Shown: positions 1-64,000 of the stretch, one piece after another | Layout: each line of letters starts with the position of its first letter | Position numbering within the stretch: the first letter of the stretch is position 1 | Assembly: GCA_963422385.1 (NCBI GenBank) | Contig: OY729432.1 | Span: 1,237,666 to 1,301,665, forward strand | Direction: 5' to 3' | From: Candidatus Binatia bacterium | GTDB lineage: Bacteria > Desulfobacterota > Binatia > UBA9968 > JAJDTQ01 | DNA length: 64,000 nucleotides | The notes under the pieces: model-generated | Seen by the model: only the letters and a program-made list of their open reading frames with translations | What the model was told of the DNA's origin: nothing | The model's database searches: none | Program-made: the position numbers and the translations under genes

Positions 1-338
1 GCCGGCACCCGCACGTACTCGGCAAAGCCGCCATCGGTGTTGGCGCCGAGGTCGAAGCCGGTGAGGACCACGTCGTCGCCCGCAGCGAAATCGCCGACGC
101 CGCTTTCCACCACCGTGCCCGCGGCGTCGATGCCGGGGGTGTGGGGGAAGTTGCGGGTCACGCCCTTGTTGCCGGAGGCCGACAGCGCGTCCTTGTAATT
201 GAGCGAGGAATAGGCCACCGAGACGAGCAGGTCGCCGTCCGGCAGGTCGTCCGCCGCCCTCTGGCTGATGGCGCGGGAAAAGGTCTTGTCCCCGTTCTCG
301 CTCACGACCATGGCTCGAAAGCGCGTCGAGTCTGACAT
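1..338 (-). CDS. NADPH:quinone oxidoreductase / YhdH-AcuI-like MDR-family protein, N-terminal 112 codons; gene continues past window start
   Basis: Reverse translation from ATG at 338 gives MSDSTRFRAMVVSENGDKTFSRAISQRAADDLPDGDLLVSVAYSSLNYKDALSASGNKGVTRNFPHTPGIDAAGTVVESG..., typical of the YhdH/Qor N-terminal GroES-like domain. AAAGGA sits upstream on the minus strand. Confidence 0.65.
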   Translation of the reverse strand, partial: MSDSTRFRAMVVSENGDKTFSRAISQRAADDLPDGDLLVSVAYSSLNYKDALSASGNKGVTRNFPHTPGIDAAGTVVESGVGDFAAGDDVVLTGFDLGANTDGGFAEYVRVP

Positions 339-405
339 GATGGAGATCCTTTCACTCACAAGAGGTCAGATCTTGTACTGGTGCTCTTTAAGCAAAAGTA
401 CATGG

Positions 406-2733
406 TCAAGATCTGACCCCTTCGTTGCCTTGCCGGCGCTCCTGCAGGCGTTGCCATACCTTGGGCGGCGTCAGCGGCAGGTCGCGGATGCGGATGCCGA
501 CGGCATCGTCCACCGCCGCGGCAATCGCGGACGCGGCCGGCAGCACGCCGCCCTCGCCCATGCCCTTGGCCCCGAACGGCCCGGGGCCGTTTCCGCTTTC
601 CACCAGCTCCGAGATGAAATTCTCCGGCAAGTCGTGGAACGTCGGCACGCGGTAGTCCACGAGGTTGGGGTTCAGAAGCTGGCCTTCCTCGTACACCATC
701 TCTTCCAGCAGCGTGTGTCCCAGGCCGAACACCACGCCGCCCTCGTCCTGTCCCTCGGCCTGCAGCGGGTTGATGGCCCGTCCCACGTCGGCCATGGACA
801 CGTACTTGAGGATACGGATGACGCCGGTATCCGGGTCCACCTCCAACTCGACGCCGCCCCAGCCCACCTCCCAAAAGGTGGTGGGGGAACCCAGCACCGC
901 GGTCTTGCTCTTCTTGTCGCGGTAGACGCCCCGGCCGACGATCTCGGTGGCGGAGCTGCCGAAGTACTCGGCGATAACGTCGCCGTAAGGTACCCCGCGT
1001 CCCTTGGCGCCGCGCACCCGGCCGCCCTTGAGCGCGAGGTTGTCGGCCTTCTCGCCCATGACCTTGGCCGCCGCCCGCAGCAACTGCTTCTTCACGTCCT
1101 GGGCCGCCCGCTGGGTCGCGAGGCCCATGACCGTCATGGAACTGCTGGCGCTGGTGGACACGTCGAAGGGGGTGACGTCGGTATCCAACTGGGCCACGGA
1201 TACCTGCTCCAGCCTGATGCCCAGCTCCTCCGCCACCACCTGGCTCAAGGCCGTGCGGCATCCCTGGCCCACCTCCACACTGCCGGTGAGCAGCACGGCG
1301 CTGCCGTCCGAGGACATCTTCACGGTGGCGCCGGCCACCTTGTAGGTGCCCCCCGCGTCTTTCAGGCACACGCTCAGCCCCTTGCCCACGTTGGGCCGGG
1401 AAGCCTTCTTCCAGTCCAGCGCCCGGGCCACCTTGCGCAGCCCCTGCTTCAGGTCGCAGTCCACGGGGGTGTCGCCGGGGGTGTAGGGCTCGCCCTTCTC
1501 CAGCAGGTTCTTGAGCCGGAAGTCCAGCGGGTCCATGCCGAGCCGCTTGGCGATCATGTCCATCTGCGACTCGTAGGCCCACGCCACCTGGACCGCGCCG
1601 AAGCCCCGGAAGGCCCCGGCCGGCACCGTGTTGCTGTAGACGCCGTGGGCATCGATCTTGACGTTGGCGACGCGGTAGGGACCCACGGCCCGGTAACCGG
1701 CCTTCTGGGTGACCCGCGGTCCGGCGTCGGCGTAGGCGCCGGTGTCCATGTAGACTTCCAGCTCCCGCGCCACCAGCTTGCCCTTCTTGCTGACCCCGGT
1801 CTTGATGCGAATACGCGCGGGATGGCGCGTCACGGTCTTGAAGCTCTCGCTGACACTGAGAGCCAGCTTGACCGGCCGGCCGTTTCTCACCGAAAGCGCC
1901 GCGGCGATGGGGTCGGCCTTGACGTAGAGCTTGCCGCCGTAGCCGCCGCCGACGTAGGGCACCACCACGCGCACCCGGTTGAGTGGCAGCTTGAAGATCC
2001 CCGCCAAGTGCCCCCGCAGCGTGAAAGGGTCCTGGCACGAGCTCCACACCGTCAACCGGTCGCCGTCGAAGTGGGCGAGGCAGATGTGGGGCTCCAACGA
2101 GTAGTGCTGCACCCGATTGAAGCGAAAAACGTCCTCGAAGACGTGGTCGGAGCGCGCGAAGCCGCCATCGACGTTGCCGCGTGAATAACCGAAGTGATAG
2201 CACACGTTGGTGCCCTTGAACCGGTCCGGCGCGCCATATTTGGAGCCCCGCAACTCGGCCTTGGGGATGTCGCCCTCATGCACCATCGGAGCGCCGGGCG
2301 CCAAGGCATCGTCCACCGTGTCCACAAACGGAAGCTCCTCGTACTCGATCTCGATGTGCCCCAAGGCCTCCTCCGCCACCAACTCGTCCGCGGACAGCAC
2401 CGCTGCCACCGGGTCGCCGACGTAGCGGACCTTGTCCACCGCCACCACTGCCTGGTCCTTGTAGGTGGCGCCGTAGTTATAATTCAGGCCGGCCAACTCG
2501 TCCCGGGTGAGGACGTCAACGACCCCGGGCAAGGCCCTGGCCTTGCTCGCATCGACCTTGAGAATCCGCGCGTGGGGCAAGGGGCTCCTCAGAATCTTCG
2601 CATACGCCATCCCCGGAAGCTCGATGTCCCCGGTATAGAACGCCTTGCCCGAAACCTTCTCGATCGCGTCGACGCGCACCGCCGGGCGCCCGGCCACTGA
2701 TAGTCGCTGTTTTTTCATGGGTGTCTCCGACAC
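406..2733 (-). CDS. xanthine dehydrogenase/aldehyde oxidase family molybdopterin-binding subunit (CoxL/XdhA-like)
   Basis: 775-aa ORF with long aldehyde oxidase/XDH a/b-hammerhead and MoCo-binding domain-like sequence (GYGGK..., AFRGFG..., VEVGQG motifs); GGAGA 5 nt upstream of the ATG. Confidence 0.88.
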   Translation of the reverse strand: MSETPMKKQRLSVAGRPAVRVDAIEKVSGKAFYTGDIELPGMAYAKILRSPLPHARILKVDASKARALPGVVDVLTRDELAGLNYNYGATYKDQAVVAVDKVRYVGDPVAAVLSADELVAEEALGHIEIEYEELPFVDTVDDALAPGAPMVHEGDIPKAELRGSKYGAPDRFKGTNVCYHFGYSRGNVDGGFARSDHVFEDVFRFNRVQHYSLEPHICLAHFDGDRLTVWSSCQDPFTLRGHLAGIFKLPLNRVRVVVPYVGGGYGGKLYVKADPIAAALSVRNGRPVKLALSVSESFKTVTRHPARIRIKTGVSKKGKLVARELEVYMDTGAYADAGPRVTQKAGYRAVGPYRVANVKIDAHGVYSNTVPAGAFRGFGAVQVAWAYESQMDMIAKRLGMDPLDFRLKNLLEKGEPYTPGDTPVDCDLKQGLRKVARALDWKKASRPNVGKGLSVCLKDAGGTYKVAGATVKMSSDGSAVLLTGSVEVGQGCRTALSQVVAEELGIRLEQVSVAQLDTDVTPFDVSTSASSSMTVMGLATQRAAQDVKKQLLRAAAKVMGEKADNLALKGGRVRGAKGRGVPYGDVIAEYFGSSATEIVGRGVYRDKKSKTAVLGSPTTFWEVGWGGVELEVDPDTGVIRILKYVSMADVGRAINPLQAEGQDEGGVVFGLGHTLLEEMVYEEGQLLNPNLVDYRVPTFHDLPENFISELVESGNGPGPFGAKGMGEGGVLPAASAIAAAVDDAVGIRIRDLPLTPPKVWQRLQERRQGNEGVRS

Positions 2734-2799
2734 CCTTCTTAACCGAAGTTACGGGGTCAGGCAATGACGCCCCGGCGGGGAGCGGCCTAGCGCCCATCC

Positions 2800-4710
2800 T
2801 CACGGCGAGCTTCGCTCCGTCTCCTCCTTCAAGGTCTCCAGCTCGGTCCAGCGCTCCACGGCCCGGTCGAGGGTGGCCTTGGCGGCTTTGAGATCGTCCA
2901 GGACCGGCTGGACGCTGGCGAAGGGCCGCGCGTAGAAGTCGGGCTGGCGGGTCTTCTCCTCCAGCGCGGCCACGGCCTGCTCCATGGCCTCGATGCGGTC
3001 CGGCAGCCCGTCCAGTTCCAGTTGCAGCTTGTAGCTGAGCTTTGTGGGGCGGGACCTCGTCTCACGCCGGTCGCGAGCCGGTTCCCGGGCGGCCTTGCGC
3101 TTCGGGTCGTCGGTGACGTTCAGGGCCTTGCCACGCCTGGCCCAGTCGCTGTAGCCGCCGGCGTAGGGCTGAATCCGGCCCGAATCCTCGAACACCAGGG
3201 TGCTGGTGACGCAGTTGTCGAGAAAGCTGCGGTCGTGGCTCACCACCAGCAGCGTGCCCCGGTAGGCCACGAGCTGCTCTTCCAGCACTTCCAGGGTCTC
3301 GATGTCGAGGTCGTTGGTGGGCTCGTCCAGGATCAGCAGGTTCGCCGGCCGGGTGAGCAGCCGGGCCAGGATGACGCGGTTGCACTCGCCGCCGGACAGC
3401 GCGGCCACCGGGCTCATGGCCCGCTTGGCACTGAAGAGAAAGCCGCTGAGGTAGCCGACGACGTGGCGCGGTTTGCCGCTCACCATGACGTGGTCGCGGC
3501 CGTCCGCCACGGTCTCGGCCACGGTCTTGTCGGGGTCGAGCTCCCGCCGCAGTTGGTCGAAATAGCCGATCTCGAGGTTGGCGCCCGGCTCCACGGTCCC
3601 GGAGTTCGGGGTGATCTCGCCCACGAGTATACGCAACAGCGTGCTCTTGCCGACGCCGTTGTTGCCGATGAGCCCGAGGCGGTCGCCGCGCATGATGCGG
3701 AGCGACAGGTCCCGGATCAGCGGCTCGGCGCCGTAGCCGTGGGTGACGTTGCGGAGCTCCACCACCTTGCGGCCCGACTGCCCGCCGTGCTGGACGTGGA
3801 TGCGCGCCTGGCCCTGAGGCTTGAGGCGCCGCGCCGCCTCCTCCCGCATGGCCATGAGGGCGCGCACCCGGCCCTCGTTGCGCGTCCGGCGGGCCTTGAT
3901 GCCACGCCGGATCCATTCCTCCTCCTGGGCCAGCCGCTTGTCGAACAAGGCGTCGCGCCGGGCGTCCTCCGCCAAGGTCTGCTCCTTGAGCCTGAGGTAG
4001 TTGTCGTAGGTGCCGGGCCAGCTCGTGAGCCGGGTGCGGTCCAACTCCACGATGCGGGTGGCCAGCCGCCGCAGGAACGCACGGTCGTGGGTGATGAACA
4101 GGACGCTGCCCGCGTAGTTGTAGATCCGGTCCTCGAGCCACTGGATGGTGCTCAGGTCGAGATGGTTGGTGGGCTCGTCGAGCAGCAGCAACTCGGCGTT
4201 GCCGACGATGGCCCGGGCGAGCCCCACCCGGCGCTGCCAGCCGCCGGACAGTTCGTCCAGACGCCGGTCCGCCGGCAGGTCCAGCTCGCTCAGGACCGTA
4301 TCCACGCGCTGGTCCACGTGCCAGCCGCCGTGGGCGTCGATCTCCCGATGCAGCGCCTCCAGCTCCAGCAGGCCCTTGCGGTCCAGAGTCTCCATGGACC
4401 GGCGGCCGTAGAGGTCGATGAGGGCCTGGAGGTCCGCCAGCCCGGTGGCGACATATTCCCGTACCGTCTGCCGGAGCTCTTCGGGAAGCGCCTGCTCCAG
4501 CTCGCTGATCCGGATGCGGCTCTGGGTGTGGATCTCCCCGTCGTCGGGCTCGATCCGGCCGGTGATGAGACGGAGCAAAGATGTCTTGCCGGCACCGTTG
4601 CGGCCGATCAGACAAACCCGCTCCCCCGGCTCGATGGCGAGTTCGGCGTGCGCCAGCAGCCGCTGGTCGCCCAACCGGAGGGATACGTCTTCGAAGCTTA
4701 CGAGGGGCAT
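2800..4710 (-). CDS. uup: ABC-F family ATPase Uup (two ABC domains plus C-terminal coiled coil)
   Basis: 636 aa with two Walker A motifs (GRNGAGKTS, GNNGVGKST), LSGG signatures, an inter-domain KARRTRNEGRVRAL linker and C-terminal KLSYKLQ..L..LP coiled-coil. Collinear with E. coli Uup (635 aa). Confidence 0.85.
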   Translation of the reverse strand: MPLVSFEDVSLRLGDQRLLAHAELAIEPGERVCLIGRNGAGKTSLLRLITGRIEPDDGEIHTQSRIRISELEQALPEELRQTVREYVATGLADLQALIDLYGRRSMETLDRKGLLELEALHREIDAHGGWHVDQRVDTVLSELDLPADRRLDELSGGWQRRVGLARAIVGNAELLLLDEPTNHLDLSTIQWLEDRIYNYAGSVLFITHDRAFLRRLATRIVELDRTRLTSWPGTYDNYLRLKEQTLAEDARRDALFDKRLAQEEEWIRRGIKARRTRNEGRVRALMAMREEAARRLKPQGQARIHVQHGGQSGRKVVELRNVTHGYGAEPLIRDLSLRIMRGDRLGLIGNNGVGKSTLLRILVGEITPNSGTVEPGANLEIGYFDQLRRELDPDKTVAETVADGRDHVMVSGKPRHVVGYLSGFLFSAKRAMSPVAALSGGECNRVILARLLTRPANLLILDEPTNDLDIETLEVLEEQLVAYRGTLLVVSHDRSFLDNCVTSTLVFEDSGRIQPYAGGYSDWARRGKALNVTDDPKRKAAREPARDRRETRSRPTKLSYKLQLELDGLPDRIEAMEQAVAALEEKTRQPDFYARPFASVQPVLDDLKAAKATLDRAVERWTELETLKEETERSSP

Positions 4711-4762
4711 GGTCCGGTAAGCGGCACCAGCGCCCGCTCAAGCCGGTGCCGCCGCTCCAACC

Positions 4763-5104
4763 CTACTTGCGGGAGCGCGTGGCCCGGGCTCCCGGCGGCC
4801 GGTAGGGCACTTCTTTCTTGACTGCCTCATCCACCGTTTCCGGCGTGACCAGCACGGTGGCCTTGATGTCCAGGGCGCCGGCATTGGCGATGTTGAGCGA
4901 GACGGCCGTCGCCGTGGCGTCGTCGGGAAGATCGGCGATCAGGTAGAGGTCCGTGTCGCCGAAGCCGTAATAGAACCCCTCCACCGTACCGCCCATGCCC
5001 TCTATGGTCTGGACCAACGCCTCCCGGCGCCGGCTGCCGCCTTCCTTCAACAGGCCCACCAGCCCCGTTGCGGTGTACTTCGATTGGAACATGTATTTTG
5101 CCAT
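4763..5104 (-). CDS. GYD domain-containing protein
   Basis: 113-aa ORF MAKYMFQSKYTATGLVGLLKEGGSRRREALVQTIEGMGGTVEGFYYGFGDTDLYLIADLPDD... matches the GYD-family pattern. Confidence 0.75.
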   Translation of the reverse strand: MAKYMFQSKYTATGLVGLLKEGGSRRREALVQTIEGMGGTVEGFYYGFGDTDLYLIADLPDDATATAVSLNIANAGALDIKATVLVTPETVDEAVKKEVPYRPPGARATRSRK

Positions 5105-5192
5105 GGGTCTCCCTCCAAACTCAGTGATATTGGATGATGGATGATATACCGTGCTTTTTCAAGCCGCGCCCCGAATCGTATGGCCCTCACTC

Positions 5193-6074
5193 CTATTGCT
5201 GGCTTGCGATGAAGGCCCGCACCACCTCGTTGAACTCCGCCGGATGCTCGCGGTACGAGAAGTGGCCGGCCTGGTTGATGATGTGCATCTGGGTGCGGCG
5301 CTCGCTTCCCGCCAGGATCTCCATCAGGCGCATGCCCTGGTCGAGGGTCGCGGTGGGGTCGTTGTAGCCCCATACCAGCAGCGTGGGCCGTTGCAGGCCG
5401 CGGTCCCGGATCCAGCCCAGGGTCTCATCCTTCTGCCGCGCGTGCCGGGCCAGGAAGAGGTTGGTCTTGAGCCCCTGCATCTCCATCTTGTCCACGGCCT
5501 CCCGGTACTTCGGCAGTTGGGCGATGGCGGTGCAGGCGTCGAGCCAGTCGTCGGTGATGTGGTCGTGGCTGTAGGAATAGCGCTCCAGCACCCAGCGCTG
5601 GCTGTCCCGACCCAGCCGCGGCTTCGGCGCATTGGCGAACACGATATCGTTGCGCCCGACGCCGGGCGCCAGGGTGTTGGTATCCACCGGGATCACGGAC
5701 TTGACCAGATCGGCCCTTTCAAGGGTCATGCGCGCCACCAGGTAGGCGCCGCGGGAATGCCCCACGAGGTGGACGTTGCCGAGCTTCAGGGTCTCCAGAA
5801 AGGCCAGCGCGTGCCGCACCACCGCGGCCATGATGTAGTCCTCGTCGCGCTTGGGATTGTCGGTCATTCCCTGGCCGAGCTTGTCCACCGCGTAGACGTG
5901 GAACCACTGCGCCAGGCCGTCGAAGTTGAGCCCCCAGTCGAGGCTGCAGTCGGCAGCGTCGTTGGAGCCGAAATTGCCGCCGTGTAACAGCACCAGCGGC
6001 TCGCCGCTGCCCTTCTCGAAGTAGCGGGTCCGGATGCCATCCACGTCCACGAACCGTTCGTCCGCCTGGTTCAT
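5193..6074 (-). CDS. alpha/beta-fold hydrolase (meta-cleavage-product hydrolase-like)
   Basis: Start set at internal ATG 6074, preceded by GAGGAGG. It gives MNQADERFVDVDGIRTRYFEKGSGEPLVLLHGG...GHSRGAYL (GxSxG nucleophile elbow) and a C-terminal His region. The upstream in-frame extension of the 413-aa ORF is GC-junk. Confidence 0.82.
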   Translation of the reverse strand: MNQADERFVDVDGIRTRYFEKGSGEPLVLLHGGNFGSNDAADCSLDWGLNFDGLAQWFHVYAVDKLGQGMTDNPKRDEDYIMAAVVRHALAFLETLKLGNVHLVGHSRGAYLVARMTLERADLVKSVIPVDTNTLAPGVGRNDIVFANAPKPRLGRDSQRWVLERYSYSHDHITDDWLDACTAIAQLPKYREAVDKMEMQGLKTNLFLARHARQKDETLGWIRDRGLQRPTLLVWGYNDPTATLDQGMRLMEILAGSERRTQMHIINQAGHFSYREHPAEFNEVVRAFIASQQ

Positions 6075-6425
6075 GCGATTCCTCCTCGATGATCGGCCAA
6101 TCCCTGTCCGGGGAAGCCTGCCGCGGGGATCTCGTGAATCGAGTTGCTTCTGCGCCGCGGCCCCGTGGCTCTTTTCGTCGTTTGCCCCACACTGTAGCGG
6201 ATTGTCGGATGAAGGGTAAGAAAGGGGAGCGCTGAAATTCCCGTTTCCCGTGGTCGCCGCAGTCCGGGAAGACCACGCTCTTGAGAAGGCTCTTCGAGCC
6301 GCGGTTCCGCTACGTCTCCCTCGATCCGCCGGACCTTCGGGCCACCTTTGCCTCGGACCCATGCGTGCTTCTGGGGCAGTTCCCCCGGGTTGACACGTGA
6401 CGTCCGGACGTCGATACTGTGGTTC

Positions 6426-7615
6426 ATGGAACAAGGCAGATTACGAAATTTTCCTGGACAGGTACGAGACGCCATCTTGCAGGTGCTGGTGCTGACGTCC
6501 CAACCGCTGTCCGCCAAGGAGATCGAAAGCCGGGTGCGGAAAATCACTGGCCCAACGCCCGCATCCTCAATCAGGTCTTACCTGAGGCTCAATACGCCGG
6601 GGCTTTTCGTTCGCGAAGAGCGTGGCGTATACGCTTTGCGAACACGCCGAAGCCGCGGCACCGGCACTCAAAGAGAGCTCGGCTACCCACGGCAATGGCA
6701 AGCGCCGTTCCATTGTGGGAAAGCGACCATCGTGAACGCCGACTGCTTCGACTGGATAGAAAGCCGGGAAGCGAATAGTCTTCATGCCGTGGTGACCGAT
6801 CCGCCTTACGGTTTGCACGAGTATACACCCGAGCAGCAGCAAAAATTGCGCAAGGGTAAGGGCGGCGTCTGGCGCGTCCCGCCCTCCTTCGATGGGAACA
6901 GGCGTTCTCCGCTTCCCCGTTTCACTACTCTGACCCGGGATCAACTGGAGCAATTGGAGACGTTTTTCTTCGTCTGGGGCAAATCCCTGCTTCCCAAGCT
7001 CGTTCCCGGCGCACATGTCGTAGTAGCCTCCAATCCCCTCGTTTCCTACATCATTTCAAGGGCATTGGCCGATGCCGGCCTGGAGAGAAGGGGAGAGATA
7101 GCGCGCCTGACCATGACCATGCGGGGGGGGGAGATCGTCCGAAGGCGGCGCATGAAGAGTTCAGCGAAGTGAGCGTCATGCCGCGTTCGATGTGGGAGCC
7201 GTGGGTGGTATGCAGGAAGCCTTTCGACGGCCGCGTTCAGGACAACTTGAGGAAATGGCAAACGGGAGGCTTTCGCCGCCCCACACCGGACAAGCCCTTC
7301 GGCGATGTCATCGCATCGGGGCCGACGAGAAAGAGCGAAAGGGCCCTTGCCCCCCATCCGAGCCTGAAACCGCAGGCATTCATGAGACAACTCGTTCATG
7401 CCGTGTTGCCCTTGGGAGAGGGTGTGATTCTCGATCCGTTTGCAGGGGCGGGCTCTACGTTGGCAGCGGCGGAGGCGGTCGGTTACGAGAGCATCGGCGT
7501 AGAGAAGGATCCTGAATTTTTTTCCCTGGCGTGCTCGTCGATACCGAAGCTTGCCGGCCTGAAGATCAACGGCAACACTAGAGCATGTATATCCAGCTAT
7601 CCCGAAGTTTCATGA
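6426..7615 (+). pseudogene. HTH-fused beta-class DNA methyltransferase (DPPY motif before FxGxG), frameshifted in a G9 homopolymer
   Basis: Frame 0 (6426..7172) has an N-terminal winged-helix-like segment then ...VVTDPPYGLHEY... and stops just after the G run at 7123-7131. Frame 2 (7169..7615) continues ...HPSLKPQAFMRQLVHAVLPLGEGVILDPFAGAGSTLAAAEAVGYESIGVEKDPEFF. Adding one G (G10) fuses the two frames into one full-length methyltransferase. The locus is lower-GC than its flanks. Confidence 0.7.
7123..7131 (+). repeat. G9 homopolymeric tract inside the methyltransferase ORF (frameshift site)
   Basis: Nine consecutive G at 7123-7131. A G10 tract would give one full-length methyltransferase reading frame. 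Confidence 0.9.
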
Positions 7616-7994
7616 TGCCGTCTTTGTGTAGCGTGGCGGTGCGTGTTCCGAGCTCCCCTCTCGGGTTCTTCCTGAAATCATCCATTGTCACCTTGCCCGG
7701 ATAAATCTCCGTGAAAGTCATCGGCGTCCTGTCCACGGCCGGTTCGGAAACGGTATCTACCGCGTAGACGAAAACACACATCCACTGGTCTCTCGCTCCG
7801 TGGGTATCGACAGCGCCTCCGGCTTTTCTTGTGGTTTTTATTTCCACGCCTTCGGCTCCGGCCTTGCCAGCGTTGCCGGCATAAAGCCCTCTCACGATGA
7901 GATCAGGATGACCATTGAAATACCTGTTTTCCGTCAAAACGCGAGAATGATTGGCGAGGCTCGCCGTCAACATGTCGGAAAGCAGGCCCGACAT
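7578..7994 (-). CDS. PD-(D/E)XK restriction endonuclease-like protein (candidate Type II REase, possibly the C-terminal part of a split gene)
   Basis: 138 aa: ...NRYFNGHPDLIVRGLYAGNAGKAGAEGVEIKTTRK... gives a PD...(E)IK catalytic motif. Convergent with the methyltransferase and overlapping it by 38 bp; lower GC; weak SD for this ATG. Confidence 0.5.
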   Translation of the reverse strand: MSGLLSDMLTASLANHSRVLTENRYFNGHPDLIVRGLYAGNAGKAGAEGVEIKTTRKAGGAVDTHGARDQWMCVFVYAVDTVSEPAVDRTPMTFTEIYPGKVTMDDFRKNPRGELGTRTATLHKDGIMKLRDSWIYML

Positions 7995-8170
7995 GATCGC
8001 ATGTCATCAAGCCGCTGCAAACCCTTCTCGGCAAGATGCGAATTGACGTCGTAAAAGAAATCGTAGACGTCCTGCATCGCCATCTGGAAATCCTGCTGTC
8101 GCAGTCCATACGGAGGTTCTGCCTTCCGATTGAACCTGGAGCTTTCAACAGTATTGCGTATGGTTGACAT
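7967..8170 (-). CDS. small ORF (67 aa), possibly the N-terminal segment of the endonuclease gene separated by a frameshift near 7995-8003
   Basis: ATG at 8170 with GGGAG 6 nt upstream. Translation MSTIRNTVESSRFNRKAEPPYGLRQQDFQMAMQDVYDFFYDVNSHLAEKGLQRLDDM... has natural, non-GC-junk composition and ends 28 nt inside the 7578..7994 ORF in another frame. The rest of the 429-aa ORF in the track is antisense to the SDR gene and spurious. Confidence 0.35.
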   Translation of the reverse strand: MSTIRNTVESSRFNRKAEPPYGLRQQDFQMAMQDVYDFFYDVNSHLAEKGLQRLDDMRSCRACFPTC

Positions 8171-8308
8171 GGCAAACTCCCAACAGCGCGAATTCCTGGT
8201 AGTTTCCAGCAACCTCGACTCTTGATCCTTCATCTCACGCTTGGAAATCAACCGGCAATCGGATAAGGGAGAGTGAGCCGGAAGGGGCAAAATCCAAGGA
8301 GGCAGGCA

Positions 8309-9133
8309 ATGGCGAAACCGAACGGCGACGAGCATCCCATGCTGAGGGAGGGGTTGGGGCGGCTGAGAGGCAGAGTGGCCATCATCACCGGCGCCAACAG
8401 CGGCATCGGCCGGGCCACCGCCCGGCTGTTCGCGCGCGAGGGGGCCAACGTTCTGTGCTGCGACATCCAGGAGACCATGACGCCGCGGGTGGACGAGCTC
8501 ATCATCAAGGATGGCGGCGAAGCCACCTTCCTGAACGTGAACGTGACCGCGGCCGGCGGTCCCGAGGAGATGGTCCGGACCGCCATCGCACGGTACGGGG
8601 ACGTGGACATCCTCTACAACAACGCCGGCGGCGGGATACGCAAGCAGGCTCACGAGTTCACGGACGAAGAGTGGAACTTCATCATGGACCTCAACCTGAA
8701 CGCCATCCAGAGGAGTGTCCGTGCGGTCATCCCCCACTTCATCGAGAAGGGTAGCGGCAACATCGTCAGCACCGCGTCCACCTTTGGACTGCTGGCCTCG
8801 GGCAACTACCCGGCCTACTGCGCCACCAAGGCGGCGGTGATCAGCCTGACCCGGCAGATGGCGCTGGACTACGGTCCCAGGGGCATCCGCGTGAACTGCA
8901 TCTGTCCCGGCGCCACCGAGACCCCGCGCTTCCGCGGGCATCCGCCGGTACCTTCGCTGCAGGCCGCCACCCCCGAGCAGCGCAAGCGCATGGCCGACAG
9001 CAACAAGGCGCTGCTGCGAATGGCGCGGCCGGAGGAGATGGCCTACGGCGTCCTGTTTCTGGTGTCCGACGAGGCGTCCTTCGTCACCGGCCACGCCCTG
9101 GTGGTGGACGGCGGCCAGACCATCGCCGTGTAA
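8309..9133 (+). CDS. SDR-family NAD(P)-dependent oxidoreductase
   Basis: TGANSGIGRATA Rossmann motif, NNAG, YxxxK (YCATKAAV) active site; AAGGAGG 6 nt upstream of ATG 8309. Confidence 0.88.
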   Translation: MAKPNGDEHPMLREGLGRLRGRVAIITGANSGIGRATARLFAREGANVLCCDIQETMTPRVDELIIKDGGEATFLNVNVTAAGGPEEMVRTAIARYGDVDILYNNAGGGIRKQAHEFTDEEWNFIMDLNLNAIQRSVRAVIPHFIEKGSGNIVSTASTFGLLASGNYPAYCATKAAVISLTRQMALDYGPRGIRVNCICPGATETPRFRGHPPVPSLQAATPEQRKRMADSNKALLRMARPEEMAYGVLFLVSDEASFVTGHALVVDGGQTIAV

Positions 9134-9185
9134 AGCAGGACACCGGCATTTGGACGAGAGGCCATAGGGATCAGGAGGACAGGCA

Positions 9186-9905
9186 TTGTATTGCTGGCGC
9201 GGCACGGTGGGGGTGGTGAAGCCGACGCTGCGGCCCGGGTCGCTGGAGACCTTCATCCGGCTGATGCCGGAGGGGGTGTGCGTGGTGCCGCGCTACGTCG
9301 GCATCCGCACCGGCACGGAGGCGGAGTTCGACGAGGCCATCACCATGGCCGAATCCAGGGTGGCCGAGCTGGCGGAGATGGGGGTCGACCTGGTGGTGAT
9401 CCAGGGGGTGCCCCCGATCATGCTCCGAGGCTACCGCTTCGATGGCGAGCTGACCGAGCGGCTCAGCCGGCAGTACTCGGTACCGGTGCTCACCGCCGCC
9501 ACCGCGCAGGTGGAGGCGTTGCGGGCGCTGGAGGTGCGGACGATGGCCGGCCTCTCGTACATCCAGGGCGAAATGAACGCGAAGTTCGCCGACTTTTTCG
9601 AGCAGGCCGGCTTCAAGGTGACCGCCATGAGGGAGATCGGGGGCGTGACCTTCGCCGACGCCGGCCGGATTCCGGCCGAGGATATCTACCACCAGGCCAA
9701 GAATGCCTTCGTCGAGTGCGGCGGGGAGTGCATCTACCTTCTGGGGGCGGGCTGGGACTGCCTGCCCGTCATCGAGTCCCTGGAAGAGGACCTTGGGGTG
9801 CCGGTGGTCACCAACCTCAACGCCGACGTGTGGGCCACCCAGAAGCGCCTCAAGATTCACGAGCCCGTTGCCGGCCACGGACGGCTGCTCGGGACGCTGC
9901 CGTGA
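9186..9905 (+). CDS. Asp/Glu/hydantoin-racemase-superfamily protein (arylmalonate decarboxylase / maleate isomerase-like)
   Basis: 239 aa with the two-lobed racemase-like pattern (...VVIQGVPP..., ...YLLGAGWDCLPVIESLEEDLGVPVVTNLNA...). TTG start with AGGAGG 7 nt upstream. Confidence 0.72.
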   Translation: MYCWRGTVGVVKPTLRPGSLETFIRLMPEGVCVVPRYVGIRTGTEAEFDEAITMAESRVAELAEMGVDLVVIQGVPPIMLRGYRFDGELTERLSRQYSVPVLTAATAQVEALRALEVRTMAGLSYIQGEMNAKFADFFEQAGFKVTAMREIGGVTFADAGRIPAEDIYHQAKNAFVECGGECIYLLGAGWDCLPVIESLEEDLGVPVVTNLNADVWATQKRLKIHEPVAGHGRLLGTLP

Positions 9906-10062
9906 CCGGCCGTCCGCGGTTGGAAGACTTGAGGTATGGACATGGCGCCATCATGGCGCCCTTCGACTTCGCTCCGCTACGCCTGCCTTGAGCTTGCCGA
10001 AGGGCTCGGAACGAACGTTTGCGGTTTGACGGGATACCGGGATCCGAAAAAAAGGGAAGCAC

Positions 10063-11130
10063 ATGGGACAGATACTCGGCCTGGGCATCACGCACTATCC
10101 CGGACTCGGGTTTCAGGGGAACATGACCCGCCGCATCAAGATGTGCCTGGAGGACCCGGCGCTGCCGGAAAGGTTGCGCAACATGGGGAACTGGCCGGCG
10201 CCCATGCGCGAGCAGTGGAGCACGGACGATGGCCAGGACCACTCCGACGCCCACCGGCAGGACATGATCGACCGCTTCCGCATCGCCCGCCGGGCCCTGG
10301 ACGAGTTCCAGCCCGACCTGTGCGTGCTATGGGGCGACGATCAGTATGAGAACTACCACGAAGACTGCGTGCCGGCCTTCTCCATTCTCGCCTATGAGTC
10401 GGTCGACGCACAGCCTTGGATGCATAGCCGCCGGGGCGCCAACGTGTGGGACGAGCCGGATGACAAGACCTTCACCATCCAGGGCCATCAGGAAGGCGGA
10501 AAGTATCTGGCTTCCAGCCTGCTGGACAACGGCTTCGACGTGGCCTACTCCTACAAGCCGCTCCACCGAGGGCTGGGCCACGCCTTCGTCAACTCCATCC
10601 TTTACCTCGACTGGGACCGCCAGGGGTTCCCCTACCCGCTGGTGCCTTTCACGGTGAACAGCTACGGCCGCAAGCTCGTGGGCAGCCGGGGCATCCCGCT
10701 GACGCCTTCGGCCGCCCGGAACATTGCGGACCAGTGGGACCCGCCGGGCCCCCAGCCCTGGCGCTGTTTCGACATCGGCGCGGCCACCGTCCGCGCCTTC
10801 TTGAAAAGTCCGTGGCGGGTGGCCCTCATTGCCTCGTCGAGCTGGTCCCATTCTTTCCTCACCGCCAAACACGCCTTCATGTACCCGGACGTGGAATCCG
10901 ACAAGCGCTACTTCCAGGCGCTCAGGGACGGCGACTGGGAGACCTGGCGCAAGACCAACCTGCCGGAAGCCGAGGACCGGGGACACCACGAGCTGCTCAA
11001 CTGGTTCGCCTTGGCCGGCGCCATGGCCGAGATCGGCCGCAAGCCCGACGACGCAGTGTTCCTGGAGTCGTGGATCTCCAACTCCGACAAGGTGTTCGCG
11101 CTCTTTCGCCCGCCGGAGCATCGGGGTTAG
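10063..11130 (+). CDS. class III (LigB-type) extradiol ring-cleavage dioxygenase
   Basis: 355 aa: GITHYPG..., ...CVLWGDDQYENYHED..., conserved His/Asn positions of the LigB/AmnB family. Sits with the SDR, isomerase and cupin genes. Confidence 0.8.
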   Translation: MGQILGLGITHYPGLGFQGNMTRRIKMCLEDPALPERLRNMGNWPAPMREQWSTDDGQDHSDAHRQDMIDRFRIARRALDEFQPDLCVLWGDDQYENYHEDCVPAFSILAYESVDAQPWMHSRRGANVWDEPDDKTFTIQGHQEGGKYLASSLLDNGFDVAYSYKPLHRGLGHAFVNSILYLDWDRQGFPYPLVPFTVNSYGRKLVGSRGIPLTPSAARNIADQWDPPGPQPWRCFDIGAATVRAFLKSPWRVALIASSSWSHSFLTAKHAFMYPDVESDKRYFQALRDGDWETWRKTNLPEAEDRGHHELLNWFALAGAMAEIGRKPDDAVFLESWISNSDKVFALFRPPEHRG

Positions 11131-11662
11131 CCTGGAGCTGCAATTCGGACCTTCTCTACATAAAGTCCGGCCCATGGTCGAGGAAGAAGATACCAAGGCC
11201 TCAGGGGAAACCTGTTCAGCAAGCTGCATGGCGAGATCGGATCAGGGCCGATCTCGCTGCTCAAGTCGAGGCCGGTGGCACACTCTACGGCTATCGCCAG
11301 GATGGCGCGTATGTTGCCCGGACCAAGAATGGTGACGAAATCGTCACGCCGGGCGCAAGTAAGAACGCCTGAGCCGGAAGGGGATGTGAGGCGGAGGTTT
11401 GCTCGCTCGCTAACGAACCTTCGGGCGGCTGTCGCACGGTCCGACGAAACCCGGATCTACGACAATGCCAACCCTGAGAATCCACGTCGCGAGGTCACGA
11501 TTCTGACGCCCGAGTCAAGGTGGATCGCAGAGAACCCGCCGCCGTAGCTGGACACCACTGCACTCCACCTGGTGTCGTCACGCTAGACCTCACTGTCCAT
11601 AACGCAGGCAAAGTGTTGGCTTGGCGAATCGTTTGTACCTGCCACGGGAGACTTAATTCAAT

Positions 11663-11986
11663 ATGTGGGTCAATCTCTATAACCTGCCCGAACCGCTCCC
11701 GGACGCCGAGGAGTTCACCGACCTGATTCCCGACCGGGGCGTGAAGATCGAACGCATCGTCTCCCACGGCCAGACCTCGCCCGCCGACGAGTGGTACGAC
11801 CAGGACCGCGACGAGTGGGTCGTGCTGGTCCAGGGCGAGGCCGTGCTGGAATACGAGAGCGGCGAGAAGCTGCGGCTCGGCGCCGGCGACCACGTGCTGA
11901 TACCCGCCCACCGCCACCACCGGGTAGACTACACCAGCCGGACGCCGCCATGCATCTGGATCGCCGTGTTCGGGAAGATGGCATAG
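11663..11986 (+). CDS. cupin domain protein
   Basis: 107 aa: ...GVKIERIVSHGQTSPADEWYDQDRDEWVVLVQGEAVLEYESGEKLRLGAGDHVLIPAHRHHRV matches the cupin-2 beta-barrel motifs. Confidence 0.72.
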   Translation: MWVNLYNLPEPLPDAEEFTDLIPDRGVKIERIVSHGQTSPADEWYDQDRDEWVVLVQGEAVLEYESGEKLRLGAGDHVLIPAHRHHRVDYTSRTPPCIWIAVFGKMA

Positions 11987-12411
11987 TCATCCGCCCGACG
12001 CCGCAGGCCCCGTTGACATCTCTCCCCATCCCTTCCACCGTGAGCCAGATCCCTGAACGCACCCCGCCGGTGCGGCAGTCGGCACCGCGTTCCACCCCTG
12101 CACAACCCCTCTGCCACCATCCTCCGACGCACCATGTCCGCAGAGAACGAGAGCCGGGCCGTAAGAGCGCGGGCAGAGATTGGATATCCGGGAGAGCATC
12201 CCCGCTGTTCCCAACCGCCTGCACAAAGGAGACGGCACCATGACTACCAGTGTCACCTCGCAATCCTGGTAACGCAGAGGGGTCTCCCGGGCAATCTGAA
12301 GAAATTCGCACCACTGTATCTTGTCGGGCATTCAGAGCGCCGGAACCGTAGAGTTAATTCAGAATGGCGGGATCGTCGGAAGTATCGTAACGGCAGGAAC
12401 TACGGCTCACG

Positions 12412-13116
12412 TCAGCGGTCCGCGCTCTCCCATGTGCTGTGTAGGGTGTGCAAGAGTGCTTCGGCGTTCCGGGTGTCTTCTATCCAGCTCAACATGAACG
12501 CCCTGTTACCCGCATCCTTGATCGAACATCCGATATGCCAGCACCCTCTTTCATTCTCGTAGGCGAAATCGGACGGGAGATTCGCAGCCAGCAGTTCAAC
12601 CTTCAGCGGTCCCTGAACGCTGCCGAGAATGATGAAGATCGATCCGTCCATGTACGGATCGATGACGCGAACCGATTGCGTGTCGCGGCGAAAAATCGCC
12701 CTTATCTGCACGTAGGCATCGTGCTGTGTGCCTTGCGGGAAGAACAATTCGCGGACGGTTTCAGTTGCTGGCGCGAGAGTACCGCCGTCGATACGCCAGC
12801 AGATCCGCTGCAAACCGGCGTTGAGCTGTTCTACCAGACCCCCGAGGGCGAGTTCCTCGAAAACAATGAAAGCGACGCGTAGCTTGTCCTCCCCGTCCAG
12901 GGCTTCGTACGCTGCGTTGATCCGATGCCGGTACGCTGCCTTGCGGTACTTATGCGAGGAGTCTTCCCGCACCGTGAGCCTCCAATCGACCGTTACGCCG
13001 GACATGTCGATGATGCCGGGTATCTCATGGCTGTCGAGTTCGAAGAGGCATGCGACAATGACTCGCCAAGGGTCGCGTTCGCGCCTAGTCTTCCCATCGT
13101 CGTTAGGGAAAGACAT
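12412..13116 (-). CDS. hypothetical protein (island cargo, lower GC)
   Basis: 234-aa ORF with natural amino-acid composition in a lower-GC stretch; no recognisable motif by eye. Confidence 0.45.
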   Translation of the reverse strand: MSFPNDDGKTRRERDPWRVIVACLFELDSHEIPGIIDMSGVTVDWRLTVREDSSHKYRKAAYRHRINAAYEALDGEDKLRVAFIVFEELALGGLVEQLNAGLQRICWRIDGGTLAPATETVRELFFPQGTQHDAYVQIRAIFRRDTQSVRVIDPYMDGSIFIILGSVQGPLKVELLAANLPSDFAYENERGCWHIGCSIKDAGNRAFMLSWIEDTRNAEALLHTLHSTWESADR

Positions 13117-13177
13117 GCAGGGTTTCCAGGCTCCGTTTTCGTGGTCCGAACGGAAATGTCGGCAATGTGAGGTCAGG

Positions 13178-13998
13178 CTATGCGCCGTTTTCGACCAAGA
13201 GGTTGACCAACTTCGGATAGCGTCTCGCGATATCGGGATGACGGAGCAACCGGCTTTCCAGGTCGCGCTTTTCCCACCATTGGACCAGGAAATCTGTCAG
13301 TCTTCGCAGGTCTTCAAGATGATCGACGAGGGGAGCGGTGACGCGAGGATGCGCGATCAGCAGGAACCCCTTGGCATCGTGCCGCTCAAGGGTATCTCGT
13401 ATATCCTGCACATCGCCCTTCCCGACAGTGCGCCCGCGCGTTTGACCTAGGCCAGGATGCGTATGCGTTGCTTCTGGCGGTTGCCACGCGCAAAGTGGGG
13501 CCTCGGAATCGTCCAGTCGATCAGGATATCCCTGCTGCTGTCCCGGTCGTTGACACCGCCAACCGGCTTGGCGCGCGAAACGCCTGGTTCCCGGCGGAGA
13601 AGATCGACGAACAAATTCTCGAAGTTCCCCGCATCGAGCGAGGAATACCAGTCGGTGCGGGAATCGGCGAAGAAAACTTGATCCTCGGCCGTGCGCCGTT
13701 TCAAGAACCGCTTGCGCTCGGCATCGTAGACTTCCCGCCCACAATTCTCGCGGATGGCTATTAGCGTCTTATCGCCGAGAAAGATACAATGACTGTCGAT
13801 CGGAAGAAGCAGAGGCCTATCGCAGGGGCCGCCGGTCTTGTCCATGAGACGTTCGGCGAGCTTGATTGTCTTGAAAGGAACGACGTTAGTGATTCCATTC
13901 GCGAAGACCGCGAGCGCATGTTCGCCCGGTACGATGCTCCGGCGGTTCGTGCGTATTCGAACCGTACGGTAAGAATGGCGGGCTGTAGAGCATTTCAC
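13178..13998 (-). CDS. hypothetical protein, apparently frameshifted or split (two overlapping frames)
   Basis: Frame A 13447..13998 (...NFENLFVDLLRREPGVSRAKPVGGVNDRDSSRDILIDWTIP...) and frame B from about 13423 down to 13178 (GKGDVQDIRDTLERHDAKGFLLIAHPRVTAPLVDHLEDLRRLTDFLVQWW...) both look protein-like. They join only via a frameshift around 13424-13447. Lower GC. Confidence 0.38.
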
Positions 13999-14150
13999 TT
14001 TCGCCTGCGAGAATCGATCTGGTTACGTCCGCCAGTAGTATATCGGGCTCCGTTTCACGACCGATCCGGTGCCTGTCGTGCGTCACCGCCTTCCCCGGAA
14101 ACCGCTGTTGTGAATGCATGGAGTCCAATATACACCATAGCGTTGGAGAA

Positions 14151-14165
14151 ACACCAAAATGGTGT
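14151..14165. promoter_or_regulatory. perfect palindrome ACACCAAAATGGTGT (with extra ACACCA/TGGTGG half-sites nearby) upstream of the six-gene operon; candidate operator
   Basis: ACACCA at 14133-14138, ACACCAaaaTGGTGT at 14151-14165, TGGTGG at 14171-14176. A sigma70-like TTGCCA-18-CACAAT lies at 14197-14226. About 215 bp upstream of ATG 14380. Confidence 0.35.
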
Positions 14166-14379
14166 AAAATTGGTGGCCGTTTCAAGGAGTTAGGAATTGC
14201 CACAGCCAAAGTCGGAGAGGCACAATGTTGGCCTGTCCGAAGTCGACCTTCTGTGGCGTGATTGATCCGACGGACCATGTCGGAATTCGTGGCGTGGCAC
14301 CGCCACGGCCTCGCTCAGGATCTGCCGCTACGACGCCTCGAACCGGATTCGCGCGGCAGCAAGAAGGCGGGAGGATCGC

Positions 14380-16554
14380 ATGACGCATGATCCGGTGGTG
14401 CAGGACGATCCCGTTATCGCAACGGCGGAAGGAACGCTGCGGTTGCTGGACGGAGTTCGGCCACTCTACATGCTGCCTGCGGATCCGCTGGCGGAGGAAG
14501 TCCTGATCCCGGGCTTCCAGGCGGCGGGGAAGGTTGATTGCATCATGGTTGGGTTCTTCTCAAGCGAGGTGCTGGCCTCGCTTGCCCCCGGCCTCGCGAC
14601 CTACATCGCCGGTTCCGAGAACAGCTTCCGGCTTATCGTAAGCCCCCTGCTACAGACCGAAGACCAGGTGGCCATAGAGGACGGCCTGAAATCGGCGGAA
14701 GTAGTAGCGGACAGGATTCTCGAAGAACTGACCGTCACGGAGGACCTTCTTCAGCGCCATACGCTGAAGTGCCTGTCGTGGCTGCTCCGGGAGCGCAGAA
14801 TCGAAATCAAGGTCGCCCTGATGAAGGATGCTCTCTTTCATCCCAAGGTCTGGCTCTTCGAGAACAGGTCTGATGTCGTCGCGGCGCACGGGTCGAGCAA
14901 CGTAACCATTGCGGGCATTTGGAAGAACATCGAACAGATCGCCATATCCAGGTCGTGGCAGGACCCGAATCAGCGTTATATCACTGGCAAGCTTCGCTAC
15001 GAATTCGGCCGGTTGTGGGAGAACAAGGACGAGAACTGTATCGTCATCGCGATGCCGGAGGCGGTCAGACAGCGCCTGCTGCGGACGTACAGTTCAGAAT
15101 TCCCACCGACCGAAGACGAGCTGCGTGCTCTCTACGGTCGCGCGACAGGCGTATCGGAGGAGCCCGAACCCTACGAGGCCGTTTCAGTACCGGCGACGAG
15201 TTTCGCGATACCAGGCTGGCTGAGTTACAAAGACGGACCATTCGAACACCAGGGAAAAGCGGTCGATGCATGGGACGAGGCCCGGTATCGCGGTGTTCTG
15301 GAAATGGCGACCGGCTCGGGCAAGACGATCACCTCTATGATCGGCGCGTACCGTCTCTGCCAACGACACAAGCCTCTCCTGATCGTCGTCGCCGCGCCTT
15401 ATGTGCCGCTAATCGAACAGTGGTGCGATGAAATCGCGCCGTTCGGCTTGAAGCCGGTCAACCTCACCACGGCCGGGAGCGCCGCGAAACGCGCGAGCGA
15501 GTTGCAAAAACTGAAACGACGGCTGCGCACCGGCCTGTCGGATGTTGAAGCGGTTGTCGTCAGCCACGACACGCTGTGCACTCCGGAGTTCCTTGCCGCC
15601 ATCGAGGCGTTCGACTGCGCACGCCTACTGATCGCGGACGAGGTGCACAACCTCGGGCGGCCATCCTTTATCAACGATCCGCCCGAATTCTTCGAGTACC
15701 GTCTTGGCCTCTCGGCGACGCCGATACGCCAGTATGACGAAGACGGAACGGAAGCGTTGTTTGGGTTCTTCGGACCTGTGGCCTTCCGGTTCACGCTCGA
15801 AGAAGCCATCGGCCAGTGCCTTGTCGAATACGACTACTACGTCCATGCCGTGTACCTCACGAAAAGTGAGATGGACGAATGGTTCGACCTCACGGGAAAA
15901 ATCAAGCAGAACGCGTGGCGCAGTGAGGGCGGAAAGCCGGAAGAATATCTCGCCAAGTTGCTGCGGGACCGGCGCGCTTTGCTGGAGACGGCGTCGGGCA
16001 AGGTTGCCACCCTAGGTACTCTTCTGAAGGAAGAGAACACGGGCAACCTGCGGCACACGCTGGTCTACACGTCGGACAAGGGACCAGATCAGCTCGACAA
16101 CGTGAACCGGCTGCTGCGACACAGGAATATCCTGTTCCACCAGCTCACAGCCAAGGAGACAGCAAGCCGGCATCAGACGAAGCAGATCATCAAATCCTTT
16201 CAGGAGGGTGAAATCCAGATGCTGACCGCAAAGCGTGTGCTAGACGAAGGGGTGAACATCCCGCAGATATGCAAGGCGTTCATCCTCGCGAGCACGACGG
16301 TCGAACGGCAATGGGTGCAGCGGCGCGGGCGACTTCTGCGCAAATGCAGCGCCATTGGCAAGACTCACAGCGTCATCCACGACCTGCTAGCCCTACCACC
16401 GGGCATGGAGGAAGGGCTAGATACCGATGCGCGCGCTCTTGTGCGCTCAGAGCTGCACCGGGCACAGGAATTTGCGAGGCTTGCGAGAAATGCAGGCCGA
16501 CCGGACGGGCCGCTGGTGACAATCGATAGAATGGTTGACGCCGCGTTCCTGTAG
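14380..16554 (+). CDS. PLD-family nuclease / SF2 (DEAH-type, ResIII-like) helicase fusion protein
   Basis: 724 aa. N-terminal HxK...GSSN phospholipase-D-like motif (HPKVWLFENRSDVVAAHGSSNVT). Helicase motifs I (ATGSGKT), II (DEVHNL), III (LSATP), VI (QRRGRLLR). GGGAGGA 4 nt upstream of the ATG. First gene of the operon. Confidence 0.82.
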   Translation: MTHDPVVQDDPVIATAEGTLRLLDGVRPLYMLPADPLAEEVLIPGFQAAGKVDCIMVGFFSSEVLASLAPGLATYIAGSENSFRLIVSPLLQTEDQVAIEDGLKSAEVVADRILEELTVTEDLLQRHTLKCLSWLLRERRIEIKVALMKDALFHPKVWLFENRSDVVAAHGSSNVTIAGIWKNIEQIAISRSWQDPNQRYITGKLRYEFGRLWENKDENCIVIAMPEAVRQRLLRTYSSEFPPTEDELRALYGRATGVSEEPEPYEAVSVPATSFAIPGWLSYKDGPFEHQGKAVDAWDEARYRGVLEMATGSGKTITSMIGAYRLCQRHKPLLIVVAAPYVPLIEQWCDEIAPFGLKPVNLTTAGSAAKRASELQKLKRRLRTGLSDVEAVVVSHDTLCTPEFLAAIEAFDCARLLIADEVHNLGRPSFINDPPEFFEYRLGLSATPIRQYDEDGTEALFGFFGPVAFRFTLEEAIGQCLVEYDYYVHAVYLTKSEMDEWFDLTGKIKQNAWRSEGGKPEEYLAKLLRDRRALLETASGKVATLGTLLKEENTGNLRHTLVYTSDKGPDQLDNVNRLLRHRNILFHQLTAKETASRHQTKQIIKSFQEGEIQMLTAKRVLDEGVNIPQICKAFILASTTVERQWVQRRGRLLRKCSAIGKTHSVIHDLLALPPGMEEGLDTDARALVRSELHRAQEFARLARNAGRPDGPLVTIDRMVDAAFL

Positions 16555-16571
16555 CGGCTGGAGGAAGAGAT

Positions 16572-16817
16572 ATGGCACTAAACGACAAAAAGATAATCTC
16601 GATCATCCTTGAGCAGTACTCGGGAATCGAGAAACGGTGCGAAGGCTACCGGGAACAGATTATCCAAGTGATTTCCGAAATTCTGGAATACGAACGAAGC
16701 CACAGGGTCTCCGCGACGAATATCCAGAAGAAGATCAACGACAAGTGCAACGCCACGGCGCGGTTCCTTGCGACGCAGCGCGGCCAAGACACCGGCACGG
16801 AGGAACTGGACTCATGA
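16572..16817 (+). CDS. small hypothetical protein (81 aa)
   Basis: Natural composition (MALNDKKIISIILEQYSGIEKRCEGYREQIIQVISEILEYERSHRV...). Its stop overlaps the next start (ATGA at 16814-16817), indicating translational coupling. Confidence 0.5.
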   Translation: MALNDKKIISIILEQYSGIEKRCEGYREQIIQVISEILEYERSHRVSATNIQKKINDKCNATARFLATQRGQDTGTEELDS

Positions 16818-18949
16818 AACTTCTCCGCGCCGAATTTCAGAACTTCCGTCTGCTCCGCGACCTTGAGCTTGAATTCTCCAGCGATCCCGACAGGAAGCTG
16901 ACGGTCATCCGCGCGGCGAATGAGTCGGGCAAGACGACGATCCTTCACGGCCTGCAATGGGTGCTCTATGGAGACGGGGCGTTACCTGGTAAAGGCGAGG
17001 GCTTTCGGCTCCATCCTATCGACTGGGATGCCAGCGAAGGCCAGCGCGTCCCGATCACAGCCACGGTGAAGTTCGAGTTGACGAAGTATCGTCGCACTTC
17101 AGGTGAAATGCGCGAAATGCGCCGGCGCTATCGCCTCGTGCGCTCCGCATTCGAGGATGTCGACAGTCAGGTCCATCGTTCCGCCTCGACCGTGAAGCTG
17201 TTTGCGCTGAACGAGACTGGAGCAAGTCCTATCGACGCGCCGGAAGCTCTGGTCAACGAGGAACTGCCGCCGGAGCTGCGGGAAGTCTTTTTCACCGATG
17301 GCGACCGGGCTCTAAGCTTTATTGAGGCGGATATCGCCCTGTCCACAAAACGCGAGCGCGTGCAGCGGGCGATCCGTTCCCTTCTCGGCCTCGGCGTGAT
17401 CGACGACGCAATCAAGCATGTGCGCAAATCGGCGGCGGAAGTGAACAAGAAGGCGAAACAGGTCGGTGGCGGCAGCGAACTGAACGCAATCGCTACGCGC
17501 CTCGAAGAGATGGAAAACAACCGCGAGAAATTAGAGGCCGACCTTGATGACGCGAAACAGCAATTCGGCGCTTTCGACGAGAAGATTGACGAAATCGATC
17601 GCAAGATCGCAGCGGCCCTCCAGAAGGGTGACAAGGAGAAGCTGCGCAAGGACCTCGACCACGCACGGGCCGAAATCAGGCACTTCGACAGCCAACTGGC
17701 GGCAGCGAACAAAGAACACTCGGCACTGTTTCACAGTCGGTCTATTGCAACCGACCTGCTCGCACCTGTGCTCACGGGCGCATTTGACAAGCTGGAAGAG
17801 TTGCACGACCAAGGCAAGATTCCGAACACGACGATCCCAGTGCTGCATGACCGCCTTGAAGCAAAAGTGTGCATTTGTGGCGAAACGCTGGAACCTGGTA
17901 ACCCGGGTGGCGACAAGCGCCGCGCGCGTATCCGAAAGCTGATCGACGACAACCAGCGCGTCGATGAAATCCAGGAAATCATCACAGACCTGTACTACAG
18001 CGCAAAGCCGCTACAGGGCAGCGGCGGATCGAGCGGGTGGCTAGAGGAATACAAGAAAGTGGTCAAGGGTCGCGACGGCATCCAGGCACTACGCGACAAA
18101 GCGGGCCGGAAGTTCCGAGCGCTGGAAATGCAGCTCGACTCGCTTCCCGACACGGACATCCAGGGCCTGCGCGAAACGTGCCGCCAGTACAAGGACAATC
18201 GTGACCGCCACCTGTCGAAAAGGTCGGCCATCGAAACCCAGCTTATGGGGCTGAGGCGCGATCGCGAAGGGATGGAAGCGAAGCGCGACCGCCGGCTGCG
18301 CGAACAGAAAAAGGGCGCGCGTATTCTGGCCGAGCGGGACGTCACGCAGGACGTGATGAAGGTGCTGAAAAGCGCTTATGCGCAAATTACGAACGAGGAA
18401 TTGCAAAAAGTCAGCGATCTGATGAACAGCATATTCCTCGAAATGATCGGTGCGGACCCTGAACAGGGCGCAATCATCCGGCACGCTGAGATCAGCCCGG
18501 AATTCGATATCATTGTCTATGGTCCGCAGGACAGGACACTTAACCCCGACCGGGACCTGAACGGTGCGTCACGGCGGGCGCTGACGCTCGCATTCATTCT
18601 GGCGCTGACGAAGGTCAGCGAGGTCGAAGCGCCGAATGTGATCGATACGCCGCTCGGCATGACGAGCGGCTTTGTGAAACGGTCTATTCTGCGCACGGCC
18701 GTGCGGGAGAGTGCGCAACTGATCCTGTTCCTGACGCACGATGAAATCGCCGGCTGCGAGGAGATCATCGACGAGGCCGCGGGCGTCGTCTTCACGCTGA
18801 CGAACCCGGCGCACTATCCGAAAATGCTCATCAACGATCCGGGGGTCGTCGAGCGCAAGGTGGTCCGCTGCGCCTGCGACCACTTGAACGAATGTGAACT
18901 CTGCCAGCGCCGCTCGGATGCGGAGGTCGAGTTGGGTATAGCGTCATAG
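16814..18949 (+). CDS. SMC/Rad50/DndD-like ABC ATPase with coiled coil, central CxC zinc hook and C-terminal Cys cluster
   Basis: 711 aa from ATG 16814. N-terminal FQNFRLL...IRAANESGKTTILHGLQWVLYG Walker A. About 350 aa of coiled coil with KVCICGE in the middle. C-terminal ABC signature/D-loop region (LTLAFILAL...VIDTPLGM...LFLTHD) and CACDHLNECELC. Confidence 0.82.
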   Translation: MKLLRAEFQNFRLLRDLELEFSSDPDRKLTVIRAANESGKTTILHGLQWVLYGDGALPGKGEGFRLHPIDWDASEGQRVPITATVKFELTKYRRTSGEMREMRRRYRLVRSAFEDVDSQVHRSASTVKLFALNETGASPIDAPEALVNEELPPELREVFFTDGDRALSFIEADIALSTKRERVQRAIRSLLGLGVIDDAIKHVRKSAAEVNKKAKQVGGGSELNAIATRLEEMENNREKLEADLDDAKQQFGAFDEKIDEIDRKIAAALQKGDKEKLRKDLDHARAEIRHFDSQLAAANKEHSALFHSRSIATDLLAPVLTGAFDKLEELHDQGKIPNTTIPVLHDRLEAKVCICGETLEPGNPGGDKRRARIRKLIDDNQRVDEIQEIITDLYYSAKPLQGSGGSSGWLEEYKKVVKGRDGIQALRDKAGRKFRALEMQLDSLPDTDIQGLRETCRQYKDNRDRHLSKRSAIETQLMGLRRDREGMEAKRDRRLREQKKGARILAERDVTQDVMKVLKSAYAQITNEELQKVSDLMNSIFLEMIGADPEQGAIIRHAEISPEFDIIVYGPQDRTLNPDRDLNGASRRALTLAFILALTKVSEVEAPNVIDTPLGMTSGFVKRSILRTAVRESAQLILFLTHDEIAGCEEIIDEAAGVVFTLTNPAHYPKMLINDPGVVERKVVRCACDHLNECELCQRRSDAEVELGIAS

Positions 18950-18955
18950 GAGGCG

Positions 18956-19420
18956 ATGATGACGGATCGATATTTCAATCCGTTCCAGGCAATCGATATC
19001 AACGTGCCAGTCGAATTCCATGAGGCGTTCATACGGTACTGCCAGCGAAGCGCCAACGCGGTGATCGACCAGAGCCCGTTTCCGCGCATGGTCGATCTCT
19101 GGTTCCTGTCCGTATGCGTCGCGAGTCGGCTCGGGCTTGATCCCGCCGACATCGCGAAATTCGATACGCGCAAGATCATTGATGGGTCGATATTTGGCAG
19201 CGATCCATGGCGTGTTCACACGATCATGCTCATTGCGATTGGCACATTGGGCGATGTGCAGGTCGTCTCCGAACCCCGCAAAATGATGACGCTGGCTAAC
19301 GGCCTTGCCGTGGCCGGCCTTCCAAAAGTCATCGAAATGCTCAAGGACGGCGATGCGGAACCGATCTGGAACCTGTCGGACGCTGTTGACGCTCTCTTGC
19401 GCAAAGAGAGGACAGCGTAG
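18956..19420 (+). CDS. hypothetical protein (154 aa) coupled to the SMC-like ATPase
   Basis: ATG 7 bp after the ATPase stop, with GGAGG spanning that stop. Natural composition; no motif recognised. Confidence 0.55.
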   Translation: MMTDRYFNPFQAIDINVPVEFHEAFIRYCQRSANAVIDQSPFPRMVDLWFLSVCVASRLGLDPADIAKFDTRKIIDGSIFGSDPWRVHTIMLIAIGTLGDVQVVSEPRKMMTLANGLAVAGLPKVIEMLKDGDAEPIWNLSDAVDALLRKERTA

Positions 19421-19534
19421 GAGCCGGTGCATGTCGATATCGGTTTGTGGGAATGCCTGGCGAAAAGCCGAATTTGGTGGCAGCAGTTGGGCGGGCGTAA
19501 TTGGGAAGCCGCATAACAAACGGAGATAAACGGC

Positions 19535-21907
19535 TTGTTCAAGATTTGTGCCCGCACAGTTCTGGAGCTAGGCGCTGAACTTATCAGTTCCGATGTCATC
19601 GCGTTCTATGAACTGATCAAGAATGCATTCGATGCCGAGTCCCCGACGGGAGCCGAGATTCGTTTCGAGATCACCCTGAGACGGAACGATTACCTGAAAT
19701 TCCGCCATCGGGCGGTCGAAGGACTTGCAGATATAGAGCATCTGAAATCCGACATCGAGAAATCACTCGACCAGTCGGCGCCGAAGGACTCACTGAACCG
19801 TTTCCGCAACGCGATACAGGGTGCGGATAATCTGGAAGAGCTTGTTGGAGTTCTGGACGCGGCGCACGCTTCGGAGAACAGGATTATCGTGTCCGACGAG
19901 GGCACGGGGATGTCGCGACAGGATTTGATAGACAACTATCTCGTTATCGGCACGGCATCGCGCAAGCGCGCGATCAACGCGGCCCTTGCGGGACACCACG
20001 CGGGAGACCGGCGCGCCCCGTTCCTCGGCGAGAAAGGCATCGGTCGGCTGTCGGCGATGCGACTCGGCGACCGGCTGATGGTCGAAACGGCCGAGCGTCG
20101 CGACAAGCGGCTAAACCTGCTCAGGATCGACTGGTCGGTTTTCGAAGACCTCGACGCGATGCTGGACGAGATCCATGTCGCGCCCGAGCATGGCACGTCC
20201 AAGCCGGATGGGAACTGGAGCGGCACGAAGCTGATTATGACCGCGCTCACTGCGGACTGGACGCATGATCGCGTCAAGCATCTTGGCGAGCATGATATTG
20301 CGCGGCTGACCGACCCGTTTGCCGATGTGAAACGGCGTCCACGTATCGCGATCTTCTGGAACGGCACACGCATCCCGGTTGCTCATATGAATCGAAACCT
20401 GCTGTCGCACGCCCATGCGTCCGTCAAGGGCCGGTTCATATACAGAGAATCAGGACCGATGTTACAGTGCACTTTCGAGGCGCTCGATCTTGGGTTTGAG
20501 CATCCGCACGAAGTGGAGAAGAGAGAATTTGTGCGGGCCGACCTCGAGGGCTCGATCATCGGTACCTCCAGCGAAGTTCCGTTGTCCGCACTTGATGGTC
20601 TTGGACCGTTCGAGTTCGAGGTCTACTGGTTTAACCGGCAGCGCCTCGGTCGCATCGACAGCATCGGCGACCGAAAGATTGTCCGTGACCTGCAAAGGAG
20701 GTGGTCAGGAATCCTGCTGTTCCGCGACGGGTTTCGCGTACTTCCCTATGGGGAAGATGATGACGACTGGCTTGCTCTGGACCGGCGCGCTCTGGCCAGC
20801 ACCGGATATCTCTTGAACAAGACACAGTTCGTCGGACGAGCCACAATCTCCCGTCTTGGCAATCCGTTGCTGATTGACCAGACAAACCGTGAAGGCTTGC
20901 GGGTTTGCTCCGAACAGCAAGCGTTCGTCAGCTTGTTGCAGCTCGCTATCCAGTCTCAGCTTCGCGATTTCATCCGGGAAGTCGAGCGCCGTCACAAGAA
21001 CCAACCTCTTGACATGACCGAGGCAAAGACCGGTGTGTCGAACCTCGAAAAGAGAGCGAAGGCCGCCCTCCGCCAGATCAGGAAAATTGCACCACAGTCC
21101 TCCGAGACGATCGAGGAATTGCAGCACACCTTCTTCGAGATCAAGGAGTTCTTCGACCGGGCGCAGCGCCGAATCGACGAAGTGGAGAGCGAGAACCGAC
21201 AGATGGTGCAGATGGCGGGCGTGGGTCTCTTGGTCGAAGTTGTAGCGCATGAACTTGCGCGATCGACCGAGAATGCGCTGGCGGCTCTTGAGGCTCTGCG
21301 CGGCAGGGACCTACCGGAACAGATCGGCGGCCTGCTCAACGCCCTCAGATCGGAGATGACATCGGTCAGTAAACGCGTCCGCGTGCTCGACCCGCTGAGC
21401 GTATCAGGACGACAACGCAAGGAAAGCTTCGATTTCGGCGCGTTGATTGAGGACATACTGAGCGGGCACGAGCTTCAGTTCGAACGTCATGACGTAAAAC
21501 TCAAGGCCAGCTTGCCTGACAACACCGTCCGCATCCGCGCGGTGAAGGGCATGCTCGTGCAGATTTTCGAAAACCTCTTGTCCAACTCGCTATACTGGCT
21601 CGACCTCCGTAAACAGCATGAGCCAAACTTTCGGCCGCGGATTGCCATTGCGATGGAAGACGACCCTCTCACGATCATCTATGAGGACAATGGCCGCGGA
21701 ATTGCACAAGAGAATCGTGAAAGCGTCTTTCGTGCCTTCTTCTCTCTGAAGGAGAAGTCGAAGCGCCGGGGGCTTGGCTTGTATATCGCGCGCGAATGCG
21801 CAGAATATCATGGTGGCAGCTTGACGCTGGACAATCACGTCAATCGCCAGACGGGACGCCTTCACCGTTTTGTGCTGCGACTGCCGGACGAGGTTATGGT
21901 CTCGTGA
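19535..21907 (+). CDS. dual GHKL ATPase: N-terminal MORC/MutL-like domain plus C-terminal histidine-kinase-like (H-box plus HATPase_c) module
   Basis: 790 aa. N-terminal N-box ELIKNAFDA, G1 DEGTGM, G2 GEKGIGRLS. C-terminal VAHELARSTEN (H-box-like), N-box ENLLSNSLYW, G1 EDNGRGI, G2 GLGLYIAREC. A 115-bp gap upstream suggests a possible internal promoter. Confidence 0.78.
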   Translation: MFKICARTVLELGAELISSDVIAFYELIKNAFDAESPTGAEIRFEITLRRNDYLKFRHRAVEGLADIEHLKSDIEKSLDQSAPKDSLNRFRNAIQGADNLEELVGVLDAAHASENRIIVSDEGTGMSRQDLIDNYLVIGTASRKRAINAALAGHHAGDRRAPFLGEKGIGRLSAMRLGDRLMVETAERRDKRLNLLRIDWSVFEDLDAMLDEIHVAPEHGTSKPDGNWSGTKLIMTALTADWTHDRVKHLGEHDIARLTDPFADVKRRPRIAIFWNGTRIPVAHMNRNLLSHAHASVKGRFIYRESGPMLQCTFEALDLGFEHPHEVEKREFVRADLEGSIIGTSSEVPLSALDGLGPFEFEVYWFNRQRLGRIDSIGDRKIVRDLQRRWSGILLFRDGFRVLPYGEDDDDWLALDRRALASTGYLLNKTQFVGRATISRLGNPLLIDQTNREGLRVCSEQQAFVSLLQLAIQSQLRDFIREVERRHKNQPLDMTEAKTGVSNLEKRAKAALRQIRKIAPQSSETIEELQHTFFEIKEFFDRAQRRIDEVESENRQMVQMAGVGLLVEVVAHELARSTENALAALEALRGRDLPEQIGGLLNALRSEMTSVSKRVRVLDPLSVSGRQRKESFDFGALIEDILSGHELQFERHDVKLKASLPDNTVRIRAVKGMLVQIFENLLSNSLYWLDLRKQHEPNFRPRIAIAMEDDPLTIIYEDNGRGIAQENRESVFRAFFSLKEKSKRRGLGLYIARECAEYHGGSLTLDNHVNRQTGRLHRFVLRLPDEVMVS

Positions 21908-23814
21908 CGGAGCTGAAGGATCTTCTCGCAGCACGGGGAATCACACGCGCCCTCGTCATAGACGACGTGTTTGACTCCCTTCCACGTCCCGAGGAACTCA
22001 ATGACGGTGATTGGTCGAATTTCTTCGATGACCTCGGCGATGCCGGAAACGAACTGCTCAAGGAATTGTATAAAGGATATGAAGAAGCATCAGCCGAAGA
22101 GCTGAAGGCATCTCAGGATTTTATCACGGTAGTTTGGGAAAACCGTACGAAACTGCCGAACGCGGCCTGCGATCACCTGTTCCACGACTATGAGGAGACG
22201 AAGACTACGGAACGCGCGGGCCTCGATGTGCTCGTCGGCGCACTGGGAGCGCTGGGGCTGGCCTGCACAACGATGGGGCGCGAACTTAACGAGGGAGCGA
22301 AGCAAGCAGAGCTGATCTTTGTCGACTTGTTCTTGGGTTTCCATCAGTCCGAAGACGATATGGAACGAGCAGTCAGACGTGTCGGTGAACTGGTCGAAGG
22401 GCGTGTTCAGAACCCGCCGCTCGTCGTCCTCATGTCACGTAGTCCCCGGCTTCAGGAAAAACGAAACGAGTTTCGGGACACGGCGGGACTCTTAGGGTCC
22501 ACGTTTCGCGTCGTCAGCAAAGCTGACCTCGCCAGGGAAGGAACGCTGGAGACCCTGTTGACGCGGCTGGCGAATCACTACGAGGACGCAAAACGTGTTG
22601 CTGGCTTTGTCCATGCGTGGGACAGCGGCCTCGACCAGGCACGGCGGAATTTTGTCCGCATACTGCGCCGTCTGGATCTATCGGACCTTGCACAGGTGCG
22701 GGCGCTGCTGCTCGACTTCGAGGGGCAGCGCCTCGGTGAGTATCTTCTCGACGTTGCCGACCGGGTTTTGCAGCATGAGATAGAAGATGACGACAATACG
22801 ATTGCGGCGGCTCTGAAGCTGAACAAAATCGATTTGAGAAAATACCCAGCCCCGCATCTGGCCGGTTCTCCGGATTTGCAGGAACTCGTGCACCGCATGG
22901 TGTTTGTGCACCCTGATCGCCTGCGTCTTTCGGCGAACGAAAACAAGGTGCAATTGCAGTTTGGCGACGTGCTGCGTTGGAAGGCTGATGAGGGCGATGG
23001 CTACGGTGGTGCTGTTTCGCTGGTCGTGAGTCCGGCATGTGATCTTGTGCGCGACGGCGCCGAGCGCGTCATGCTGCTTTCGGGTACGCTCGAAGAGCTT
23101 CAGCCCAAGAATTGGTCTTACAGGGCCGGCCCGATCAGAACAGCCATTGTGATACTACCCGACGAGGGGCGGAAGTGGATCAGGTGGAACCTCAAGAATG
23201 TCAGAAGCCTGGAGTGGAACAAGCTGGACAAGTTGATCGGAGAGGACGTCAGTCTAAAGCGCATTGGCCGGCTCCGGGAAATCTACGCAATCGAAATCCA
23301 GCAAATGCTCCTGACGAACCTAGGCCGAATCGGCCAGCCCGCGAACCTGCCGGTCCCATTCCCGGTTGCCATTTCGTTGTTCTACGTAGGAATCGATTGC
23401 AAGGCGCGTAGACTTGCTGTCAACCATATCGACTCCGCTGCCTGCTACGTCGGGCGCGGCGAAAGGCCGCAACCGGTACACCGGCTGGTCCTGTCGGAGC
23501 AAACTTGCGATCACATAGAGCAGGCTTTGCAGGCGTTGGGCCAGGATGCCGTTCGGCAATCCGCCCAAGCCAGCCTTGCAGCCGTAAAGGCGGACCGCGA
23601 CTTCTTCACCAAGTTCGAGCGAGGCGAGATCGAGATGCCCACCGACGCAGGCACGAAGGTCATCAAGGCGGACAACAATAGGGTCTATGCCGCGATCATT
23701 CGAGGCGGAAAATTCGACGAAGGAAGTGATATCGTAGGCGAACCCCGGAAAGCGGCTTTGATCGTCAAAGTGACGGATATCGCCGGCCATGACGGGGACC
23801 AAAACGGTCCCTGA
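21904..23814 (+). CDS. hypothetical protein (636 aa), last gene of the operon; possibly a receiver-like N-terminus
   Basis: GTG start overlapping the preceding stop (GTGA). N-terminal ...RALVIDDVFD... and later ...LIFVDLFLG...PPLVVLMSRS... resemble a degenerate receiver domain (inference only). The remainder is unassigned. Confidence 0.6.
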   Translation: MTELKDLLAARGITRALVIDDVFDSLPRPEELNDGDWSNFFDDLGDAGNELLKELYKGYEEASAEELKASQDFITVVWENRTKLPNAACDHLFHDYEETKTTERAGLDVLVGALGALGLACTTMGRELNEGAKQAELIFVDLFLGFHQSEDDMERAVRRVGELVEGRVQNPPLVVLMSRSPRLQEKRNEFRDTAGLLGSTFRVVSKADLAREGTLETLLTRLANHYEDAKRVAGFVHAWDSGLDQARRNFVRILRRLDLSDLAQVRALLLDFEGQRLGEYLLDVADRVLQHEIEDDDNTIAAALKLNKIDLRKYPAPHLAGSPDLQELVHRMVFVHPDRLRLSANENKVQLQFGDVLRWKADEGDGYGGAVSLVVSPACDLVRDGAERVMLLSGTLEELQPKNWSYRAGPIRTAIVILPDEGRKWIRWNLKNVRSLEWNKLDKLIGEDVSLKRIGRLREIYAIEIQQMLLTNLGRIGQPANLPVPFPVAISLFYVGIDCKARRLAVNHIDSAACYVGRGERPQPVHRLVLSEQTCDHIEQALQALGQDAVRQSAQASLAAVKADRDFFTKFERGEIEMPTDAGTKVIKADNNRVYAAIIRGGKFDEGSDIVGEPRKAALIVKVTDIAGHDGDQNGP

Positions 23815-23817
23815 GAC

Positions 23818-24657
23818 CTACTTGTGGCAGGCAAGACAAACCTTTGCCTGCCCGTACAGGTCGTCAATGTCCAGCGGCTCGATATCCGGCCTTAAGGGGT
23901 TGGTCTGTACCTTCGAGCGCATCCGTGCAAGCCGTTGTTCATGATCCTGCCTGATCTGTTCGACGCGATCCGGCCGTTCCAGATCTTCAAGCGACTCCCC
24001 CTGACTCCAGGTAAAAGGCGAGCCGTGCTCGACGGCGTTCTTCTCGTATGCCTTGGCCTCTTCGAACGCCTCAGGGTGCTGCTCTTTGAGCCGTACCCAT
24101 TCAATCTTTTGCTGGAAGAAGCAGAAGGTGCAGCCGCTACGCGTGCGCCAGGAATAGTATTTGGGTAGACCGAGCCCAGCCCCATCGAGAATCTCAAGGA
24201 CCCCTGCCTTGTCGATCCCCGCCTGCTTGAACGGCAAGTTGATGACCAGGTTGTCGTGCTTGGAAGAATAGCCTTCGCGGTATTCCTCATCGCTGCGGAT
24301 CGCGACGTAACTATGGACCGTCGTCCCATCGACCAGCAGCGGGCGAAGCCAGTGCTCGAACGGACGGAGTTTTAGCTGCCGCGTGCACCAGCGCGTCTGT
24401 GGCGAAGGAAGGAAATCATTGTATTGCTTGAGCCAGAAGTCGAAGTCGCGGTCCGGGTTCAGTTTGCGTATCGGTTGACCGAGAAATCCCTCCAGCAGCC
24501 CGAGATATTCGTAAACCTCGGGCAGTTCCTTGCCCGTATCCGTAAAAAAGTATTCGATTTCGAGTTCGGGGTGACGCTGTCGCATGTAAACGGCGAGCGC
24601 CGCGCTGTCGCGCCCGCCGGATAGGCCAAGTACGTGTTTCACAGGACCGGTCGTCAA
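23818..24657 (-). CDS. sspD: SspD/DndC-like PAPS-reductase-family ATP pyrophosphatase (phosphorothioation)
   Basis: 279 aa with PP-loop LSGGRDS and conserved Cys cluster (CTFC...). TTG start overlaps the sspC stop. Small size fits SspD rather than the roughly 500-aa DndC. Confidence 0.8.
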   Translation of the reverse strand: MTTGPVKHVLGLSGGRDSAALAVYMRQRHPELEIEYFFTDTGKELPEVYEYLGLLEGFLGQPIRKLNPDRDFDFWLKQYNDFLPSPQTRWCTRQLKLRPFEHWLRPLLVDGTTVHSYVAIRSDEEYREGYSSKHDNLVINLPFKQAGIDKAGVLEILDGAGLGLPKYYSWRTRSGCTFCFFQQKIEWVRLKEQHPEAFEEAKAYEKNAVEHGSPFTWSQGESLEDLERPDRVEQIRQDHEQRLARMRSKVQTNPLRPDIEPLDIDDLYGQAKVCLACHK

Positions 24658-27600
24658 GAAGCGGCCTTTTCTTTCCCATTTTTTTGTGCAGGCGGATAAT
24701 TTTGCATGTAGCGCGTGCTGAGTTCCGCCAGCGCCGCCAGAATGATGCTCCGGCGGCTAGTGTCGGCGGCCTCCAACGAGGCGGCAACACGCTCGATGAG
24801 ATCATTGACGGCAACACGGTCGGCGTCGGCGATGTCGAATTCCTCGAGCAGCGGCACCGGCCGGCCGTCCATACCGATGATGACGGCCATGGCCTGTCGC
24901 TTGTCGGGGCGGCCCTGAACGCGCGCATACGTCTCGGCCCGGAGGAATTTCTGCGCCATGTCGGCAAGCTCGATTGCCGCATGGTCTATATCGGGATCGA
25001 CCCATTCACGCGGCGACTTGTTCGCGGCAAGACTCGCGATCCCTTCGAAACTCTCGTCCGAACCGTCGAACTGCGCCAGTCGGCCGACGAAGGCGTCGAG
25101 CCGGAAATCTCCGGCAAGCCGCCTGATATTCTCGGCGCGCTTGCGCAATTCCACCAGGGACTGCGGAGAGACGTTAGGAACCTGCATCTCCTCCAGCATG
25201 ATATCGCGCAGGCGGTGAAGCATCGACGGATAGGCCATTACCAGTTCTTCCAGGCCTTCGCGGACGCTTACGACGACACGGCGCAAACCGTCTTCGTCTT
25301 CATTGGCAAGCGAAACGTCTTCGCCAAGCGTTTCCGGTATGTCGTCGAACAGGAACCGGTTGGGATCGTGCGCCCGTTTGAACAGATCGCGAATTTTTAC
25401 AGCATTGGATGACAGCCGCATCGTCAGCCCGGTCCATTTGGGAAGCCGGTCGTAGATCCCGACAAGGCCGCGCCCGACATCGATGGGCTCCAGGTGAACA
25501 AGCTCGTTCGCGTCGTCGAGATCGCGGACTACCTGCGCCATACCCGACAACAAGCGGCGTGCAACATCGGTCAGATCCATCCAGCGCAACTGGATGAAGG
25601 TCGGGTCCTTGGCAAGATACTCCACGTCCACGTCGTCGAACTTGGTCCTAAATATGCCATTCCGGTAGACCGCCAGTTTTTTGTGCTGGGACAGAACGAA
25701 TGCTACGGCAAGGATCGGCATGAGACCGTCCTTCACGCCAAAGGGCATCTCGCGCCATAGTTCGAACAGCTCGGATACCGCGACGGTGCGCGAGGAGCGT
25801 TCCTTCACATGGTCGAGCGCGGCAGTCCACAGCGGGGCCAGGTGGCAAGGATCTGCACCATTCGTCGGGGCAACGAATCGCCACCCCTTGCCTTCCCGGG
25901 CATAGAGCCCAGTCGCTTCCAGGACGGATTCGAACAGCCCACCCTCGGCCGGGTACCCTTGGATACCAAGGCGAGCTTCGCCCTCGTTCAGGACCATGCG
26001 GCGCAACAGGGCGTTCTGTGCCGCGATGGCATTGCTTGACGGTTTCTGCCGACTCAGCAATTCGTTATGCAGCCGCGGCGACTTCGCGAAGCGGCGGTCT
26101 GCTAGCTCGGAGGCGATGCCGTTCAGATCGGCCTGCCGCAGGCGTTTGGGCAGGTAGTTTTTCCGGAACCACAGCGCATTGTCGAATGCCTTGTGCAGTT
26201 CGGTTTCAAGCAGGGCCTGCAAGGCCGCAAGGCGAGCGGAGACTTCCCGCCGCGCAACGAAATCGCCCGCGAGTTCCGGATGATCATTGCTGACACTATC
26301 GAGCGCAAACAGCTCCCGCGCTAGGGGCACAACTACCCATGACTTTTTCGAAATCCCGACGACGACGTCCCATGCATCGCTATACCGCGCGGCTTTGCGG
26401 CACAGGTCCTCGGCACAGGCCTCGCTCTCTCCCTCGGTCGGAATCGCCAGCAGGAATTGTCCTATAGCGCCGTTCTCCGGCCCAAGCCTCGTGGCGAATT
26501 CGACGAGGCCACTGATCGGCACGACGTATACGTCGAACCATCTCAGCGCGCCGGTGTCATGATAGTGGCGCTTGGCGAGGATCGGCTGAAGTCCCGCGAC
26601 GGATTTCAACTCGGTGAAATCCACCTCGTCAATCTCGTCGAGCGCGGCCCGCACCGCTCTATCAATATCGAAATCGCTCCCTGCGAAGATGGCGCGTGCG
26701 TCGAGGAATTTCTTGAAGATCGTGAACGACCATGTGTCCAGTTGCGAGAGCACTTTTTCAAGCGCCTTGTCCGATGTACCGTGGAAACAGGTGCGCAGCA
26801 GGTCAAAATTTGCCACGAGGCCCGAGCGTTCCTTGAACAGGTCAATGACGGCGATTGTCTTGAGTAACCCGACATGAAGGGAGTCGCCGCCAATGGATTC
26901 GCATCGTTCGATCGCTTCCGCTGCCAAGGCCCACCGATGTCCGTCCGGCGAAGCGAGGATGGACGGTTCCAGGTTGGCGCGAAGATAGTCCCAAAGCCGG
27001 TCGGGGCCGTACAGTTCGCCGTCCCCGTCATGGTTCAGATAGTCCTGAAATCCGTGCGGTTCGGAGGAATTCAGGAAACCGAATATGCTGCGCTGATTTT
27101 GCCCGAATCGCCGCCGCGATATCGGTCCAAGCAAACAAGCGACAACGGGATGCAGTGGCCAGCATGCTTCCAGCATTGCGGCGAGCCGTGCAACGTCACC
27201 AGCGCGTTCCCGACGTGCGAAACCGGCGACGGCGGACGCGAGCGGGCCGGGCTTCTTTGGACGATAATCACTCTCGATGGCGCGTGAGATCAGGTCGATT
27301 TGCTCTTCAACCGCAGTGTTGACAACGAGGTCGATGAAACGCCCCTGAACTTTCGCCCACTCGTCGCGCATTTCGTGCGAGAGGCGATGGGCGTATTCCT
27401 CGAACGCTTGGTGCAACACGCCGATGACAAGAAAACGCCCCTTGCTTCGCGACGCGGCTTCAGCAAGCTGCTGGAGGATGTAGATGTCGGAGCCGTCCCG
27501 CGCGGCGGCCTCCAGAAACTTGCCCATCTCGTCGATGACCAGGACTAGCCCGCCGTGCGTCTTCGGCCTGGATGCAGCCGCCTCGGTCAGGGTGTCGATC

Positions 27601-28049
27601 AGATTGCTTTCAGTCCAGCCGTCGCGTGGCTGCCGTGCCACGAGTCCTGTTCGCTTCACAGCCTCGCCGATGACCGCGACGGGGTCGTCGCGACGCGCGA
27701 CGACGGGAAGGATGCGCCATCCCTTCGTGCCTGTCGGTAACGCGGTCCAGATCGTTTTCGCCAGATTCTGTCCGAAGACCCCGGCGGCCTCCTTCTGCAA
27801 ACCGGCCTTGCCCCTCAGCAAGGCGCTCAGGGCCACGACGAGGCTCGATTTGCCGCTGCCGTAGGGACCTGTCCATGTGAATGCGCCTTGGCCCGTTTCG
27901 GAGACGTGGCGCGCCATCGTTGCCAGAACATCGGCGGATGACTGCGGACAAATGAATCCTTCAAGGGCGGCGGCGTCACCGAGATCGGCATCAATGCGGA
28001 TCGATCTGAGAAAACGGCGGGCGATCCAGACACGTTCGTTGAGCACCAT
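24654..28049 (-). CDS. sspC: SspC-like large P-loop ATPase (DUF499/BrxC-like)
   Basis: 1131 aa with N-terminal Walker A TGPYGSGKSSL and Walker B LVLVIDEMGKF. ATG 28049 is preceded by GAGGAGG and overlaps the sspB stop (ATGA). Confidence 0.75.
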   Translation of the reverse strand: MVLNERVWIARRFLRSIRIDADLGDAAALEGFICPQSSADVLATMARHVSETGQGAFTWTGPYGSGKSSLVVALSALLRGKAGLQKEAAGVFGQNLAKTIWTALPTGTKGWRILPVVARRDDPVAVIGEAVKRTGLVARQPRDGWTESNLIDTLTEAAASRPKTHGGLVLVIDEMGKFLEAAARDGSDIYILQQLAEAASRSKGRFLVIGVLHQAFEEYAHRLSHEMRDEWAKVQGRFIDLVVNTAVEEQIDLISRAIESDYRPKKPGPLASAVAGFARRERAGDVARLAAMLEACWPLHPVVACLLGPISRRRFGQNQRSIFGFLNSSEPHGFQDYLNHDGDGELYGPDRLWDYLRANLEPSILASPDGHRWALAAEAIERCESIGGDSLHVGLLKTIAVIDLFKERSGLVANFDLLRTCFHGTSDKALEKVLSQLDTWSFTIFKKFLDARAIFAGSDFDIDRAVRAALDEIDEVDFTELKSVAGLQPILAKRHYHDTGALRWFDVYVVPISGLVEFATRLGPENGAIGQFLLAIPTEGESEACAEDLCRKAARYSDAWDVVVGISKKSWVVVPLARELFALDSVSNDHPELAGDFVARREVSARLAALQALLETELHKAFDNALWFRKNYLPKRLRQADLNGIASELADRRFAKSPRLHNELLSRQKPSSNAIAAQNALLRRMVLNEGEARLGIQGYPAEGGLFESVLEATGLYAREGKGWRFVAPTNGADPCHLAPLWTAALDHVKERSSRTVAVSELFELWREMPFGVKDGLMPILAVAFVLSQHKKLAVYRNGIFRTKFDDVDVEYLAKDPTFIQLRWMDLTDVARRLLSGMAQVVRDLDDANELVHLEPIDVGRGLVGIYDRLPKWTGLTMRLSSNAVKIRDLFKRAHDPNRFLFDDIPETLGEDVSLANEDEDGLRRVVVSVREGLEELVMAYPSMLHRLRDIMLEEMQVPNVSPQSLVELRKRAENIRRLAGDFRLDAFVGRLAQFDGSDESFEGIASLAANKSPREWVDPDIDHAAIELADMAQKFLRAETYARVQGRPDKRQAMAVIIGMDGRPVPLLEEFDIADADRVAVNDLIERVAASLEAADTSRRSIILAALAELSTRYMQNYPPAQKNGKEKAAS

Positions 28050-29005
28050 CACGCATCCTCCTCAGCGGGCCCGCCGTAATCGCCTCGAATCCACAACAAG
28101 GCTGCCTCTTTACTGATTTCGACGTTGCGCTCAACATGCTTTACCCCGGCGGTTTCGGTCCAGCGGAGCGCGCCGCCCGTCACGTCTTCGAGCGTCGCCA
28201 AGCGGTCAGCCACATCGTTCTCATCGAAAAGGAACACGCGGCCAGGCCCGCCGGGCGCATGGGCGATGGCCTCGAACGAGAGCGTGGCGACATTCGGAGC
28301 GTAGCGCGACCAGAAGTCGATCAGCGCATAGGTAAAAACAGCATCGCCCAATGTCGTCTTGGGACCTCGCACAAAGCGGAAGCCGTCCTTCCTGCCGATG
28401 GCCTTGATCAGCCCGAGTTCCGTGAGAGGCGACTCAAGCGCGTCGTCGTGCCCGGTCTTGCCGGACAGTTGCCGCGCGACATAGGTGCGAATGAAACATG
28501 CGACGTCATTTCTTATCGTCGTGTTAGCGGGCTGAGGCCAATTACGGTCCTTGGCAAGACGGTCGAGCCTCTTGATTAGCCCGTCCCGCTCGAAGGTGAC
28601 GGCGGGATAGTGGCTGAACGCCCAGAACCACGTCGTCTTCTCCTCGCGGGCCGCCAACTGCCAATGGATCAGCCACAGCGTGGTGGGGTGCTCCATATAC
28701 GGATCAAGGCCTTTCGGGCCGAACAAGAGATCACCGAGTTCCGTCGTTTGAACGGAAGTCGTTTCCGGCTCGGAGATTATTCCGCTGGCTTTCGCCCAAT
28801 GGCGCATCGACGTGACCATGTTCTTGCCGACGCCGAATCGCGCGATGGCGTCTTTGTCCCAACAGGCGGCCCTGTTGCCGGGTCGGTCTTGGGTTTCAGC
28901 GACGCGGTCGTACACCTTCTTCAGCCACCCGTAGCGCAACGGGAAGGTATCGTGGCCTGAGAATTGCGGGATGTAGTCTGTTTGATATAAAGGACCGTGT
29001 GACAT
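28049..29005 (-). CDS. sspB: SspB-like protein (DUF4007-type; proposed nickase of Ssp systems)
   Basis: Start set at ATG 29005 (GAGGGGAG immediately upstream), giving MSHGPLYQTDYIPQFSGHDTFPLRYGWLKK... (318 aa). Position between sspA and sspC, size and N-terminal motif fit SspB; the family call needs HMM confirmation. Confidence 0.68.
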   Translation of the reverse strand: MSHGPLYQTDYIPQFSGHDTFPLRYGWLKKVYDRVAETQDRPGNRAACWDKDAIARFGVGKNMVTSMRHWAKASGIISEPETTSVQTTELGDLLFGPKGLDPYMEHPTTLWLIHWQLAAREEKTTWFWAFSHYPAVTFERDGLIKRLDRLAKDRNWPQPANTTIRNDVACFIRTYVARQLSGKTGHDDALESPLTELGLIKAIGRKDGFRFVRGPKTTLGDAVFTYALIDFWSRYAPNVATLSFEAIAHAPGGPGRVFLFDENDVADRLATLEDVTGGALRWTETAGVKHVERNVEISKEAALLWIRGDYGGPAEEDA

Positions 29006-29159
29006 GCTCCCCTCGGTCACTGGATGATGCCTCCAGTTCGACTGTAGCCGACGAGTCATGCTATGGTCAACAGATACTTGGATGGTGCACCTAGAAGCAC
29101 ACGGTCGCCGGAACCCCGGCAATCAACAAGCCTTTGTGGTTCTAACTCATTGAAGCACA

Positions 29160-30347
29160 ATGAAAATTAGAAACACGATCTACCTTGATCATCAGGCGAC
29201 GACCCCGGTCGATCCGCGTGTTTTGGCCGAAATGACGCCCTATTTCAGCGACTCGTTCGGTAATCCGCACTCGTCGGATCATTGCCTCGGGTGGGAATCT
29301 TCACGCGCCGTCGAGGTCGCCGCCGCGCGAGTCGCACACCTGATCGGCGCGGACGCAAACGAAATCACCTTCACGTCCGGCGCAACCGAGTCGAACAATT
29401 TTGCCCTGCTCGGCCTCGGACACTACGCGGCGTGCGGCAAGCGCCGCCGAATTCTGCTGAGCGCCATCGAGCATAAATGCGTGTTGGCGGTGGGAAGAGT
29501 CCTGGACGAGCGCTACGGGTTCGTCGTCGAGTCGATCCCCGTCGATTGCGAAGGTTTCGTGAAGCTGTCGGCTCTCGAAGCAAAGCTAGACGAAAGTGTT
29601 CTTGCCGTGTCGGTCATGGCAGTGAACAACGAGATCGGAACCATACAGGACATCGAGAGAATCTCGCAGCTCGTAAGAGACTGCGGCGCCCTATTCCATT
29701 GCGATGCGGCGCAAGCGCCTGTTGCAATGAACGTCGAAGGAATTGGAAGGCATGCTGATGTCCTCAGTCTCTCGTCGCACAAGATGTACGGGCCGAAAGG
29801 GATCGGCGTCGTCTATATCGCGCGCGGGTTGCAAGACAGGTTCGAACCCCTGATCTACGGCGGCGGCCAACAGAACGGTTTACGCTCAGGCACCGTGCCC
29901 GTTCCGCTCTGCGTTGGCATGGGGGCTGCAGCAGGTTTACTGGTTGGCGACACCGCCGAGGAAAGGCGCGCGAACCTGAGCCGTCGGCGCGACATGTTCG
30001 TCGAAAAACTGAAGGGCCTGACGTGGCCGGTGGCTGTAAATGGCCCTGGAAATCGCGACCGGCATCCGGGCAACGCGAATGTGCGATTCGCGGGTTTTGC
30101 CGCGCATGACACCTTGAACACGCTTCAACCGCGACTCGCAGCCTCAACGGGTTCTGCTTGCACCTCCGGTATCCCGGAGCCTTCACACGTCTTAAGGGCA
30201 ATTGGTCTAAACACTGACGATGCCGAGTCTTCTATCCGTTTCAGCCTCGGCTTCAGTACAAGTGATGAAGACGTTGAAGAGGCTGTGGGCCTGATTGACG
30301 AGACGTTGGCGAAATTGTCGAAGACCAAGCCGGTGTGCTCAGCCTGA
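29160..30347 (+). CDS. sspA: cysteine desulfurase (IscS/NifS class V; SspA/DndA-like)
   Basis: 395 aa with PLP-lysine motif SSHKMYGPKG and active-site Cys in STGSACTSG. Divergent from sspB across a 154-bp intergenic region. Confidence 0.88.
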   Translation: MKIRNTIYLDHQATTPVDPRVLAEMTPYFSDSFGNPHSSDHCLGWESSRAVEVAAARVAHLIGADANEITFTSGATESNNFALLGLGHYAACGKRRRILLSAIEHKCVLAVGRVLDERYGFVVESIPVDCEGFVKLSALEAKLDESVLAVSVMAVNNEIGTIQDIERISQLVRDCGALFHCDAAQAPVAMNVEGIGRHADVLSLSSHKMYGPKGIGVVYIARGLQDRFEPLIYGGGQQNGLRSGTVPVPLCVGMGAAAGLLVGDTAEERRANLSRRRDMFVEKLKGLTWPVAVNGPGNRDRHPGNANVRFAGFAAHDTLNTLQPRLAASTGSACTSGIPEPSHVLRAIGLNTDDAESSIRFSLGFSTSDEDVEEAVGLIDETLAKLSKTKPVCSA

Positions 30348-30679
30348 CTTGACTATTGAAATGCCTCGAACGGATGCAGCCCACCGGGCCGGCTCGGACG
30401 GCTGCCCAAGGCATGTTCGTTGCATGGCTAGGAAGGGCGGCACCGCATCCGTCCTGGATTGCCACGCCACGTGCCACAGCGTCTCGCCGATTTTCGGTGC
30501 CGAACCCGGATAGTGATGGGCCTGCATCAGGCGTCGATAACGCCCTTCCTCCCAGCCGCCACCGGCTCGACCACCACCTCGCGCAAATTCAAAGGAGTCC
30601 CCTCGCTCCATCCTGTAATCTCCGCCTTTCTACTCCTTTCCTCCCCGAAAGTTCATACCTGACCCTAACTCCGTGTCCT

Positions 30680-30853
30680 CTAACTCTTTTTGGAAGGGAC
30701 AAATCCTACATTGGTCGTAAGGGGTAAAACCTGAACCCTGTTCAAGTAAGATAGAGCCAAATCGTTGGTCACGACGACCGCCGGCCTCTGTTTACGGATT
30801 TCTCCGCCAACAGACGGCCCGAACCTTACCCACCAGGCTTCACCCCGCTTCAT
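30680..30853 (-). pseudogene. MazF/PemK-family toxin, C-terminally truncated
   Basis: MKRGEAWWVRFGPSVGGEIRKQRPAVVVTNDLALSYLNRVQVLPLTTNVGFVPSKKS* covers only about half of a 110-aa PemK. No MazF-like continuation is found in the other frames downstream. Confidence 0.55.
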
Positions 30854-31070
30854 CCCTGATGTCCTCGGCCGTCCCCTCCATCCACTCCGTCGCCTCGGCT
30901 TCTCGTTGGGTATCTGCCGCCATCCGACGGTAACCCTCCTGAATATCGCCATATATGACGTAAGGCCTGACCAGGGACTCGATGAATCGACTGATCTTGC
31001 GTCTGCCTACGACCTGATAGAGACCTGCGTACACACTTTCATCCAGGGTGATTGTCAGCTTCTTTTGCAT
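30840..31070 (-). CDS. type II antitoxin (RHH/MazE-like), cognate of the truncated toxin
   Basis: MQKKLTITLDESVYAGLYQVVGRRKISRFIESLVRPYV...; AGGAG 5 nt upstream of ATG 31070; overlaps the toxin start by 14 nt. Confidence 0.6.
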   Translation of the reverse strand: MQKKLTITLDESVYAGLYQVVGRRKISRFIESLVRPYVIYGDIQEGYRRMAADTQREAEATEWMEGTAEDIRDEAG

Positions 31071-31160
31071 GGCGACTCCTAATACGTATATTACGCGAAT
31101 AGTACACGTATGTACCGTCATGACCGAAGAGACGCAATACGGCCGGCCTCTGTCACTGAA

Positions 31161-32054
31161 CTAACCGCGCGACTGGAAGAGAAAGAAGACGCCGGCCACC
31201 ACCAGGACGGCAGCCAGACCGTCCTTGACGGTTACGGTCTCGTCTTCTCTCAGGATCAACCGCGCCAGCGAGAAAGTGATCAGCGGTTGAACGTTCCAGA
31301 TGGGGGCGACGATGATGGCCGGGGCGTAGCTCACCGCGAGATAGGTCAGGATCGAGCCCACGCCCTGAAAGAATCCCGACAGGAGGAGAAAGAAGTAGCT
31401 GTCCCCGGAGATCCGGATGCCTTCCCGCCAGTCGATGCGCAGGACCCTGCCGAACAGCATGACGAGCGTGAGTCCCGTGACGTGGGTCACCAGCGATCCC
31501 GGAACGGGCGTGCCGCCGGCAAGGATCGCCACCTTCTTGAGGATTGGCCCGAAGCCGAAGAACACGATGGACAGGAGCGGGTTGAGGAACGCCTTGTAGC
31601 TCACGGGCCGTCCGGTGACCTTATCGTCGGGGGTCTTGCGGGTAATGAGCAGCAGCCCGGTCACGATCAGGACGACGCCGATGACGATGAGCGGGGTCGC
31701 GGTCTCCCCCAACAGGATGATGGCATAGACGGCGGTCAGCAGCGGCGCGGAGTTGGCGATGGACTGGGCCTTGGAGGCGCCGAGCTCGTCGATGCCCTTG
31801 AGCACGAAGGTGCGGCCGAGGAAACTTCCCACCAGACCCACGGAAACGAAGCCCCCGGCCGCGGTCCAGGGCATGCGGAGATGTACATCGCTGAACGGAA
31901 GAACCATGATCAGCACAAGGATGAGCACCGAGCCCACCTGTTGCAGCAGCACCGCGGCGCTGACGTTGGAGTGCCTGAGGCCGCGCTTGACCAGGACTGG
32001 AGAGGTTCCCCAGAATAGCGCGGCCGCCAGCGCGTAGGCGACGCCGGTGTCCAT
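31161..32054 (-). CDS. DMT-superfamily (EamA-like) transporter
   Basis: 297 aa from ATG 32054, about 10 TM helices and two EamA-like repeats. The upstream extension of the 481-aa ORF is GC-junk. Confidence 0.78.
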   Translation of the reverse strand: MDTGVAYALAAALFWGTSPVLVKRGLRHSNVSAAVLLQQVGSVLILVLIMVLPFSDVHLRMPWTAAGGFVSVGLVGSFLGRTFVLKGIDELGASKAQSIANSAPLLTAVYAIILLGETATPLIVIGVVLIVTGLLLITRKTPDDKVTGRPVSYKAFLNPLLSIVFFGFGPILKKVAILAGGTPVPGSLVTHVTGLTLVMLFGRVLRIDWREGIRISGDSYFFLLLSGFFQGVGSILTYLAVSYAPAIIVAPIWNVQPLITFSLARLILREDETVTVKDGLAAVLVVAGVFFLFQSRG

Positions 32055-32056
32055 CC

Positions 32057-32653
32057 CTAGGGGATAGCACCGCCCGGAGCGGGCCGGAAGTAACGCGAGG
32101 CACCCCGACCCTTTTTGTTGTCGGTGACCTGTGAAGACATGTAGGGCGGGTTTCTGACCCGCCCGCGCTCGGGCGCCGCCTCGGCCAGGTAGAACGGCGG
32201 AAGACCGCCGAACCGGAATCGGTGATCGAGTCCGCGGGCTCCGAACTCCTGCTCGTCCTGCCTCAACATCGGCGTCAACCACGGATCCCGCTTGCGGTCG
32301 GTGAGGGTGTCGCGGAATCTTCGAGACGCCCCCAGGGACGATGAGCCCGTGGCGATGACCTTCGCTTTCGGGTGGTAGTCTGCGGCGATCTTCAAGACCT
32401 CCGACGGATTGGGCAGGCGATGGACCTCGTTCAACACCACCCTCTTGGGCCCCAGGTCCTGGAAAAAGCCTTCGGGATCGGCCAGTCTGCGGCGCGTGCT
32501 CGGCAACTCGCAATCGAGATACTCGACATCCGGCAGGGATTGGCAGAGAACCGTCTTGCCCGCTCTGCGGACACCCGCGAGCCAGACCACGGACTTCGTT
32601 ATCCAAAGGTCCTCAATGGCTTTTATCCAATGACTTCGTTGAACCATATGCAA
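32057..32653 (-). pseudogene. AAA-family ATPase (AAA_14/DUF4143-type) N-terminal fragment, truncated
   Basis: Walker A WLAGVRRAGKTVL and Walker B-like ...RVVLNEVH..., but protein-like sequence ends after about 150 aa and the tail is GC-junk running into the transporter start. Full-length members are about 390 aa. Confidence 0.5.
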
Positions 32654-32835
32654 AATATGATTGCGTTTAGTGCTACTACATGAAGTTTATTGGCGTTTGG
32701 TACACGAGTCGCATCACCTCCGACCGACCAGGCGCCCGTCCGAGTAGTCGAATCGGCTTGAAACCCTCCTCCGACATGTCATGGTTAAGGGATCGGGATT
32801 CGATGCAGCACGGTTCCTTGCGAAAGGAGACGGTA

Positions 32836-33480
<645 letters not shown>

Positions 33481-33541
33481 ATCCGGGGCCTCCGCCACCG
33501 GACAGCCAAGGCTGTTATGCCCGCGTTGCCGGGTGGGGGCA

Positions 33542-34456
33542 ATGGGTGCTAATGTCCTGTCCCCTATGCTCTACGACTATGTCGCCTTTCCCGACCGCCC
33601 GCCGTTACATTGGCCCCACGGCGCGCGGGTGGCGCTGATCTTCACCATCAACATCGAATACTGGGAGATGACCCGCGACGGCGCGGAGCCCCTCTACCCC
33701 GGCGGTCCGGCGACGATTCCGCACGTGCTCCCGGGCAACGTCCCCGATTACGCCAACTGGACCTGGCGCGAGTACGGGCAGCGCGTCGGAGTCTGGCGCA
33801 TCATCGACGTGTTCGACAAGGCCGGCGTGCCCGCCACCTGCACCATGAACGCGCTCACCGGCATCGAGCGACGCCGCATCATCGACGCCGCCAACGAGCG
33901 CGGCTGGGAGATCCTGGCCCACAACTACGCCCAGAACGACGTGCTGACCTACTACGCGCACCAGCCCGACAAGGAGCGCGAGGTCATCCGCCGCACCCTG
34001 GACGCCTACGCCGAGGCGGTGGGACGGCCGGCCCGGGGCTGGCTGTCGTCGTCGCTCAGGAGCACCCACGAGACCCCACACATCCTGAAGGAGCTGGGGC
34101 TGCTGTTCCAGGCGGACTATCTGAACGACGATCAGCCCTACCTGCTCGACACCCGCCACGGGCCGCTGGTGTGCATCCCCTACTCCAACGACGTCAACGA
34201 CTTCGCGGTCTTCTCCCGCGGCGGCCGCACCACCTCCCAGGCGATGGAGCTGTTCAAGGAGCAGTTCGACCAGCTCTATCTGGAAGGAGCCACGAGCGGC
34301 CGCATCATGAACGTGGGCATGCACCCCCACGTCATGGGGCAGGCCTACGCCATCCGCGCCCTGCGCGACTTCGTTGACTACGTCAAAACCTTCGACGGGG
34401 TATGGTATCCCAAGCGCGAGGAGATGGCCGAGTGGTACCTGGAGAGCAGGGCATAG
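33542..34456 (+). CDS. polysaccharide deacetylase-family protein (PuuE/allantoinase-like)
   Basis: NodB-type deacetylase pattern (TINIEYWE..., ...LAHNYAQND..., ...MNVGMHPHVMGQ). Start ambiguous among GTG 33533, ATG 33542 and ATG 33566. Confidence 0.78.
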   Translation: MGANVLSPMLYDYVAFPDRPPLHWPHGARVALIFTINIEYWEMTRDGAEPLYPGGPATIPHVLPGNVPDYANWTWREYGQRVGVWRIIDVFDKAGVPATCTMNALTGIERRRIIDAANERGWEILAHNYAQNDVLTYYAHQPDKEREVIRRTLDAYAEAVGRPARGWLSSSLRSTHETPHILKELGLLFQADYLNDDQPYLLDTRHGPLVCIPYSNDVNDFAVFSRGGRTTSQAMELFKEQFDQLYLEGATSGRIMNVGMHPHVMGQAYAIRALRDFVDYVKTFDGVWYPKREEMAEWYLESRA

Positions 34457-34465
34457 GGAGGTGTC

Positions 34466-35317
34466 ATGAAACCGTATCGTGTGGCTTTGATTCAGCAGCA
34501 GACCCGGGTGATCGTGGAGCCGAAGGAGCGTAACGCGATCATCGACGAAAATCTCGACCGCATCTTCGAGCTGCTGGACTGGACCGCCATGCGTCTGGGC
34601 GACGTGAAGCTCGCGGTGTTCTCGGAGTACGGGATTATCGGGCAGTACCGGCCGCGGTCGGTGGACGAGTGGCTGGCCCTGGCCGAGACCATTCCCGGCG
34701 ACGTCTACACCGAGTATACCGAGCGTTACGGCGAGGACTCCATGTTCCCGGTGGCCGACACCGACATCGGCCGGCTGGCGTGTCTGACCTGCACCGACGT
34801 CGTGTTCCCGGAGATGGCCCGCTGCCTGGCGCTGCGCGGTGCCGAGGTGCTGGTCCACCCCACCGCGGAGCCCTACGCGCCGGAAGGAGAGGCATGGGAC
34901 GTGCTGCGGCGGGCCCGGGCGTATGAGAATCTCTGCTATTTTCTCTCGGTCAATGCCGGGGCTTTCGTCGGTTCCAACCGGCCTACCGGAGGCTATCGCG
35001 GCATGACGCAGCTCATCGACTACATGGGGCACGTGCAGTCCGCGGCGTCCGCTCCCGGAGAGGCGGTGGTCACCGGCACCGTGGACCTCGACAACCTGCG
35101 CTGGGAACGGACGCGCATGGCCGACTCGGGCCACGTATGGAACTTCCTCGTGGAGCTGCGCAGCGATCTCTACGCCCCGGTGTACGCCAAGGCCAGGCGC
35201 TGGCCCAACGACGGCTGGAGCGACCGAAACCTGCAAGACACCGTAGAGACCCGCGCCGAGGCCCGCAAGATCATCGAGCGGCTGGTGCGGGAAGGGCGGC
35301 TGGTGAAACCGGAATGA
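34466..35317 (+). CDS. carbon-nitrogen hydrolase (nitrilase-superfamily) protein
   Basis: 283 aa with Glu (FSEY), Lys and Cys (LACLTCTD) catalytic-triad spacing of the CN-hydrolase fold. Confidence 0.78.
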   Translation: MKPYRVALIQQQTRVIVEPKERNAIIDENLDRIFELLDWTAMRLGDVKLAVFSEYGIIGQYRPRSVDEWLALAETIPGDVYTEYTERYGEDSMFPVADTDIGRLACLTCTDVVFPEMARCLALRGAEVLVHPTAEPYAPEGEAWDVLRRARAYENLCYFLSVNAGAFVGSNRPTGGYRGMTQLIDYMGHVQSAASAPGEAVVTGTVDLDNLRWERTRMADSGHVWNFLVELRSDLYAPVYAKARRWPNDGWSDRNLQDTVETRAEARKIIERLVREGRLVKPE

Positions 35318-36774
35318 GCCGTTCGGCGGTGTCATCGCGCGAGACCGACGTGGCCGTGGTGGGTTACGGTGGGGCGGGCGCCGCGGCGGCCATCACCGCC
35401 GCCGACCACGGAGCCAAGGTCCTGATCGTCGAGAAAGCGGCCTCGGGCGGCGGCAACACGCGGCTGTCCGCCGGCTCGGTGCGCACCTTCGGCGCCCTCG
35501 ATCGGGCCGTGGAGCACATCACCTTCCTGTGCGGCGGCGCCACCGATCCCGGGGTCATCGAAGCACTGGTGCGCGAGAGCCACGACAACGAACCGTGGCT
35601 CCGCTCCCTCGGGGGCGAGGTGGTCGTCGACCCGCTCCAGGCTGCGCCCCCCAGCTATCCCGTCTATCCCGCCGGCGCCGCCTCGCCGAAGCAGCCCGGA
35701 GCGGACGGCGTCGGGCCGCGGCTCAGGGTCAAGGGCGAGACCACCGCCAAGGGCAGCGACCTGTGGGAGCTGCTGGCCCGTAACGTCGAGGAACGCTGCA
35801 TCCCGGTGCTGTTCGAGAGCCCCGCTCTCCGGCTGCTCCGGAACAGCGACGGCGCGGTCGACGGACTCGTGGCGCGCCGCGACGGGGAAGAAATCTCTAT
35901 CCAGGCACGGAAGGCGGTGGTCCTCACCTGCGGCGGCTACGAACGAGACCCCGACATGCAACTCCAGTTCCTGGGACAACGGTACTGGTCCCTGGGGGCG
36001 TCCGGTCACACCGGGGACGGCATCCGCCTGGCCGCGGACGTGGGCGCGTCCCTGTGGCACATGAATGCCGTGGCCGCGGGCTTCGGCTACCGGGTGGACG
36101 GGTTCGACGGCGCCGTCATCCACGCCATGCCGGGTCCGGGATTCATCTACTTGGACCGGAACGCCCGCCGTTTCGTGGACGAGACGGCCATGGACGCCCA
36201 CGCCGTGGGCTCGCTGGTGACGGAGCTGGACCTGGAAACCATGGAACGGCCTCGGGTGCCCTCCTTCGTGGTCTTCGACGAGGCCACCCGCACGGCCGGG
36301 CCGGTGGCCAGCACCGGTCGCGGCGCGGCGGCCGAACGGTACCGGTGGAGTGATGACAACGCGACGGAGATAGCCAAGGGCTGGATCAAGACGGGATCCA
36401 CCCCGGGGGAGTTGGCCGCCGCGCTCGGGCTGGACCCGACGGCGCTGGAACGGACCATCGAGGCGTACAACAAGGCCTGCGCCGACGGGAATGATGCGAA
36501 TTTCGGTCGATCCGTCGCGACCCTGAAGCCCCTGGAGCACGGCCCGTTCTACGGCGCCGCGCTGTGGCCGAGCCTGTTCAACACCCAGGGCGGCCCCCGG
36601 CGGAACGACAGAGCGCGGGTGCTGGACGCCTGGGGCCATCCCATCAAGGGGCTTTACAGCGCCGGCGAGCTGGGCTCCATGTGGTCCCGGAACTACCCGG
36701 GAGCGAGCAACCTGACGGAGGCACTGGCGTTCGGCCGCATCGCGGGCCGCAATGCCGCCGCCGAAAGCCGATGA
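35314..36774 (+). CDS. FAD-dependent oxidoreductase (fumarate reductase/succinate dehydrogenase flavoprotein-like)
   Basis: ATG overlaps the previous stop (ATGA). N-terminal VAVVGYGGAGAAAAITAADHGAKVLIVEK dinucleotide-binding motif and C-terminal ...LYSAGELG... FAD motif. Confidence 0.82.
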   Translation: MSRSAVSSRETDVAVVGYGGAGAAAAITAADHGAKVLIVEKAASGGGNTRLSAGSVRTFGALDRAVEHITFLCGGATDPGVIEALVRESHDNEPWLRSLGGEVVVDPLQAAPPSYPVYPAGAASPKQPGADGVGPRLRVKGETTAKGSDLWELLARNVEERCIPVLFESPALRLLRNSDGAVDGLVARRDGEEISIQARKAVVLTCGGYERDPDMQLQFLGQRYWSLGASGHTGDGIRLAADVGASLWHMNAVAAGFGYRVDGFDGAVIHAMPGPGFIYLDRNARRFVDETAMDAHAVGSLVTELDLETMERPRVPSFVVFDEATRTAGPVASTGRGAAAERYRWSDDNATEIAKGWIKTGSTPGELAAALGLDPTALERTIEAYNKACADGNDANFGRSVATLKPLEHGPFYGAALWPSLFNTQGGPRRNDRARVLDAWGHPIKGLYSAGELGSMWSRNYPGASNLTEALAFGRIAGRNAAAESR

Positions 36775-37108
36775 TCCGGTTCGGGGGCACAGAGGAACGC
36801 AGCGAGAGGCAGGGTATGGCGATTTACCGCCGGAGCATGGACCTTGGTCATGTTCTTCAAGCATTTCGCATCCTGATCGGGAATGCGGTGACGAGCCGGA
36901 GCACGTCATCCCCGTTGTCAATGATCCAGATGGTTCTCACGCGCGGGTTGCGGCCATCGGGTGTCTCCATAACGCCATCGACGCTATAACGCACACCATA
37001 ATCGGATGCTGCGACGCTGACCTTCACCCCTGCCCCTCTCCCAGAGGGAGAGAGTTGGGGAGGGCTACAACTGGCTTCCCGCCTGATCGAACCGGGAAAG
37101 GAGTCCCT

Positions 37109-38581
37109 TTGGAACTCATCGAATTCGTGGACACGACGTTGCGCGACGGGCACCAGAGCCTGTGGGCCGAGTCCATGCGCACGGGCATGATGCTGGCGGT
37201 GGGCGACCGCATGGACCGGGCCGGTTTCAAGGGCATGGAGCTGATGTCGAGCTCCCACATCAAGAAGTGCGTGCGGGAGCTGCACGAGGACCCTTGGGAG
37301 CGGATACGGCTGGTGGCCGGCCGGATCCGGGAGACGCCGCTGCGGGTCATCATCGGGAGCCGGAACGGTTTCGAGCTCACACCGGAGTCCATTCAGCGGA
37401 TCTTCCTGGAGCGGATGGCGGCCAACGGCGTCCGCCAGGGCCGCATCTCCGACGAGTGGAACGACCCCGCGGGCTGGCGCAAGACCCTGCGCATCGCCAC
37501 GGAGGCTGGGCTCGAGCCCATCCTGAATATCATCTACTCGGTTTCGCCCAGGCATACCGATGCCTACTACGCGGAACGGGCGCGGCAGGCGGCGACGCTG
37601 CCGGTGGCGCGGCTTTGCTTCAAGGACCCCGGAGGCCTGCTGACGCCGGACCGCACCCGCGCGCTGGTGCCGCTCATCATGGAGAACATCGGCGGCATCC
37701 CGCTGGAGTTCCACACTCACTGCACCACCGGCCTGGGGCCGCTGTGCGCCCTGGAGGCCATCAAGCAGGGCGTGCGCATGGTCAACACCGCACTGCCGCC
37801 GCTGGCCAACGGTTCGTCCAACCCATCGCTTTTCAACGTCGCGGCCAATGCCCGGAGCCTGGGCTACGAGACGGCAGTGGACGAGGGGATCCTGCGACCG
37901 GTGTCCGAGTACTTCACCAACGTCGCCCGCCGGGAGGGGCTCCCGATAGGCGCGCCGGTCGAGTACGACTACAACCAGTACCTGCACCAGGTGCCGGGAG
38001 GCATGATCTCGAACCTCCGCCACCAGCTCGCCCGCGTCGGGCTCGGTGATCACATGGAACGGGCCCTGGAGGAAGTGGTGCGGGTGCGGGAGGAGCTGGG
38101 CTATCCCATCATGGTCACGCCCCTGTCCCAGTTCGTGGGGAGCCAGGCCGCCATCAACATCATTGTCGGGGAGCGTTACAAGGAAATCACCGACCAGGTG
38201 ATCCTCTACGCCCTGGGGCGCTGGGGCCGGGAGGGGAGCGACTCCATGCACGCCGACGTCAAGGACAGGATCCTCGCGTGCCCGCGGGCCCGGGAGCTGG
38301 CCGCGTGGGAGCCGCCGGAGCCCACGGTCCGCGAGCTGCACGCAAAGTACGGCGGCAGCGGGGTGTCGGACGAGGAGCTGCTGCTACGGTATTTTCTGAC
38401 CCGGGAGGAGATCGACACCATGCGCGCCGCCGGCAGCCCGAAGGACTACCCCTTCGCGGCCGAGCCGGCGTCGCGGACGGTCGAGCGATTCACACAACGG
38501 CGCGAGTACTCGCACATCCAGGTTCGAAGCGGCGGCTTCGCCCTGAGTCTGTCGCGGCGAGCTCCCTCGGTCGGAGGCTAA
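37109..38581 (+). CDS. pyruvate carboxyltransferase (PYC subunit B / oxaloacetate decarboxylase alpha-like, HMGL-like domain)
   Basis: ELIEFVDTTLRDGHQS..., ...FKDPGGLLTP..., ...FHTHCTTG... TIM-barrel motifs. TTG 37109 with AAAGGAG 5 nt upstream; GTG 37127 is an alternative. No C-terminal biotinyl domain seen. Confidence 0.78.
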   Translation: MELIEFVDTTLRDGHQSLWAESMRTGMMLAVGDRMDRAGFKGMELMSSSHIKKCVRELHEDPWERIRLVAGRIRETPLRVIIGSRNGFELTPESIQRIFLERMAANGVRQGRISDEWNDPAGWRKTLRIATEAGLEPILNIIYSVSPRHTDAYYAERARQAATLPVARLCFKDPGGLLTPDRTRALVPLIMENIGGIPLEFHTHCTTGLGPLCALEAIKQGVRMVNTALPPLANGSSNPSLFNVAANARSLGYETAVDEGILRPVSEYFTNVARREGLPIGAPVEYDYNQYLHQVPGGMISNLRHQLARVGLGDHMERALEEVVRVREELGYPIMVTPLSQFVGSQAAINIIVGERYKEITDQVILYALGRWGREGSDSMHADVKDRILACPRARELAAWEPPEPTVRELHAKYGGSGVSDEELLLRYFLTREEIDTMRAAGSPKDYPFAAEPASRTVERFTQRREYSHIQVRSGGFALSLSRRAPSVGG

Positions 38582-38687
38582 CCAACTGCCTCCGCGCCCC
38601 GAGACTCGGCGCTGGCGGGGTCGCGACAATCATCTGACGACGCGGAGACGGATACGGCGGTCGGAGGCGGACTGCACGAGACAGGTA

Positions 38688-40892
38688 TCAACGCTCTTGT
38701 CCCGACGACGGGCAATCTCCGGCGTTCTCGACGATCTCGATGGCGGCCGCGTCGAGGCCCAGCGATTCGAGTGCGGGACCGAAGTACCCTGTGAAGGTGC
38801 CCGTCACGGAACCGTCGACAATCAGACGCTGGTCGCCACCGCAATGGATAATGAGGGCATCCGCCAGGGAGAGTGACAGGCGGTTGAAACGGACCTCGTC
38901 TTTCAGGTAGGTCCTCGGTTCGCCGTCGTCGAGTGAGAAATCCTCTTTCGGAACCTCACCCACGACGACGCGGTCGGCAAACAGGAGCACCCAGCGCGCC
39001 CGGGCGTTGCCGGAAGACGCCTCGAACACCGCGACGGCCCGGGTCTGAACGCCCGAAACGACGACGCGGCCTGCCGGCGCAGGGAGCTCCCGGTCGCCGA
39101 TCTGCCGCAGGATACCCGGCGCCGACCCTGGCGGGACGGTGGATAGCGTCCCGTACCCCAGGCGATCACGCAGCCGTGACTCCACCGCTTTCAGGTATCG
39201 CGACCAGAGCGTAGTGACTTGCTTGCGCTCCGGGAGCAACACCGAAGCGTTGAGCAACACCATATGGTCGTGTTCGACCGGCCAGTCCGCCGCAGCCTTC
39301 GTCGCCAGCAGATCGACGAAGGACGAGAGCAGTGGCTCGGCCAGGGGGTCTCCGATCAGATCGCGCGGGGGCTCGATCAGGCGTTGCTCCCTTTCCGCAA
39401 CCCGGTCAGCGTCGGAGCCGCCATCGTCGAAGGCGATCGACATCGCCCTCTCCAACGGCACACGGTTCACGTCGGCGTCACCGATGCGCTTGTGCGCCGC
39501 CATGGCGAATGCGCTGCCTTCGATCACCTGCTGCGCTTCCTCGATGTCGAGTCGACACCAGTCGCGGGCAAGCATCGCGAGCTGAATGAATCCCTCCTCG
39601 ATACATATCTCCTCACGGCTGCCGGCATTGATCAGATCGACCTGCAGACCTATCGACAGCCCCTTCTCCATTTCCTCTATCGCCTTGCTGGCCTTCGGCT
39701 CGTTCAATCCACGCATGTCCCGCAGGACCGCGCCGAGACGCTCGGCAATGGCCTGGCGTTGCGCGGGGCGCAGGGACGCGAAGTCGATGGGCGGCGTCAG
39801 CGTGGAGTCCGGTTCGCCGTCGTCGGCAAGTGCGCGCAGCAGCGCCAACTTGGCGAACTCGTCCGGGATCTGCGCGCACAGAATGCGGTCCAACAGGAGC
39901 TTGCGGTTGTGGTCGATGCCCGGAACCAGCTTGTGAATGCGAAGCGCCTCGGCGAGCCCCAGCCAGTCAGCGCTCCGATACGTGTGGCGCGGATCGTATG
40001 TGCGCGCCACCTGCAGATAGACCAGCGCAACGGAACCTTCCAGCAGTTCCTTCAGCCAGCCCTCGGCGTACCTCTTGAGGACGGGTCCGCCGACCTGCTT
40101 GAATGCCTCCCAGCCGAGAGTCCCCGCCGCCAGCGTGACCGGGTTCATACCGAGAGCAAGGCGTGCGGCCAGCGTCGCGCCGCGCACGTAATGCTGCCAG
40201 GGCGTGAACTTCCGGTGGAGGTTGCGCACCTTCTGCACCCGTTCGAGCCACGCCACGACTTCCCTCACGGTCCAACCGGAGACGTTGACGACCGGCACCT
40301 GCCGCGCCACTTGCAGGAAGTCGCCGATAGCGGACCGGGCGGCGAGCGCGATATCACCGATGCGCGCATCGAGTTCCGCTCTCTCCGCATCCTTCCCGTA
40401 CAGGCGGGCGACTTCCTCCACAACGCCGCGGATTTCCTCGAAAATGGCGCGGCCGTCGAGGCCGGCGACCTCCCCGTGCTCTTGCTTCACGTAGCGCCGG
40501 TCGCGGATACCGTCCCAGACGCGGTCGCAGCGGGCCTGGATCATCCTCCCGAGCCGTGCGTCCAGTTCCGACGGCACCCCGTCCGTTTCGGGGTCGGGCG
40601 ACCACTGGAGCGCGCGCCAAGCCTGCTCGACCGGCGACATGCCCTCAGCGAGCCAGCGCTTCTCGACCTCTCTCAGATCGCACTCACGCAACTCGTCGAT
40701 GTGCTGCTCGATCTCCGTGACGAGCCTACGGTCAACGGCAGCGGATCGCATGAGGCCCACCGCGAAACCGAGCGCACCGGCGCCGAGCAGGCCGAGCGCC
40801 ATTCCCACTTCTACCGAGAGCAGGAAGAAGAGAGAGACCCCGGAGACCATGACTCCGCACCCTGCCATGAACCAGCCGGCGGCCGCGCTCAT
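38688..40892 (-). CDS. hypothetical membrane-anchored protein (734 aa), last gene of the metal-uptake operon
   Basis: Two N-terminal hydrophobic helices followed by a large soluble domain of natural composition. Immediately downstream of the ZnuB-like gene on the same strand. Confidence 0.6.
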   Translation of the reverse strand: MSAAAGWFMAGCGVMVSGVSLFFLLSVEVGMALGLLGAGALGFAVGLMRSAAVDRRLVTEIEQHIDELRECDLREVEKRWLAEGMSPVEQAWRALQWSPDPETDGVPSELDARLGRMIQARCDRVWDGIRDRRYVKQEHGEVAGLDGRAIFEEIRGVVEEVARLYGKDAERAELDARIGDIALAARSAIGDFLQVARQVPVVNVSGWTVREVVAWLERVQKVRNLHRKFTPWQHYVRGATLAARLALGMNPVTLAAGTLGWEAFKQVGGPVLKRYAEGWLKELLEGSVALVYLQVARTYDPRHTYRSADWLGLAEALRIHKLVPGIDHNRKLLLDRILCAQIPDEFAKLALLRALADDGEPDSTLTPPIDFASLRPAQRQAIAERLGAVLRDMRGLNEPKASKAIEEMEKGLSIGLQVDLINAGSREEICIEEGFIQLAMLARDWCRLDIEEAQQVIEGSAFAMAAHKRIGDADVNRVPLERAMSIAFDDGGSDADRVAEREQRLIEPPRDLIGDPLAEPLLSSFVDLLATKAAADWPVEHDHMVLLNASVLLPERKQVTTLWSRYLKAVESRLRDRLGYGTLSTVPPGSAPGILRQIGDRELPAPAGRVVVSGVQTRAVAVFEASSGNARARWVLLFADRVVVGEVPKEDFSLDDGEPRTYLKDEVRFNRLSLSLADALIIHCGGDQRLIVDGSVTGTFTGYFGPALESLGLDAAAIEIVENAGDCPSSGQER

Positions 40893-40908
40893 TCAGATCA
40901 ATCGCATG

Positions 40909-41727
40909 TCACCGTCCGAACCTCCACGCTCCTCGCCTGCCCAGAAGGCGTGCCAGCAGAGAGACGAAGAAGAGCGCAACAGCGACCATCACGATGGTGC
41001 CGCCGGCGGCGATGTCAAACTGATACGCCAGCACGAGCCCCGCCACACCTGAAAGCGATCCGATCAACGCCGCCAGCAACACCTGCCACCGGAAATTCAA
41101 CGCCCAAAGCGCCGCTATGGCAGCGGGCACCACCAGCAAGGCCTGGATGAGCAACAGGCCCACCAGCCTCACTCCGATGACCACGGTGAGGGCCAGCACC
41201 ACCAGCAGCAGCACGTTGAGAGCCAGAACCCTGTGGCCGTAGGCCGCCGCCACCTCTTCGTCGAACGCGATCAGCAGATGCTCCTTGAAGGTCATCAGCA
41301 TGATCACCATGAGCACCGCACTGACGCCGGCGAGAGCCACGAGCTCGCCGGTGGAGATGGCCAGCACGTTGCCGAAGAGGTAGCTGAAGAGATCCTGTTG
41401 ATAACCGCTCTTCAGGCTGAAGAGGACCACGCCCAAAGCCATGGAGCCCGAGAAGAACACGCCGATGACCGCGTCTTCGCTGATGTTGTCGCTCTGGGTG
41501 ACGAGGGCGATACCCAGCGCCACGGCCACGCCGAAGACCGCGCCGGTCAGCAGGGGATTCCATCCCGCCAGGATGCCGATGGCCACGCCTCCGATGGCGG
41601 AATGGGAGATCCCGACGCCGATGAAGGCCAGGCGGCGCAGCACCACGAAGAAACCCAGGATGCCGCACAGCAGGCCCACCAGGACCGCTGCCGCCAAGGC
41701 GCGCTGCATGAAGGCAAAGTCGAACAT
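40909..41727 (-). CDS. znuB: ABC-3 family metal (Zn/Mn) ABC transporter permease
   Basis: 272 aa, 8-9 TM helices, conserved ...GVGISHSAIGG... of ZnuB/MntB/TroC permeases. Confidence 0.82.
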   Translation of the reverse strand: MFDFAFMQRALAAAVLVGLLCGILGFFVVLRRLAFIGVGISHSAIGGVAIGILAGWNPLLTGAVFGVAVALGIALVTQSDNISEDAVIGVFFSGSMALGVVLFSLKSGYQQDLFSYLFGNVLAISTGELVALAGVSAVLMVIMLMTFKEHLLIAFDEEVAAAYGHRVLALNVLLLVVLALTVVIGVRLVGLLLIQALLVVPAAIAALWALNFRWQVLLAALIGSLSGVAGLVLAYQFDIAAGGTIVMVAVALFFVSLLARLLGRRGAWRFGR

Positions 41728-41772
41728 CAGGGAGGGTTCTCGAATTTCGGGAAACAGGACGCTACCGGCGTG

Positions 41773-42564
41773 TCACGTCCCATAATAATGGCCCTGTTGC
41801 TCGTGATGGGCGAGCTCGCCACCCAGGAAGTCGAACTCGCAGCGGTAGGCTTCGCGAATGGCGTGGCTGTGGATCACGTCTTCGGCGTTCCCGTGGATGT
41901 GCATACGGCAGTTGATGCAGATCAGCTCATCGGTTTGGCCGGCCATGGCCACGAGATCATGGGACACCGTGACGATGGTCAGGGTCAGGTCGCGGACAAG
42001 CCTGCGAAGCAATCCATAGAACTCATGCTCCGCGGGCAGATCGAGGCCTACCGTGGGCTCGTCGAGCACCAGCAGCCGGGTGCTGGCGCACAAGGCCTGG
42101 GCCAGCATGACCCGGCGCTGCTCACCTCCGGACAACCGGCCCACGGGACGGTCCCTGTGATCCTGCATGCCCACCAGCTCGAGGCTGTCCTCCACCCGCT
42201 GCCAGTCCTTCCGGCCCGGAAACCCGAATGCGCCTAGATGCCGCAGCCGCCCCATTATCACCACGTCACCGACGGTTGCCGGAAAGTCAGCCGCGACACT
42301 CTGCCGTTGCGGGACGTAACCGATGGCGTGAGAGCCTTTCCGGCCCGGCGGGTAGCCGAACACCTCCACCCGCCCGCTCAACGCCGGCACGAGTCCCATG
42401 ATCGTTCGCATGAGCGTGGTCTTGCCGGCCCCGTTGGGGCCGACGATCCCCACGAAACCGCCCTCGTGCACGTCGAAGTTGATGTCGTGCAGCACGCAAC
42501 AGCCGTCCAGCTCCACCGTAACGCCGCTCAAGCCCACGACGACGTTCCGGTCTCCTTCGCTCAA
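41773..42564 (-). CDS. znuC: metal ABC transporter ATP-binding protein
   Basis: Walker A GPNGAGKTTL, signature LSGGEQRR, Walker B LLVLDEP; overlaps the end of znuA. Confidence 0.85.
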   Translation of the reverse strand: MSEGDRNVVVGLSGVTVELDGCCVLHDINFDVHEGGFVGIVGPNGAGKTTLMRTIMGLVPALSGRVEVFGYPPGRKGSHAIGYVPQRQSVAADFPATVGDVVIMGRLRHLGAFGFPGRKDWQRVEDSLELVGMQDHRDRPVGRLSGGEQRRVMLAQALCASTRLLVLDEPTVGLDLPAEHEFYGLLRRLVRDLTLTIVTVSHDLVAMAGQTDELICINCRMHIHGNAEDVIHSHAIREAYRCEFDFLGGELAHHEQQGHYYGT

Positions 42565-43556
42565 TTCTGTTTCCCCTGTAGCGCCCGCCCGAAAGCGCGC
42601 GCGTTGTACAGCATCAGCCCTTCGTAGGTGGAACGCTCCGGATCGCCGGGGTCGCCCAGCGGGTCCACGAGGACGGTCCCGGCACCGAACTCGCCGGCCA
42701 TGGTCTGCGCCACCCGCGGGCTCAATTGCGGTTCCACCAGAATGGCCCGGATCCCCGCGGCCCGAGCGCTGCGCACCAAGTCGGCGACCTCCCTCGGCGT
42801 CGGCTCCTCGCCGCCGAACTCCTGGACTACTGCGACCTCCTCAAGGTCATACCTTTCGGCAAAGTAGCGCCAGGCATCGTGAAAGGCGATGAACTTGCGC
42901 GACTTCGCCTTGCCGAGCTCCCGTCTGATCTGCCCGTCCAATGCCGTCAACCTGTTTCGGAAGTGGTCGCTACGCCTCTGGTAGTAACTCTTGCCGTCCG
43001 GGTCCGCGGCGATGAGATGCTCGACCACGGCCGGGACCACCGCGTCTCTCACCCGGATGGGGTCCAGCCAGAAATGGGGGTCGAACGCTTCGCCTTCCTT
43101 TTCACCGCCCCCCTTGGCAGCCTGTTCCTCGCCGTGATCTTCGTTCTCCCTGACGGCTGCCTTCTCCTCACCGTGTTCCTCGCCGTGATGATGGTCCTCC
43201 CCCTCCAGGGGCTTCAGGTCCGGAACCTTCATGAGAGCCAGGGTCTTGAGGGGGTGGGATGCCGCCCCCAGGAGCCTTTCCGACCACGCGTCGAAGCCTC
43301 CGCCCACGACGACAAAGAGCCGGGCGCGCGAAACCTTCCTTAAATCGCTCGGCACCGGCTCGAAAGTATGCGGGCTCGCGCCCGGCGGCACCAGTGAATC
43401 CACTTTGACGCGCTCACCGCCCAACTCGCCAACGATATAGGTCACGGGAATCACGCTGGTCACCACGCCAAGGGGCTGTCCGCTTGCCAGTGCCGGGGCG
43501 GCACCGATCCAACAGCTTGCGATGACCGTGAGCACAAGGCTTCCCAGTCTCTTCAT
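42561..43556 (-). CDS. znuA: metal ABC transporter substrate-binding protein (ZnuA/TroA family) with His-rich loop
   Basis: Signal peptide MKRLGSLVLTVIASCWIGAAPALA. Cluster-9 SBP pattern and a His/Glu/Asp-rich loop (EDHHHGEEHGEEKAAVRENEDHGEE) typical of zinc-binding ZnuA. The start lies in a 21-bp tandem duplication (alternative start 43577). Confidence 0.82.
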   Translation of the reverse strand: MKRLGSLVLTVIASCWIGAAPALASGQPLGVVTSVIPVTYIVGELGGERVKVDSLVPPGASPHTFEPVPSDLRKVSRARLFVVVGGGFDAWSERLLGAASHPLKTLALMKVPDLKPLEGEDHHHGEEHGEEKAAVRENEDHGEEQAAKGGGEKEGEAFDPHFWLDPIRVRDAVVPAVVEHLIAADPDGKSYYQRRSDHFRNRLTALDGQIRRELGKAKSRKFIAFHDAWRYFAERYDLEEVAVVQEFGGEEPTPREVADLVRSARAAGIRAILVEPQLSPRVAQTMAGEFGAGTVLVDPLGDPGDPERSTYEGLMLYNARAFGRALQGKQN

Positions 43557-43595
43557 TGCGTCATCCTCCTGAATCATTGCGTCATCCTCCTGAAT
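43554..43595. repeat. perfect 21-bp tandem duplication (x2) covering the SD plus ATG of znuA
   Basis: cattgcgtcatcctcctgaat repeated head-to-tail. On the coding strand attcaggaggatgacgcaATG x2, giving MKRLGSL... or MIQEDDAMKRLGSL... Confidence 0.9.
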
Positions 43596-43597
43596 CT

Positions 43598-44224
43598 TCA
43601 GTCTGCCGGATCCCTTTCGAGCGCCCGCAGATCCTTCAACAGCACGTCGGGATCCGGAGCGGATCCGAAGTAGGCAAAGCGCATGTGGCCGTCCCCATCC
43701 GCCACCACGGTAAGCGTCGTGTGCTCGATGAGCCCCCGTGCCAGCCGCCGCACGCTCACCCCGAACTCCTGCCACACCGGGGCCAGCTCCCGGGCCTCGC
43801 CCGTGAGCCACGACCAGCGGACGGCGTCCGCTTTGTGCCGCCGGCTGTAGGCCTTCAGCACCTTCGGCGTATCGACCTCGGGATCCGTGGTGATGGAGAG
43901 GAAGCGGATGTCCCTGGCCTCCGCGGGTTTCATGTGCTCTCGGACGATCTTGAGGCTCGCGGTCAGCAGCGGACAGACGTCCGGGCACGATGTGTACATG
44001 AAGTTGATCACCACCGGCTTGCCCCTGAGTTTCCGGAACGCCACGCGCTTGCCGTTCTGGTCGGTGAGGACGAAGCTGCCGATGAGGACGTTCATCTCGC
44101 GTCTTTCCGCGAACTTGACCTTGAGGATGGACTTGTGGGTGAGTGCGTCCGCCCCCGGCATGAACAGGACCGCCAGCGCCAGCACCGTAACTCCCAGCGT
44201 CCTCGAGAAAAGAACCCCCCTCAT
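43598..44224 (-). CDS. SCO1/SenC-family copper chaperone (thioredoxin-like)
   Basis: 208 aa with N-terminal TM/signal and CPDVCP metal-binding motif. Confidence 0.8.
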   Translation of the reverse strand: MRGVLFSRTLGVTVLALAVLFMPGADALTHKSILKVKFAERREMNVLIGSFVLTDQNGKRVAFRKLRGKPVVINFMYTSCPDVCPLLTASLKIVREHMKPAEARDIRFLSITTDPEVDTPKVLKAYSRRHKADAVRWSWLTGEARELAPVWQEFGVSVRRLARGLIEHTTLTVVADGDGHMRFAYFGSAPDPDVLLKDLRALERDPAD

Positions 44225-44251
44225 GTCCTCCGCCCCTTCACCGGTCCGGCT

Positions 44252-45685
44252 TCATACGCCCCATTTTCTGGCGACCGTCTCCTTGTACTCTCGCTTGAAC
44301 GCGTTCACCGGCGGGAACCGGTCGATCCACTGGTACGGACGGCAGGCGTCGATGAGCACGCGATCCGTCACGTAGCCTTTGGTGTCCCGGTCCATGGGGG
44401 AGATGACCGGCTCGCATACCGAGGCCCACACGTTCTTCACGATGTCGATGCCCTCGCGCGGGTCGCAGCGGGTGGAGATGGCCCAGATGACTTCGCCGGG
44501 ATTGGTGATGTCCACGTCGTCGTCCACCACCACCACCATCTTGCCGCCGTACGCGCCGGCCCGGGCGCCCGCCGCCACCAGCAAGGCCTGCTTGGCGTGT
44601 CCGGTATAACGCTGCTTGATGGAAATGACGGTGAACGGACCGGTCTGGCCGCCGTAGACGAAGCCCCAGACTCCCGTCACGTCCGGAATCCCGGCCTTTT
44701 CCAACTGTTCCCACAGCGTGATGGCGCCCAGGGGAATGGGCAGGTAGCTGTTGGGCGGCCGCACCGGCGGTGCGCCGAGAAGGATGGGGTCGTCGCGGTA
44801 GTAGACCCGCTTGACGGTCATGAGCGGGACGTCGCCCTCGGTGGCGTCGGTGTAATAACCCGGCCACTCGCCGAACGGACCCTCCCTGGGCAACTGCTCG
44901 GGCGGCAGCGGCGGGATTTCGCCTTCCAGCACCACCTCGCCGTTGGCGGGGATGGGCAGGCCGGTGACGGCGCCGCGGACCACCGGGACGGGACTGCCCT
45001 GCATCCATCCGGCGAACTCGTACTCGTTCACCGAGGGCGGCAGCGGCATCTGGGACGACAGCATCACGGTGGGCTCCTGTCCCAGCGTGATGGCCACGGG
45101 CAGCGGCTGGCCCCGGGCGTGGGCGCGCTCCATGGCCAGCCGCCCGTGCTTGCCCTTGTTCATCTTGACCGAGACCTTGTTCTTCTCCTGGATCATCACC
45201 CGGTAGGTGCCGATGTTGATGCCGCCGGACTCCGGGTCCCTGGTGATGATACCGCATCCGGTGCCGATATAGCGGCCGCCGTCGAGGTCGTGCCACAGCG
45301 GCGTGGGAAACCGCGTCAGGTCCACCTCATCCTCTTCCATCCGGTTTTCGAACACCGGCCCGCCTTCCACCTGCTCATAGGGCACCGGCTGGAATTCCAG
45401 CGACCGGTTGCGCCAGGCGTGGAGAAAGTCCACCCCCTTGACGTCGGTGGGCAGGCCCATGGCCACCGCCGAGCGCCGGCAGGTGCGGAACAGGTTGGAG
45501 ATGATCCGGAAACCCTTGGGAAATCCCGTGAATCCGTCGAACAGGAGCGCTGACGATTCCACGTCGCCCATGTACTCCGTGAGCGCCCCCACCTCCGTGT
45601 CGAGATCCGCCCCCTCGACCCGCCTGACCTCGCCCATGTCATCCAGTCGCTCGATGAAGCTTCTCATGTCGGTTACCGGCTGCAT
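44252..45685 (-). CDS. UbiD-family (prFMN-dependent) decarboxylase
   Basis: 477 aa from ATG 45685 (GGGGGAGAG upstream), collinear with UbiD/Fdc. The upstream ORF extension is junk. Confidence 0.82.
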   Translation of the reverse strand: MQPVTDMRSFIERLDDMGEVRRVEGADLDTEVGALTEYMGDVESSALLFDGFTGFPKGFRIISNLFRTCRRSAVAMGLPTDVKGVDFLHAWRNRSLEFQPVPYEQVEGGPVFENRMEEDEVDLTRFPTPLWHDLDGGRYIGTGCGIITRDPESGGINIGTYRVMIQEKNKVSVKMNKGKHGRLAMERAHARGQPLPVAITLGQEPTVMLSSQMPLPPSVNEYEFAGWMQGSPVPVVRGAVTGLPIPANGEVVLEGEIPPLPPEQLPREGPFGEWPGYYTDATEGDVPLMTVKRVYYRDDPILLGAPPVRPPNSYLPIPLGAITLWEQLEKAGIPDVTGVWGFVYGGQTGPFTVISIKQRYTGHAKQALLVAAGARAGAYGGKMVVVVDDDVDITNPGEVIWAISTRCDPREGIDIVKNVWASVCEPVISPMDRDTKGYVTDRVLIDACRPYQWIDRFPPVNAFKREYKETVARKWGV

Positions 45686-45713
45686 TCGGCTCTCCCCCAT
45701 CTTTACCCTGATG

Positions 45714-46388
45714 TCACTGCACGTAAATCTTCCTGGCGGCTTCCAGGCCAAGGACGACCTGGTCTGTCTGGTCTTCGTCCACCCGGAGGCTAATGGTACC
45801 CAGCGACGGGGCGACGTCATCGACCATGATCGTCGATCCGGGACGGACCTTGTGATCGTAGAGGAACGAAAGCAGCCGCTCGTCGCGCACCCCGGTCTCG
45901 GTGATGCAGCGGAAGATGACCTCGGTGCCCGCTTCCACCGTATTCAGGGGGTTCCACTCCCGGCGCGGAGACGGCTGTCCCTTTACGGGTATGGGATTGC
46001 CGTGGGGGCAGGTGGAGGGATTGTCGAGGATCGCGCTCAGGCGTTCCTCCACCACCGGCGATATCGCGTGCTCCAGGTGGTGCGCCTCCTGGTGGGCCGT
46101 GACCCAGTCCAGCCCCAACAGGTCCGTCAGCAGCCGCTCTGTCAGAAAGTGCCGGCGCAGGATGGCCTCGGCGACCTCACGGCCCTTGAGGGTCAGGTAG
46201 ATGTTCTTGCGACGCTCCACCCTGACGAACTCTTCCTTCTCGAGCCGCCGCAGGGCGCTGAACATGGTGGAGGGCGTCACGCCGATCTCTTCCGCCACCC
46301 GCGCCGCGATGACCTGGTCGCTTTCCTCGGCCAGACTGTAGATGGCCTTCAGGTAGTCTTCGGTCGCTTCCGAGCGTTTTACGGCCAT
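45714..46388 (-). CDS. DtxR/MntR/IdeR-family metal-dependent transcriptional regulator with C-terminal FeoA/SH3-like domain
   Basis: N-terminal HTH (EDYLKAIYSL...), metal-site residues and C-terminal SH3-like domain; 224 aa. Confidence 0.85.
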   Translation of the reverse strand: MAVKRSEATEDYLKAIYSLAEESDQVIAARVAEEIGVTPSTMFSALRRLEKEEFVRVERRKNIYLTLKGREVAEAILRRHFLTERLLTDLLGLDWVTAHQEAHHLEHAISPVVEERLSAILDNPSTCPHGNPIPVKGQPSPRREWNPLNTVEAGTEVIFRCITETGVRDERLLSFLYDHKVRPGSTIMVDDVAPSLGTISLRVDEDQTDQVVLGLEAARKIYVQ

Positions 46389-46422
46389 TTTGGTCTTGTC
46401 TCGATGACGCCGGCCACTGCCC

Positions 46423-46917
46423 TCACGCGCCGCCTTCCGTGCCGCCGTCCTTGTAAATCTGTTGAGCCAGGTAGTTCTCCCGGCCTACCTGCTGCATCAG
46501 GTTGAGCTGCGCCTCGATCCAGTCCACGTGACCCTCCTCGTCTGCCAGAATCTGCTCCAGGAGCTCGCGGCTCACGTGGTCTCCCGCTTCATGGCATGTC
46601 GCGATAACGGCGTGCAGCACCTTGATGGCGGCCTCTTCCAGCCCGAGATCGTTCTCCAACTGTTCCTTGACGGCCTTGCCCACCGTTATCTTGTCATAAC
46701 CGGCAACGTTGGGGACGCCGTCCAGCAGCAGGATGCGGTTGATGATCCGGTCCGCGTGCTGCATCTCCTCGATGGATTCCCTGAAGAGGGCGTCATCCAG
46801 GACCTGATACCCCCAATTGCGGCACATCCGCGAATGCATGAAGTATTGATTGATCCCGGTCAGCTCTTTCCGCAGCACGTCGTTGATCGCCTTGAGCACC
46901 CTCGGATCGCCTTTCAT
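46423..46917 (-). CDS. bfr: bacterioferritin
   Basis: MKGDPRVLKAINDVLRKELTGINQYFMHSRMCRNWGY... with ferroxidase-centre Glu/His and heme-ligand Met positions; 164 aa. Confidence 0.9.
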   Translation of the reverse strand: MKGDPRVLKAINDVLRKELTGINQYFMHSRMCRNWGYQVLDDALFRESIEEMQHADRIINRILLLDGVPNVAGYDKITVGKAVKEQLENDLGLEEAAIKVLHAVIATCHEAGDHVSRELLEQILADEEGHVDWIEAQLNLMQQVGRENYLAQQIYKDGGTEGGA

Positions 46918-47052
46918 GTCACTTCCTCCTCCGTCAATGGGCTCCCTTTCCCCGACCGAAGAGCTCCGGGACCAGGATCATAGTCGAATATCGCCGGGCT
47001 TGAAAGGCGAAACCTACGCCGCTCGCTACGATTCGCTTACTCGGACAGGACA

Positions 47053-48087
47053 CTAGGGAATGCCTACACGGTCGAAGATCCTGAGCGCCGTCGCCCGGTT
47101 CCGGGCGATCTTGACCATGTCGATGGTGTCCGCCTTGAACTTGCCCCAGGACTCCACGATGCCGGACCAGGGCACGCCGGGCTTCACGGGATACTCGAAG
47201 TTCTGCTCGGCGTACATCTTCTGTGCGAGGTCATCGCTCAGGAACTCAAGCAGCTTGACCGCGTTGTCCTTCCGCCCCGAGTGCCTGGTGACGCCGGCGC
47301 CGCTGATGTTCATGTGGGCACCGCGGTCCTTCTGGTTGGGGAAGAACACGTTGACGGCCTCCGCCCAGGCGATCTGCTTCTTGTTGGTGAGCATCTTGCC
47401 CATGTAGTAGGAGTTTCCGAGGGAGATGTCGCATTCGCCCGCGAAGATGGCCTTGACCTGGGCTCGGTCGTTGCCCTGAGGCTTGCGCGCCAGGTTGGCA
47501 TTGAGGCCCTTGGCCCACGCCTCGGCCTTTTTCTCGCCGTGATGAGCCACCAGCGAAGCAAGCAGCGCCACGTTGTAGACGTGTTGCGACGAGCGGATAC
47601 AGATGCGGCCCTTCCACTTGGGAGTGGCGAGGTCCTCGTAGGTCGAAAGCTCGCCCGCCTTCACCCTTTCCCTGGAGGCGTAGACGATGCGGGCGCGCCT
47701 GGTGAGCCCGAACCACAGACCCGAGGGGTCCCGGTCATGCGCCGGAACGTTGGCGGTGAGCTTCCCGCTCTTCACCGGTTGCAGCACCCCGGCTTCCACG
47801 GCGTCGTTGATCCGGCCGATGTCCACGGTCAGGACCACGTCGGCGGGGCTGTTCCTGCCTTCCTTCCGCAGGCGCGTGATCATCCCCTTGGGCGCGAACA
47901 CCACGTTGGTCCTGATCCCGGTCTGCTGGGTGAAGGCGTTCAGCATAGGCTTGATGAGGAACGGCTGCCGGTACGAGTAGATATTGACTTCCCCGTCCGC
48001 CAAGGCGTTTGCCGCAATGCCCACGGACAGGGCAGCGGCCGCCACCACGGACACGACAAAACTGCTCCCCGACATTCTTGCAGTCAT
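47053..48087 (-). CDS. Fe3+-type ABC transporter periplasmic substrate-binding protein (FbpA/FutA-like), orphan
   Basis: Family-1 SBP with signal peptide ...FVVSVVAAAALSVGIAANALA. The start region holds a 30-bp tandem duplication giving in-frame ATGs at 48075, 48087 and further upstream. Start set at 48087 (GGGGGAG 7 nt upstream). Confidence 0.75.
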   Translation of the reverse strand: MTARMSGSSFVVSVVAAAALSVGIAANALADGEVNIYSYRQPFLIKPMLNAFTQQTGIRTNVVFAPKGMITRLRKEGRNSPADVVLTVDIGRINDAVEAGVLQPVKSGKLTANVPAHDRDPSGLWFGLTRRARIVYASRERVKAGELSTYEDLATPKWKGRICIRSSQHVYNVALLASLVAHHGEKKAEAWAKGLNANLARKPQGNDRAQVKAIFAGECDISLGNSYYMGKMLTNKKQIAWAEAVNVFFPNQKDRGAHMNISGAGVTRHSGRKDNAVKLLEFLSDDLAQKMYAEQNFEYPVKPGVPWSGIVESWGKFKADTIDMVKIARNRATALRIFDRVGIP

Positions 48088-48134
48088 TGTCATGCTCCCC
48101 CTTGTTCTTGCAGTCATTGTCATGCTCCCCCTTG
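48075..48134. repeat. perfect 30-bp tandem duplication (x2) covering the SD plus ATGs of the Fe3+ SBP gene
   Basis: ttcttgcagtcattgtcatgctcccccttg x2. On the coding strand caaGGGGGAGcATGacaATGactgcaaga x2, an in-frame 10-aa duplication TRGSMTMTAR at the N-terminus. Confidence 0.9.
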
Positions 48135-48182
48135 GAGGGTTACTTCGGCTACATACTTCATTGATCACGGTAATGCAATACC

Positions 48183-48201
48183 TAAAGTTAGGCTAACACA
48201 A
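48183..48201. promoter_or_regulatory. IdeR/DtxR-type iron box (TAAAGTTAGGCTAACACAA), 15 of 19 positions matching consensus TTAGGTTAGGCTAACCTAA
   Basis: Perfect palindromic core GTTAGGCTAAC in the divergent promoter region between the Fe3+ SBP gene and the fused ABC exporter. A DtxR-family regulator gene lies 2 kb away. Confidence 0.55.
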
Positions 48202-48472
48202 TTTTTTTCTTTTGCCCGCAAACAGGATGCCGGCTGATCAAGGGGCCCTGTACGCCGGCCAGCCTTGTATTCGCGGCCATGACCTTCTAATGTCACGGGA
48301 CTGGTGTTGTGTCTCACAAGCAGGGTTAAGAAGATGCTCGGGATTTTTTGTTGCCGGCAAGGCGACGAGCACTGGCCAGTACCACGGGCGGAGGAGCAAC
48401 GCAGCCGACGACAAAAAGACCGGCGGATTTGTAAACCTGCTTGTGAGACGCAACACCGGGATCGGTGAATTC

Positions 48473-51400
48473 ATGTACCTGGACCGACGACTGCTGACCC
48501 ACACCCGCGGGGTGCGCGTGCGCATTGCCGCGGCCGCCGTTCTCGGCCTGTGCGCGGTGGCCGCCGGCATCTCGCGCCTGGCGTTTTCCGGGCTGATCAT
48601 CGCCGGGGTCCTCACCGGCGCCGCTTTCTCGTCGCTTGTCCCCTACCTGGCGGCCGTCGCCGGCTTCATCGCGCTACGCGCGCTGTTCCAGTATCTGCGG
48701 GATATGGTGAGTCAGGAGACCGCCGCCCGGGTGAAGGAAGGGCTGCACGACAAGCTATACCGGCACGCCCTCGACCTGGGTCCCGGGCACTTCAACCAGG
48801 AGCGAACGGGTGACGTGCTGGTCTCGCTGGGCGAGGGGGTGGAGCGGCTCCAGGTCTTCTACGGCCAGTTCCTGCCGCAGATGGTGGTGGCCGGGGTGGC
48901 GCCGGTGCTGATCTTCTTCCTGATGGCGTCCTTCGACCTAGTCATCGGGCTCATCTTCGTGGTCTTCGCCCTGCTGACGCTGGCGGCGACGCCGCTGTTC
49001 CTGCTCTTCACCGAAGAGAGCAGCCGGCGCCGGCGCACCTCCTACGGCGCCTTCGGCGCCGATTTCCTCGACGGTATCCAGGGCATCGCCACCCTCAAGA
49101 TCTTCGGCCGGAGCCGCAGCCAGGGGGAGCGCCTCGCGGACCGGGCGCGCCATCTCTACCGCACCACCATGGGCGTCCTGGCGGTCAACATGGTCTCCGT
49201 CGGCGTCACTACCTTCGGCATCCTCGGCGGCACCGCCTGCGCCCTGGGCTGGGGCGCCCTCCAGGTCAGCGCCGGCGACCTGGAGGTGCGCTCGCTGATC
49301 GTGATCCTGATCATGGGCGCGGAGATCTTCCGTCCCATGCGGGAGCTGATGATCCTGTACCACCAGGGCATCAATGCCATGGCTGCGGCCGAGGGCATCT
49401 TCGAGCTGCTGGAGGCACCGGTGATGGTGCGGGAGCCGGCGGCGGCCGAGGCAGCGGCCGGGACCTCCTTCGAGCCCGCCGTCCGTTTCGAGGACGTGAG
49501 CTTCGCATACCAGGAGGGCAGCCGCCCGGCCCTCCGGGACGTTTTCCTCGAGCTTCGCGCGGGCGAGAAGCTCGGCGTCGTGGGCCCCAGCGGCGCCGGC
49601 AAGTCCACGCTGGTCTCGCTGATGCTGCGCTTCGCCGACCCCCGGCAGGGTCGCGTCTTGCTGGGCGGCCAGGACATCCGCGCCATCCCCCTGCACGTCC
49701 TGCGCCGGCACGTCGCCGTGGTGGCCCAGGACATGTACCTCTTCTACGGCACCATCGCCGACAACCTGCGCATGGCCAAACCCGAGGCCACCCCGGAGGA
49801 GATCGCGGCGGCGGCCCGGGCGGCCAACATCCACGAGTTCATCGCCGGGCTGCCCGAAGGGTACGACACCGTGGTGGGCGAGCGCGGCGTGCGCCTCTCG
49901 GGCGGCGAGCGCCAGCGCATCGCCATCGCCCGGGCCATTCTCAAGGACGCCCCGATCCTGGTGCTGGACGAGGCGCTGTCGAGCGTGGACGCCCGGAGCG
50001 AGGCGGTGATCAACCAGGCGCTGCGCAAGCTCATGGAGGGGCGCACCACCCTGATCATCGCGCACCGGCTGTCGAGCGTCATCCACGCGGACCGCATCCT
50101 GGTGCTGGAACGGGGTCAGGTGGTGGAAACCGGCGGCCACGGCGCGCTGCTGGAGAGCGGCGGCACCTACGCCCGGCTCATGGCCGCCCAGGCCCAGGCC
50201 GGCGACGCCGAGGCGATGGCGGAGCGCGCGGCCCCGGCCGCGGCGGCCGAGCCCGAGGAAGCCGCCGAGACGCCCGCCACGCGAACCGCACGCGCGCGGG
50301 CGCCACTGGCCGCCCTCACGGTGCTGCGGCGGCTGGCGGAACTGGTACGGCCCTTCCGCCGGAAGCTCGCGGTATCGTTCTCCGCCGGGGTGCTCTTTCA
50401 GGCTTCGGTGGTGGGCGTCGGCGCGGCCGGCGCGCTCCTGGTGAGCCAGTTGATACGCGGCGAAGACATCGCGTTCCACCTGCTCCTGCTGGGTTCCATG
50501 GTGGGGCTGGCTTCCGTGCTTTCCTGGGCCGATTGCTGGCTGCCCCACGACCTCGCCTACCAGCTCCTGGCGGAGATGCGCATCGACTTCTACGACACAC
50601 TGGACCCGCTGGCGCCGGCCTATCTGACCCGCCGCCGCTCCGGCGATCTCGTGAGCATCGCCGGCGCCGACGTGGAGACGGTGGAGCTCTTCTTCGCCCA
50701 TACCATCACCCCGGCCTTCATCGCCGTAGTGGTTCCCGCCGGGATCCTGACGGTGCTGGGCCTGGTGGGCTGGCCGCTGATGCTGGCCCTGGCCCCCTTT
50801 CTGGTGCTGCTGGCGCTGTCGCCGTTCCTGGCGCAGAAGCGTTCGGACCGGCTGGGCGGAGCGGTACGCCGGGAGCTTGGGCACCTGAACGCCCACCTGG
50901 TGGACAGCATCCAGGGCATGCGCGAGGTGGTCTCCTTCGGCCACGAGAAGCGCCAGGTCGCCGCGGTGTTGGCCAACAGCCTGCGGCTCGCCAAGGCCCA
51001 GCTCGCGTTCCACAAGGACCAAGCCTTTCAGGCCAGCTTCAACGAGGCAGTGACCGGCATCGGCGCCCTGGCGGTGCTGAGCACGGGGGTCTGGCTCGTG
51101 AGCCAGCTCGAGATGGACCGGGCGCTGCTGCCGCTGGCCAGCGTGCTGGCGCTCCTGGCCTTCGGGCCGGTGACCGACGTCGCCCGCACGGTCAAGGAGC
51201 TGATGGAGACGCTGGAGTCGGGCCGCCGGGTGTTCGCGGTCAAGGACGAGCCCGTGCCGGTGCGGGACGGCGCCGGGGTGCCGGCGCTCGTCGGCAACGG
51301 CCACACCCCGCCGGCCATCCGCTTCGACCACGTGAACTTCGGCTACGACGCCGGCAACGGCTTGGCGCTGCGGGACGTGTGCCTCGACGTGGAGCCGGGC

Positions 51401-52096
51401 CAGACCGTGGCGCTGGTGGGTCCCTCGGGCGCCGGCAAGACCACCTGCGCTCACTTGCTGCTGCGTTTCTGGGACCCCGCCAACGGCGCGGTAACGCTGG
51501 CCGGCCGGGACCTGCGGGAGTTCACCCTGGACCACCTCCGGGCCCAGGTCTCGCTGGTGTCCCAGGACACCTATCTGTTCAACACCACGCTGCGCGACAA
51601 CATCCGTCTGGGCCGGCCCGAGGCCTCCCGGGAGGAGGTGGAGGAAGCCGCCGGCCTGGCCCACATCCATCGTTTCATCAGCCGCCTGCCCTCGGGTTAC
51701 GACACGATGATCGGCGAGCGCGGCGTGCGGCTTTCCGGGGGCCAGCGGCAGCGCATCGCCATCGCCCGGGCGTTGCTCAAGGACGCCCCCGTGCTGATAC
51801 TCGACGAGGCCACCTCACATCTCGACGCCATCAACGAGGAGCTGATCCACCAGGCGGTGGACCGGCTGACGCAGGGCCGCACCACGTTGGTCATCGCCCA
51901 CCGGCTGTCCACCATCCGCGACGCGGACCGGATCGTCGTGCTGGATTCCGGCGACATCGCCGAGCAGGGAACCCACGACGACCTGCTCCGGGCCAACGGC
52001 CTCTATGCGGACCTGGTGATGACCCAGCTCGTCAGCGCCAACGCGCCGGCGCGGATGGCGGAGGACCAGGAGCCTGTCCGAGTGAGCGAATCGTAG
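48473..52096 (+). CDS. fused ABC exporter with two TMD-NBD halves (CydDC-like type I exporter)
   Basis: Two 6-TM domains each followed by an NBD (Walker A GPSGAGKST / GPSGAGKTT, signatures LSGGERQR / LSGGQRQR, Walker B ILVLDEA / LILDEAT). Start ATG 48473 is uncertain (weak SD); the 300-bp upstream region is AT-richer. Confidence 0.78.
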   Translation: MYLDRRLLTHTRGVRVRIAAAAVLGLCAVAAGISRLAFSGLIIAGVLTGAAFSSLVPYLAAVAGFIALRALFQYLRDMVSQETAARVKEGLHDKLYRHALDLGPGHFNQERTGDVLVSLGEGVERLQVFYGQFLPQMVVAGVAPVLIFFLMASFDLVIGLIFVVFALLTLAATPLFLLFTEESSRRRRTSYGAFGADFLDGIQGIATLKIFGRSRSQGERLADRARHLYRTTMGVLAVNMVSVGVTTFGILGGTACALGWGALQVSAGDLEVRSLIVILIMGAEIFRPMRELMILYHQGINAMAAAEGIFELLEAPVMVREPAAAEAAAGTSFEPAVRFEDVSFAYQEGSRPALRDVFLELRAGEKLGVVGPSGAGKSTLVSLMLRFADPRQGRVLLGGQDIRAIPLHVLRRHVAVVAQDMYLFYGTIADNLRMAKPEATPEEIAAAARAANIHEFIAGLPEGYDTVVGERGVRLSGGERQRIAIARAILKDAPILVLDEALSSVDARSEAVINQALRKLMEGRTTLIIAHRLSSVIHADRILVLERGQVVETGGHGALLESGGTYARLMAAQAQAGDAEAMAERAAPAAAAEPEEAAETPATRTARARAPLAALTVLRRLAELVRPFRRKLAVSFSAGVLFQASVVGVGAAGALLVSQLIRGEDIAFHLLLLGSMVGLASVLSWADCWLPHDLAYQLLAEMRIDFYDTLDPLAPAYLTRRRSGDLVSIAGADVETVELFFAHTITPAFIAVVVPAGILTVLGLVGWPLMLALAPFLVLLALSPFLAQKRSDRLGGAVRRELGHLNAHLVDSIQGMREVVSFGHEKRQVAAVLANSLRLAKAQLAFHKDQAFQASFNEAVTGIGALAVLSTGVWLVSQLEMDRALLPLASVLALLAFGPVTDVARTVKELMETLESGRRVFAVKDEPVPVRDGAGVPALVGNGHTPPAIRFDHVNFGYDAGNGLALRDVCLDVEPGQTVALVGPSGAGKTTCAHLLLRFWDPANGAVTLAGRDLREFTLDHLRAQVSLVSQDTYLFNTTLRDNIRLGRPEASREEVEEAAGLAHIHRFISRLPSGYDTMIGERGVRLSGGQRQRIAIARALLKDAPVLILDEATSHLDAINEELIHQAVDRLTQGRTTLVIAHRLSTIRDADRIVVLDSGDIAEQGTHDDLLRANGLYADLVMTQLVSANAPARMAEDQEPVRVSES

Positions 52097-52121
52097 CGAG
52101 AGGCATGGAAATGGAGGCCAT

Positions 52122-53132
52122 TTGCGGACGGTTTCAAGGAGAATACAGGAGGGGCGGAGTGTCGCGGGCATGGCCCTGGCGCTGCTGCTCGGACTGATAC
52201 TGGCGCTTCCAGCCCGGCTCTCGGCGGCGCCCCTGCGGGTGGTCGCCACCGTGGCGCCGATCACCAGTATCGTGGAGAACGTCGCCGGGGATCGAGCGCA
52301 GGTGACCGGCATCGTCCCGGAAGGGGTAAACTCCCACACTTTCCGGCCGGTTCCGTCGGACGCCAGGACCATGGCGAGGGCGGATCTCATCATCCTGAAC
52401 GGCCTTGATCTGGAGATCCCCACCCTCAAGCTCGCCCGCGCCAACAAGCGGCCGGATACGCCGATCCTGCTGCTGGCCGACCTCACCGTCACCGAGCGGG
52501 ACTACGTCTTCGACTTCAGCTTTCCCCGGGACCGGGGGCATCCCAACCCGCACCTGTGGCCCGATCCGGTGCACGTGATGAACTACGCGCGTCTCGTGCG
52601 CGACGCCTTGGCCGGGGCGGACCCCGAGGGGCGGACGGTGTATCAGGCCAACACCCAGCGCTACTTGGCGAAGCTCAGGGCGCTGGACGGGGCCATTGCC
52701 GCGGCCGTGGCTACCGTGCCGCCGGGGAACCGACGGCTCCTCACCTATCACGACTCGTGGCCCTATTTCGCCAAACGCTACGGCTTCAGCGTCATCGGCG
52801 CGGTGCAGCCCTCCAGCTTCTCCGAACCGAGCCCGCGGGAAGTGGCCCGGCTCATCGATCAATTGAACCGGGCACGGGTGCCGGCGGTATTCGGCTCCGA
52901 GGTGTTTCCCAGCCCGGTCCTTCAACAGATCGCCCGGGAAGCGACGACGACATTCGTCGAGAGCCTTAGAGACGATGACCTCCCCGGGGAGTCCGGCGAC
53001 CCGATCCATTCCTACACCGGCATGATGCTCATGAACATCCGGACCATCGTCTCGGCATTGGGCGGCTCGCCCGACGCCCTGAAGACCGTGGACCCGGCGC
53101 CGGTGGCCGGCCATCACGCGCGCTACCGGTAG
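52122..53132 (+). CDS. metal ABC transporter substrate-binding protein (TroA/ZnuA/MntC family, no His-rich loop)
   Basis: Signal peptide ...MALALLLGLILALPARLSAAPL; cluster-9 SBP pattern. TTG 52122 with GGAGG 4 nt upstream; ATG 52170 is an alternative. Confidence 0.75.
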   Translation: MRTVSRRIQEGRSVAGMALALLLGLILALPARLSAAPLRVVATVAPITSIVENVAGDRAQVTGIVPEGVNSHTFRPVPSDARTMARADLIILNGLDLEIPTLKLARANKRPDTPILLLADLTVTERDYVFDFSFPRDRGHPNPHLWPDPVHVMNYARLVRDALAGADPEGRTVYQANTQRYLAKLRALDGAIAAAVATVPPGNRRLLTYHDSWPYFAKRYGFSVIGAVQPSSFSEPSPREVARLIDQLNRARVPAVFGSEVFPSPVLQQIAREATTTFVESLRDDDLPGESGDPIHSYTGMMLMNIRTIVSALGGSPDALKTVDPAPVAGHHARYR

Positions 53133-53228
53133 GCACATCGAAGGCCGCCGGTCCGGCACGAAAATGGTACTGCCCGTCGAATAGTGGTACTGTTCTTCGC
53201 ATTCGCAGCAGAGGAAAGGACGGTACCG

Positions 53229-54260
53229 ATGATCAACGTGGACTACCCCATTATCGACGGCGACGGCCACGTGGTGGAGCCCGACAAGGAGATGGCCCGG
53301 TACCTGCCGGAACGGTTCCGGCGCATTCCGGGCAACCGCGAGTACTCCCTGTTTCCCCAGGATTCCTGGGCCTTTGGTGTCGTCGATCCGCACAAGCAGG
53401 ACGTCCCGGACGCGGCCATGTGGCTGAGCTTTCTGGACGAGGCCGGCATCAGCGCCACCGTGCTGTATCCCAGCAACGCCGCGGCCGTGGGCATGGTGCG
53501 CCGGGTGGAGTGGTCGGTGGACCTGGCGCGGGCATACAACGACTGGCTTCACGACAAGTTCCTGCGCCAGAGTGAGCGGCTCCTCGGGGTGGCCCTGCTG
53601 CCGGTGCACGACGTCGCCGCGTGCGTCACGGAACTGCGCCGATGCGTGGGCGAGCTCGGCTTCGTGGGCGCGGTCCTGCCGTCCATCTCCTCGCCCCTGA
53701 TGGCCTACGGCAACCCGGAGTTCGACCCCATCCATGCCACCGCCCACGAGCTCGACACCATGATCGCCGTCCACGGCGGCTTCGTGGGGGCCCACAACTT
53801 CGCCGATCCGCTGCGCACCTATCGGGAGGTCCGGGCGCTCAAGCACGTGATCCCGCTCATGAGCCATGCCACCAGCATGATCTCCCAAGGAGTGTTCGAC
53901 CGCTACCCGAACCTTCGGGTGGCCTATCTGGAGGCGGGCTGCGGCTGGGTGCCGTACCTGATGGACGTGCTCGACGAACAGTTCGAGCGCAAGGGCGCCG
54001 GCGACCTCAAGCGCAAGCCCAGCGAGTACCTGATGGACCCCAACGTCTACTTCTCCTTCGAGATCGAGGAGAGGACCCTGCCCTTCTTCATCCAGCTCGT
54101 GGGAGACGAAAAGCTCGTCTGGCCGTCAGACTATCCGCACGAGCGGGCGCGGGCGGAGTTCTTCGGGGATCTGCCGGAATTCTTCGCGCGGGAGGATGTC
54201 TCGGCCGACTCCAAGCGCCGTATCCTGTCGGAGAATCCCAAGCGATTGTACAAGATCTAG
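53229..54260 (+). CDS. amidohydrolase-2 family metal-dependent hydrolase (ACMSD-like) within the transporter operon
   Basis: MINVDYPIIDGDGHVVEP... N-terminal HxH-like metal site (D-x-H), ...AYLEAGCGWVPY..., C-terminal D...H pattern of amidohydrolase_2. AGGAAAGGA upstream of ATG 53229. Confidence 0.75.
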   Translation: MINVDYPIIDGDGHVVEPDKEMARYLPERFRRIPGNREYSLFPQDSWAFGVVDPHKQDVPDAAMWLSFLDEAGISATVLYPSNAAAVGMVRRVEWSVDLARAYNDWLHDKFLRQSERLLGVALLPVHDVAACVTELRRCVGELGFVGAVLPSISSPLMAYGNPEFDPIHATAHELDTMIAVHGGFVGAHNFADPLRTYREVRALKHVIPLMSHATSMISQGVFDRYPNLRVAYLEAGCGWVPYLMDVLDEQFERKGAGDLKRKPSEYLMDPNVYFSFEIEERTLPFFIQLVGDEKLVWPSDYPHERARAEFFGDLPEFFAREDVSADSKRRILSENPKRLYKI

Positions 54261-54369
54261 TGTGGTGTCCTCCGAAAAGCATACCGACAGGGTCCACCAC
54301 GTACACGGCAGGCTTCACGGGCACCGGCATGCCGAAGGCCGCGAGTGGAGCGAGCAGGGGAGCCCCATC

Positions 54370-55122
54370 GTGGAGCTCACCGACGTGTCCGGCGGCTACC
54401 GGCAGACCCTCGGCATCGCCCACGTCAACCTGAAGCTCTGGCCGGCGCAGTTCCTCGCGGTGGTGGGGCCCAACGGCGGCGGCAAGACCACGCTGCTCCG
54501 CACCATCCTGGGGCACATCCGACCCAGGGAAGGCCGGGTGACGGTCCACGGCCCGTCCCTCGGAGCGGTGGGCTACGTGCCGCAACTGGAGCAGATCGAC
54601 CTGAGCTTTCCCATCACGGTGGAGGAGGTGGTGCTGCTGGGGTTGTCCCGGCGCCGGCAATGGTTTCGCCGCACCAGCGCGGAAGACCGCGACCGCGCGT
54701 ACGAAATCATGCAACGGCTCAACCTGCTGGATCTGCGGGACCGCCAGATCCGGGAACTTTCCGGTGGTCAACAACAAGCCGTGTTCATTGCCCGCGCCTT
54801 GCTGGGGGAGCCGGAGCTGATCCTGCTCGACGAGCCCACCTCCGGCCTGGATATCCGCTCCCGCGACGAGGTGATCCATTTCCTCCACGAGATCAACCAC
54901 TCGGGCGTCGCCATCCTCATCACCAGCCACGACCTCAACTGGGTGGCCGCGCACCTGCCGTGGGTGGTGTGTCTGAACCGCCACGTCATCGCCGAAGGCG
55001 GTCCCCAGGAGGTCTTCAACACCCAGGTACTGGGGGAGACCTACAAGGGGGAGATGGTGGTCTTCCAGCATGGCGACATGATCATGGTGGGAGAACGGCC
55101 CCACTCCCCCAACGGGCGCTGA
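54370..55122 (+). CDS. metal ABC transporter ATP-binding protein
   Basis: GTG 54370 with GGGGAG 7 nt upstream; Walker A GPNGGGKTTL, signature LSGGQQQ, Walker B LILLDEP. Confidence 0.8.
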   Translation: MELTDVSGGYRQTLGIAHVNLKLWPAQFLAVVGPNGGGKTTLLRTILGHIRPREGRVTVHGPSLGAVGYVPQLEQIDLSFPITVEEVVLLGLSRRRQWFRRTSAEDRDRAYEIMQRLNLLDLRDRQIRELSGGQQQAVFIARALLGEPELILLDEPTSGLDIRSRDEVIHFLHEINHSGVAILITSHDLNWVAAHLPWVVCLNRHVIAEGGPQEVFNTQVLGETYKGEMVVFQHGDMIMVGERPHSPNGR

Positions 55123-55958
55123 TGCTGGAGCCGTTCGCGTACGAGTTCTTCCGCAACGGCATGATCGCCGCGATCATCGTGGGGGCGGTGTGCGGCTTCG
55201 TCGGCGTGTATGTCGTGCTTCGGCGCATGAGCTATATCGGCCACGGGCTGGCCCACGCGCTCTTCGGCGGGGCGGTCCTGAGCAACATCGTCGGCGTCAA
55301 CTTCTTCATCGGCGCCGGCGCCTGGGCGCTGGTCAGCGCGGTGCTGATCCACCTCATCAGCCACCGCCGGCTGGTGGGGGCCGATGCCGCCATCGGGGTG
55401 GAGACCACGTCGAGCTTTGCCCTGGGGGTGGCCGTGGTCTCCACCTACCGGAAATTCACCCTTGACTTCGAGGCCGCGCTCTTCGGCAACCTGCTGGGCA
55501 TCACGCCGCTGGATCTCTGGGTCATCGCGCTGACTTCCGCCGCGGTGGTGTTCGTCATGATCGTCATCCGCCACCAGCTCCTGTTCTCGACCTTCGACCC
55601 CGAGGTGGCGCCGGTCTACGGCATCTCCACCAACCGCACCGAGCTCATCTTCATCCTGCTCCTGGCCGTCGCCATCGTGGCCTCGACGCGCATCCTCGGC
55701 GTCACCCTGGTGTCCGCGGCCGTGGTCATCCCCCCCGTCATCGCCCGTTACCTGACCCAGCGGTTCCAGACCCTCCTGATCGTGGCGCCGGTGGTCGGCG
55801 CCGTGTGCGCGGCATCGGGTATGTACCTCAGCTATTTCATCGATATCTCCTCGGGCGCCATGATCGTCCTCACCTTCGCGCTGGTCTTTTTCTTCGTGGG
55901 TGGCCGCCGGTGGCTACGCGGTAGCCGCCAGGAGCCCGTCCGAGCAAGCGAATGGTAA
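55122..55958 (+). CDS. ABC-3 family metal ABC transporter permease
   Basis: ATG overlaps the preceding stop (TGATG); 278 aa, ABC-3 TM pattern (...YIGHGLAHALFGG...). Confidence 0.82.
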   Translation: MLEPFAYEFFRNGMIAAIIVGAVCGFVGVYVVLRRMSYIGHGLAHALFGGAVLSNIVGVNFFIGAGAWALVSAVLIHLISHRRLVGADAAIGVETTSSFALGVAVVSTYRKFTLDFEAALFGNLLGITPLDLWVIALTSAAVVFVMIVIRHQLLFSTFDPEVAPVYGISTNRTELIFILLLAVAIVASTRILGVTLVSAAVVIPPVIARYLTQRFQTLLIVAPVVGAVCAASGMYLSYFIDISSGAMIVLTFALVFFFVGGRRWLRGSRQEPVRASEW

Positions 55959-56093
55959 TTTGACGAAAATCCAACCACACATGGACCCATTTCCCTGCCT
56001 CGCAGTAGATTCCTGCTTTACCCGGACAGGCCCCCGGAAGCCTGTCCGGTTGCAGGGCAATGCACTTGGCGTACGTTCATGCTTTAATGGGGA

Positions 56094-56909
56094 GTGTCCC
56101 GCGGCCGGCCGATCATGAACCCCTTGAACGACAAGAAACGTCTTTGCGCACGGTCGGCCTGGTTGGCCGCGGCCGTGATTGCCGTTGTGCTTTGGGCCGG
56201 TTTCGCCCGGGCAGGCACCGAGGAAGCGGACGCCGAGTATCTCAGCGTCATACAGTGCTTCTGCTTTCTGCGGGAAACCCTGAAACCCGGCCAGGAAAAG
56301 GAACTGCCCCTGGTGTTTCGGATGAATTGGGACGTGCCCCGCGAAAACAAGGCGTTCCATGTCACCTATCAGCTCTATCCGAGCGACCGGTTTCCCGACG
56401 GCGCCCACGAGGCCCGGGCTCGACAGGAAGGGACCCTGGAGGTCCGGGTCAAGGACCACCGGAACGCCATCGACGACTTCCGAAGCCTCGACCTGAGCCT
56501 CGGAAAATTGCGGCTGGCGCCGAACCGGCGCCTGAGTTCCTCCGATCCAGGGTGGCTGGATCTGACGCCGCAACTCGACCGGATGGACCTGACCCGGTAC
56601 AAGGACGGAACCTCGGCCGCGACGGTGTACCGGGGCGAGCTCCGGCCGCAACGGTTCGCGGCCGTCGACCTGCAAGTCACCGGAATCCAGGGAATTCTCC
56701 GGAAGACCGGGGCTCCGGTCCGGGTCAGGAACGCCGTGGGCCCCATCCGCCTCGACTTCGAGCTCAAGCCGGCCGTGGCCACCGTGGTGATCCTGGATCT
56801 CGAGCTGCTCGACCTGAGCGATCATCCCGGCAGGGGTTACGAGTTGCTGATCAAAGGGTACGAGCTCTACCAGGATGACAAACTGCTGCAGCGGATTCCG
56901 CCCGGATAG
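56094..56909 (+). CDS. hypothetical exported protein
   Basis: Signal-peptide-like N-terminus (…LAAAVIAVVLWAGFARA). No recognisable domain; start could be 56094 or 56115. Confidence 0.5.
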   Translation: MSRGRPIMNPLNDKKRLCARSAWLAAAVIAVVLWAGFARAGTEEADAEYLSVIQCFCFLRETLKPGQEKELPLVFRMNWDVPRENKAFHVTYQLYPSDRFPDGAHEARARQEGTLEVRVKDHRNAIDDFRSLDLSLGKLRLAPNRRLSSSDPGWLDLTPQLDRMDLTRYKDGTSAATVYRGELRPQRFAAVDLQVTGIQGILRKTGAPVRVRNAVGPIRLDFELKPAVATVVILDLELLDLSDHPGRGYELLIKGYELYQDDKLLQRIPPG

Positions 56910-56942
56910 CGGCCTGTCTCGGAGCGGCGCGGGGTCCGGAAC

Positions 56943-57581
56943 ATGACGCAACGGCGTTTCCTGATCCACGTCACCGTGGGGACGGTGCTGTTCGCCGTCC
57001 TCGTGGGCCTGGTCATCCAGCAGCTTCGAACGCCCGCGGCCCCGCCCCGCCAGCCCGCCCTGGAGCGACTGGCGCGGTACGGTCCGGCGCCGGACTTCTC
57101 ACTGGTCGAACGTAGCGGCAGGCCCTTGTCCGCCGGCGACCTCCGGGGCCACGTGTGGATCGCCGACTTCATCTACACCAAGTGCCAGGACACCTGTCCG
57201 CTCCAGAGCCGCGCCATGGCCGCGCTGCAAGCGGACCTGAAAGCCTACGGCGACCTCCGGTCGGTGTCCATCACCGTGGACCCGCTCACGGACTCCGCCG
57301 CCCTGCTGTCCCGATACGCGGACCGCTACGGCGCCGACCCCGAGCGCTGGCTGTTCCTCACCGGCGAGTTGCGGGATATCCGCCGGATCGTGCAGGAAGG
57401 CTTTCGCCTGAGCGCCGCCCCGGTTGACGACAATGCCCCGGATCCCGTGGTCTTCCACAGCGCTCGCTTCGTGCTGGTGGATCGTAACGGCGAGATCCGC
57501 GGCTACTACGACAGCAATGACCCACGGGCATTGAAACGCCTGCGCGAGAATGCCCGGAGCCTCCTGGACGGCAAGGCGTAG
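56943..57581 (+). CDS. SCO1/SenC-family copper chaperone (second copy)
   Basis: N-terminal TM helix, CQDTCP motif, thioredoxin-like fold residues. Confidence 0.8.
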   Translation: MTQRRFLIHVTVGTVLFAVLVGLVIQQLRTPAAPPRQPALERLARYGPAPDFSLVERSGRPLSAGDLRGHVWIADFIYTKCQDTCPLQSRAMAALQADLKAYGDLRSVSITVDPLTDSAALLSRYADRYGADPERWLFLTGELRDIRRIVQEGFRLSAAPVDDNAPDPVVFHSARFVLVDRNGEIRGYYDSNDPRALKRLRENARSLLDGKA

Positions 57582-57698
57582 GCCACCCGCTGCCACGAAG
57601 CGCCGTTTCTTGTCCTGGAAGCGCCGGGTCTGTTAGACTCCACTTGAGCGTCACGGACGGACTGCCACCGAGGGCCGGCCGTAATCGGGGGGAAATTC

Positions 57699-58595
57699 AT
57701 GGGCAAAGCATCCAGGAAAAAGGGGGGCCGGGGACCCCGGCAACAGGCGCCGGCGACCCCGCCGCCAAGCCCCGACTGGCCGGTTCTGGCCTTGGCGGTG
57801 GTGGGGCTGGTGCTGGCGGGATATTTGACCGGCACCACCTGGTCGGGGGAGAAGGCCGCCTTTTGCGAGGCCGGGGCCGACTGCGACATCGTGTTGCACA
57901 GTCGCTGGTCCACGCTCCTCGGCCTGCCCACCTCGCTCTGGGGATTCCTCGTCTACACGGTGCTGGCGGGCGCTGCTTTCATCAAGCGCCGGAGCCAGCG
58001 CTGGAAGGTCACGGCCGCGGTGTCGCTGTTCGGCGTCGCCTACAGCCTTTATCTCACGGCCATTTCCGTGTTCCGGCTCGAGGCCGCCTGCCCGTACTGC
58101 CTGACGTCCCTGGGGCTGCTTGCGGCCATCCTCGGCGTCACCCTGTTCCAGATACCGCAGGCGAGCCGGCGCGTGGCATGGAGACCCTGGCTCGTCTCGA
58201 GCTTCATGGCCGCCGCGGTGGCGGTGCTGGCGGTTCATCTGATCTTCTATTCCGGCGGCACCGTGGTTGCGGCGGGCAAGGAGGACCCCTGGATGAAGGG
58301 GTTGGCCACCCACCTGGAGGAGAGCGGCGCCAAGATGTACGGGGCGTTCTGGTGTCCCGCCTGCGAGAGTCAGAAGGAGATGTTCGGGGCGTCCGCCCAC
58401 CGCATCCCGTACATCGAATGCAGCCCCGCCGGACGCAACGGTCCAACGTTGTCCAAGTGTCTGGCGGCCGGCGTCCGTTCGTATCCCACGTGGATCATCA
58501 AGGGCCAGCGTCACACCGGAGTGTTGTCGCCCGGGGCGCTGGCGGACCGCGCCGGCTTCGCCGGCATCAGGACCCCGGAAAGGCAGGGAGGCTGA
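57699..58595 (+). CDS. vitamin K epoxide reductase (VKOR)-family protein fused to a thioredoxin-like domain
   Basis: Multi-TM VKOR core with CPYC, then C-terminal Trx-like domain with CPAC. Confidence 0.78.
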   Translation: MGKASRKKGGRGPRQQAPATPPPSPDWPVLALAVVGLVLAGYLTGTTWSGEKAAFCEAGADCDIVLHSRWSTLLGLPTSLWGFLVYTVLAGAAFIKRRSQRWKVTAAVSLFGVAYSLYLTAISVFRLEAACPYCLTSLGLLAAILGVTLFQIPQASRRVAWRPWLVSSFMAAAVAVLAVHLIFYSGGTVVAAGKEDPWMKGLATHLEESGAKMYGAFWCPACESQKEMFGASAHRIPYIECSPAGRNGPTLSKCLAAGVRSYPTWIIKGQRHTGVLSPGALADRAGFAGIRTPERQGG

Positions 58596-58763
58596 TTTGC
58601 TAGACAGGACACGGCACTTTGCCATCGGCCTGTCGGACCGCAAAAGGCTATCCCATCGAGCATGAACCGTCGCCCACGACGCCGTGAACTCGCTACCGGC
58701 TCCGGAGATTGTCCCGGGTCTCGTCGGTGATGGCCGGCGGACGCCCCGGACGGCCAAGCAATC

Positions 58764-59573
58764 GTGTCGAGAGTCATCACCCTGACCACCGACTTCGGTT
58801 ACCAGGACCCCTTCGTCGGCATCATGAAGGGGGTGGTGTCCGGGATCGACCCGACGGCCACGATCATCGACCTGACCCACGGCGCGGCGCCTCAGGACGT
58901 CGGCGGTGGGGCGCTGGCGCTGGCGGCCGCGGTGGACTTCTTTCCTGACGGCGCGATCCACGTGGCGGTGGTGGACCCCGGGGTCGGCGGGGACCGGCGG
59001 CCCATCCTCCTGGAAACCGACCGCGCCTGCTTCATCGGACCGGACAACGGCCTCTTGAGTCTTGCGGCGAACCGGCAACGGCTGATCCGCATCGTCCACC
59101 TTTCCAATCCCGCATATCACCTGCGGCCCACCAGCACGACGTTCCACGGCCGGGACATCTTCGCGCCCGTGGCCGCCCACGTCTCCGCGGGCGTTCCGCC
59201 GGAAAAGCTCGGCCAAACGGTGGATGCCTACAAGGCTCTGACCCTTCCGGCCCCGGAAAAGCACGCCGCCGGCCGCATTGCCGGCAAGGTGATCCATGTC
59301 GACGTCTTCGGCAACCTCACCACCAACATCCGCCGCGAGGACCTGGAGCGGTTCGACCCGGAGAACGTTTCGGTACGTACCGGCGACAGGCTGATCCGCG
59401 GCCTGTCAGCCAACTACGCCTCGGCCGGAACCGGCAACTATCTCGCCCTCATCAATAGCTGGGGATTTCTCGAGATATCCCGGTGTGACGGCAACGCCCG
59501 GGCCGGCCTTGGCGCCCGGGTCGGCACCCCGGTGTGGGTGGCCGGGAACACCGTAGCCGTTGGCGCGCAATAG
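58764..59573 (+). CDS. SAM hydroxide adenosyltransferase-family protein (DUF62, fluorinase/chlorinase-like)
   Basis: ITLTTDFGYQDPFVGIMKG... and ...FHGRDIFAP... motifs of the SAM-hydrolase family. Confidence 0.78.
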   Translation: MSRVITLTTDFGYQDPFVGIMKGVVSGIDPTATIIDLTHGAAPQDVGGGALALAAAVDFFPDGAIHVAVVDPGVGGDRRPILLETDRACFIGPDNGLLSLAANRQRLIRIVHLSNPAYHLRPTSTTFHGRDIFAPVAAHVSAGVPPEKLGQTVDAYKALTLPAPEKHAAGRIAGKVIHVDVFGNLTTNIRREDLERFDPENVSVRTGDRLIRGLSANYASAGTGNYLALINSWGFLEISRCDGNARAGLGARVGTPVWVAGNTVAVGAQ

Positions 59574-59728
59574 CCCCCGCCCCAACGGGTCCCTACCAAT
59601 GAACGGCCCGCCCCAGCTCCATGGCTTCGAACATCGGAACCGGCTTGACGAGTGCCGCGATACGAAGAGGCTGCCTGATATGTTATCCTTTCAAGGCGGA
59701 TGCGCGGCTGAAAGGAAAGGCCCGAAAG

Positions 59729-60193
59729 GTGAGCACGGAAGACGAACGGCCAAGCTGGGATCAGTACTTCATGACCATCACGCGGCAAGTGGCGGAACGT
59801 TCCACCTGCACCCGCGCCAAGGTAGGCGCCGTGATCGTCCGGGACCGGAGCATCCTCGCTACGGGCTACAATGGCTCGCCGGCGGGCATGCCCCATTGCA
59901 CGAGGGTGGGCTGTCTGATCTACGAATCCAGGACCCCGAACGGGGAGATCGAGCAGAACTGCTTTCGCACCATTCATGCGGAGATCAACGCCATCGCCCA
60001 GTCCGCCAGGAACGGTGCCAGCATCAAGGAAGCCTCCATCTACATCACCCACACCCCCTGCATTCACTGCCTCAAGGTCCTCGTCAACACCGGGATCCGC
60101 GACATCTTCTACGAGAAACCCTACAAGCTCGATACCGTAGGGGACATTATCGAGTACACCGGGGTCAACCTGCACCCGGTGGCCATGCCCTGA
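59729..60193 (+). CDS. dCMP deaminase (ComEB-type cytidine/deoxycytidylate deaminase)
   Basis: Zn-binding HAEINAI and PCIHC motifs. GTG 59729 preceded by AAAGGAAAGG; the upstream part of the ORF is junk. Confidence 0.82.
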   Translation: MSTEDERPSWDQYFMTITRQVAERSTCTRAKVGAVIVRDRSILATGYNGSPAGMPHCTRVGCLIYESRTPNGEIEQNCFRTIHAEINAIAQSARNGASIKEASIYITHTPCIHCLKVLVNTGIRDIFYEKPYKLDTVGDIIEYTGVNLHPVAMP

Positions 60194-60269
60194 AGACTTG
60201 ATGTGGAAAGGCAGGAGCCACCATGGGCGGCCCCTGCCTGAAGGTTTCCGCTGGGCGCCGCGAATGCGC

Positions 60270-60596
60270 CTAAACCTTGCCCGCGAGAATAAAAGCGATG
60301 ATCAGGGCGTAGATGCCCAGCGCTTCGATGAGGGCCAGGGACAGGATCAACGGGGTGAAGATCTTGTCGGCGGAGTTGGGGTTGCGGCCGATGCTTTCCA
60401 TGGCGGCGCCACCGACCCGGCCTTGCGCGAGCGCGCAGCCGAACGCGGCAATGGCGATGCCCAGACCGGCACCCAGCGCAACGATACCCGGGACCAGGCT
60501 TGCCGTGCTCGCGCCGGCGGCATCCGCCGCGGCGGCGACCCCGCACAGGATCAGCAGGAAGAGTCCCGTCAGAACAAAGACTGTCATTTGCTTCAT
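60270..60596 (-). CDS. atpE: F0F1 ATP synthase subunit c
   Basis: Two-helix proteolipid with conserved Glu/Asp region (...GLGIAIAAFGCALAQGRVGGAAMESIGRNP...ALIEALGIYALIIAFIL). AAGGAG 8 nt upstream of ATG 60596. Confidence 0.85.
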   Translation of the reverse strand: MKQMTVFVLTGLFLLILCGVAAAADAAGASTASLVPGIVALGAGLGIAIAAFGCALAQGRVGGAAMESIGRNPNSADKIFTPLILSLALIEALGIYALIIAFILAGKV

Positions 60597-60673
60597 CCTT
60601 TTTCTCCTTTCCGGCGCTGCGGACGTGTTGGCCAACCTCTCCTCTTCATCCTCTCCGGGTGCCGCCGTGGCGC

Positions 60674-61384
60674 TCAATGATCATGGCTCAAGGCCAAGGA
60701 CGCATAAATCATGCTCAACAGGGTGAAAACAAAAGCCTGGATGACTGACACCAGTGCCCCCAACAGATAGAAAAGCACCGGGATCACCACGTAGGTGAGA
60801 CCGGTGAAAATCTCCACCACCAAGTGGTCGGCGAACATGTTGAATGCCAGCCGCAGGCCCAACGTGAGCGGCCGGAACATGTGGGAGAACATCTCGATCA
60901 GGAAGAACAGCGGCGCGATCACCAGAAACGGCCCCATGAACTGCTTGATGTAGCCGCCGCCGTGCTCCCGGATGCCGAAGTAGTGATAGGCGCCGAAGGA
61001 GATCAGCCCCAGTCCCAGCGTGATGTTCAGATTGCTTGTCGGGGGCGAGAACCCCGGCACCAGACCGATGAAGTTGGAGATCAGGATAAAGATGAAGAAG
61101 GTGCCATAAAGGGAAAGATACTGCCGCCCCTGGCGGCCGATGATGCTATCGCTCAAGCCCCTCACGAACTCGATCAGCAGCTCGAAGACGTTCATCAGCG
61201 TGATGCGGTCGCTGGGGATGACCGGGTCATGGGTATCCAACAGCCGGCGCCTGACGCCCAACGCGAGAAAGACCAACAGGACCATGGTCACCAGCGAGAA
61301 GAAGATCTGCAGGGGCAGCACGCCTTGCAATGCCACCGGCAACAGATCGTACCATGTAAACGGATGATGTCCCATCTTACCCAC
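60674..61384 (-). CDS. atpB: F0F1 ATP synthase subunit a
   Basis: 236 aa, 5-6 TM helices, conserved Arg in ...LTLGLRLAFNMFADHLV... Start is GTG 61384 or ATG 61375. Confidence 0.88.
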   Translation of the reverse strand: MGKMGHHPFTWYDLLPVALQGVLPLQIFFSLVTMVLLVFLALGVRRRLLDTHDPVIPSDRITLMNVFELLIEFVRGLSDSIIGRQGRQYLSLYGTFFIFILISNFIGLVPGFSPPTSNLNITLGLGLISFGAYHYFGIREHGGGYIKQFMGPFLVIAPLFFLIEMFSHMFRPLTLGLRLAFNMFADHLVVEIFTGLTYVVIPVLFYLLGALVSVIQAFVFTLLSMIYASLALSHDH

Positions 61385-61751
61385 CGAACTTCGTATCGTA
61401 GAGCCGATCCCACAAGAGCGCGAGGATCAGGCAGTTGACACCCACGGCAAACGACACCGCATCCGGCGCGACCCGGGTCAACAGAACCCAGGAAGCGCCG
61501 AGCAGGAAGCAGAACTTCAGGATCAGCAACGCCACCCCTGCCCGGACCCTGCCCTTGCTCGCGAACGGGGTGATGACCCAACGGATGCCCACCGCCAGGA
61601 GCAGGAAGTTGACGCCCATGAACAGGCCGCCCAGCAAGAGGCCGACCGGCTCCACCCAGTCCAGCGGCGCCAGCACCATCGACGCCAGCACCAGGAGCCC
61701 ATGCCAGAGCTCCACCCGAAACACCGGCAAACCTTGAGCTTCCCAGCTCAT
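61377..61751 (-). CDS. atpI: ATP synthase protein I-like small membrane protein
   Basis: 124-aa hydrophobic protein directly upstream of atpB; ATG 61751 with GGAGAG 4 nt upstream. Confidence 0.55.
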   Translation of the reverse strand: MSWEAQGLPVFRVELWHGLLVLASMVLAPLDWVEPVGLLLGGLFMGVNFLLLAVGIRWVITPFASKGRVRAGVALLILKFCFLLGASWVLLTRVAPDAVSFAVGVNCLILALLWDRLYDTKFGG

Positions 61752-61993
61752 CTGCTCTCCGCCGAGAAGTGACGCAACAAGAGAACCAGCCGGTAGAAGG
61801 CGACGGCAAGCCCCAGAAGCCCCAACACCAGCACCATCCACGGGGAGCTTCCCAAGTATTGATCCGCGTAGTAACCCAGGACCAAGCCGGCTCCGACCGT
61901 CGAGGGGAATTCAAACCCGACCGCCGTATACTTGGCGGCTCGAAAGAGAAGGGGACTCTTTGGAGGCGGGCCGTCTCCGCTTTCATTGCTCAC
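61748..61993 (-). CDS. AtpZ/AtpR-like small membrane protein of the F0 operon
   Basis: 81 aa with two TM segments, overlapping the atpI-like start (ATGA). This position at the head of an atpZIBE-type operon occurs in lineages with split atp operons. Confidence 0.55.
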   Translation of the reverse strand: MSNESGDGPPPKSPLLFRAAKYTAVGFEFPSTVGAGLVLGYYADQYLGSSPWMVLVLGLLGLAVAFYRLVLLLRHFSAESR

Positions 61994-62027
61994 CGGAAAG
62001 GTTCTTTAACATGCGGGCCGCGGACGG

Positions 62028-63326
62028 TCAATGTCGCGACGAGTCTTCGTCCGCCCAATCGGCAAACGCCGCCACGGTGGCGGCGATGTCGTCTTCGCTG
62101 TGGGCCAGGGACAGGAACAACGCCTCGAAGGGCGAGGACGGAAGGTGGATCCCTCGCGCCATCATGCCATGAAAGAAGCGCGCGAAACGATCCCGGTCGC
62201 TGTCTCGTGCATGATCCGGTGCGGTAACCCGTTCGGGCCCCAGAAACAGCGTCAGCATGGAGCCCACCCGGTTCACCGTGCCCTGGACACCGGGGCCGAG
62301 CACACCCTTCAGCCCCTCCTCGAGTCTCCGCCCCTTCTCCTCCAGCTCCGGGTACACGCCCGGCGCCTCCAGCGCCTTCAGGGTGGCCAATCCGGCGGTG
62401 ACCGTCACCGGGTTTCCCGAAAGGGTGCCCGCCTGATAGACCGGGCCCACCGGCGCCAGGCAACTCATGATGTCCCGGCGCCCGCCGAAGGCTCCCACCG
62501 GCAGTCCGCCGCCCAGAACCTTGCCCAGACAGGTAATATCCGGGGTCACTCCGTACCGCTCCTGGGCGCCGCCCCGGGCCACCCGGAAACCCGTGATCAC
62601 CTCGTCGAAGATCAGCACGATGCCGTAGCGGCAGGTCAGCTCCCGCAGCGCTTCCAGGAAACCGGGGGAGGGCGGGATCACTCCCATGTTGCCGCACACG
62701 GGCTCGACGATCACCGCCGCCAGGTCCTCGTGGTTCTCCCGGATCAGGCTCCGGACCGAAGCCACGTCGTTGAAACCCGCGATCAGGGTCTGCCCGGTGA
62801 AGCTCTCGGGTACGCCGGCACTGTCCGGCAGGGAAAAGCTGGCCACGCCCGAACCTGCCTTCGCCAGCAGGGCGTCCACGTGCCCGTGGTAGCAGCCGTC
62901 GAACTTCAAGACCTTGTTTCTGCCGGTATACCCGCGCGACAGCCGGATGGCGCTCATGGTCGCCTCGGTGCCCGAGTTCACCAGCCGCAACTGCTCGATG
63001 CCGGCGATCCGCTCACTCACCAACTCGGCCAGCTCCAGCTCATTCCTTGTCGGTGCGCCGAACCCCGTCCCCTGCGGCACCGCGTTGACGACCGCTTCCA
63101 CCACCGCCGGCGGCGCGTGGCCCAGGATCAACGGCCCCCAAGCGCAGACGTAGTCGAGGTAGCCGCGGCCCTCTTCGTCAAAGATCCTGGAGCCCTCGCC
63201 GCGGCCGACGAAAAGCGGCTCGCCGCCCACCGCGCTCCAGGCCCGCACCGGGCTGTTGACGCCACCCGGCACCACCCGTTTCGAGCGCTCGAAGAGCCCG
63301 TGCGACACCCGTGAACCCCTACCCAT
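62028..63326 (-). CDS. hemL: glutamate-1-semialdehyde 2,1-aminomutase
   Basis: 432 aa, class-III aminotransferase collinear with HemL (...GGVNSPVRA..., ...LIFDEVITGFR..., PLP-Lys region ...CLGKVLGGGLP...). Confidence 0.9.
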   Translation of the reverse strand: MGRGSRVSHGLFERSKRVVPGGVNSPVRAWSAVGGEPLFVGRGEGSRIFDEEGRGYLDYVCAWGPLILGHAPPAVVEAVVNAVPQGTGFGAPTRNELELAELVSERIAGIEQLRLVNSGTEATMSAIRLSRGYTGRNKVLKFDGCYHGHVDALLAKAGSGVASFSLPDSAGVPESFTGQTLIAGFNDVASVRSLIRENHEDLAAVIVEPVCGNMGVIPPSPGFLEALRELTCRYGIVLIFDEVITGFRVARGGAQERYGVTPDITCLGKVLGGGLPVGAFGGRRDIMSCLAPVGPVYQAGTLSGNPVTVTAGLATLKALEAPGVYPELEEKGRRLEEGLKGVLGPGVQGTVNRVGSMLTLFLGPERVTAPDHARDSDRDRFARFFHGMMARGIHLPSSPFEALFLSLAHSEDDIAATVAAFADWADEDSSRH

Positions 63327-63559
63327 ACGACGCCCCTAACAAGCCATCGGCGTCGGGACGGCGATCCCGTGGATTTCGTTAGAGAAAATCCGACAACCCA
63401 TTTTGTCCTTGCAATACACCCGAAAAACCATTAGACGATCCCCTTTTCTTGCATCATTTCACAAGCTCAACAAGCCGAAAACTTGCCGTCGCCATCAGAA
63501 TCCTCAGCGGCCAAGAGGAACTTTGTATGGCTTGAATCCCCGGTCAGGAAGACGAAAGG

Positions 63560-63591
63560 TTATCCACAATAGTGGATAGATTTGTTGATAA
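63560..63591. promoter_or_regulatory. cluster of DnaA boxes upstream of dnaA (dnaA promoter/oriC-proximal)
   Basis: Perfect TTATCCACA at 63560-63568, inverted near-consensus box (cTATCCACt) at 63571-63579, and TGTTGATAA (reverse complement of TTATCAACA) at 63583-63591. Confidence 0.7.
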
Positions 63592-63619
63592 CTCGTGTCC
63601 CCCAAGCATTCGGAAAAGG

Positions 63620-64000
63620 TAAGAAAACGATGAAATCGGTTCCCCGCAATATACAGGATCGCCTCAAGGAAAAAGTCGGCTTACACAATTTCGAGACATG
63701 GATCAAACCTTTGCAAATGGCCGAAATCCAGGATGGCACAGTCGTCATCGGGGTCCCCAGCACCCTGTTTCGGGATTGGCTCAACGACAACTATCTCGGG
63801 ACCATTGAAGCAGAGCTTTCGCGCCACTATGACAAGCCTGTAGCCATAACCATTTCGGTCAACCCGGCCAACGGGAGCGACGGCCAACAAACCCGTCCCA
63901 AGCGGAAACCGCGGCAACCCGAACCGTCGACCCTGATCCTGCGCTATACCTTCGATGATTTCGTGGTCGGCACCAGCAATCAGTTCGCCCACGCTGCCTG
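63620..64000 (+). CDS. dnaA: chromosomal replication initiator DnaA, N-terminal part (continues past window end)
   Basis: MKSVPRNIQDRLKEKVGLHNFETWIKPL... (domain I) through ...RYTFDDFVVGTSNQFAHAA (start of the AAA+ domain). AAGGT upstream of ATG 63620; DnaA boxes immediately upstream. Confidence 0.88.

Follow-up and report, generated by a model that had tools for sequence, protein, structure and literature searches.

Two genes for periplasmic metal-binding proteins in the window (i.e., the whole 64-kb stretch of Candidatus Binatia DNA analysed here) carry an exact tandem duplication of their translation-initiation region, and relatives show independent duplications in both of these gene families. 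In kind, these are short tandem duplications that affect the region of translation initiation, and each event is a simple mutation. The reading that we prefer, with a probability of roughly one half, is that such duplications arise spontaneously and recurrently, do no harm to the mature protein, and are kept for tuning (probably raising) translation initiation.

The first duplication, already described in a sequence-only reading of this DNA and confirmed here, is an exact 21-bp tandem repeat (two copies, 43554-43595) spanning the Shine-Dalgarno sequence (SD) and the ATG of a ZnuA-family gene. On the plus strand, cattgcgtcatcctcctgaat is found twice over. Since the gene is encoded by the minus strand, the AGGAGG and ATG attributed to the unit, which are indeed there, have to be read on the reverse complement. 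In the orientation of the gene the unit is ATTCAGGAGGATGACGCAATG, consisting of the SD AGGAGG, an 8-nt spacer, and ATG, and the run of matches at period 21 is 23 nt long (43553-43596). The distal copy (43575..43595, minus strand), with its SD AGGAGG at 43591-43586 and an in-frame ATG at 43577-43575, starts 2 nt past the stop codon of the upstream SCO1 gene, while the proximal copy (43554..43574, minus strand) contains an SD at 43570-43565 and the ancestral ATG at 43556-43554. Since the SCO1 stop lies 2 nt before the distal unit, the ancestral SCO1-znuA intergenic distance was only 20 nt. The two ATGs are in frame and 21 nt apart, and the translation agrees with the extension proposed by the earlier reading, the distal start giving MIQEDDA followed by MKRLGS; the deposited ZnuA protein (P0121, 338 aa) begins at the distal ATG (43577).

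The gene itself, referred to as znuA-1 (42561..43556, minus strand), encodes a metal-binding protein of the periplasm that contains a His-rich loop and is 331 aa long from the proximal ATG and 338 aa from the distal one. Its product matches the ZnuA/TroA-type family PF01297 (E = 4.6e-73, 246.4 bits versus a cut-off of 29) over its full length, with profile positions 1-260 of 263 covered. According to Pfam, znuA-1 shares its operon with ABC_tran and ABC-3 genes, i.e., the downstream partners znuC (ABC ATPase, 41773-42564, minus strand) and znuB (ABC-3 permease, 40909-41727, minus strand). Directly upstream and in the same orientation lies SCO1/SenC (43598..44224, minus strand; stop TGA at 43600-43598), and a UbiD gene (Pfam) is also located on the minus strand upstream of the SCO1/znuA-1 group.

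The second duplication, which the sequence-only reading had also pointed out at another metal-uptake binding-protein gene, is an exact 30-bp repeat, again in two copies (48075-48134), covering the SD and the start codons of a gene for an Fe(III)-binding, FbpA-like protein. The unit is CAAGGGGGAGCATGACAATGACTGCAAGAA, and the match run is exactly 30 at period 30, with nothing beyond the unit. The distal copy (CAAGGGGGAGCATGACAATGACTGCAAGAA; 48105..48134, minus strand) harbors the SD GGGGGAG at 48131-48125 and two ATGs at 48123-48121 and 48117-48115; the proximal one (48075..48104, minus strand) harbors an SD at 48101-48095 and ATGs at 48093-48091 and 48087-48085. The gene (47053..48087, minus strand) encodes the periplasmic binding protein of a Fe(III) ABC transporter, 344 aa long from its annotated start, and the deposited protein (P0001, 344 aa) starts at the second ATG of the proximal copy, 7 nt from the SD. 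Initiation in the distal copy would lengthen the signal peptide by 10-12 residues. The assignment to the FbpA/AfuA-like proteins is supported by Pfam, SBP_bac_6, 8, 1 and 11 all scoring above their cut-offs, and by homologue names among the matches, such as 'iron(III) transport system substrate-binding protein' and 'Fe(3+) ABC transporter substrate-binding protein'. Outside the duplicated unit, at 48180..48201 (minus strand), lies TGTGTTAGCCTAACTTTAGG (gene strand), a DtxR/IdeR-type iron-box-like sequence whose surrounding upstream block is conserved in all the relatives; it was matched by eye to TTAGGTTAGCCTAACCTAA, which we take to be the consensus of the DtxR/IdeR iron box. Its resemblance to that consensus points to a likely iron regulation of fbpA.

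Between the two duplicated genes, Pfam identifies a DtxR-family regulator with an FeoA domain (45714-46388, minus strand) and a ferritin (46423-46917, minus strand), and together with the duplicated genes they form a metal-homeostasis cluster. The window includes a third gene for a metal-binding protein, the znuA-2 paralog (52086..53132, plus strand), which adjoins a fused ABC transporter (48197-52096), is without duplication, and represents an internal control. An exhaustive scan of the 64 kb (units of at least 12 bp) revealed that the two start repeats are the only exact tandem duplications, and TRF ranks them first and second (scores 120 and 88), the next best repeat scoring 52. With about 50 genes in the window, three of them coding for metal-binding proteins, duplicated starts occur in 2/3 of these and in 0/47 of the others (Fisher p = 0.0024). 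Rfam disclosed no family at gathering score anywhere in the window, 5' UTRs included, which leaves neither gene with a recognized riboswitch or leader, and a promoter and terminator scan of the 43-49 kb region found none. The REP-like motif GGGAATGACG, seen near the znuA-2 paralogs of relatives, is unenriched in the window (8 matches versus 6.8 expected). A tie to the Ssp nickase/phosphorothioation island of the same window was also considered and dropped, nothing being found in its support.

The comparison with related genomes suggested by the earlier reading was carried out on Candidatus Binatia metagenome-assembled loci (L001-L003, L011-L015, and L034-L044), and it disclosed both single-copy orthologues of the two sites and independent duplications elsewhere. 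At the fbpA site, the relative L002 (OY282432.1, about 90% nucleotide identity) shows a clean 30-column gap in the alignment, that is, one copy in the identical place. At the znuA site, the architecture of an SD, eight nucleotides, and ATG is present once in L003 and L012, and L001 is single-copy too. Three more genomes (L042-L044) are single-copy as well. Since the related Binatia are single-copy at both sites, the duplications in the window are derived. They also differ at 0 of 51 duplicated nucleotides, versus a divergence of about 10% in the orthologous flanks, and the probability of finding identical copies would be about 0.006 for duplications dating back to the split. On this comparison the window duplications are very recent. 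In agreement with their sporadic occurrence, no duplication is found at 9/11 fbpA starts of the sampled relatives, and in about 75 clusters of ZnuA orthologues the distance from Met1 to the VVTS motif is 30 residues, the exceptions being the window (37) and the lineage of P0160 and P0164 (36). A metagenome scan with the ZnuA alignment retrieved only relatives of at most 62% identity, with start duplications in none of them.

Several relatives have undergone duplications of their own. In L002, the second znuA paralog (OY282432.1) contains TACAGGAGAAACGAAATGAA and TACAGGAGAAACGAAAATGAA (20 and 21 bp), a duplication of SD and ATG that places two in-frame ATGs 21 nt apart; the two copies differ by one base, located in an A-run, and a single unit is present in the sister copy, L001, which is identical at 97% over 2.9 kb. 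In L035, the fbpA gene is preceded by TTGTGAAGGGAGACCAAAC and TTGTGAAGGGAGATCAAAC (two copies of 19 bp), a duplication of the SD only, ending 1 nt ahead of the ATG, while its paralog in the same genome, referred to as L036, has one copy. L034 harbors two events: in a znuA paralog, CGGGAAGGAG is repeated twice (10 bp) and includes the SD only, and in fbpA a 12-bp duplication affects codons 5-12 (VGKAVGKA), i.e., coding sequence only. Lastly, the ZnuA proteins of the P0160/P0164 lineage begin with MKKPGR followed by MKRLGV, the diverged trace, at the protein level, of a duplication of the start codon and the first codons. Since the unit sequences and boundaries differ each time, the duplications represent independent events. 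Every long event takes in the SD, and the 19-bp duplication of L035 and the 10-bp duplication of L034 omit the ATG. The presence of two initiation sites, noticed in the earlier reading, holds thus for the window and does not extend to the whole set of events; their common denominator is the SD, not the ATG or an N-terminal extension.

The claim that the recurrence is not due to chance is borne out by these independent events and by their distribution. Counting near-exact duplications of 18 bp or more at the gene start, all the Binatia loci together gave 4/29 binding-protein genes and 0/~255 other genes (p = 9e-5), and, leaving out the discovery window, 2/26 versus 0/~208 starts (p = 0.012); these loci were chosen for containing such genes, and the counts of other genes are approximate where gene calls are absent. 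In the six loci with gene calls, duplications of at least 9 bp between -45 and +30, with at most one mismatch, affect 2/11 binding-protein starts and 3/87 other starts, the sole duplication of at least 18 bp being the one at fbpA. The other long near-exact repeats in the loci are only in-frame repeats of 21 or 48 bp in the His-rich loop of ZnuA. Judged from these counts, the recurrence at the same two gene families is real and non-random. It bears also on the possibility that the assemblies are wrong and the true genomes are single-copy at each site. The window does belong to a metagenome-assembled genome (a 3.95-Mb contig), and the one-base difference between the L002 copies falls in an A-run, a typical position of long-read errors. 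However, random errors would not strike the SD of the same two families in four assemblies with different units, the contig names of the relatives (ctg6941c, ctg125739_128x_c) suggest, by their style, high-coverage assemblies of accurate long reads, and the example in the P0160/P0164 lineage is diverged and hence old. Since the gene families concerned show different duplications in assemblies that are separate and derive from different samples, an artefact is very improbable.

Concerning the origin of the duplications, a recurrent slippage had been proposed, and the junctions do not support it. The microhomology at the junctions of five events amounts to 2, 0, 0, 0, and 1 nt, versus about 0.67 nt for random junctions; being at chance level, it provides no positive support for slipped mispairing between direct repeats, and a repeat-guided slipped-strand duplication, which should leave direct repeats at the junctions, is not indicated. 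No inverted repeats were detected at the boundaries, the only ones nearby being GGATCC-type palindromes inside SCO1 and 6-nt matches. The duplications might have originated from a non-homologous process, either the fill-in and ligation of staggered nicks or breaks, or a homology-independent template switching. Tandem copies without microhomology also resemble target-site duplications, and transposase genes are located beside the L035 fbpA copy, as if an element targeting the ribosome-binding site (RBS) had been inserted and then excised. Nevertheless, the lengths (10, 19, 21, 21, and 30 bp) do not correspond to a fixed transposase length, the copies directly abut with no remnant of an element between them, and the excision of a bacterial IS retaining both target copies is unusual. 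On the basis of the variable lengths and of the absence of anything between the copies, such a footprint is scarcely credible.

The same junctions agree with a neutral origin, in which a local hotspot of mutation at the 5' end of metal-regulated genes under strong induction produces duplications that are harmless and have no effect on expression. Such a hotspot could stem from the pausing of polymerase where translation starts, from conflicts between replication and transcription, or from the filling-in and ligation of closely spaced nicks on opposite strands (GC skew was uninformative on the replication direction and hence on a head-on orientation). Indeed, the lack of microhomology is expected of staggered-break fill-in and not of slippage, and the events are sporadic and young, fitting a rapid gain and loss. 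Other small duplications exist in the vicinity, namely the 21-bp repeats of the His-rich loop (two and four copies), one at the start of orf67 in L034, and that in codons 5-12 of the L034 fbpA gene. Moreover, the structure of the metal cluster is plastic in the relatives, where transposases are found along with toxin-antitoxin insertions and with segmental duplications. A hotspot blind to function does not easily explain, however, why the divergent intergenic region of about 300 bp between fbpA and the ABC transporter gene, which adjoins the affected genes, is without such duplications, why the SD is included in every long event, and why none is found at the other genes of the same operons or at those for other exported proteins (SCO1 twice, CtaG, and VKOR). 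We consider this explanation possible, at odds clearly below even.

According to the preferred reading, i.e., retention for the tuning of translation initiation, the downstream copy keeps an intact SD, ATG, and gene, so that the product would be undamaged, and any extension from an upstream start would belong either to the 5' UTR or to the signal peptide that is cleaved off, leaving the mature protein the same. Since the extra residues would sit in a signal peptide that is removed, the duplications might be tolerated in exported binding proteins. Selection might then retain the second RBS if initiation on the cistron of the binding protein is altered by it, most likely upwards, the binding protein being the component of the ABC importer that would be wanted in excess under metal scarcity. 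The second RBS could represent an added loading or standby site for ribosomes, and at least one RBS could become accessible, no longer masked by mRNA folding nearby or by ribosomes that terminate on the gene upstream. In the case of znuA-1, owing to the duplication an intact RBS lies 21 nt more distant from the stop codon of SCO1, where it could escape terminating ribosomes. Of each of the two paralog pairs, the member that has been relocated bears the duplication, the one in L035 being flanked by transposases and the one in L002 having a truncated SCO1 upstream; with n = 2, this is compatible with a compensation for a poorer expression context.

The effect on mRNA accessibility was approximated by the cost (in kcal/mol) of opening the region from -20 to +15 around the start, comparing the reconstructed single-copy allele with the observed one, and with a control of 20 alleles carrying a shuffled extra copy. 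For the proximal RBS of the window fbpA, the predicted cost falls from 20.8 to 7.7 upon duplication (shuffled control 18.9 +/- 2.0); the corresponding values are 11.6 and 3.4 for the L002 znuA (6.0 +/- 2.0), 7.8 and 5.2 for the L035 fbpA (8.6 +/- 1.4), and 13.8 and 9.1 for the window znuA (10.0 +/- 2.4). In the L034 znuA paralog the drop is absent (17.4 versus 17.7; control 18.3 +/- 2.0). The cost decreases therefore in four of the five events, and the decrease is large and clearly apart from the shuffled control only for the window fbpA; in the window znuA the opening is no better than with a shuffled insert. A possible explanation is competition: with two identical RBS copies and a shared set of pairing partners, one copy would stay free. 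In the window fbpA, the start codons are paired with codons 8-13 in a predicted hairpin of -25 kcal/mol, whose single-sequence z-score is only -2.2. The idea of a conserved occluding hairpin at this start was discarded, the RNAalifold covariation term being about 0 and the hairpin not being conserved in the relatives. On the whole, the drop in opening cost is not general among the events.

The N-terminal extension, on the other hand, has no consistent direction, since the charges of the n-region vary among the genes: the net charge is +2 from the proximal start and -1 (acidic) from the distal one in the window znuA, +1 and +3, respectively, in fbpA, and +2 from either start in the L002 znuA. 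With a net charge of -1 versus +2, the protein initiated at the distal znuA start should be exported worse, not better. Any advantage must be conditional or transient, since most sampled relatives (all but two of the ZnuA lineages) are without duplication.

The duplications can be compared with the simple-sequence contingency loci of iron acquisition in pathogens, where iron-uptake genes are classical examples, such as the CCAA repeats of the Haemophilus hgp genes and the poly-G tracts of hmbR and hpuA in Neisseria. As in those loci, repeats occur here at the 5' end of metal-uptake genes, their copy number differs between close relatives, and recurrent independent events would alter (as we propose) the expression of uptake components. 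Unlike in those loci, the units are of 10-30 bp, unique to each site and present in one or two copies, there is no switching off by frameshift, and any action would be on the RBS. It might be supposed, then, that the RBS copy number (one, two, or more) is programmed to flip reversibly and at high frequency within populations, acting as a translational rheostat for metal uptake. The variation in copy number, observed between close relatives and even between paralogs of one genome, would fit, and the identical copies are compatible with frequent gain and loss. Yet copies are only ever one or two, never arrays, no conserved hypermutable tract was found, the sequence, length, and boundaries of the unit being different everywhere, and the ATG-containing units (21, 21, and 30 bp) are in frame, the others lying in the 5' UTR. 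Since all changes are either in frame or outside the coding region, an ON/OFF frameshift is ruled out, and a programmed switch of any kind seems unlikely to us. The broader proposal that Binatia, and perhaps other bacteria, use the gain and loss of short, non-homologous tandem RBS duplications as a fast reversible translational rheostat for metal-binding proteins is doubtful. If it held, contingency would act on initiation and not on the reading frame, and it would be cost-free since signal peptides are cleaved.

Other known systems share some of these features. In ribosome standby sites and in tandem or dual RBS designs, an upstream second SD can raise the local availability of 30S subunits and bypass the occlusion of an RBS, and the competition effect suggested by the mRNA model follows the same logic. 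Those leaders are either designed or ancient, whereas here the second RBS has been formed de novo by duplication and is polymorphic. Genes with alternative in-frame starts giving two N-terminal isoforms are also similar, in that two equally good in-frame SD-ATG sites are present; here, however, the same mature protein would result after cleavage, and the ATG is missing from two of the recurrent duplications. Adaptive tandem duplications described in experimental evolution involve whole genes or the capture of promoters, from kb to Mb (PMC4868123, PMC6614815). They have in common with the present ones a spontaneous and reversible tandem duplication and the raised output of a limiting gene, the raise being in our case a proposal; unlike such amplifications at the scale of genes or promoters, only about 20-30 bp, the RBS itself, are doubled here. 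No natural precedent for the doubling of an RBS alone was found in the literature searched, the candidate papers dealing only with the gene scale.

If the doubling of the RBS is indeed selected, it would represent adaptive structural variants of a new, very small class for the retuning of metal uptake, acting at translation initiation and not at transcription or the reading frame, and secreted proteins would offer a 'free' zone for such changes since the signal peptide is cleaved. If a neutral hotspot is at work instead, the microhomology-free junctions would imply an uncharacterised mutational process generating short duplications at the 5' ends of induced genes. RBS variants of this kind are invisible to analyses of gene content and SNPs and are usually hidden by gene callers, and the annotation of the start site is ambiguous at both znuA and fbpA. 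Within this one genome, the deposited starts follow different choices, that of znuA lying in the distal copy and that of fbpA in the proximal one.

In the deposited genome, the start-site calls of the two metal-uptake genes carrying an exact start-region duplication are inconsistent: znuA (protein P0121) is annotated from the distal, i.e., upstream, copy of the duplicated unit (window position 43577), whereas fbpA (protein P0001) is annotated from the proximal one (window position 48087). When the clusters of ZnuA orthologues are compared, a shifted distance between Met1 and the VVTS motif is found, besides the cluster of the window, only in those of P0160 and P0164. At the protein level, the N-terminus of these two orthologues reads MKKPGR|MKRLGV..., which looks like an older and diverged 18-nt duplication embedding the start codon plus five codons. 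Additional small duplications are scattered at three sites of the metal cluster of the related locus L034 (4797-4826, 9628-9649, and 10011-10035); they comprise a 15-bp x2 repeat with one mismatch across the start of an ORF of 67 aa located between the genes for ZnuA and the ABC ATPase, a 10-bp x2.2 repeat lying 23 nt upstream of a fused ABC transporter gene, and a 12-bp x2 repeat inside fbpA codons 5-12.

Exact tandem repeats are also present, in frame and in variable copy number, in the His-rich loop of ZnuA. Units of 21 bp encoding EQEHHGH occur twice in the L001 copy from contig OY282432.1 (10616-10658) and four times in its paralog L002 from the same contig (10639-10723), and a 48-bp unit is repeated 2.8 times in L012 (10402-10536). 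This loop accounts for most of the length variation among the ZnuA orthologues, which span 310 to 414 aa. The znuABC genes of L002 represent a 2.9-kb segmental copy, 97% identical, which is located near fbpA and preceded by a 59-bp SCO1 fragment. Directly upstream of both OY282432.1 znuA copies (L001 10050-10164; L002 9982-10187), the remnant of the 3' end of a znuA gene is preserved (..NYERLMPYNVRAFERALQEKRK), so that their present Shine-Dalgarno sequence descends from the former znuA/znuC junction.

The metal-homeostasis cluster is a rearrangement hotspot in the related genomes, the sites being L035 11208-15603, L040 14003-14507, L041 2658-3688, L042 13900-14668, L043 1802-2832, and L044 2808-3463 and 11929-12538. 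An extra copy of fbpA in L035 is flanked by two DDE transposase genes; HigB/HTH_3 modules are inserted at differing places in L040, L042, and L044, the last of which also harbors an HTH_17 gene plus a short unassigned ORF, and in L041 and L043 the insertions are PIN/HTH_17 modules. The state of the partner genes of fbpA (FecCD and ABC_tran) varies from present to truncated or absent. In relatives, a REP-like motif, GCGGGAATGACGG(AG), forms arrays with a period of about 20-22 nt upstream of, or across, the start of the gene for the second ZnuA paralog (L044, about 6100-6190 and 18960-19053; L036, about 6096-6190; L040, 13381-13428), and some of these arrays are adjoined by the palindrome ATTCCCGC-TTTC-GCGGGAAT. 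No enrichment of the REP-like motif was found in the 64-kb window.

A candidate DtxR/IdeR-like iron box is conserved at window 48180-48201 and at the same position in L002 and L034-L044 (e.g., TTAGGTTAACCTAACTTTA in L043). It is followed by TATTGCAT, the two elements lying about 75-95 nt upstream of fbpA, and each genome encodes, in the vicinity, a DtxR-family regulator carrying a FeoA domain at its C-terminus.

Elsewhere in the window, a defence island of low GC content (about 0.58-0.60) extends from 14266 to 30347. It harbors a DNA phosphorothioation module composed of SspA (29154-30347, + strand), SspB (28049-29122, - strand), SspC (24654-28061, - strand), and SspD (23818-24756, - strand), together with a PbeA-like gene (14266-16554), a PbeC/DndD-like gene (16613-18949), and further unassigned ORFs, among which one encodes a HATPase protein (19517-21907).

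Follow-up and report, generated by a model that had tools for sequence, protein, structure and literature searches.

The translation-initiation region of a gene for a periplasmic Fe3+-binding protein in an uncultured Candidatus Binatia bacterium has been tandemly duplicated, exactly and in frame, within the 64-kb stretch of DNA analyzed here (hereafter, the window). The native start of the gene is preserved in the gene-proximal copy, the ancestral state is single-copy, and independent duplications of the same kind are found in other Binatia at the starts of genes of this family as well as of the znuA family. Our preferred, if tentative, interpretation is that of a genuine and recent twin Shine-Dalgarno (SD)-AUG duplication, one of a recurrent class, which most likely raises the output of the gene modestly. 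We regard the twin ribosome-binding site as real, tolerated and possibly adaptive.

An exact tandem duplication of the initiation region

Analysis of the 64-kb window by Tandem Repeats Finder placed an exact 30 bp x 2 tandem array at 48075-48134 (period 30, 2.0 copies, 100% matches, score 120), the top-scoring tandem repeat of the window; by our estimate, the chance of an exact 30-nt tandem repeat in 64 kb is of the order of 1e-13. On the minus strand the repeat unit reads CAAGGGGGAGCATGACAATGACTGCAAGAA, with copy 1 occupying positions 48134-48105 and copy 2 positions 48104-48075, and it comprises the SD GGGGGAG, the ATGACAATG start pair and six codons. The array is in frame inside the ORF 47053..48168 (minus strand), at the minus-strand 5' end of the FbpA-type gene. 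A previous sequence-only reading of the window was right in describing an exact in-frame 30-bp duplication at this 5' end, with SD and start codons doubled in front of the signal peptide and a DtxR/IdeR-type box upstream.

The same reading had counted up to five in-frame ATGs with SD-like spacing. Five in-frame ATGs are indeed present (first bases 48123, 48117, 48093, 48087 and 48075), and good spacing is limited to two of them: GGGGGAG occurs at 48131-48125 (SD1) and at 48101-48095 (SD2), and only 48117 and 48087 follow it at the canonical 7 nt, as opposed to 1 nt for 48123 and 48093 and 19 nt from the nearest SD for 48075. Only the A of ATG 48075 falls within the repeat, and thus this codon was already present in the single-copy ancestor. 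The sequence contexts of ATGs 48117 and 48087 are identical from -17 to +13, providing two in-frame start codons, each with an SD at functional spacing.

A second row in the Tandem Repeats Finder output (2.3 copies, 89%) is explained by the 8-mer GGGGAGCA, which recurs 30 nt deeper into the gene. Slippage between these pre-existing 8-nt repeats was considered as the origin of the duplication and rejected, as it predicts TGTC before the middle copy, where CAAG is observed. A footprint of transposon target-site duplication was likewise dismissed, given the different unit lengths of the duplications described in this study (19, 21, 21 and 30 bp) and the lack of element remnants. Junction microhomology amounts to 0 nt at this repeat and to 2 nt at a companion repeat in the window, at the start of znuA.

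Gene product, native start and signal peptide

The product is an FbpA/FutA-type substrate-binding protein (SBP) by full-length homology to Pfam families SBP_bac_6/8/1/11 and to solved structures, including Mannheimia FbpA (1Q35, E=8e-106) and Synechocystis FutA (2PT1, E=2e-92), and its database homologues are named Fe(3+) ABC transporter SBP. In the alignment to 1Q35, VYNV and NSYY of the query are matched by SYNV and NSYYY of the chain; these motifs may include the tyrosine iron ligands.

Initiation at 48087, 48117 or 48123 corresponds to a precursor of 344, 354 or 356 aa, respectively. The exact database protein (P0001, on a 3.95-Mb contig) has 344 aa and begins with MTARMSGSS, that is, at ATG 48087. 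A length of 344 aa is also found in almost all of the ~100 close homologues, which identifies 48087 as the native start. The annotated 344-aa product passes over an equally good upstream start. A 10-aa insert, TRGSMTMTAR, that had been read from the sequence is correct given upstream initiation, and may equivalently be written as a prefix, MTARTRGSMT, to the native protein.

The 30-residue signal peptide predicted at the N-terminus (Table 1) has a positive n-region, a hydrophobic core of 17 residues and ALA at -3/-1 before DGEVN, and cleavage would be expected at ALA|DGE. Solved structures of mature FbpA are aligned with the query from residue 32 onwards, which places the extension within the removed signal peptide; the 10 extra residues would only lengthen its n-region and thus leave the mature protein unchanged. 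With upstream initiation the charge of the n-region changes from +1 to +3, a value that appears compatible with Sec export. The creation of a Tat (twin-arginine) motif was considered and rejected, as the extension contains no RR pair.

Ancestral state and regulatory context

A comparison with close relatives, which the sequence-only reading had proposed as a check, was based on an alignment of 21 upstream regions, from the window and 20 relatives (alignment A1). The relatives are represented by complete chromosomes of MAGs, such as have been obtained from sponge metagenomes by PacBio HiFi sequencing (PMC12648040). A common architecture emerges from this alignment, consisting of an operator-like block, the elements TTGCA and GAAGTAT, the SD GAAGGGAGA and the ATG, and the 30-nt insertion is observed in the window alone. 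The initiation region is single-copy in 18 of the 20 relatives, including the closest one (L010, 91% aa identity), which reads AGGAGAAGCATGACAATGATCGGAAGAACGTTAGGG and aligns base for base with the single-copy version of the window sequence. Three further Binatia loci, added by a metagenome scan for related loci, are all single-copy as well. The identity of the two copies, taken together with the single-copy state of the closest relative, makes the duplication a derived, recent and lineage-specific event, in which the native module was left intact and an identical module was added 30 nt upstream.

The gene is followed on the same strand by genes for bacterioferritin, a DtxR/IdeR-family regulator and a UbiD-family protein and then by senC/SCO1, znuA, znuC and znuB. 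No FbpB/C (permease/ATPase) gene lies beside it in the window, where bfr and then the DtxR-family gene follow, so that it appears here as an orphan SBP gene; at another locus, L161, a FecCD gene adjoins the Fe-SBP gene. The DtxR-family gene, located 0.7 kb downstream of the Fe-SBP gene, matches both NCBIfam DtxR and NCBIfam MntR below their cut-offs. The operator-like palindrome (Table 1) deviates from the consensus TWAGGTWAGSCTWACCTWA at three positions and is its sole match in the window (0.01 expected), and the block at 48183-48201 is conserved in the relatives of alignment A1. The Fe-SBP gene would accordingly be placed under DtxR/IdeR control by this predicted operator. The palindrome ends ~50 nt upstream of SD1; the duplication had been described as lying immediately downstream of the iron box, which holds for the direction and only approximately for the distance.

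The elements TTGCA and GAAGTAT are near-invariant in alignment A1 and stand 17 nt apart with fixed spacing, suggesting the putative promoter listed in Table 1, an uncertain assignment based on this conservation. A scan for sigma-70 promoters and terminators returned nothing by its criteria, and an Rfam search of 47950-48520 at E<=1 gave no match.

Table 1. Coordinates of the features of the window referred to in the text
Feature	Position	Strand	Evidence
Copy 1 of the repeat, promoter-proximal; new upstream initiation module	48105..48134	-	Tandem Repeats Finder; sequence; absent in 18/20 aligned relatives
Copy 2 of the repeat, gene-proximal; native initiation module, start 48087	48075..48104	-	344-aa database protein; orthologue lengths; alignment A1
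Gene for FbpA/FutA-type periplasmic Fe3+-binding protein, 344-aa precursor	47053..48087	-	Pfam SBP_bac_6/8/1/11; PDB 1Q35
Sec-type signal peptide MTARMSGSSFVVSVVAAAALSVGIAANALA, 30 residues, predicted cleavage before DGEVN	47998..48087	-	Sequence features; solved-chain alignment
DtxR/IdeR-type operator-like palindrome, 19 bp, upstream of both modules	48183..48201	.	Consensus search
Putative promoter (uncertain): -35 TTGCAT 48178-48173, 17-nt spacer, -10 TATGTA 48155-48150	48150..48178	-	Conservation in alignment A1 only
Bacterioferritin gene	46423-46917	-	Gene string
DtxR/IdeR-family metalloregulator gene, after bacterioferritin	45714..46388	-	Pfam Fe_dep_repress, Fe_dep_repr_C, FeoA
Start duplication of window znuA, 21 bp x 2.1, exact (100%), SD AGGAGG and ATG	43553..43596	-	Tandem Repeats Finder; Pfam ZnuA E=5e-73

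Recurrence at the starts of metal-binding-protein genes

The window contains two strong tandem repeats, in the Fe-SBP gene and in znuA, both of them at start sites and in frame. The znuA repeat, which the sequence-only reading had invoked as a companion case, proved to be real (Table 1): it begins 5 nt past the senC/SCO1 stop and holds two ATGs (43577 and 43556) and two SDs (43591-43586 and 43570-43565). The link drawn there between the two genes gained further support from independent duplications in the same two families in other Binatia.

In the Fe-SBP family, locus L004 (OZ243984.1) carries a 19-bp SD duplication (TTGTGAAGGGAGACCAAAC / TTGTGAAGGGAGATCAAAC) directly before the ATG, which yields an in-frame GTG with SD spacing, and L006, a nearly identical paralogue from the same genome, has a single copy. 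In the znuA family, the gene of L010, from a sister species, is preceded by TACAGGAGAAACGAAATGAA / TACAGGAGAAACGAAAATGAA (21 bp x 2), and an exact 21-bp x 2 array is found at znuA on four more contigs, which share 98.8-99.5% identity with L010 and with one another, so that this gene (znuA1) has two copies in 5/5 L010-type strain contigs. On three L010-type contigs there is a tandem paralogue, znuA2, whose upstream context is the same but holds one unit. Neither the sequence nor the boundaries of the window znuA unit, TTCAGGAGGATGACGCAATGA, agree with those of the L010-type unit, and the two znuA duplications are thus independent; a shared ancestral duplication was rejected on these grounds and in view of the single-copy paralogue. 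Weaker cases are present in L161, where the signal-peptide n-region of the Fe-SBP contains a repeat of 12 bp x 2.1 (VGKAVGKA) and the SD ahead of a ZnuA-like gene is repeated (10 bp x 2).

Broader surveys added little to this set. Inspection of 169 Fe-SBP starts in 160 loci revealed no further duplication of the initiation region, znuA1 was the only one to score of the 180 gene starts called in 17 loci, and an SD-plus-start filter over ~2.2 Mb returned only these cases and internal coding repeats; in the ~2.4 Mb examined in all, there was no other robust gene-start duplication. Most of the remaining tandem repeats are REP-like intergenic arrays (GTCGAAGG..., GGGAATGACGG...) or repeats encoding the His-rich loop of ZnuA. 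Start-site candidates at L006 (11379), L015 (18127), L069, L071 (16102), L079, L146 and L152 were discarded as internal coding or intergenic repeats.

With ~62 pre-specified sites out of ~680 start sites, the location of both replication events in these two families corresponds to a rough p of ~0.008, a value resting on two replication events (four events in all) in loci that are all metal-gene neighborhoods; the enrichment is non-significant if only secreted proteins form the denominator. The same genes have changed in other ways as well: paralogues have been amplified (L004/L006 and znuA1/znuA2), the His-rich loop of ZnuA has expanded (L010, 21 bp x 4; L017, 39 bp x 6.3), and znuA has lost its own Zur-box promoter in both lineages that carry a znuA duplication. 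Overall, the start-site duplications at metal-binding-protein genes in this clade appear to form a small but non-random set.

These data bear on two alternative explanations. An artefact of long-read metagenome assembly or consensus calling is highly improbable: although the species has a single assembly, the exact protein is on record on no other contig, and the exact DNA, with a gap of 0-30 nt allowed, had 0 matches in JGI metagenomes, random errors would mostly strike coding sequence in any frame, whereas both strong duplications of the window sit on start sites, in frame and with unit lengths that are multiples of three, and the analogous znuA duplication occurs on five distinct strain contigs beside a single-copy paralogue. 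A reversible rheostat, with one, two or three copies alternating in populations by slippage and tuning SBP translation, in line with the copy-number-variable tuning suggested in the sequence-only reading, is somewhat less far-fetched and still quite unlikely. One-copy and two-copy states do coexist in paralogues on single contigs, and the copies are identical within a genome and different between species, a pattern that repeated contraction and re-expansion would produce. Set against this are the low slippage rates expected for just two copies of a long unit, the lack of polymorphism at the Fe-SBP locus (in the one assembly of the species), the apparent stability of znuA1, two-copy in all five L010-type strains, and the different boundaries in two species, which indicate independent events and no shared dynamic array.

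Proposed mode of action

In our preferred interpretation, a single transcript under the IdeR box would carry two identical in-frame SD-AUG modules 30 nt apart, and ribosomes could load at either of them, with comparable 30S binding expected. Upstream initiation would give a precursor with 10 extra n-region residues, both precursors would be cleaved at ALA|DGE to an identical mature iron-binding protein, and the initiation rate would most likely increase modestly (<2-fold), with more binding protein made per transcript. Since the same mature protein would result from either start, the duplication should cost little. The gain may be small, as ribosomes that have started upstream would pass over the downstream site and block it briefly.

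Several observations lead us to infer that both starts are used and that output is increased. All three ATG-containing duplications (30, 21 and 21 bp) are multiples of three, an outcome with a chance of 1/27 if frame were irrelevant, which suggests that the upstream start is used, an out-of-frame start being selected against. Paralogue amplification, His-rich loop expansion and loss of the Zur-box promoter all fit selection for more binding protein. A structural rationale was considered and rejected, since RNA folding of the fbpA and znuA leaders showed that SD accessibility is barely changed by the second copy (unpaired probability of 0.20 for one copy vs. 0.25-0.27 for two, and 0.26 vs. 0.28-0.29). 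The translational tuning by copy number put forward in the sequence-only reading was a suggestion about function to which folding lends no support.

The znuA case of the window complicates this picture. Its upstream start changes the n-region charge from +2 to -1, and such a net-negative n-region of the long ZnuA form, which begins MIQEDDA-MKRL..., should impair export, which speaks against explaining this case simply by "more is better". The same property might be taken to indicate a negative role, in which the upstream module tunes the gene down, either as a decoy or by occlusion of the native start, or through a precursor that is exported poorly; the 30-nt spacing, approximately one ribosome footprint, would also allow the two sites to interfere. 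We consider this the least likely of the alternatives, with very little probability of being correct, given that the long Fe-SBP isoform gains positive charge (+3), favoring Sec targeting, that in-frame read-through would still give a functional precursor, and that amplification of the same genes accompanies the duplications.

The main alternative, a serious contender to which we give a somewhat lower probability than to our preferred interpretation, is that the duplications are neutral or slightly deleterious debris, tolerated in a cleaved signal peptide next to an intact native SD-AUG and with no selected effect on expression. The 100% identity of the copies indicates a very young event; the Fe-SBP repeat has neither junction microhomology nor special structure; in L161, other small duplications occur in the signal-peptide n-region and near gene starts; and both the unfavorable charge of the long ZnuA form and the non-significant enrichment with a secreted-protein denominator point in the same direction. 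What speaks for selection is that two gene families were struck independently in different species, that the two-copy znuA has been kept across five strain haplotypes, and that paralogues of the genes concerned have been amplified as well.

A more general form of our preferred interpretation, that sponge-associated Binatia recurrently select SD-AUG duplications (a kind of ribosome-binding-site, or RBS, dosage) to raise the synthesis of periplasmic metal-binding proteins beside gene duplication, for exported proteins specifically and maybe in a slippage-reversible manner, is rather doubtful at present. What would open this route to exported proteins in particular is that cleavage of the signal peptide disposes of the extra residues. 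The apparent specificity for metals may simply reflect a tolerance of cleaved signal peptides for N-terminal extensions.

Relation to known systems and significance

The closest precedent comes from experimentally evolved E. coli, where a 38-bp duplication upstream of argB is among adaptive 5'-UTR mutations reported to raise ArgB abundance (Morgenthaler et al. 2019, PMC6941894). In both cases some tens of bp at a ribosome-binding region were duplicated in tandem, in the case of argB at a gene with a limiting product. Unlike in argB, the Binatia unit adds a start codon and six codons, so that a further start arises in frame and the N-terminus is extended; furthermore, the Binatia event is natural and recurrent across species, and its effect on output is a predicted one.

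Other known systems share individual features with the Binatia duplications. Alternative in-frame starts produce two isoforms of IF2 (alpha/beta), ClpB and CheA (long/short), likewise from two initiation sites on one mRNA, each with an SD; those starts are old and distinct in sequence and yield functionally different proteins, whereas the Binatia sites are identical copies from which one mature protein would be expected. Simple-sequence-repeat contingency loci of host-associated bacteria, which include iron-uptake receptor genes of Neisseria and Haemophilus, resemble the present case in having a repeat at the 5' end of a metal-acquisition gene in a host-associated bacterium. They differ in being composed of many 1-9-nt units that switch the frame or the promoter spacing, as opposed to two copies of a 30-nt unit with the frame kept; since this unit is a multiple of three, no on/off switch is possible. 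In engineered tandem RBS and bicistronic-design cassettes, the first translation keeps the second SD accessible and raises or stabilizes output. These too have two SD elements in series, but they are synthetic, and the upstream ORF usually ends at the second start, whereas the upstream start in Binatia reads through in frame.

Thus, the type of mutation is already known. The recurrent and parallel targeting of SBP start sites has, to our knowledge, not been described, and a literature search for recurrent start-site duplication in SBP genes found no description. If output rises as we propose, this would be a natural and repeated tuning of translation by the copy number of ribosome-binding sites, distinct from promoter mutation and gene amplification. 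The accumulation of such duplications at genes for exported binding proteins, which lose the extra residues together with the signal peptide, would then be explained, and ongoing selection on the acquisition of iron and zinc in uncultured symbionts would be indicated. On the practical side, duplications of this kind mislead the annotation of start codons and the prediction of N-termini and signal peptides.

Start codon use and genomic setting of the fbpA-type gene

At the start of the Fe-SBP gene in two sister-species strain variants, ACG stands in place of the conserved ATG, the second of the ATGACAATG pair (protein P0124, from the sister-species contig L163, and P0122, whose N-terminus is identical). 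In both variants the annotated start has moved to the ATG two codons upstream, giving MTTIGR..., which shows that the first ATG of the pair can serve as a start.

No permease or ATPase gene adjoins the fbpA-type gene (window 47053-48123 and neighbours); it is followed by genes for a bacterioferritin and then a DtxR-family regulator, a combination that is an unusual operon setting for an SBP. On its other side, a long imperfect inverted repeat able to form a hairpin of ~155 nt separates it from the divergent gene for a fused CydDC-like ABC exporter (ATG at 48473). A search of window 47950-48520 at E<=1 yielded no Rfam match for this hairpin. The block GACATTAGAAGGTCATGGCCGCGAATACAAGG, upstream of the Fe-SBP promoter, is kept in nearly all Binatia loci, with an equivalent position across L001-L019, and could form part of the promoter of the divergent exporter.

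Features in the window and comparison loci
Feature	Locus	Coordinates	Description
ACG in place of conserved ATG	L163	~3990-4010	P0124
Inverted repeat	window	48303-48358 / 48404-48457	arm pairs of 26 nt (92% complementary) and 25 nt (72%)
GACATTAGAAGGTCATGGCCGCGAATACAAGG block	window	~48262-48295	minus strand
Tandem znuA genes	L162-L164	~6300-9035	two copies
znuA and senC remnants	L010	12212-12400	znuA 3' end, 70 bp
ZnuA His-rich loop repeat	L010	12869-12953	21 bp x 4 (EHHGHEQ), in frame
ZnuA His-rich loop repeat	L017	20146-20389	39 bp x 6.3, in frame
Promoter-region duplications, Fe-SBP gene	L071	9501-9855 and 9890-9949	178 bp x 2 (98%); 31 bp x 1.9, exact
Small tandem repeats	L161	2797-2826, 3974-3994, 8011-8035, 9469-9498	10-15 bp
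REP-like elements	L007	881-993	intergenic
REP-like elements	L014	4483-4767, 19197-19262	intergenic
REP-like elements	L016	5936-6064	intergenic

Rearrangement of the znuA locus

Most Binatia znuA genes are preceded by their own TTGACA promoter and a TGAGAATAnnTTCTCA palindrome that resembles a Zur box (loci listed: L007, L009, L013, L015, L017, L028 and L062). Both elements are absent from the window (43577-43603) and from genomes of the type of L010, the closest relative, where znuA is located directly downstream of senC or a senC remnant. Some sister-species strains hold two tandem znuA genes, and L010 has a single copy with remnants of a znuA 3' end and of senC ahead of it; taken together, these arrangements point to both segmental duplication and decay in this part of the genome. 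Within the gene, exact or near-exact in-frame repeats in the His-rich loop of ZnuA from L010 and L017 mean that the metal-binding loop differs in copy number between species.

Tandem repeats near other metal-related genes

In L071, an unrelated AT-rich MAG, tandem duplications upstream of the Fe-SBP gene involve the promoter region, not the start site. The metal cluster of one Binatia genome (L161) carries several small tandem repeats at or near gene starts, the genes concerned being a 67-aa gene, a ZnuA-like gene, Fe-SBP and a FecCD permease; 6 of its 14 called gene starts lie <=25 nt from a tandem repeat (seven repeats). REP-like intergenic elements (CCGTTCGTCCTGAGCGTAGCG...GTCGAAGGAC) are plentiful in the Binatia loci compared here, frequently as tandem arrays.
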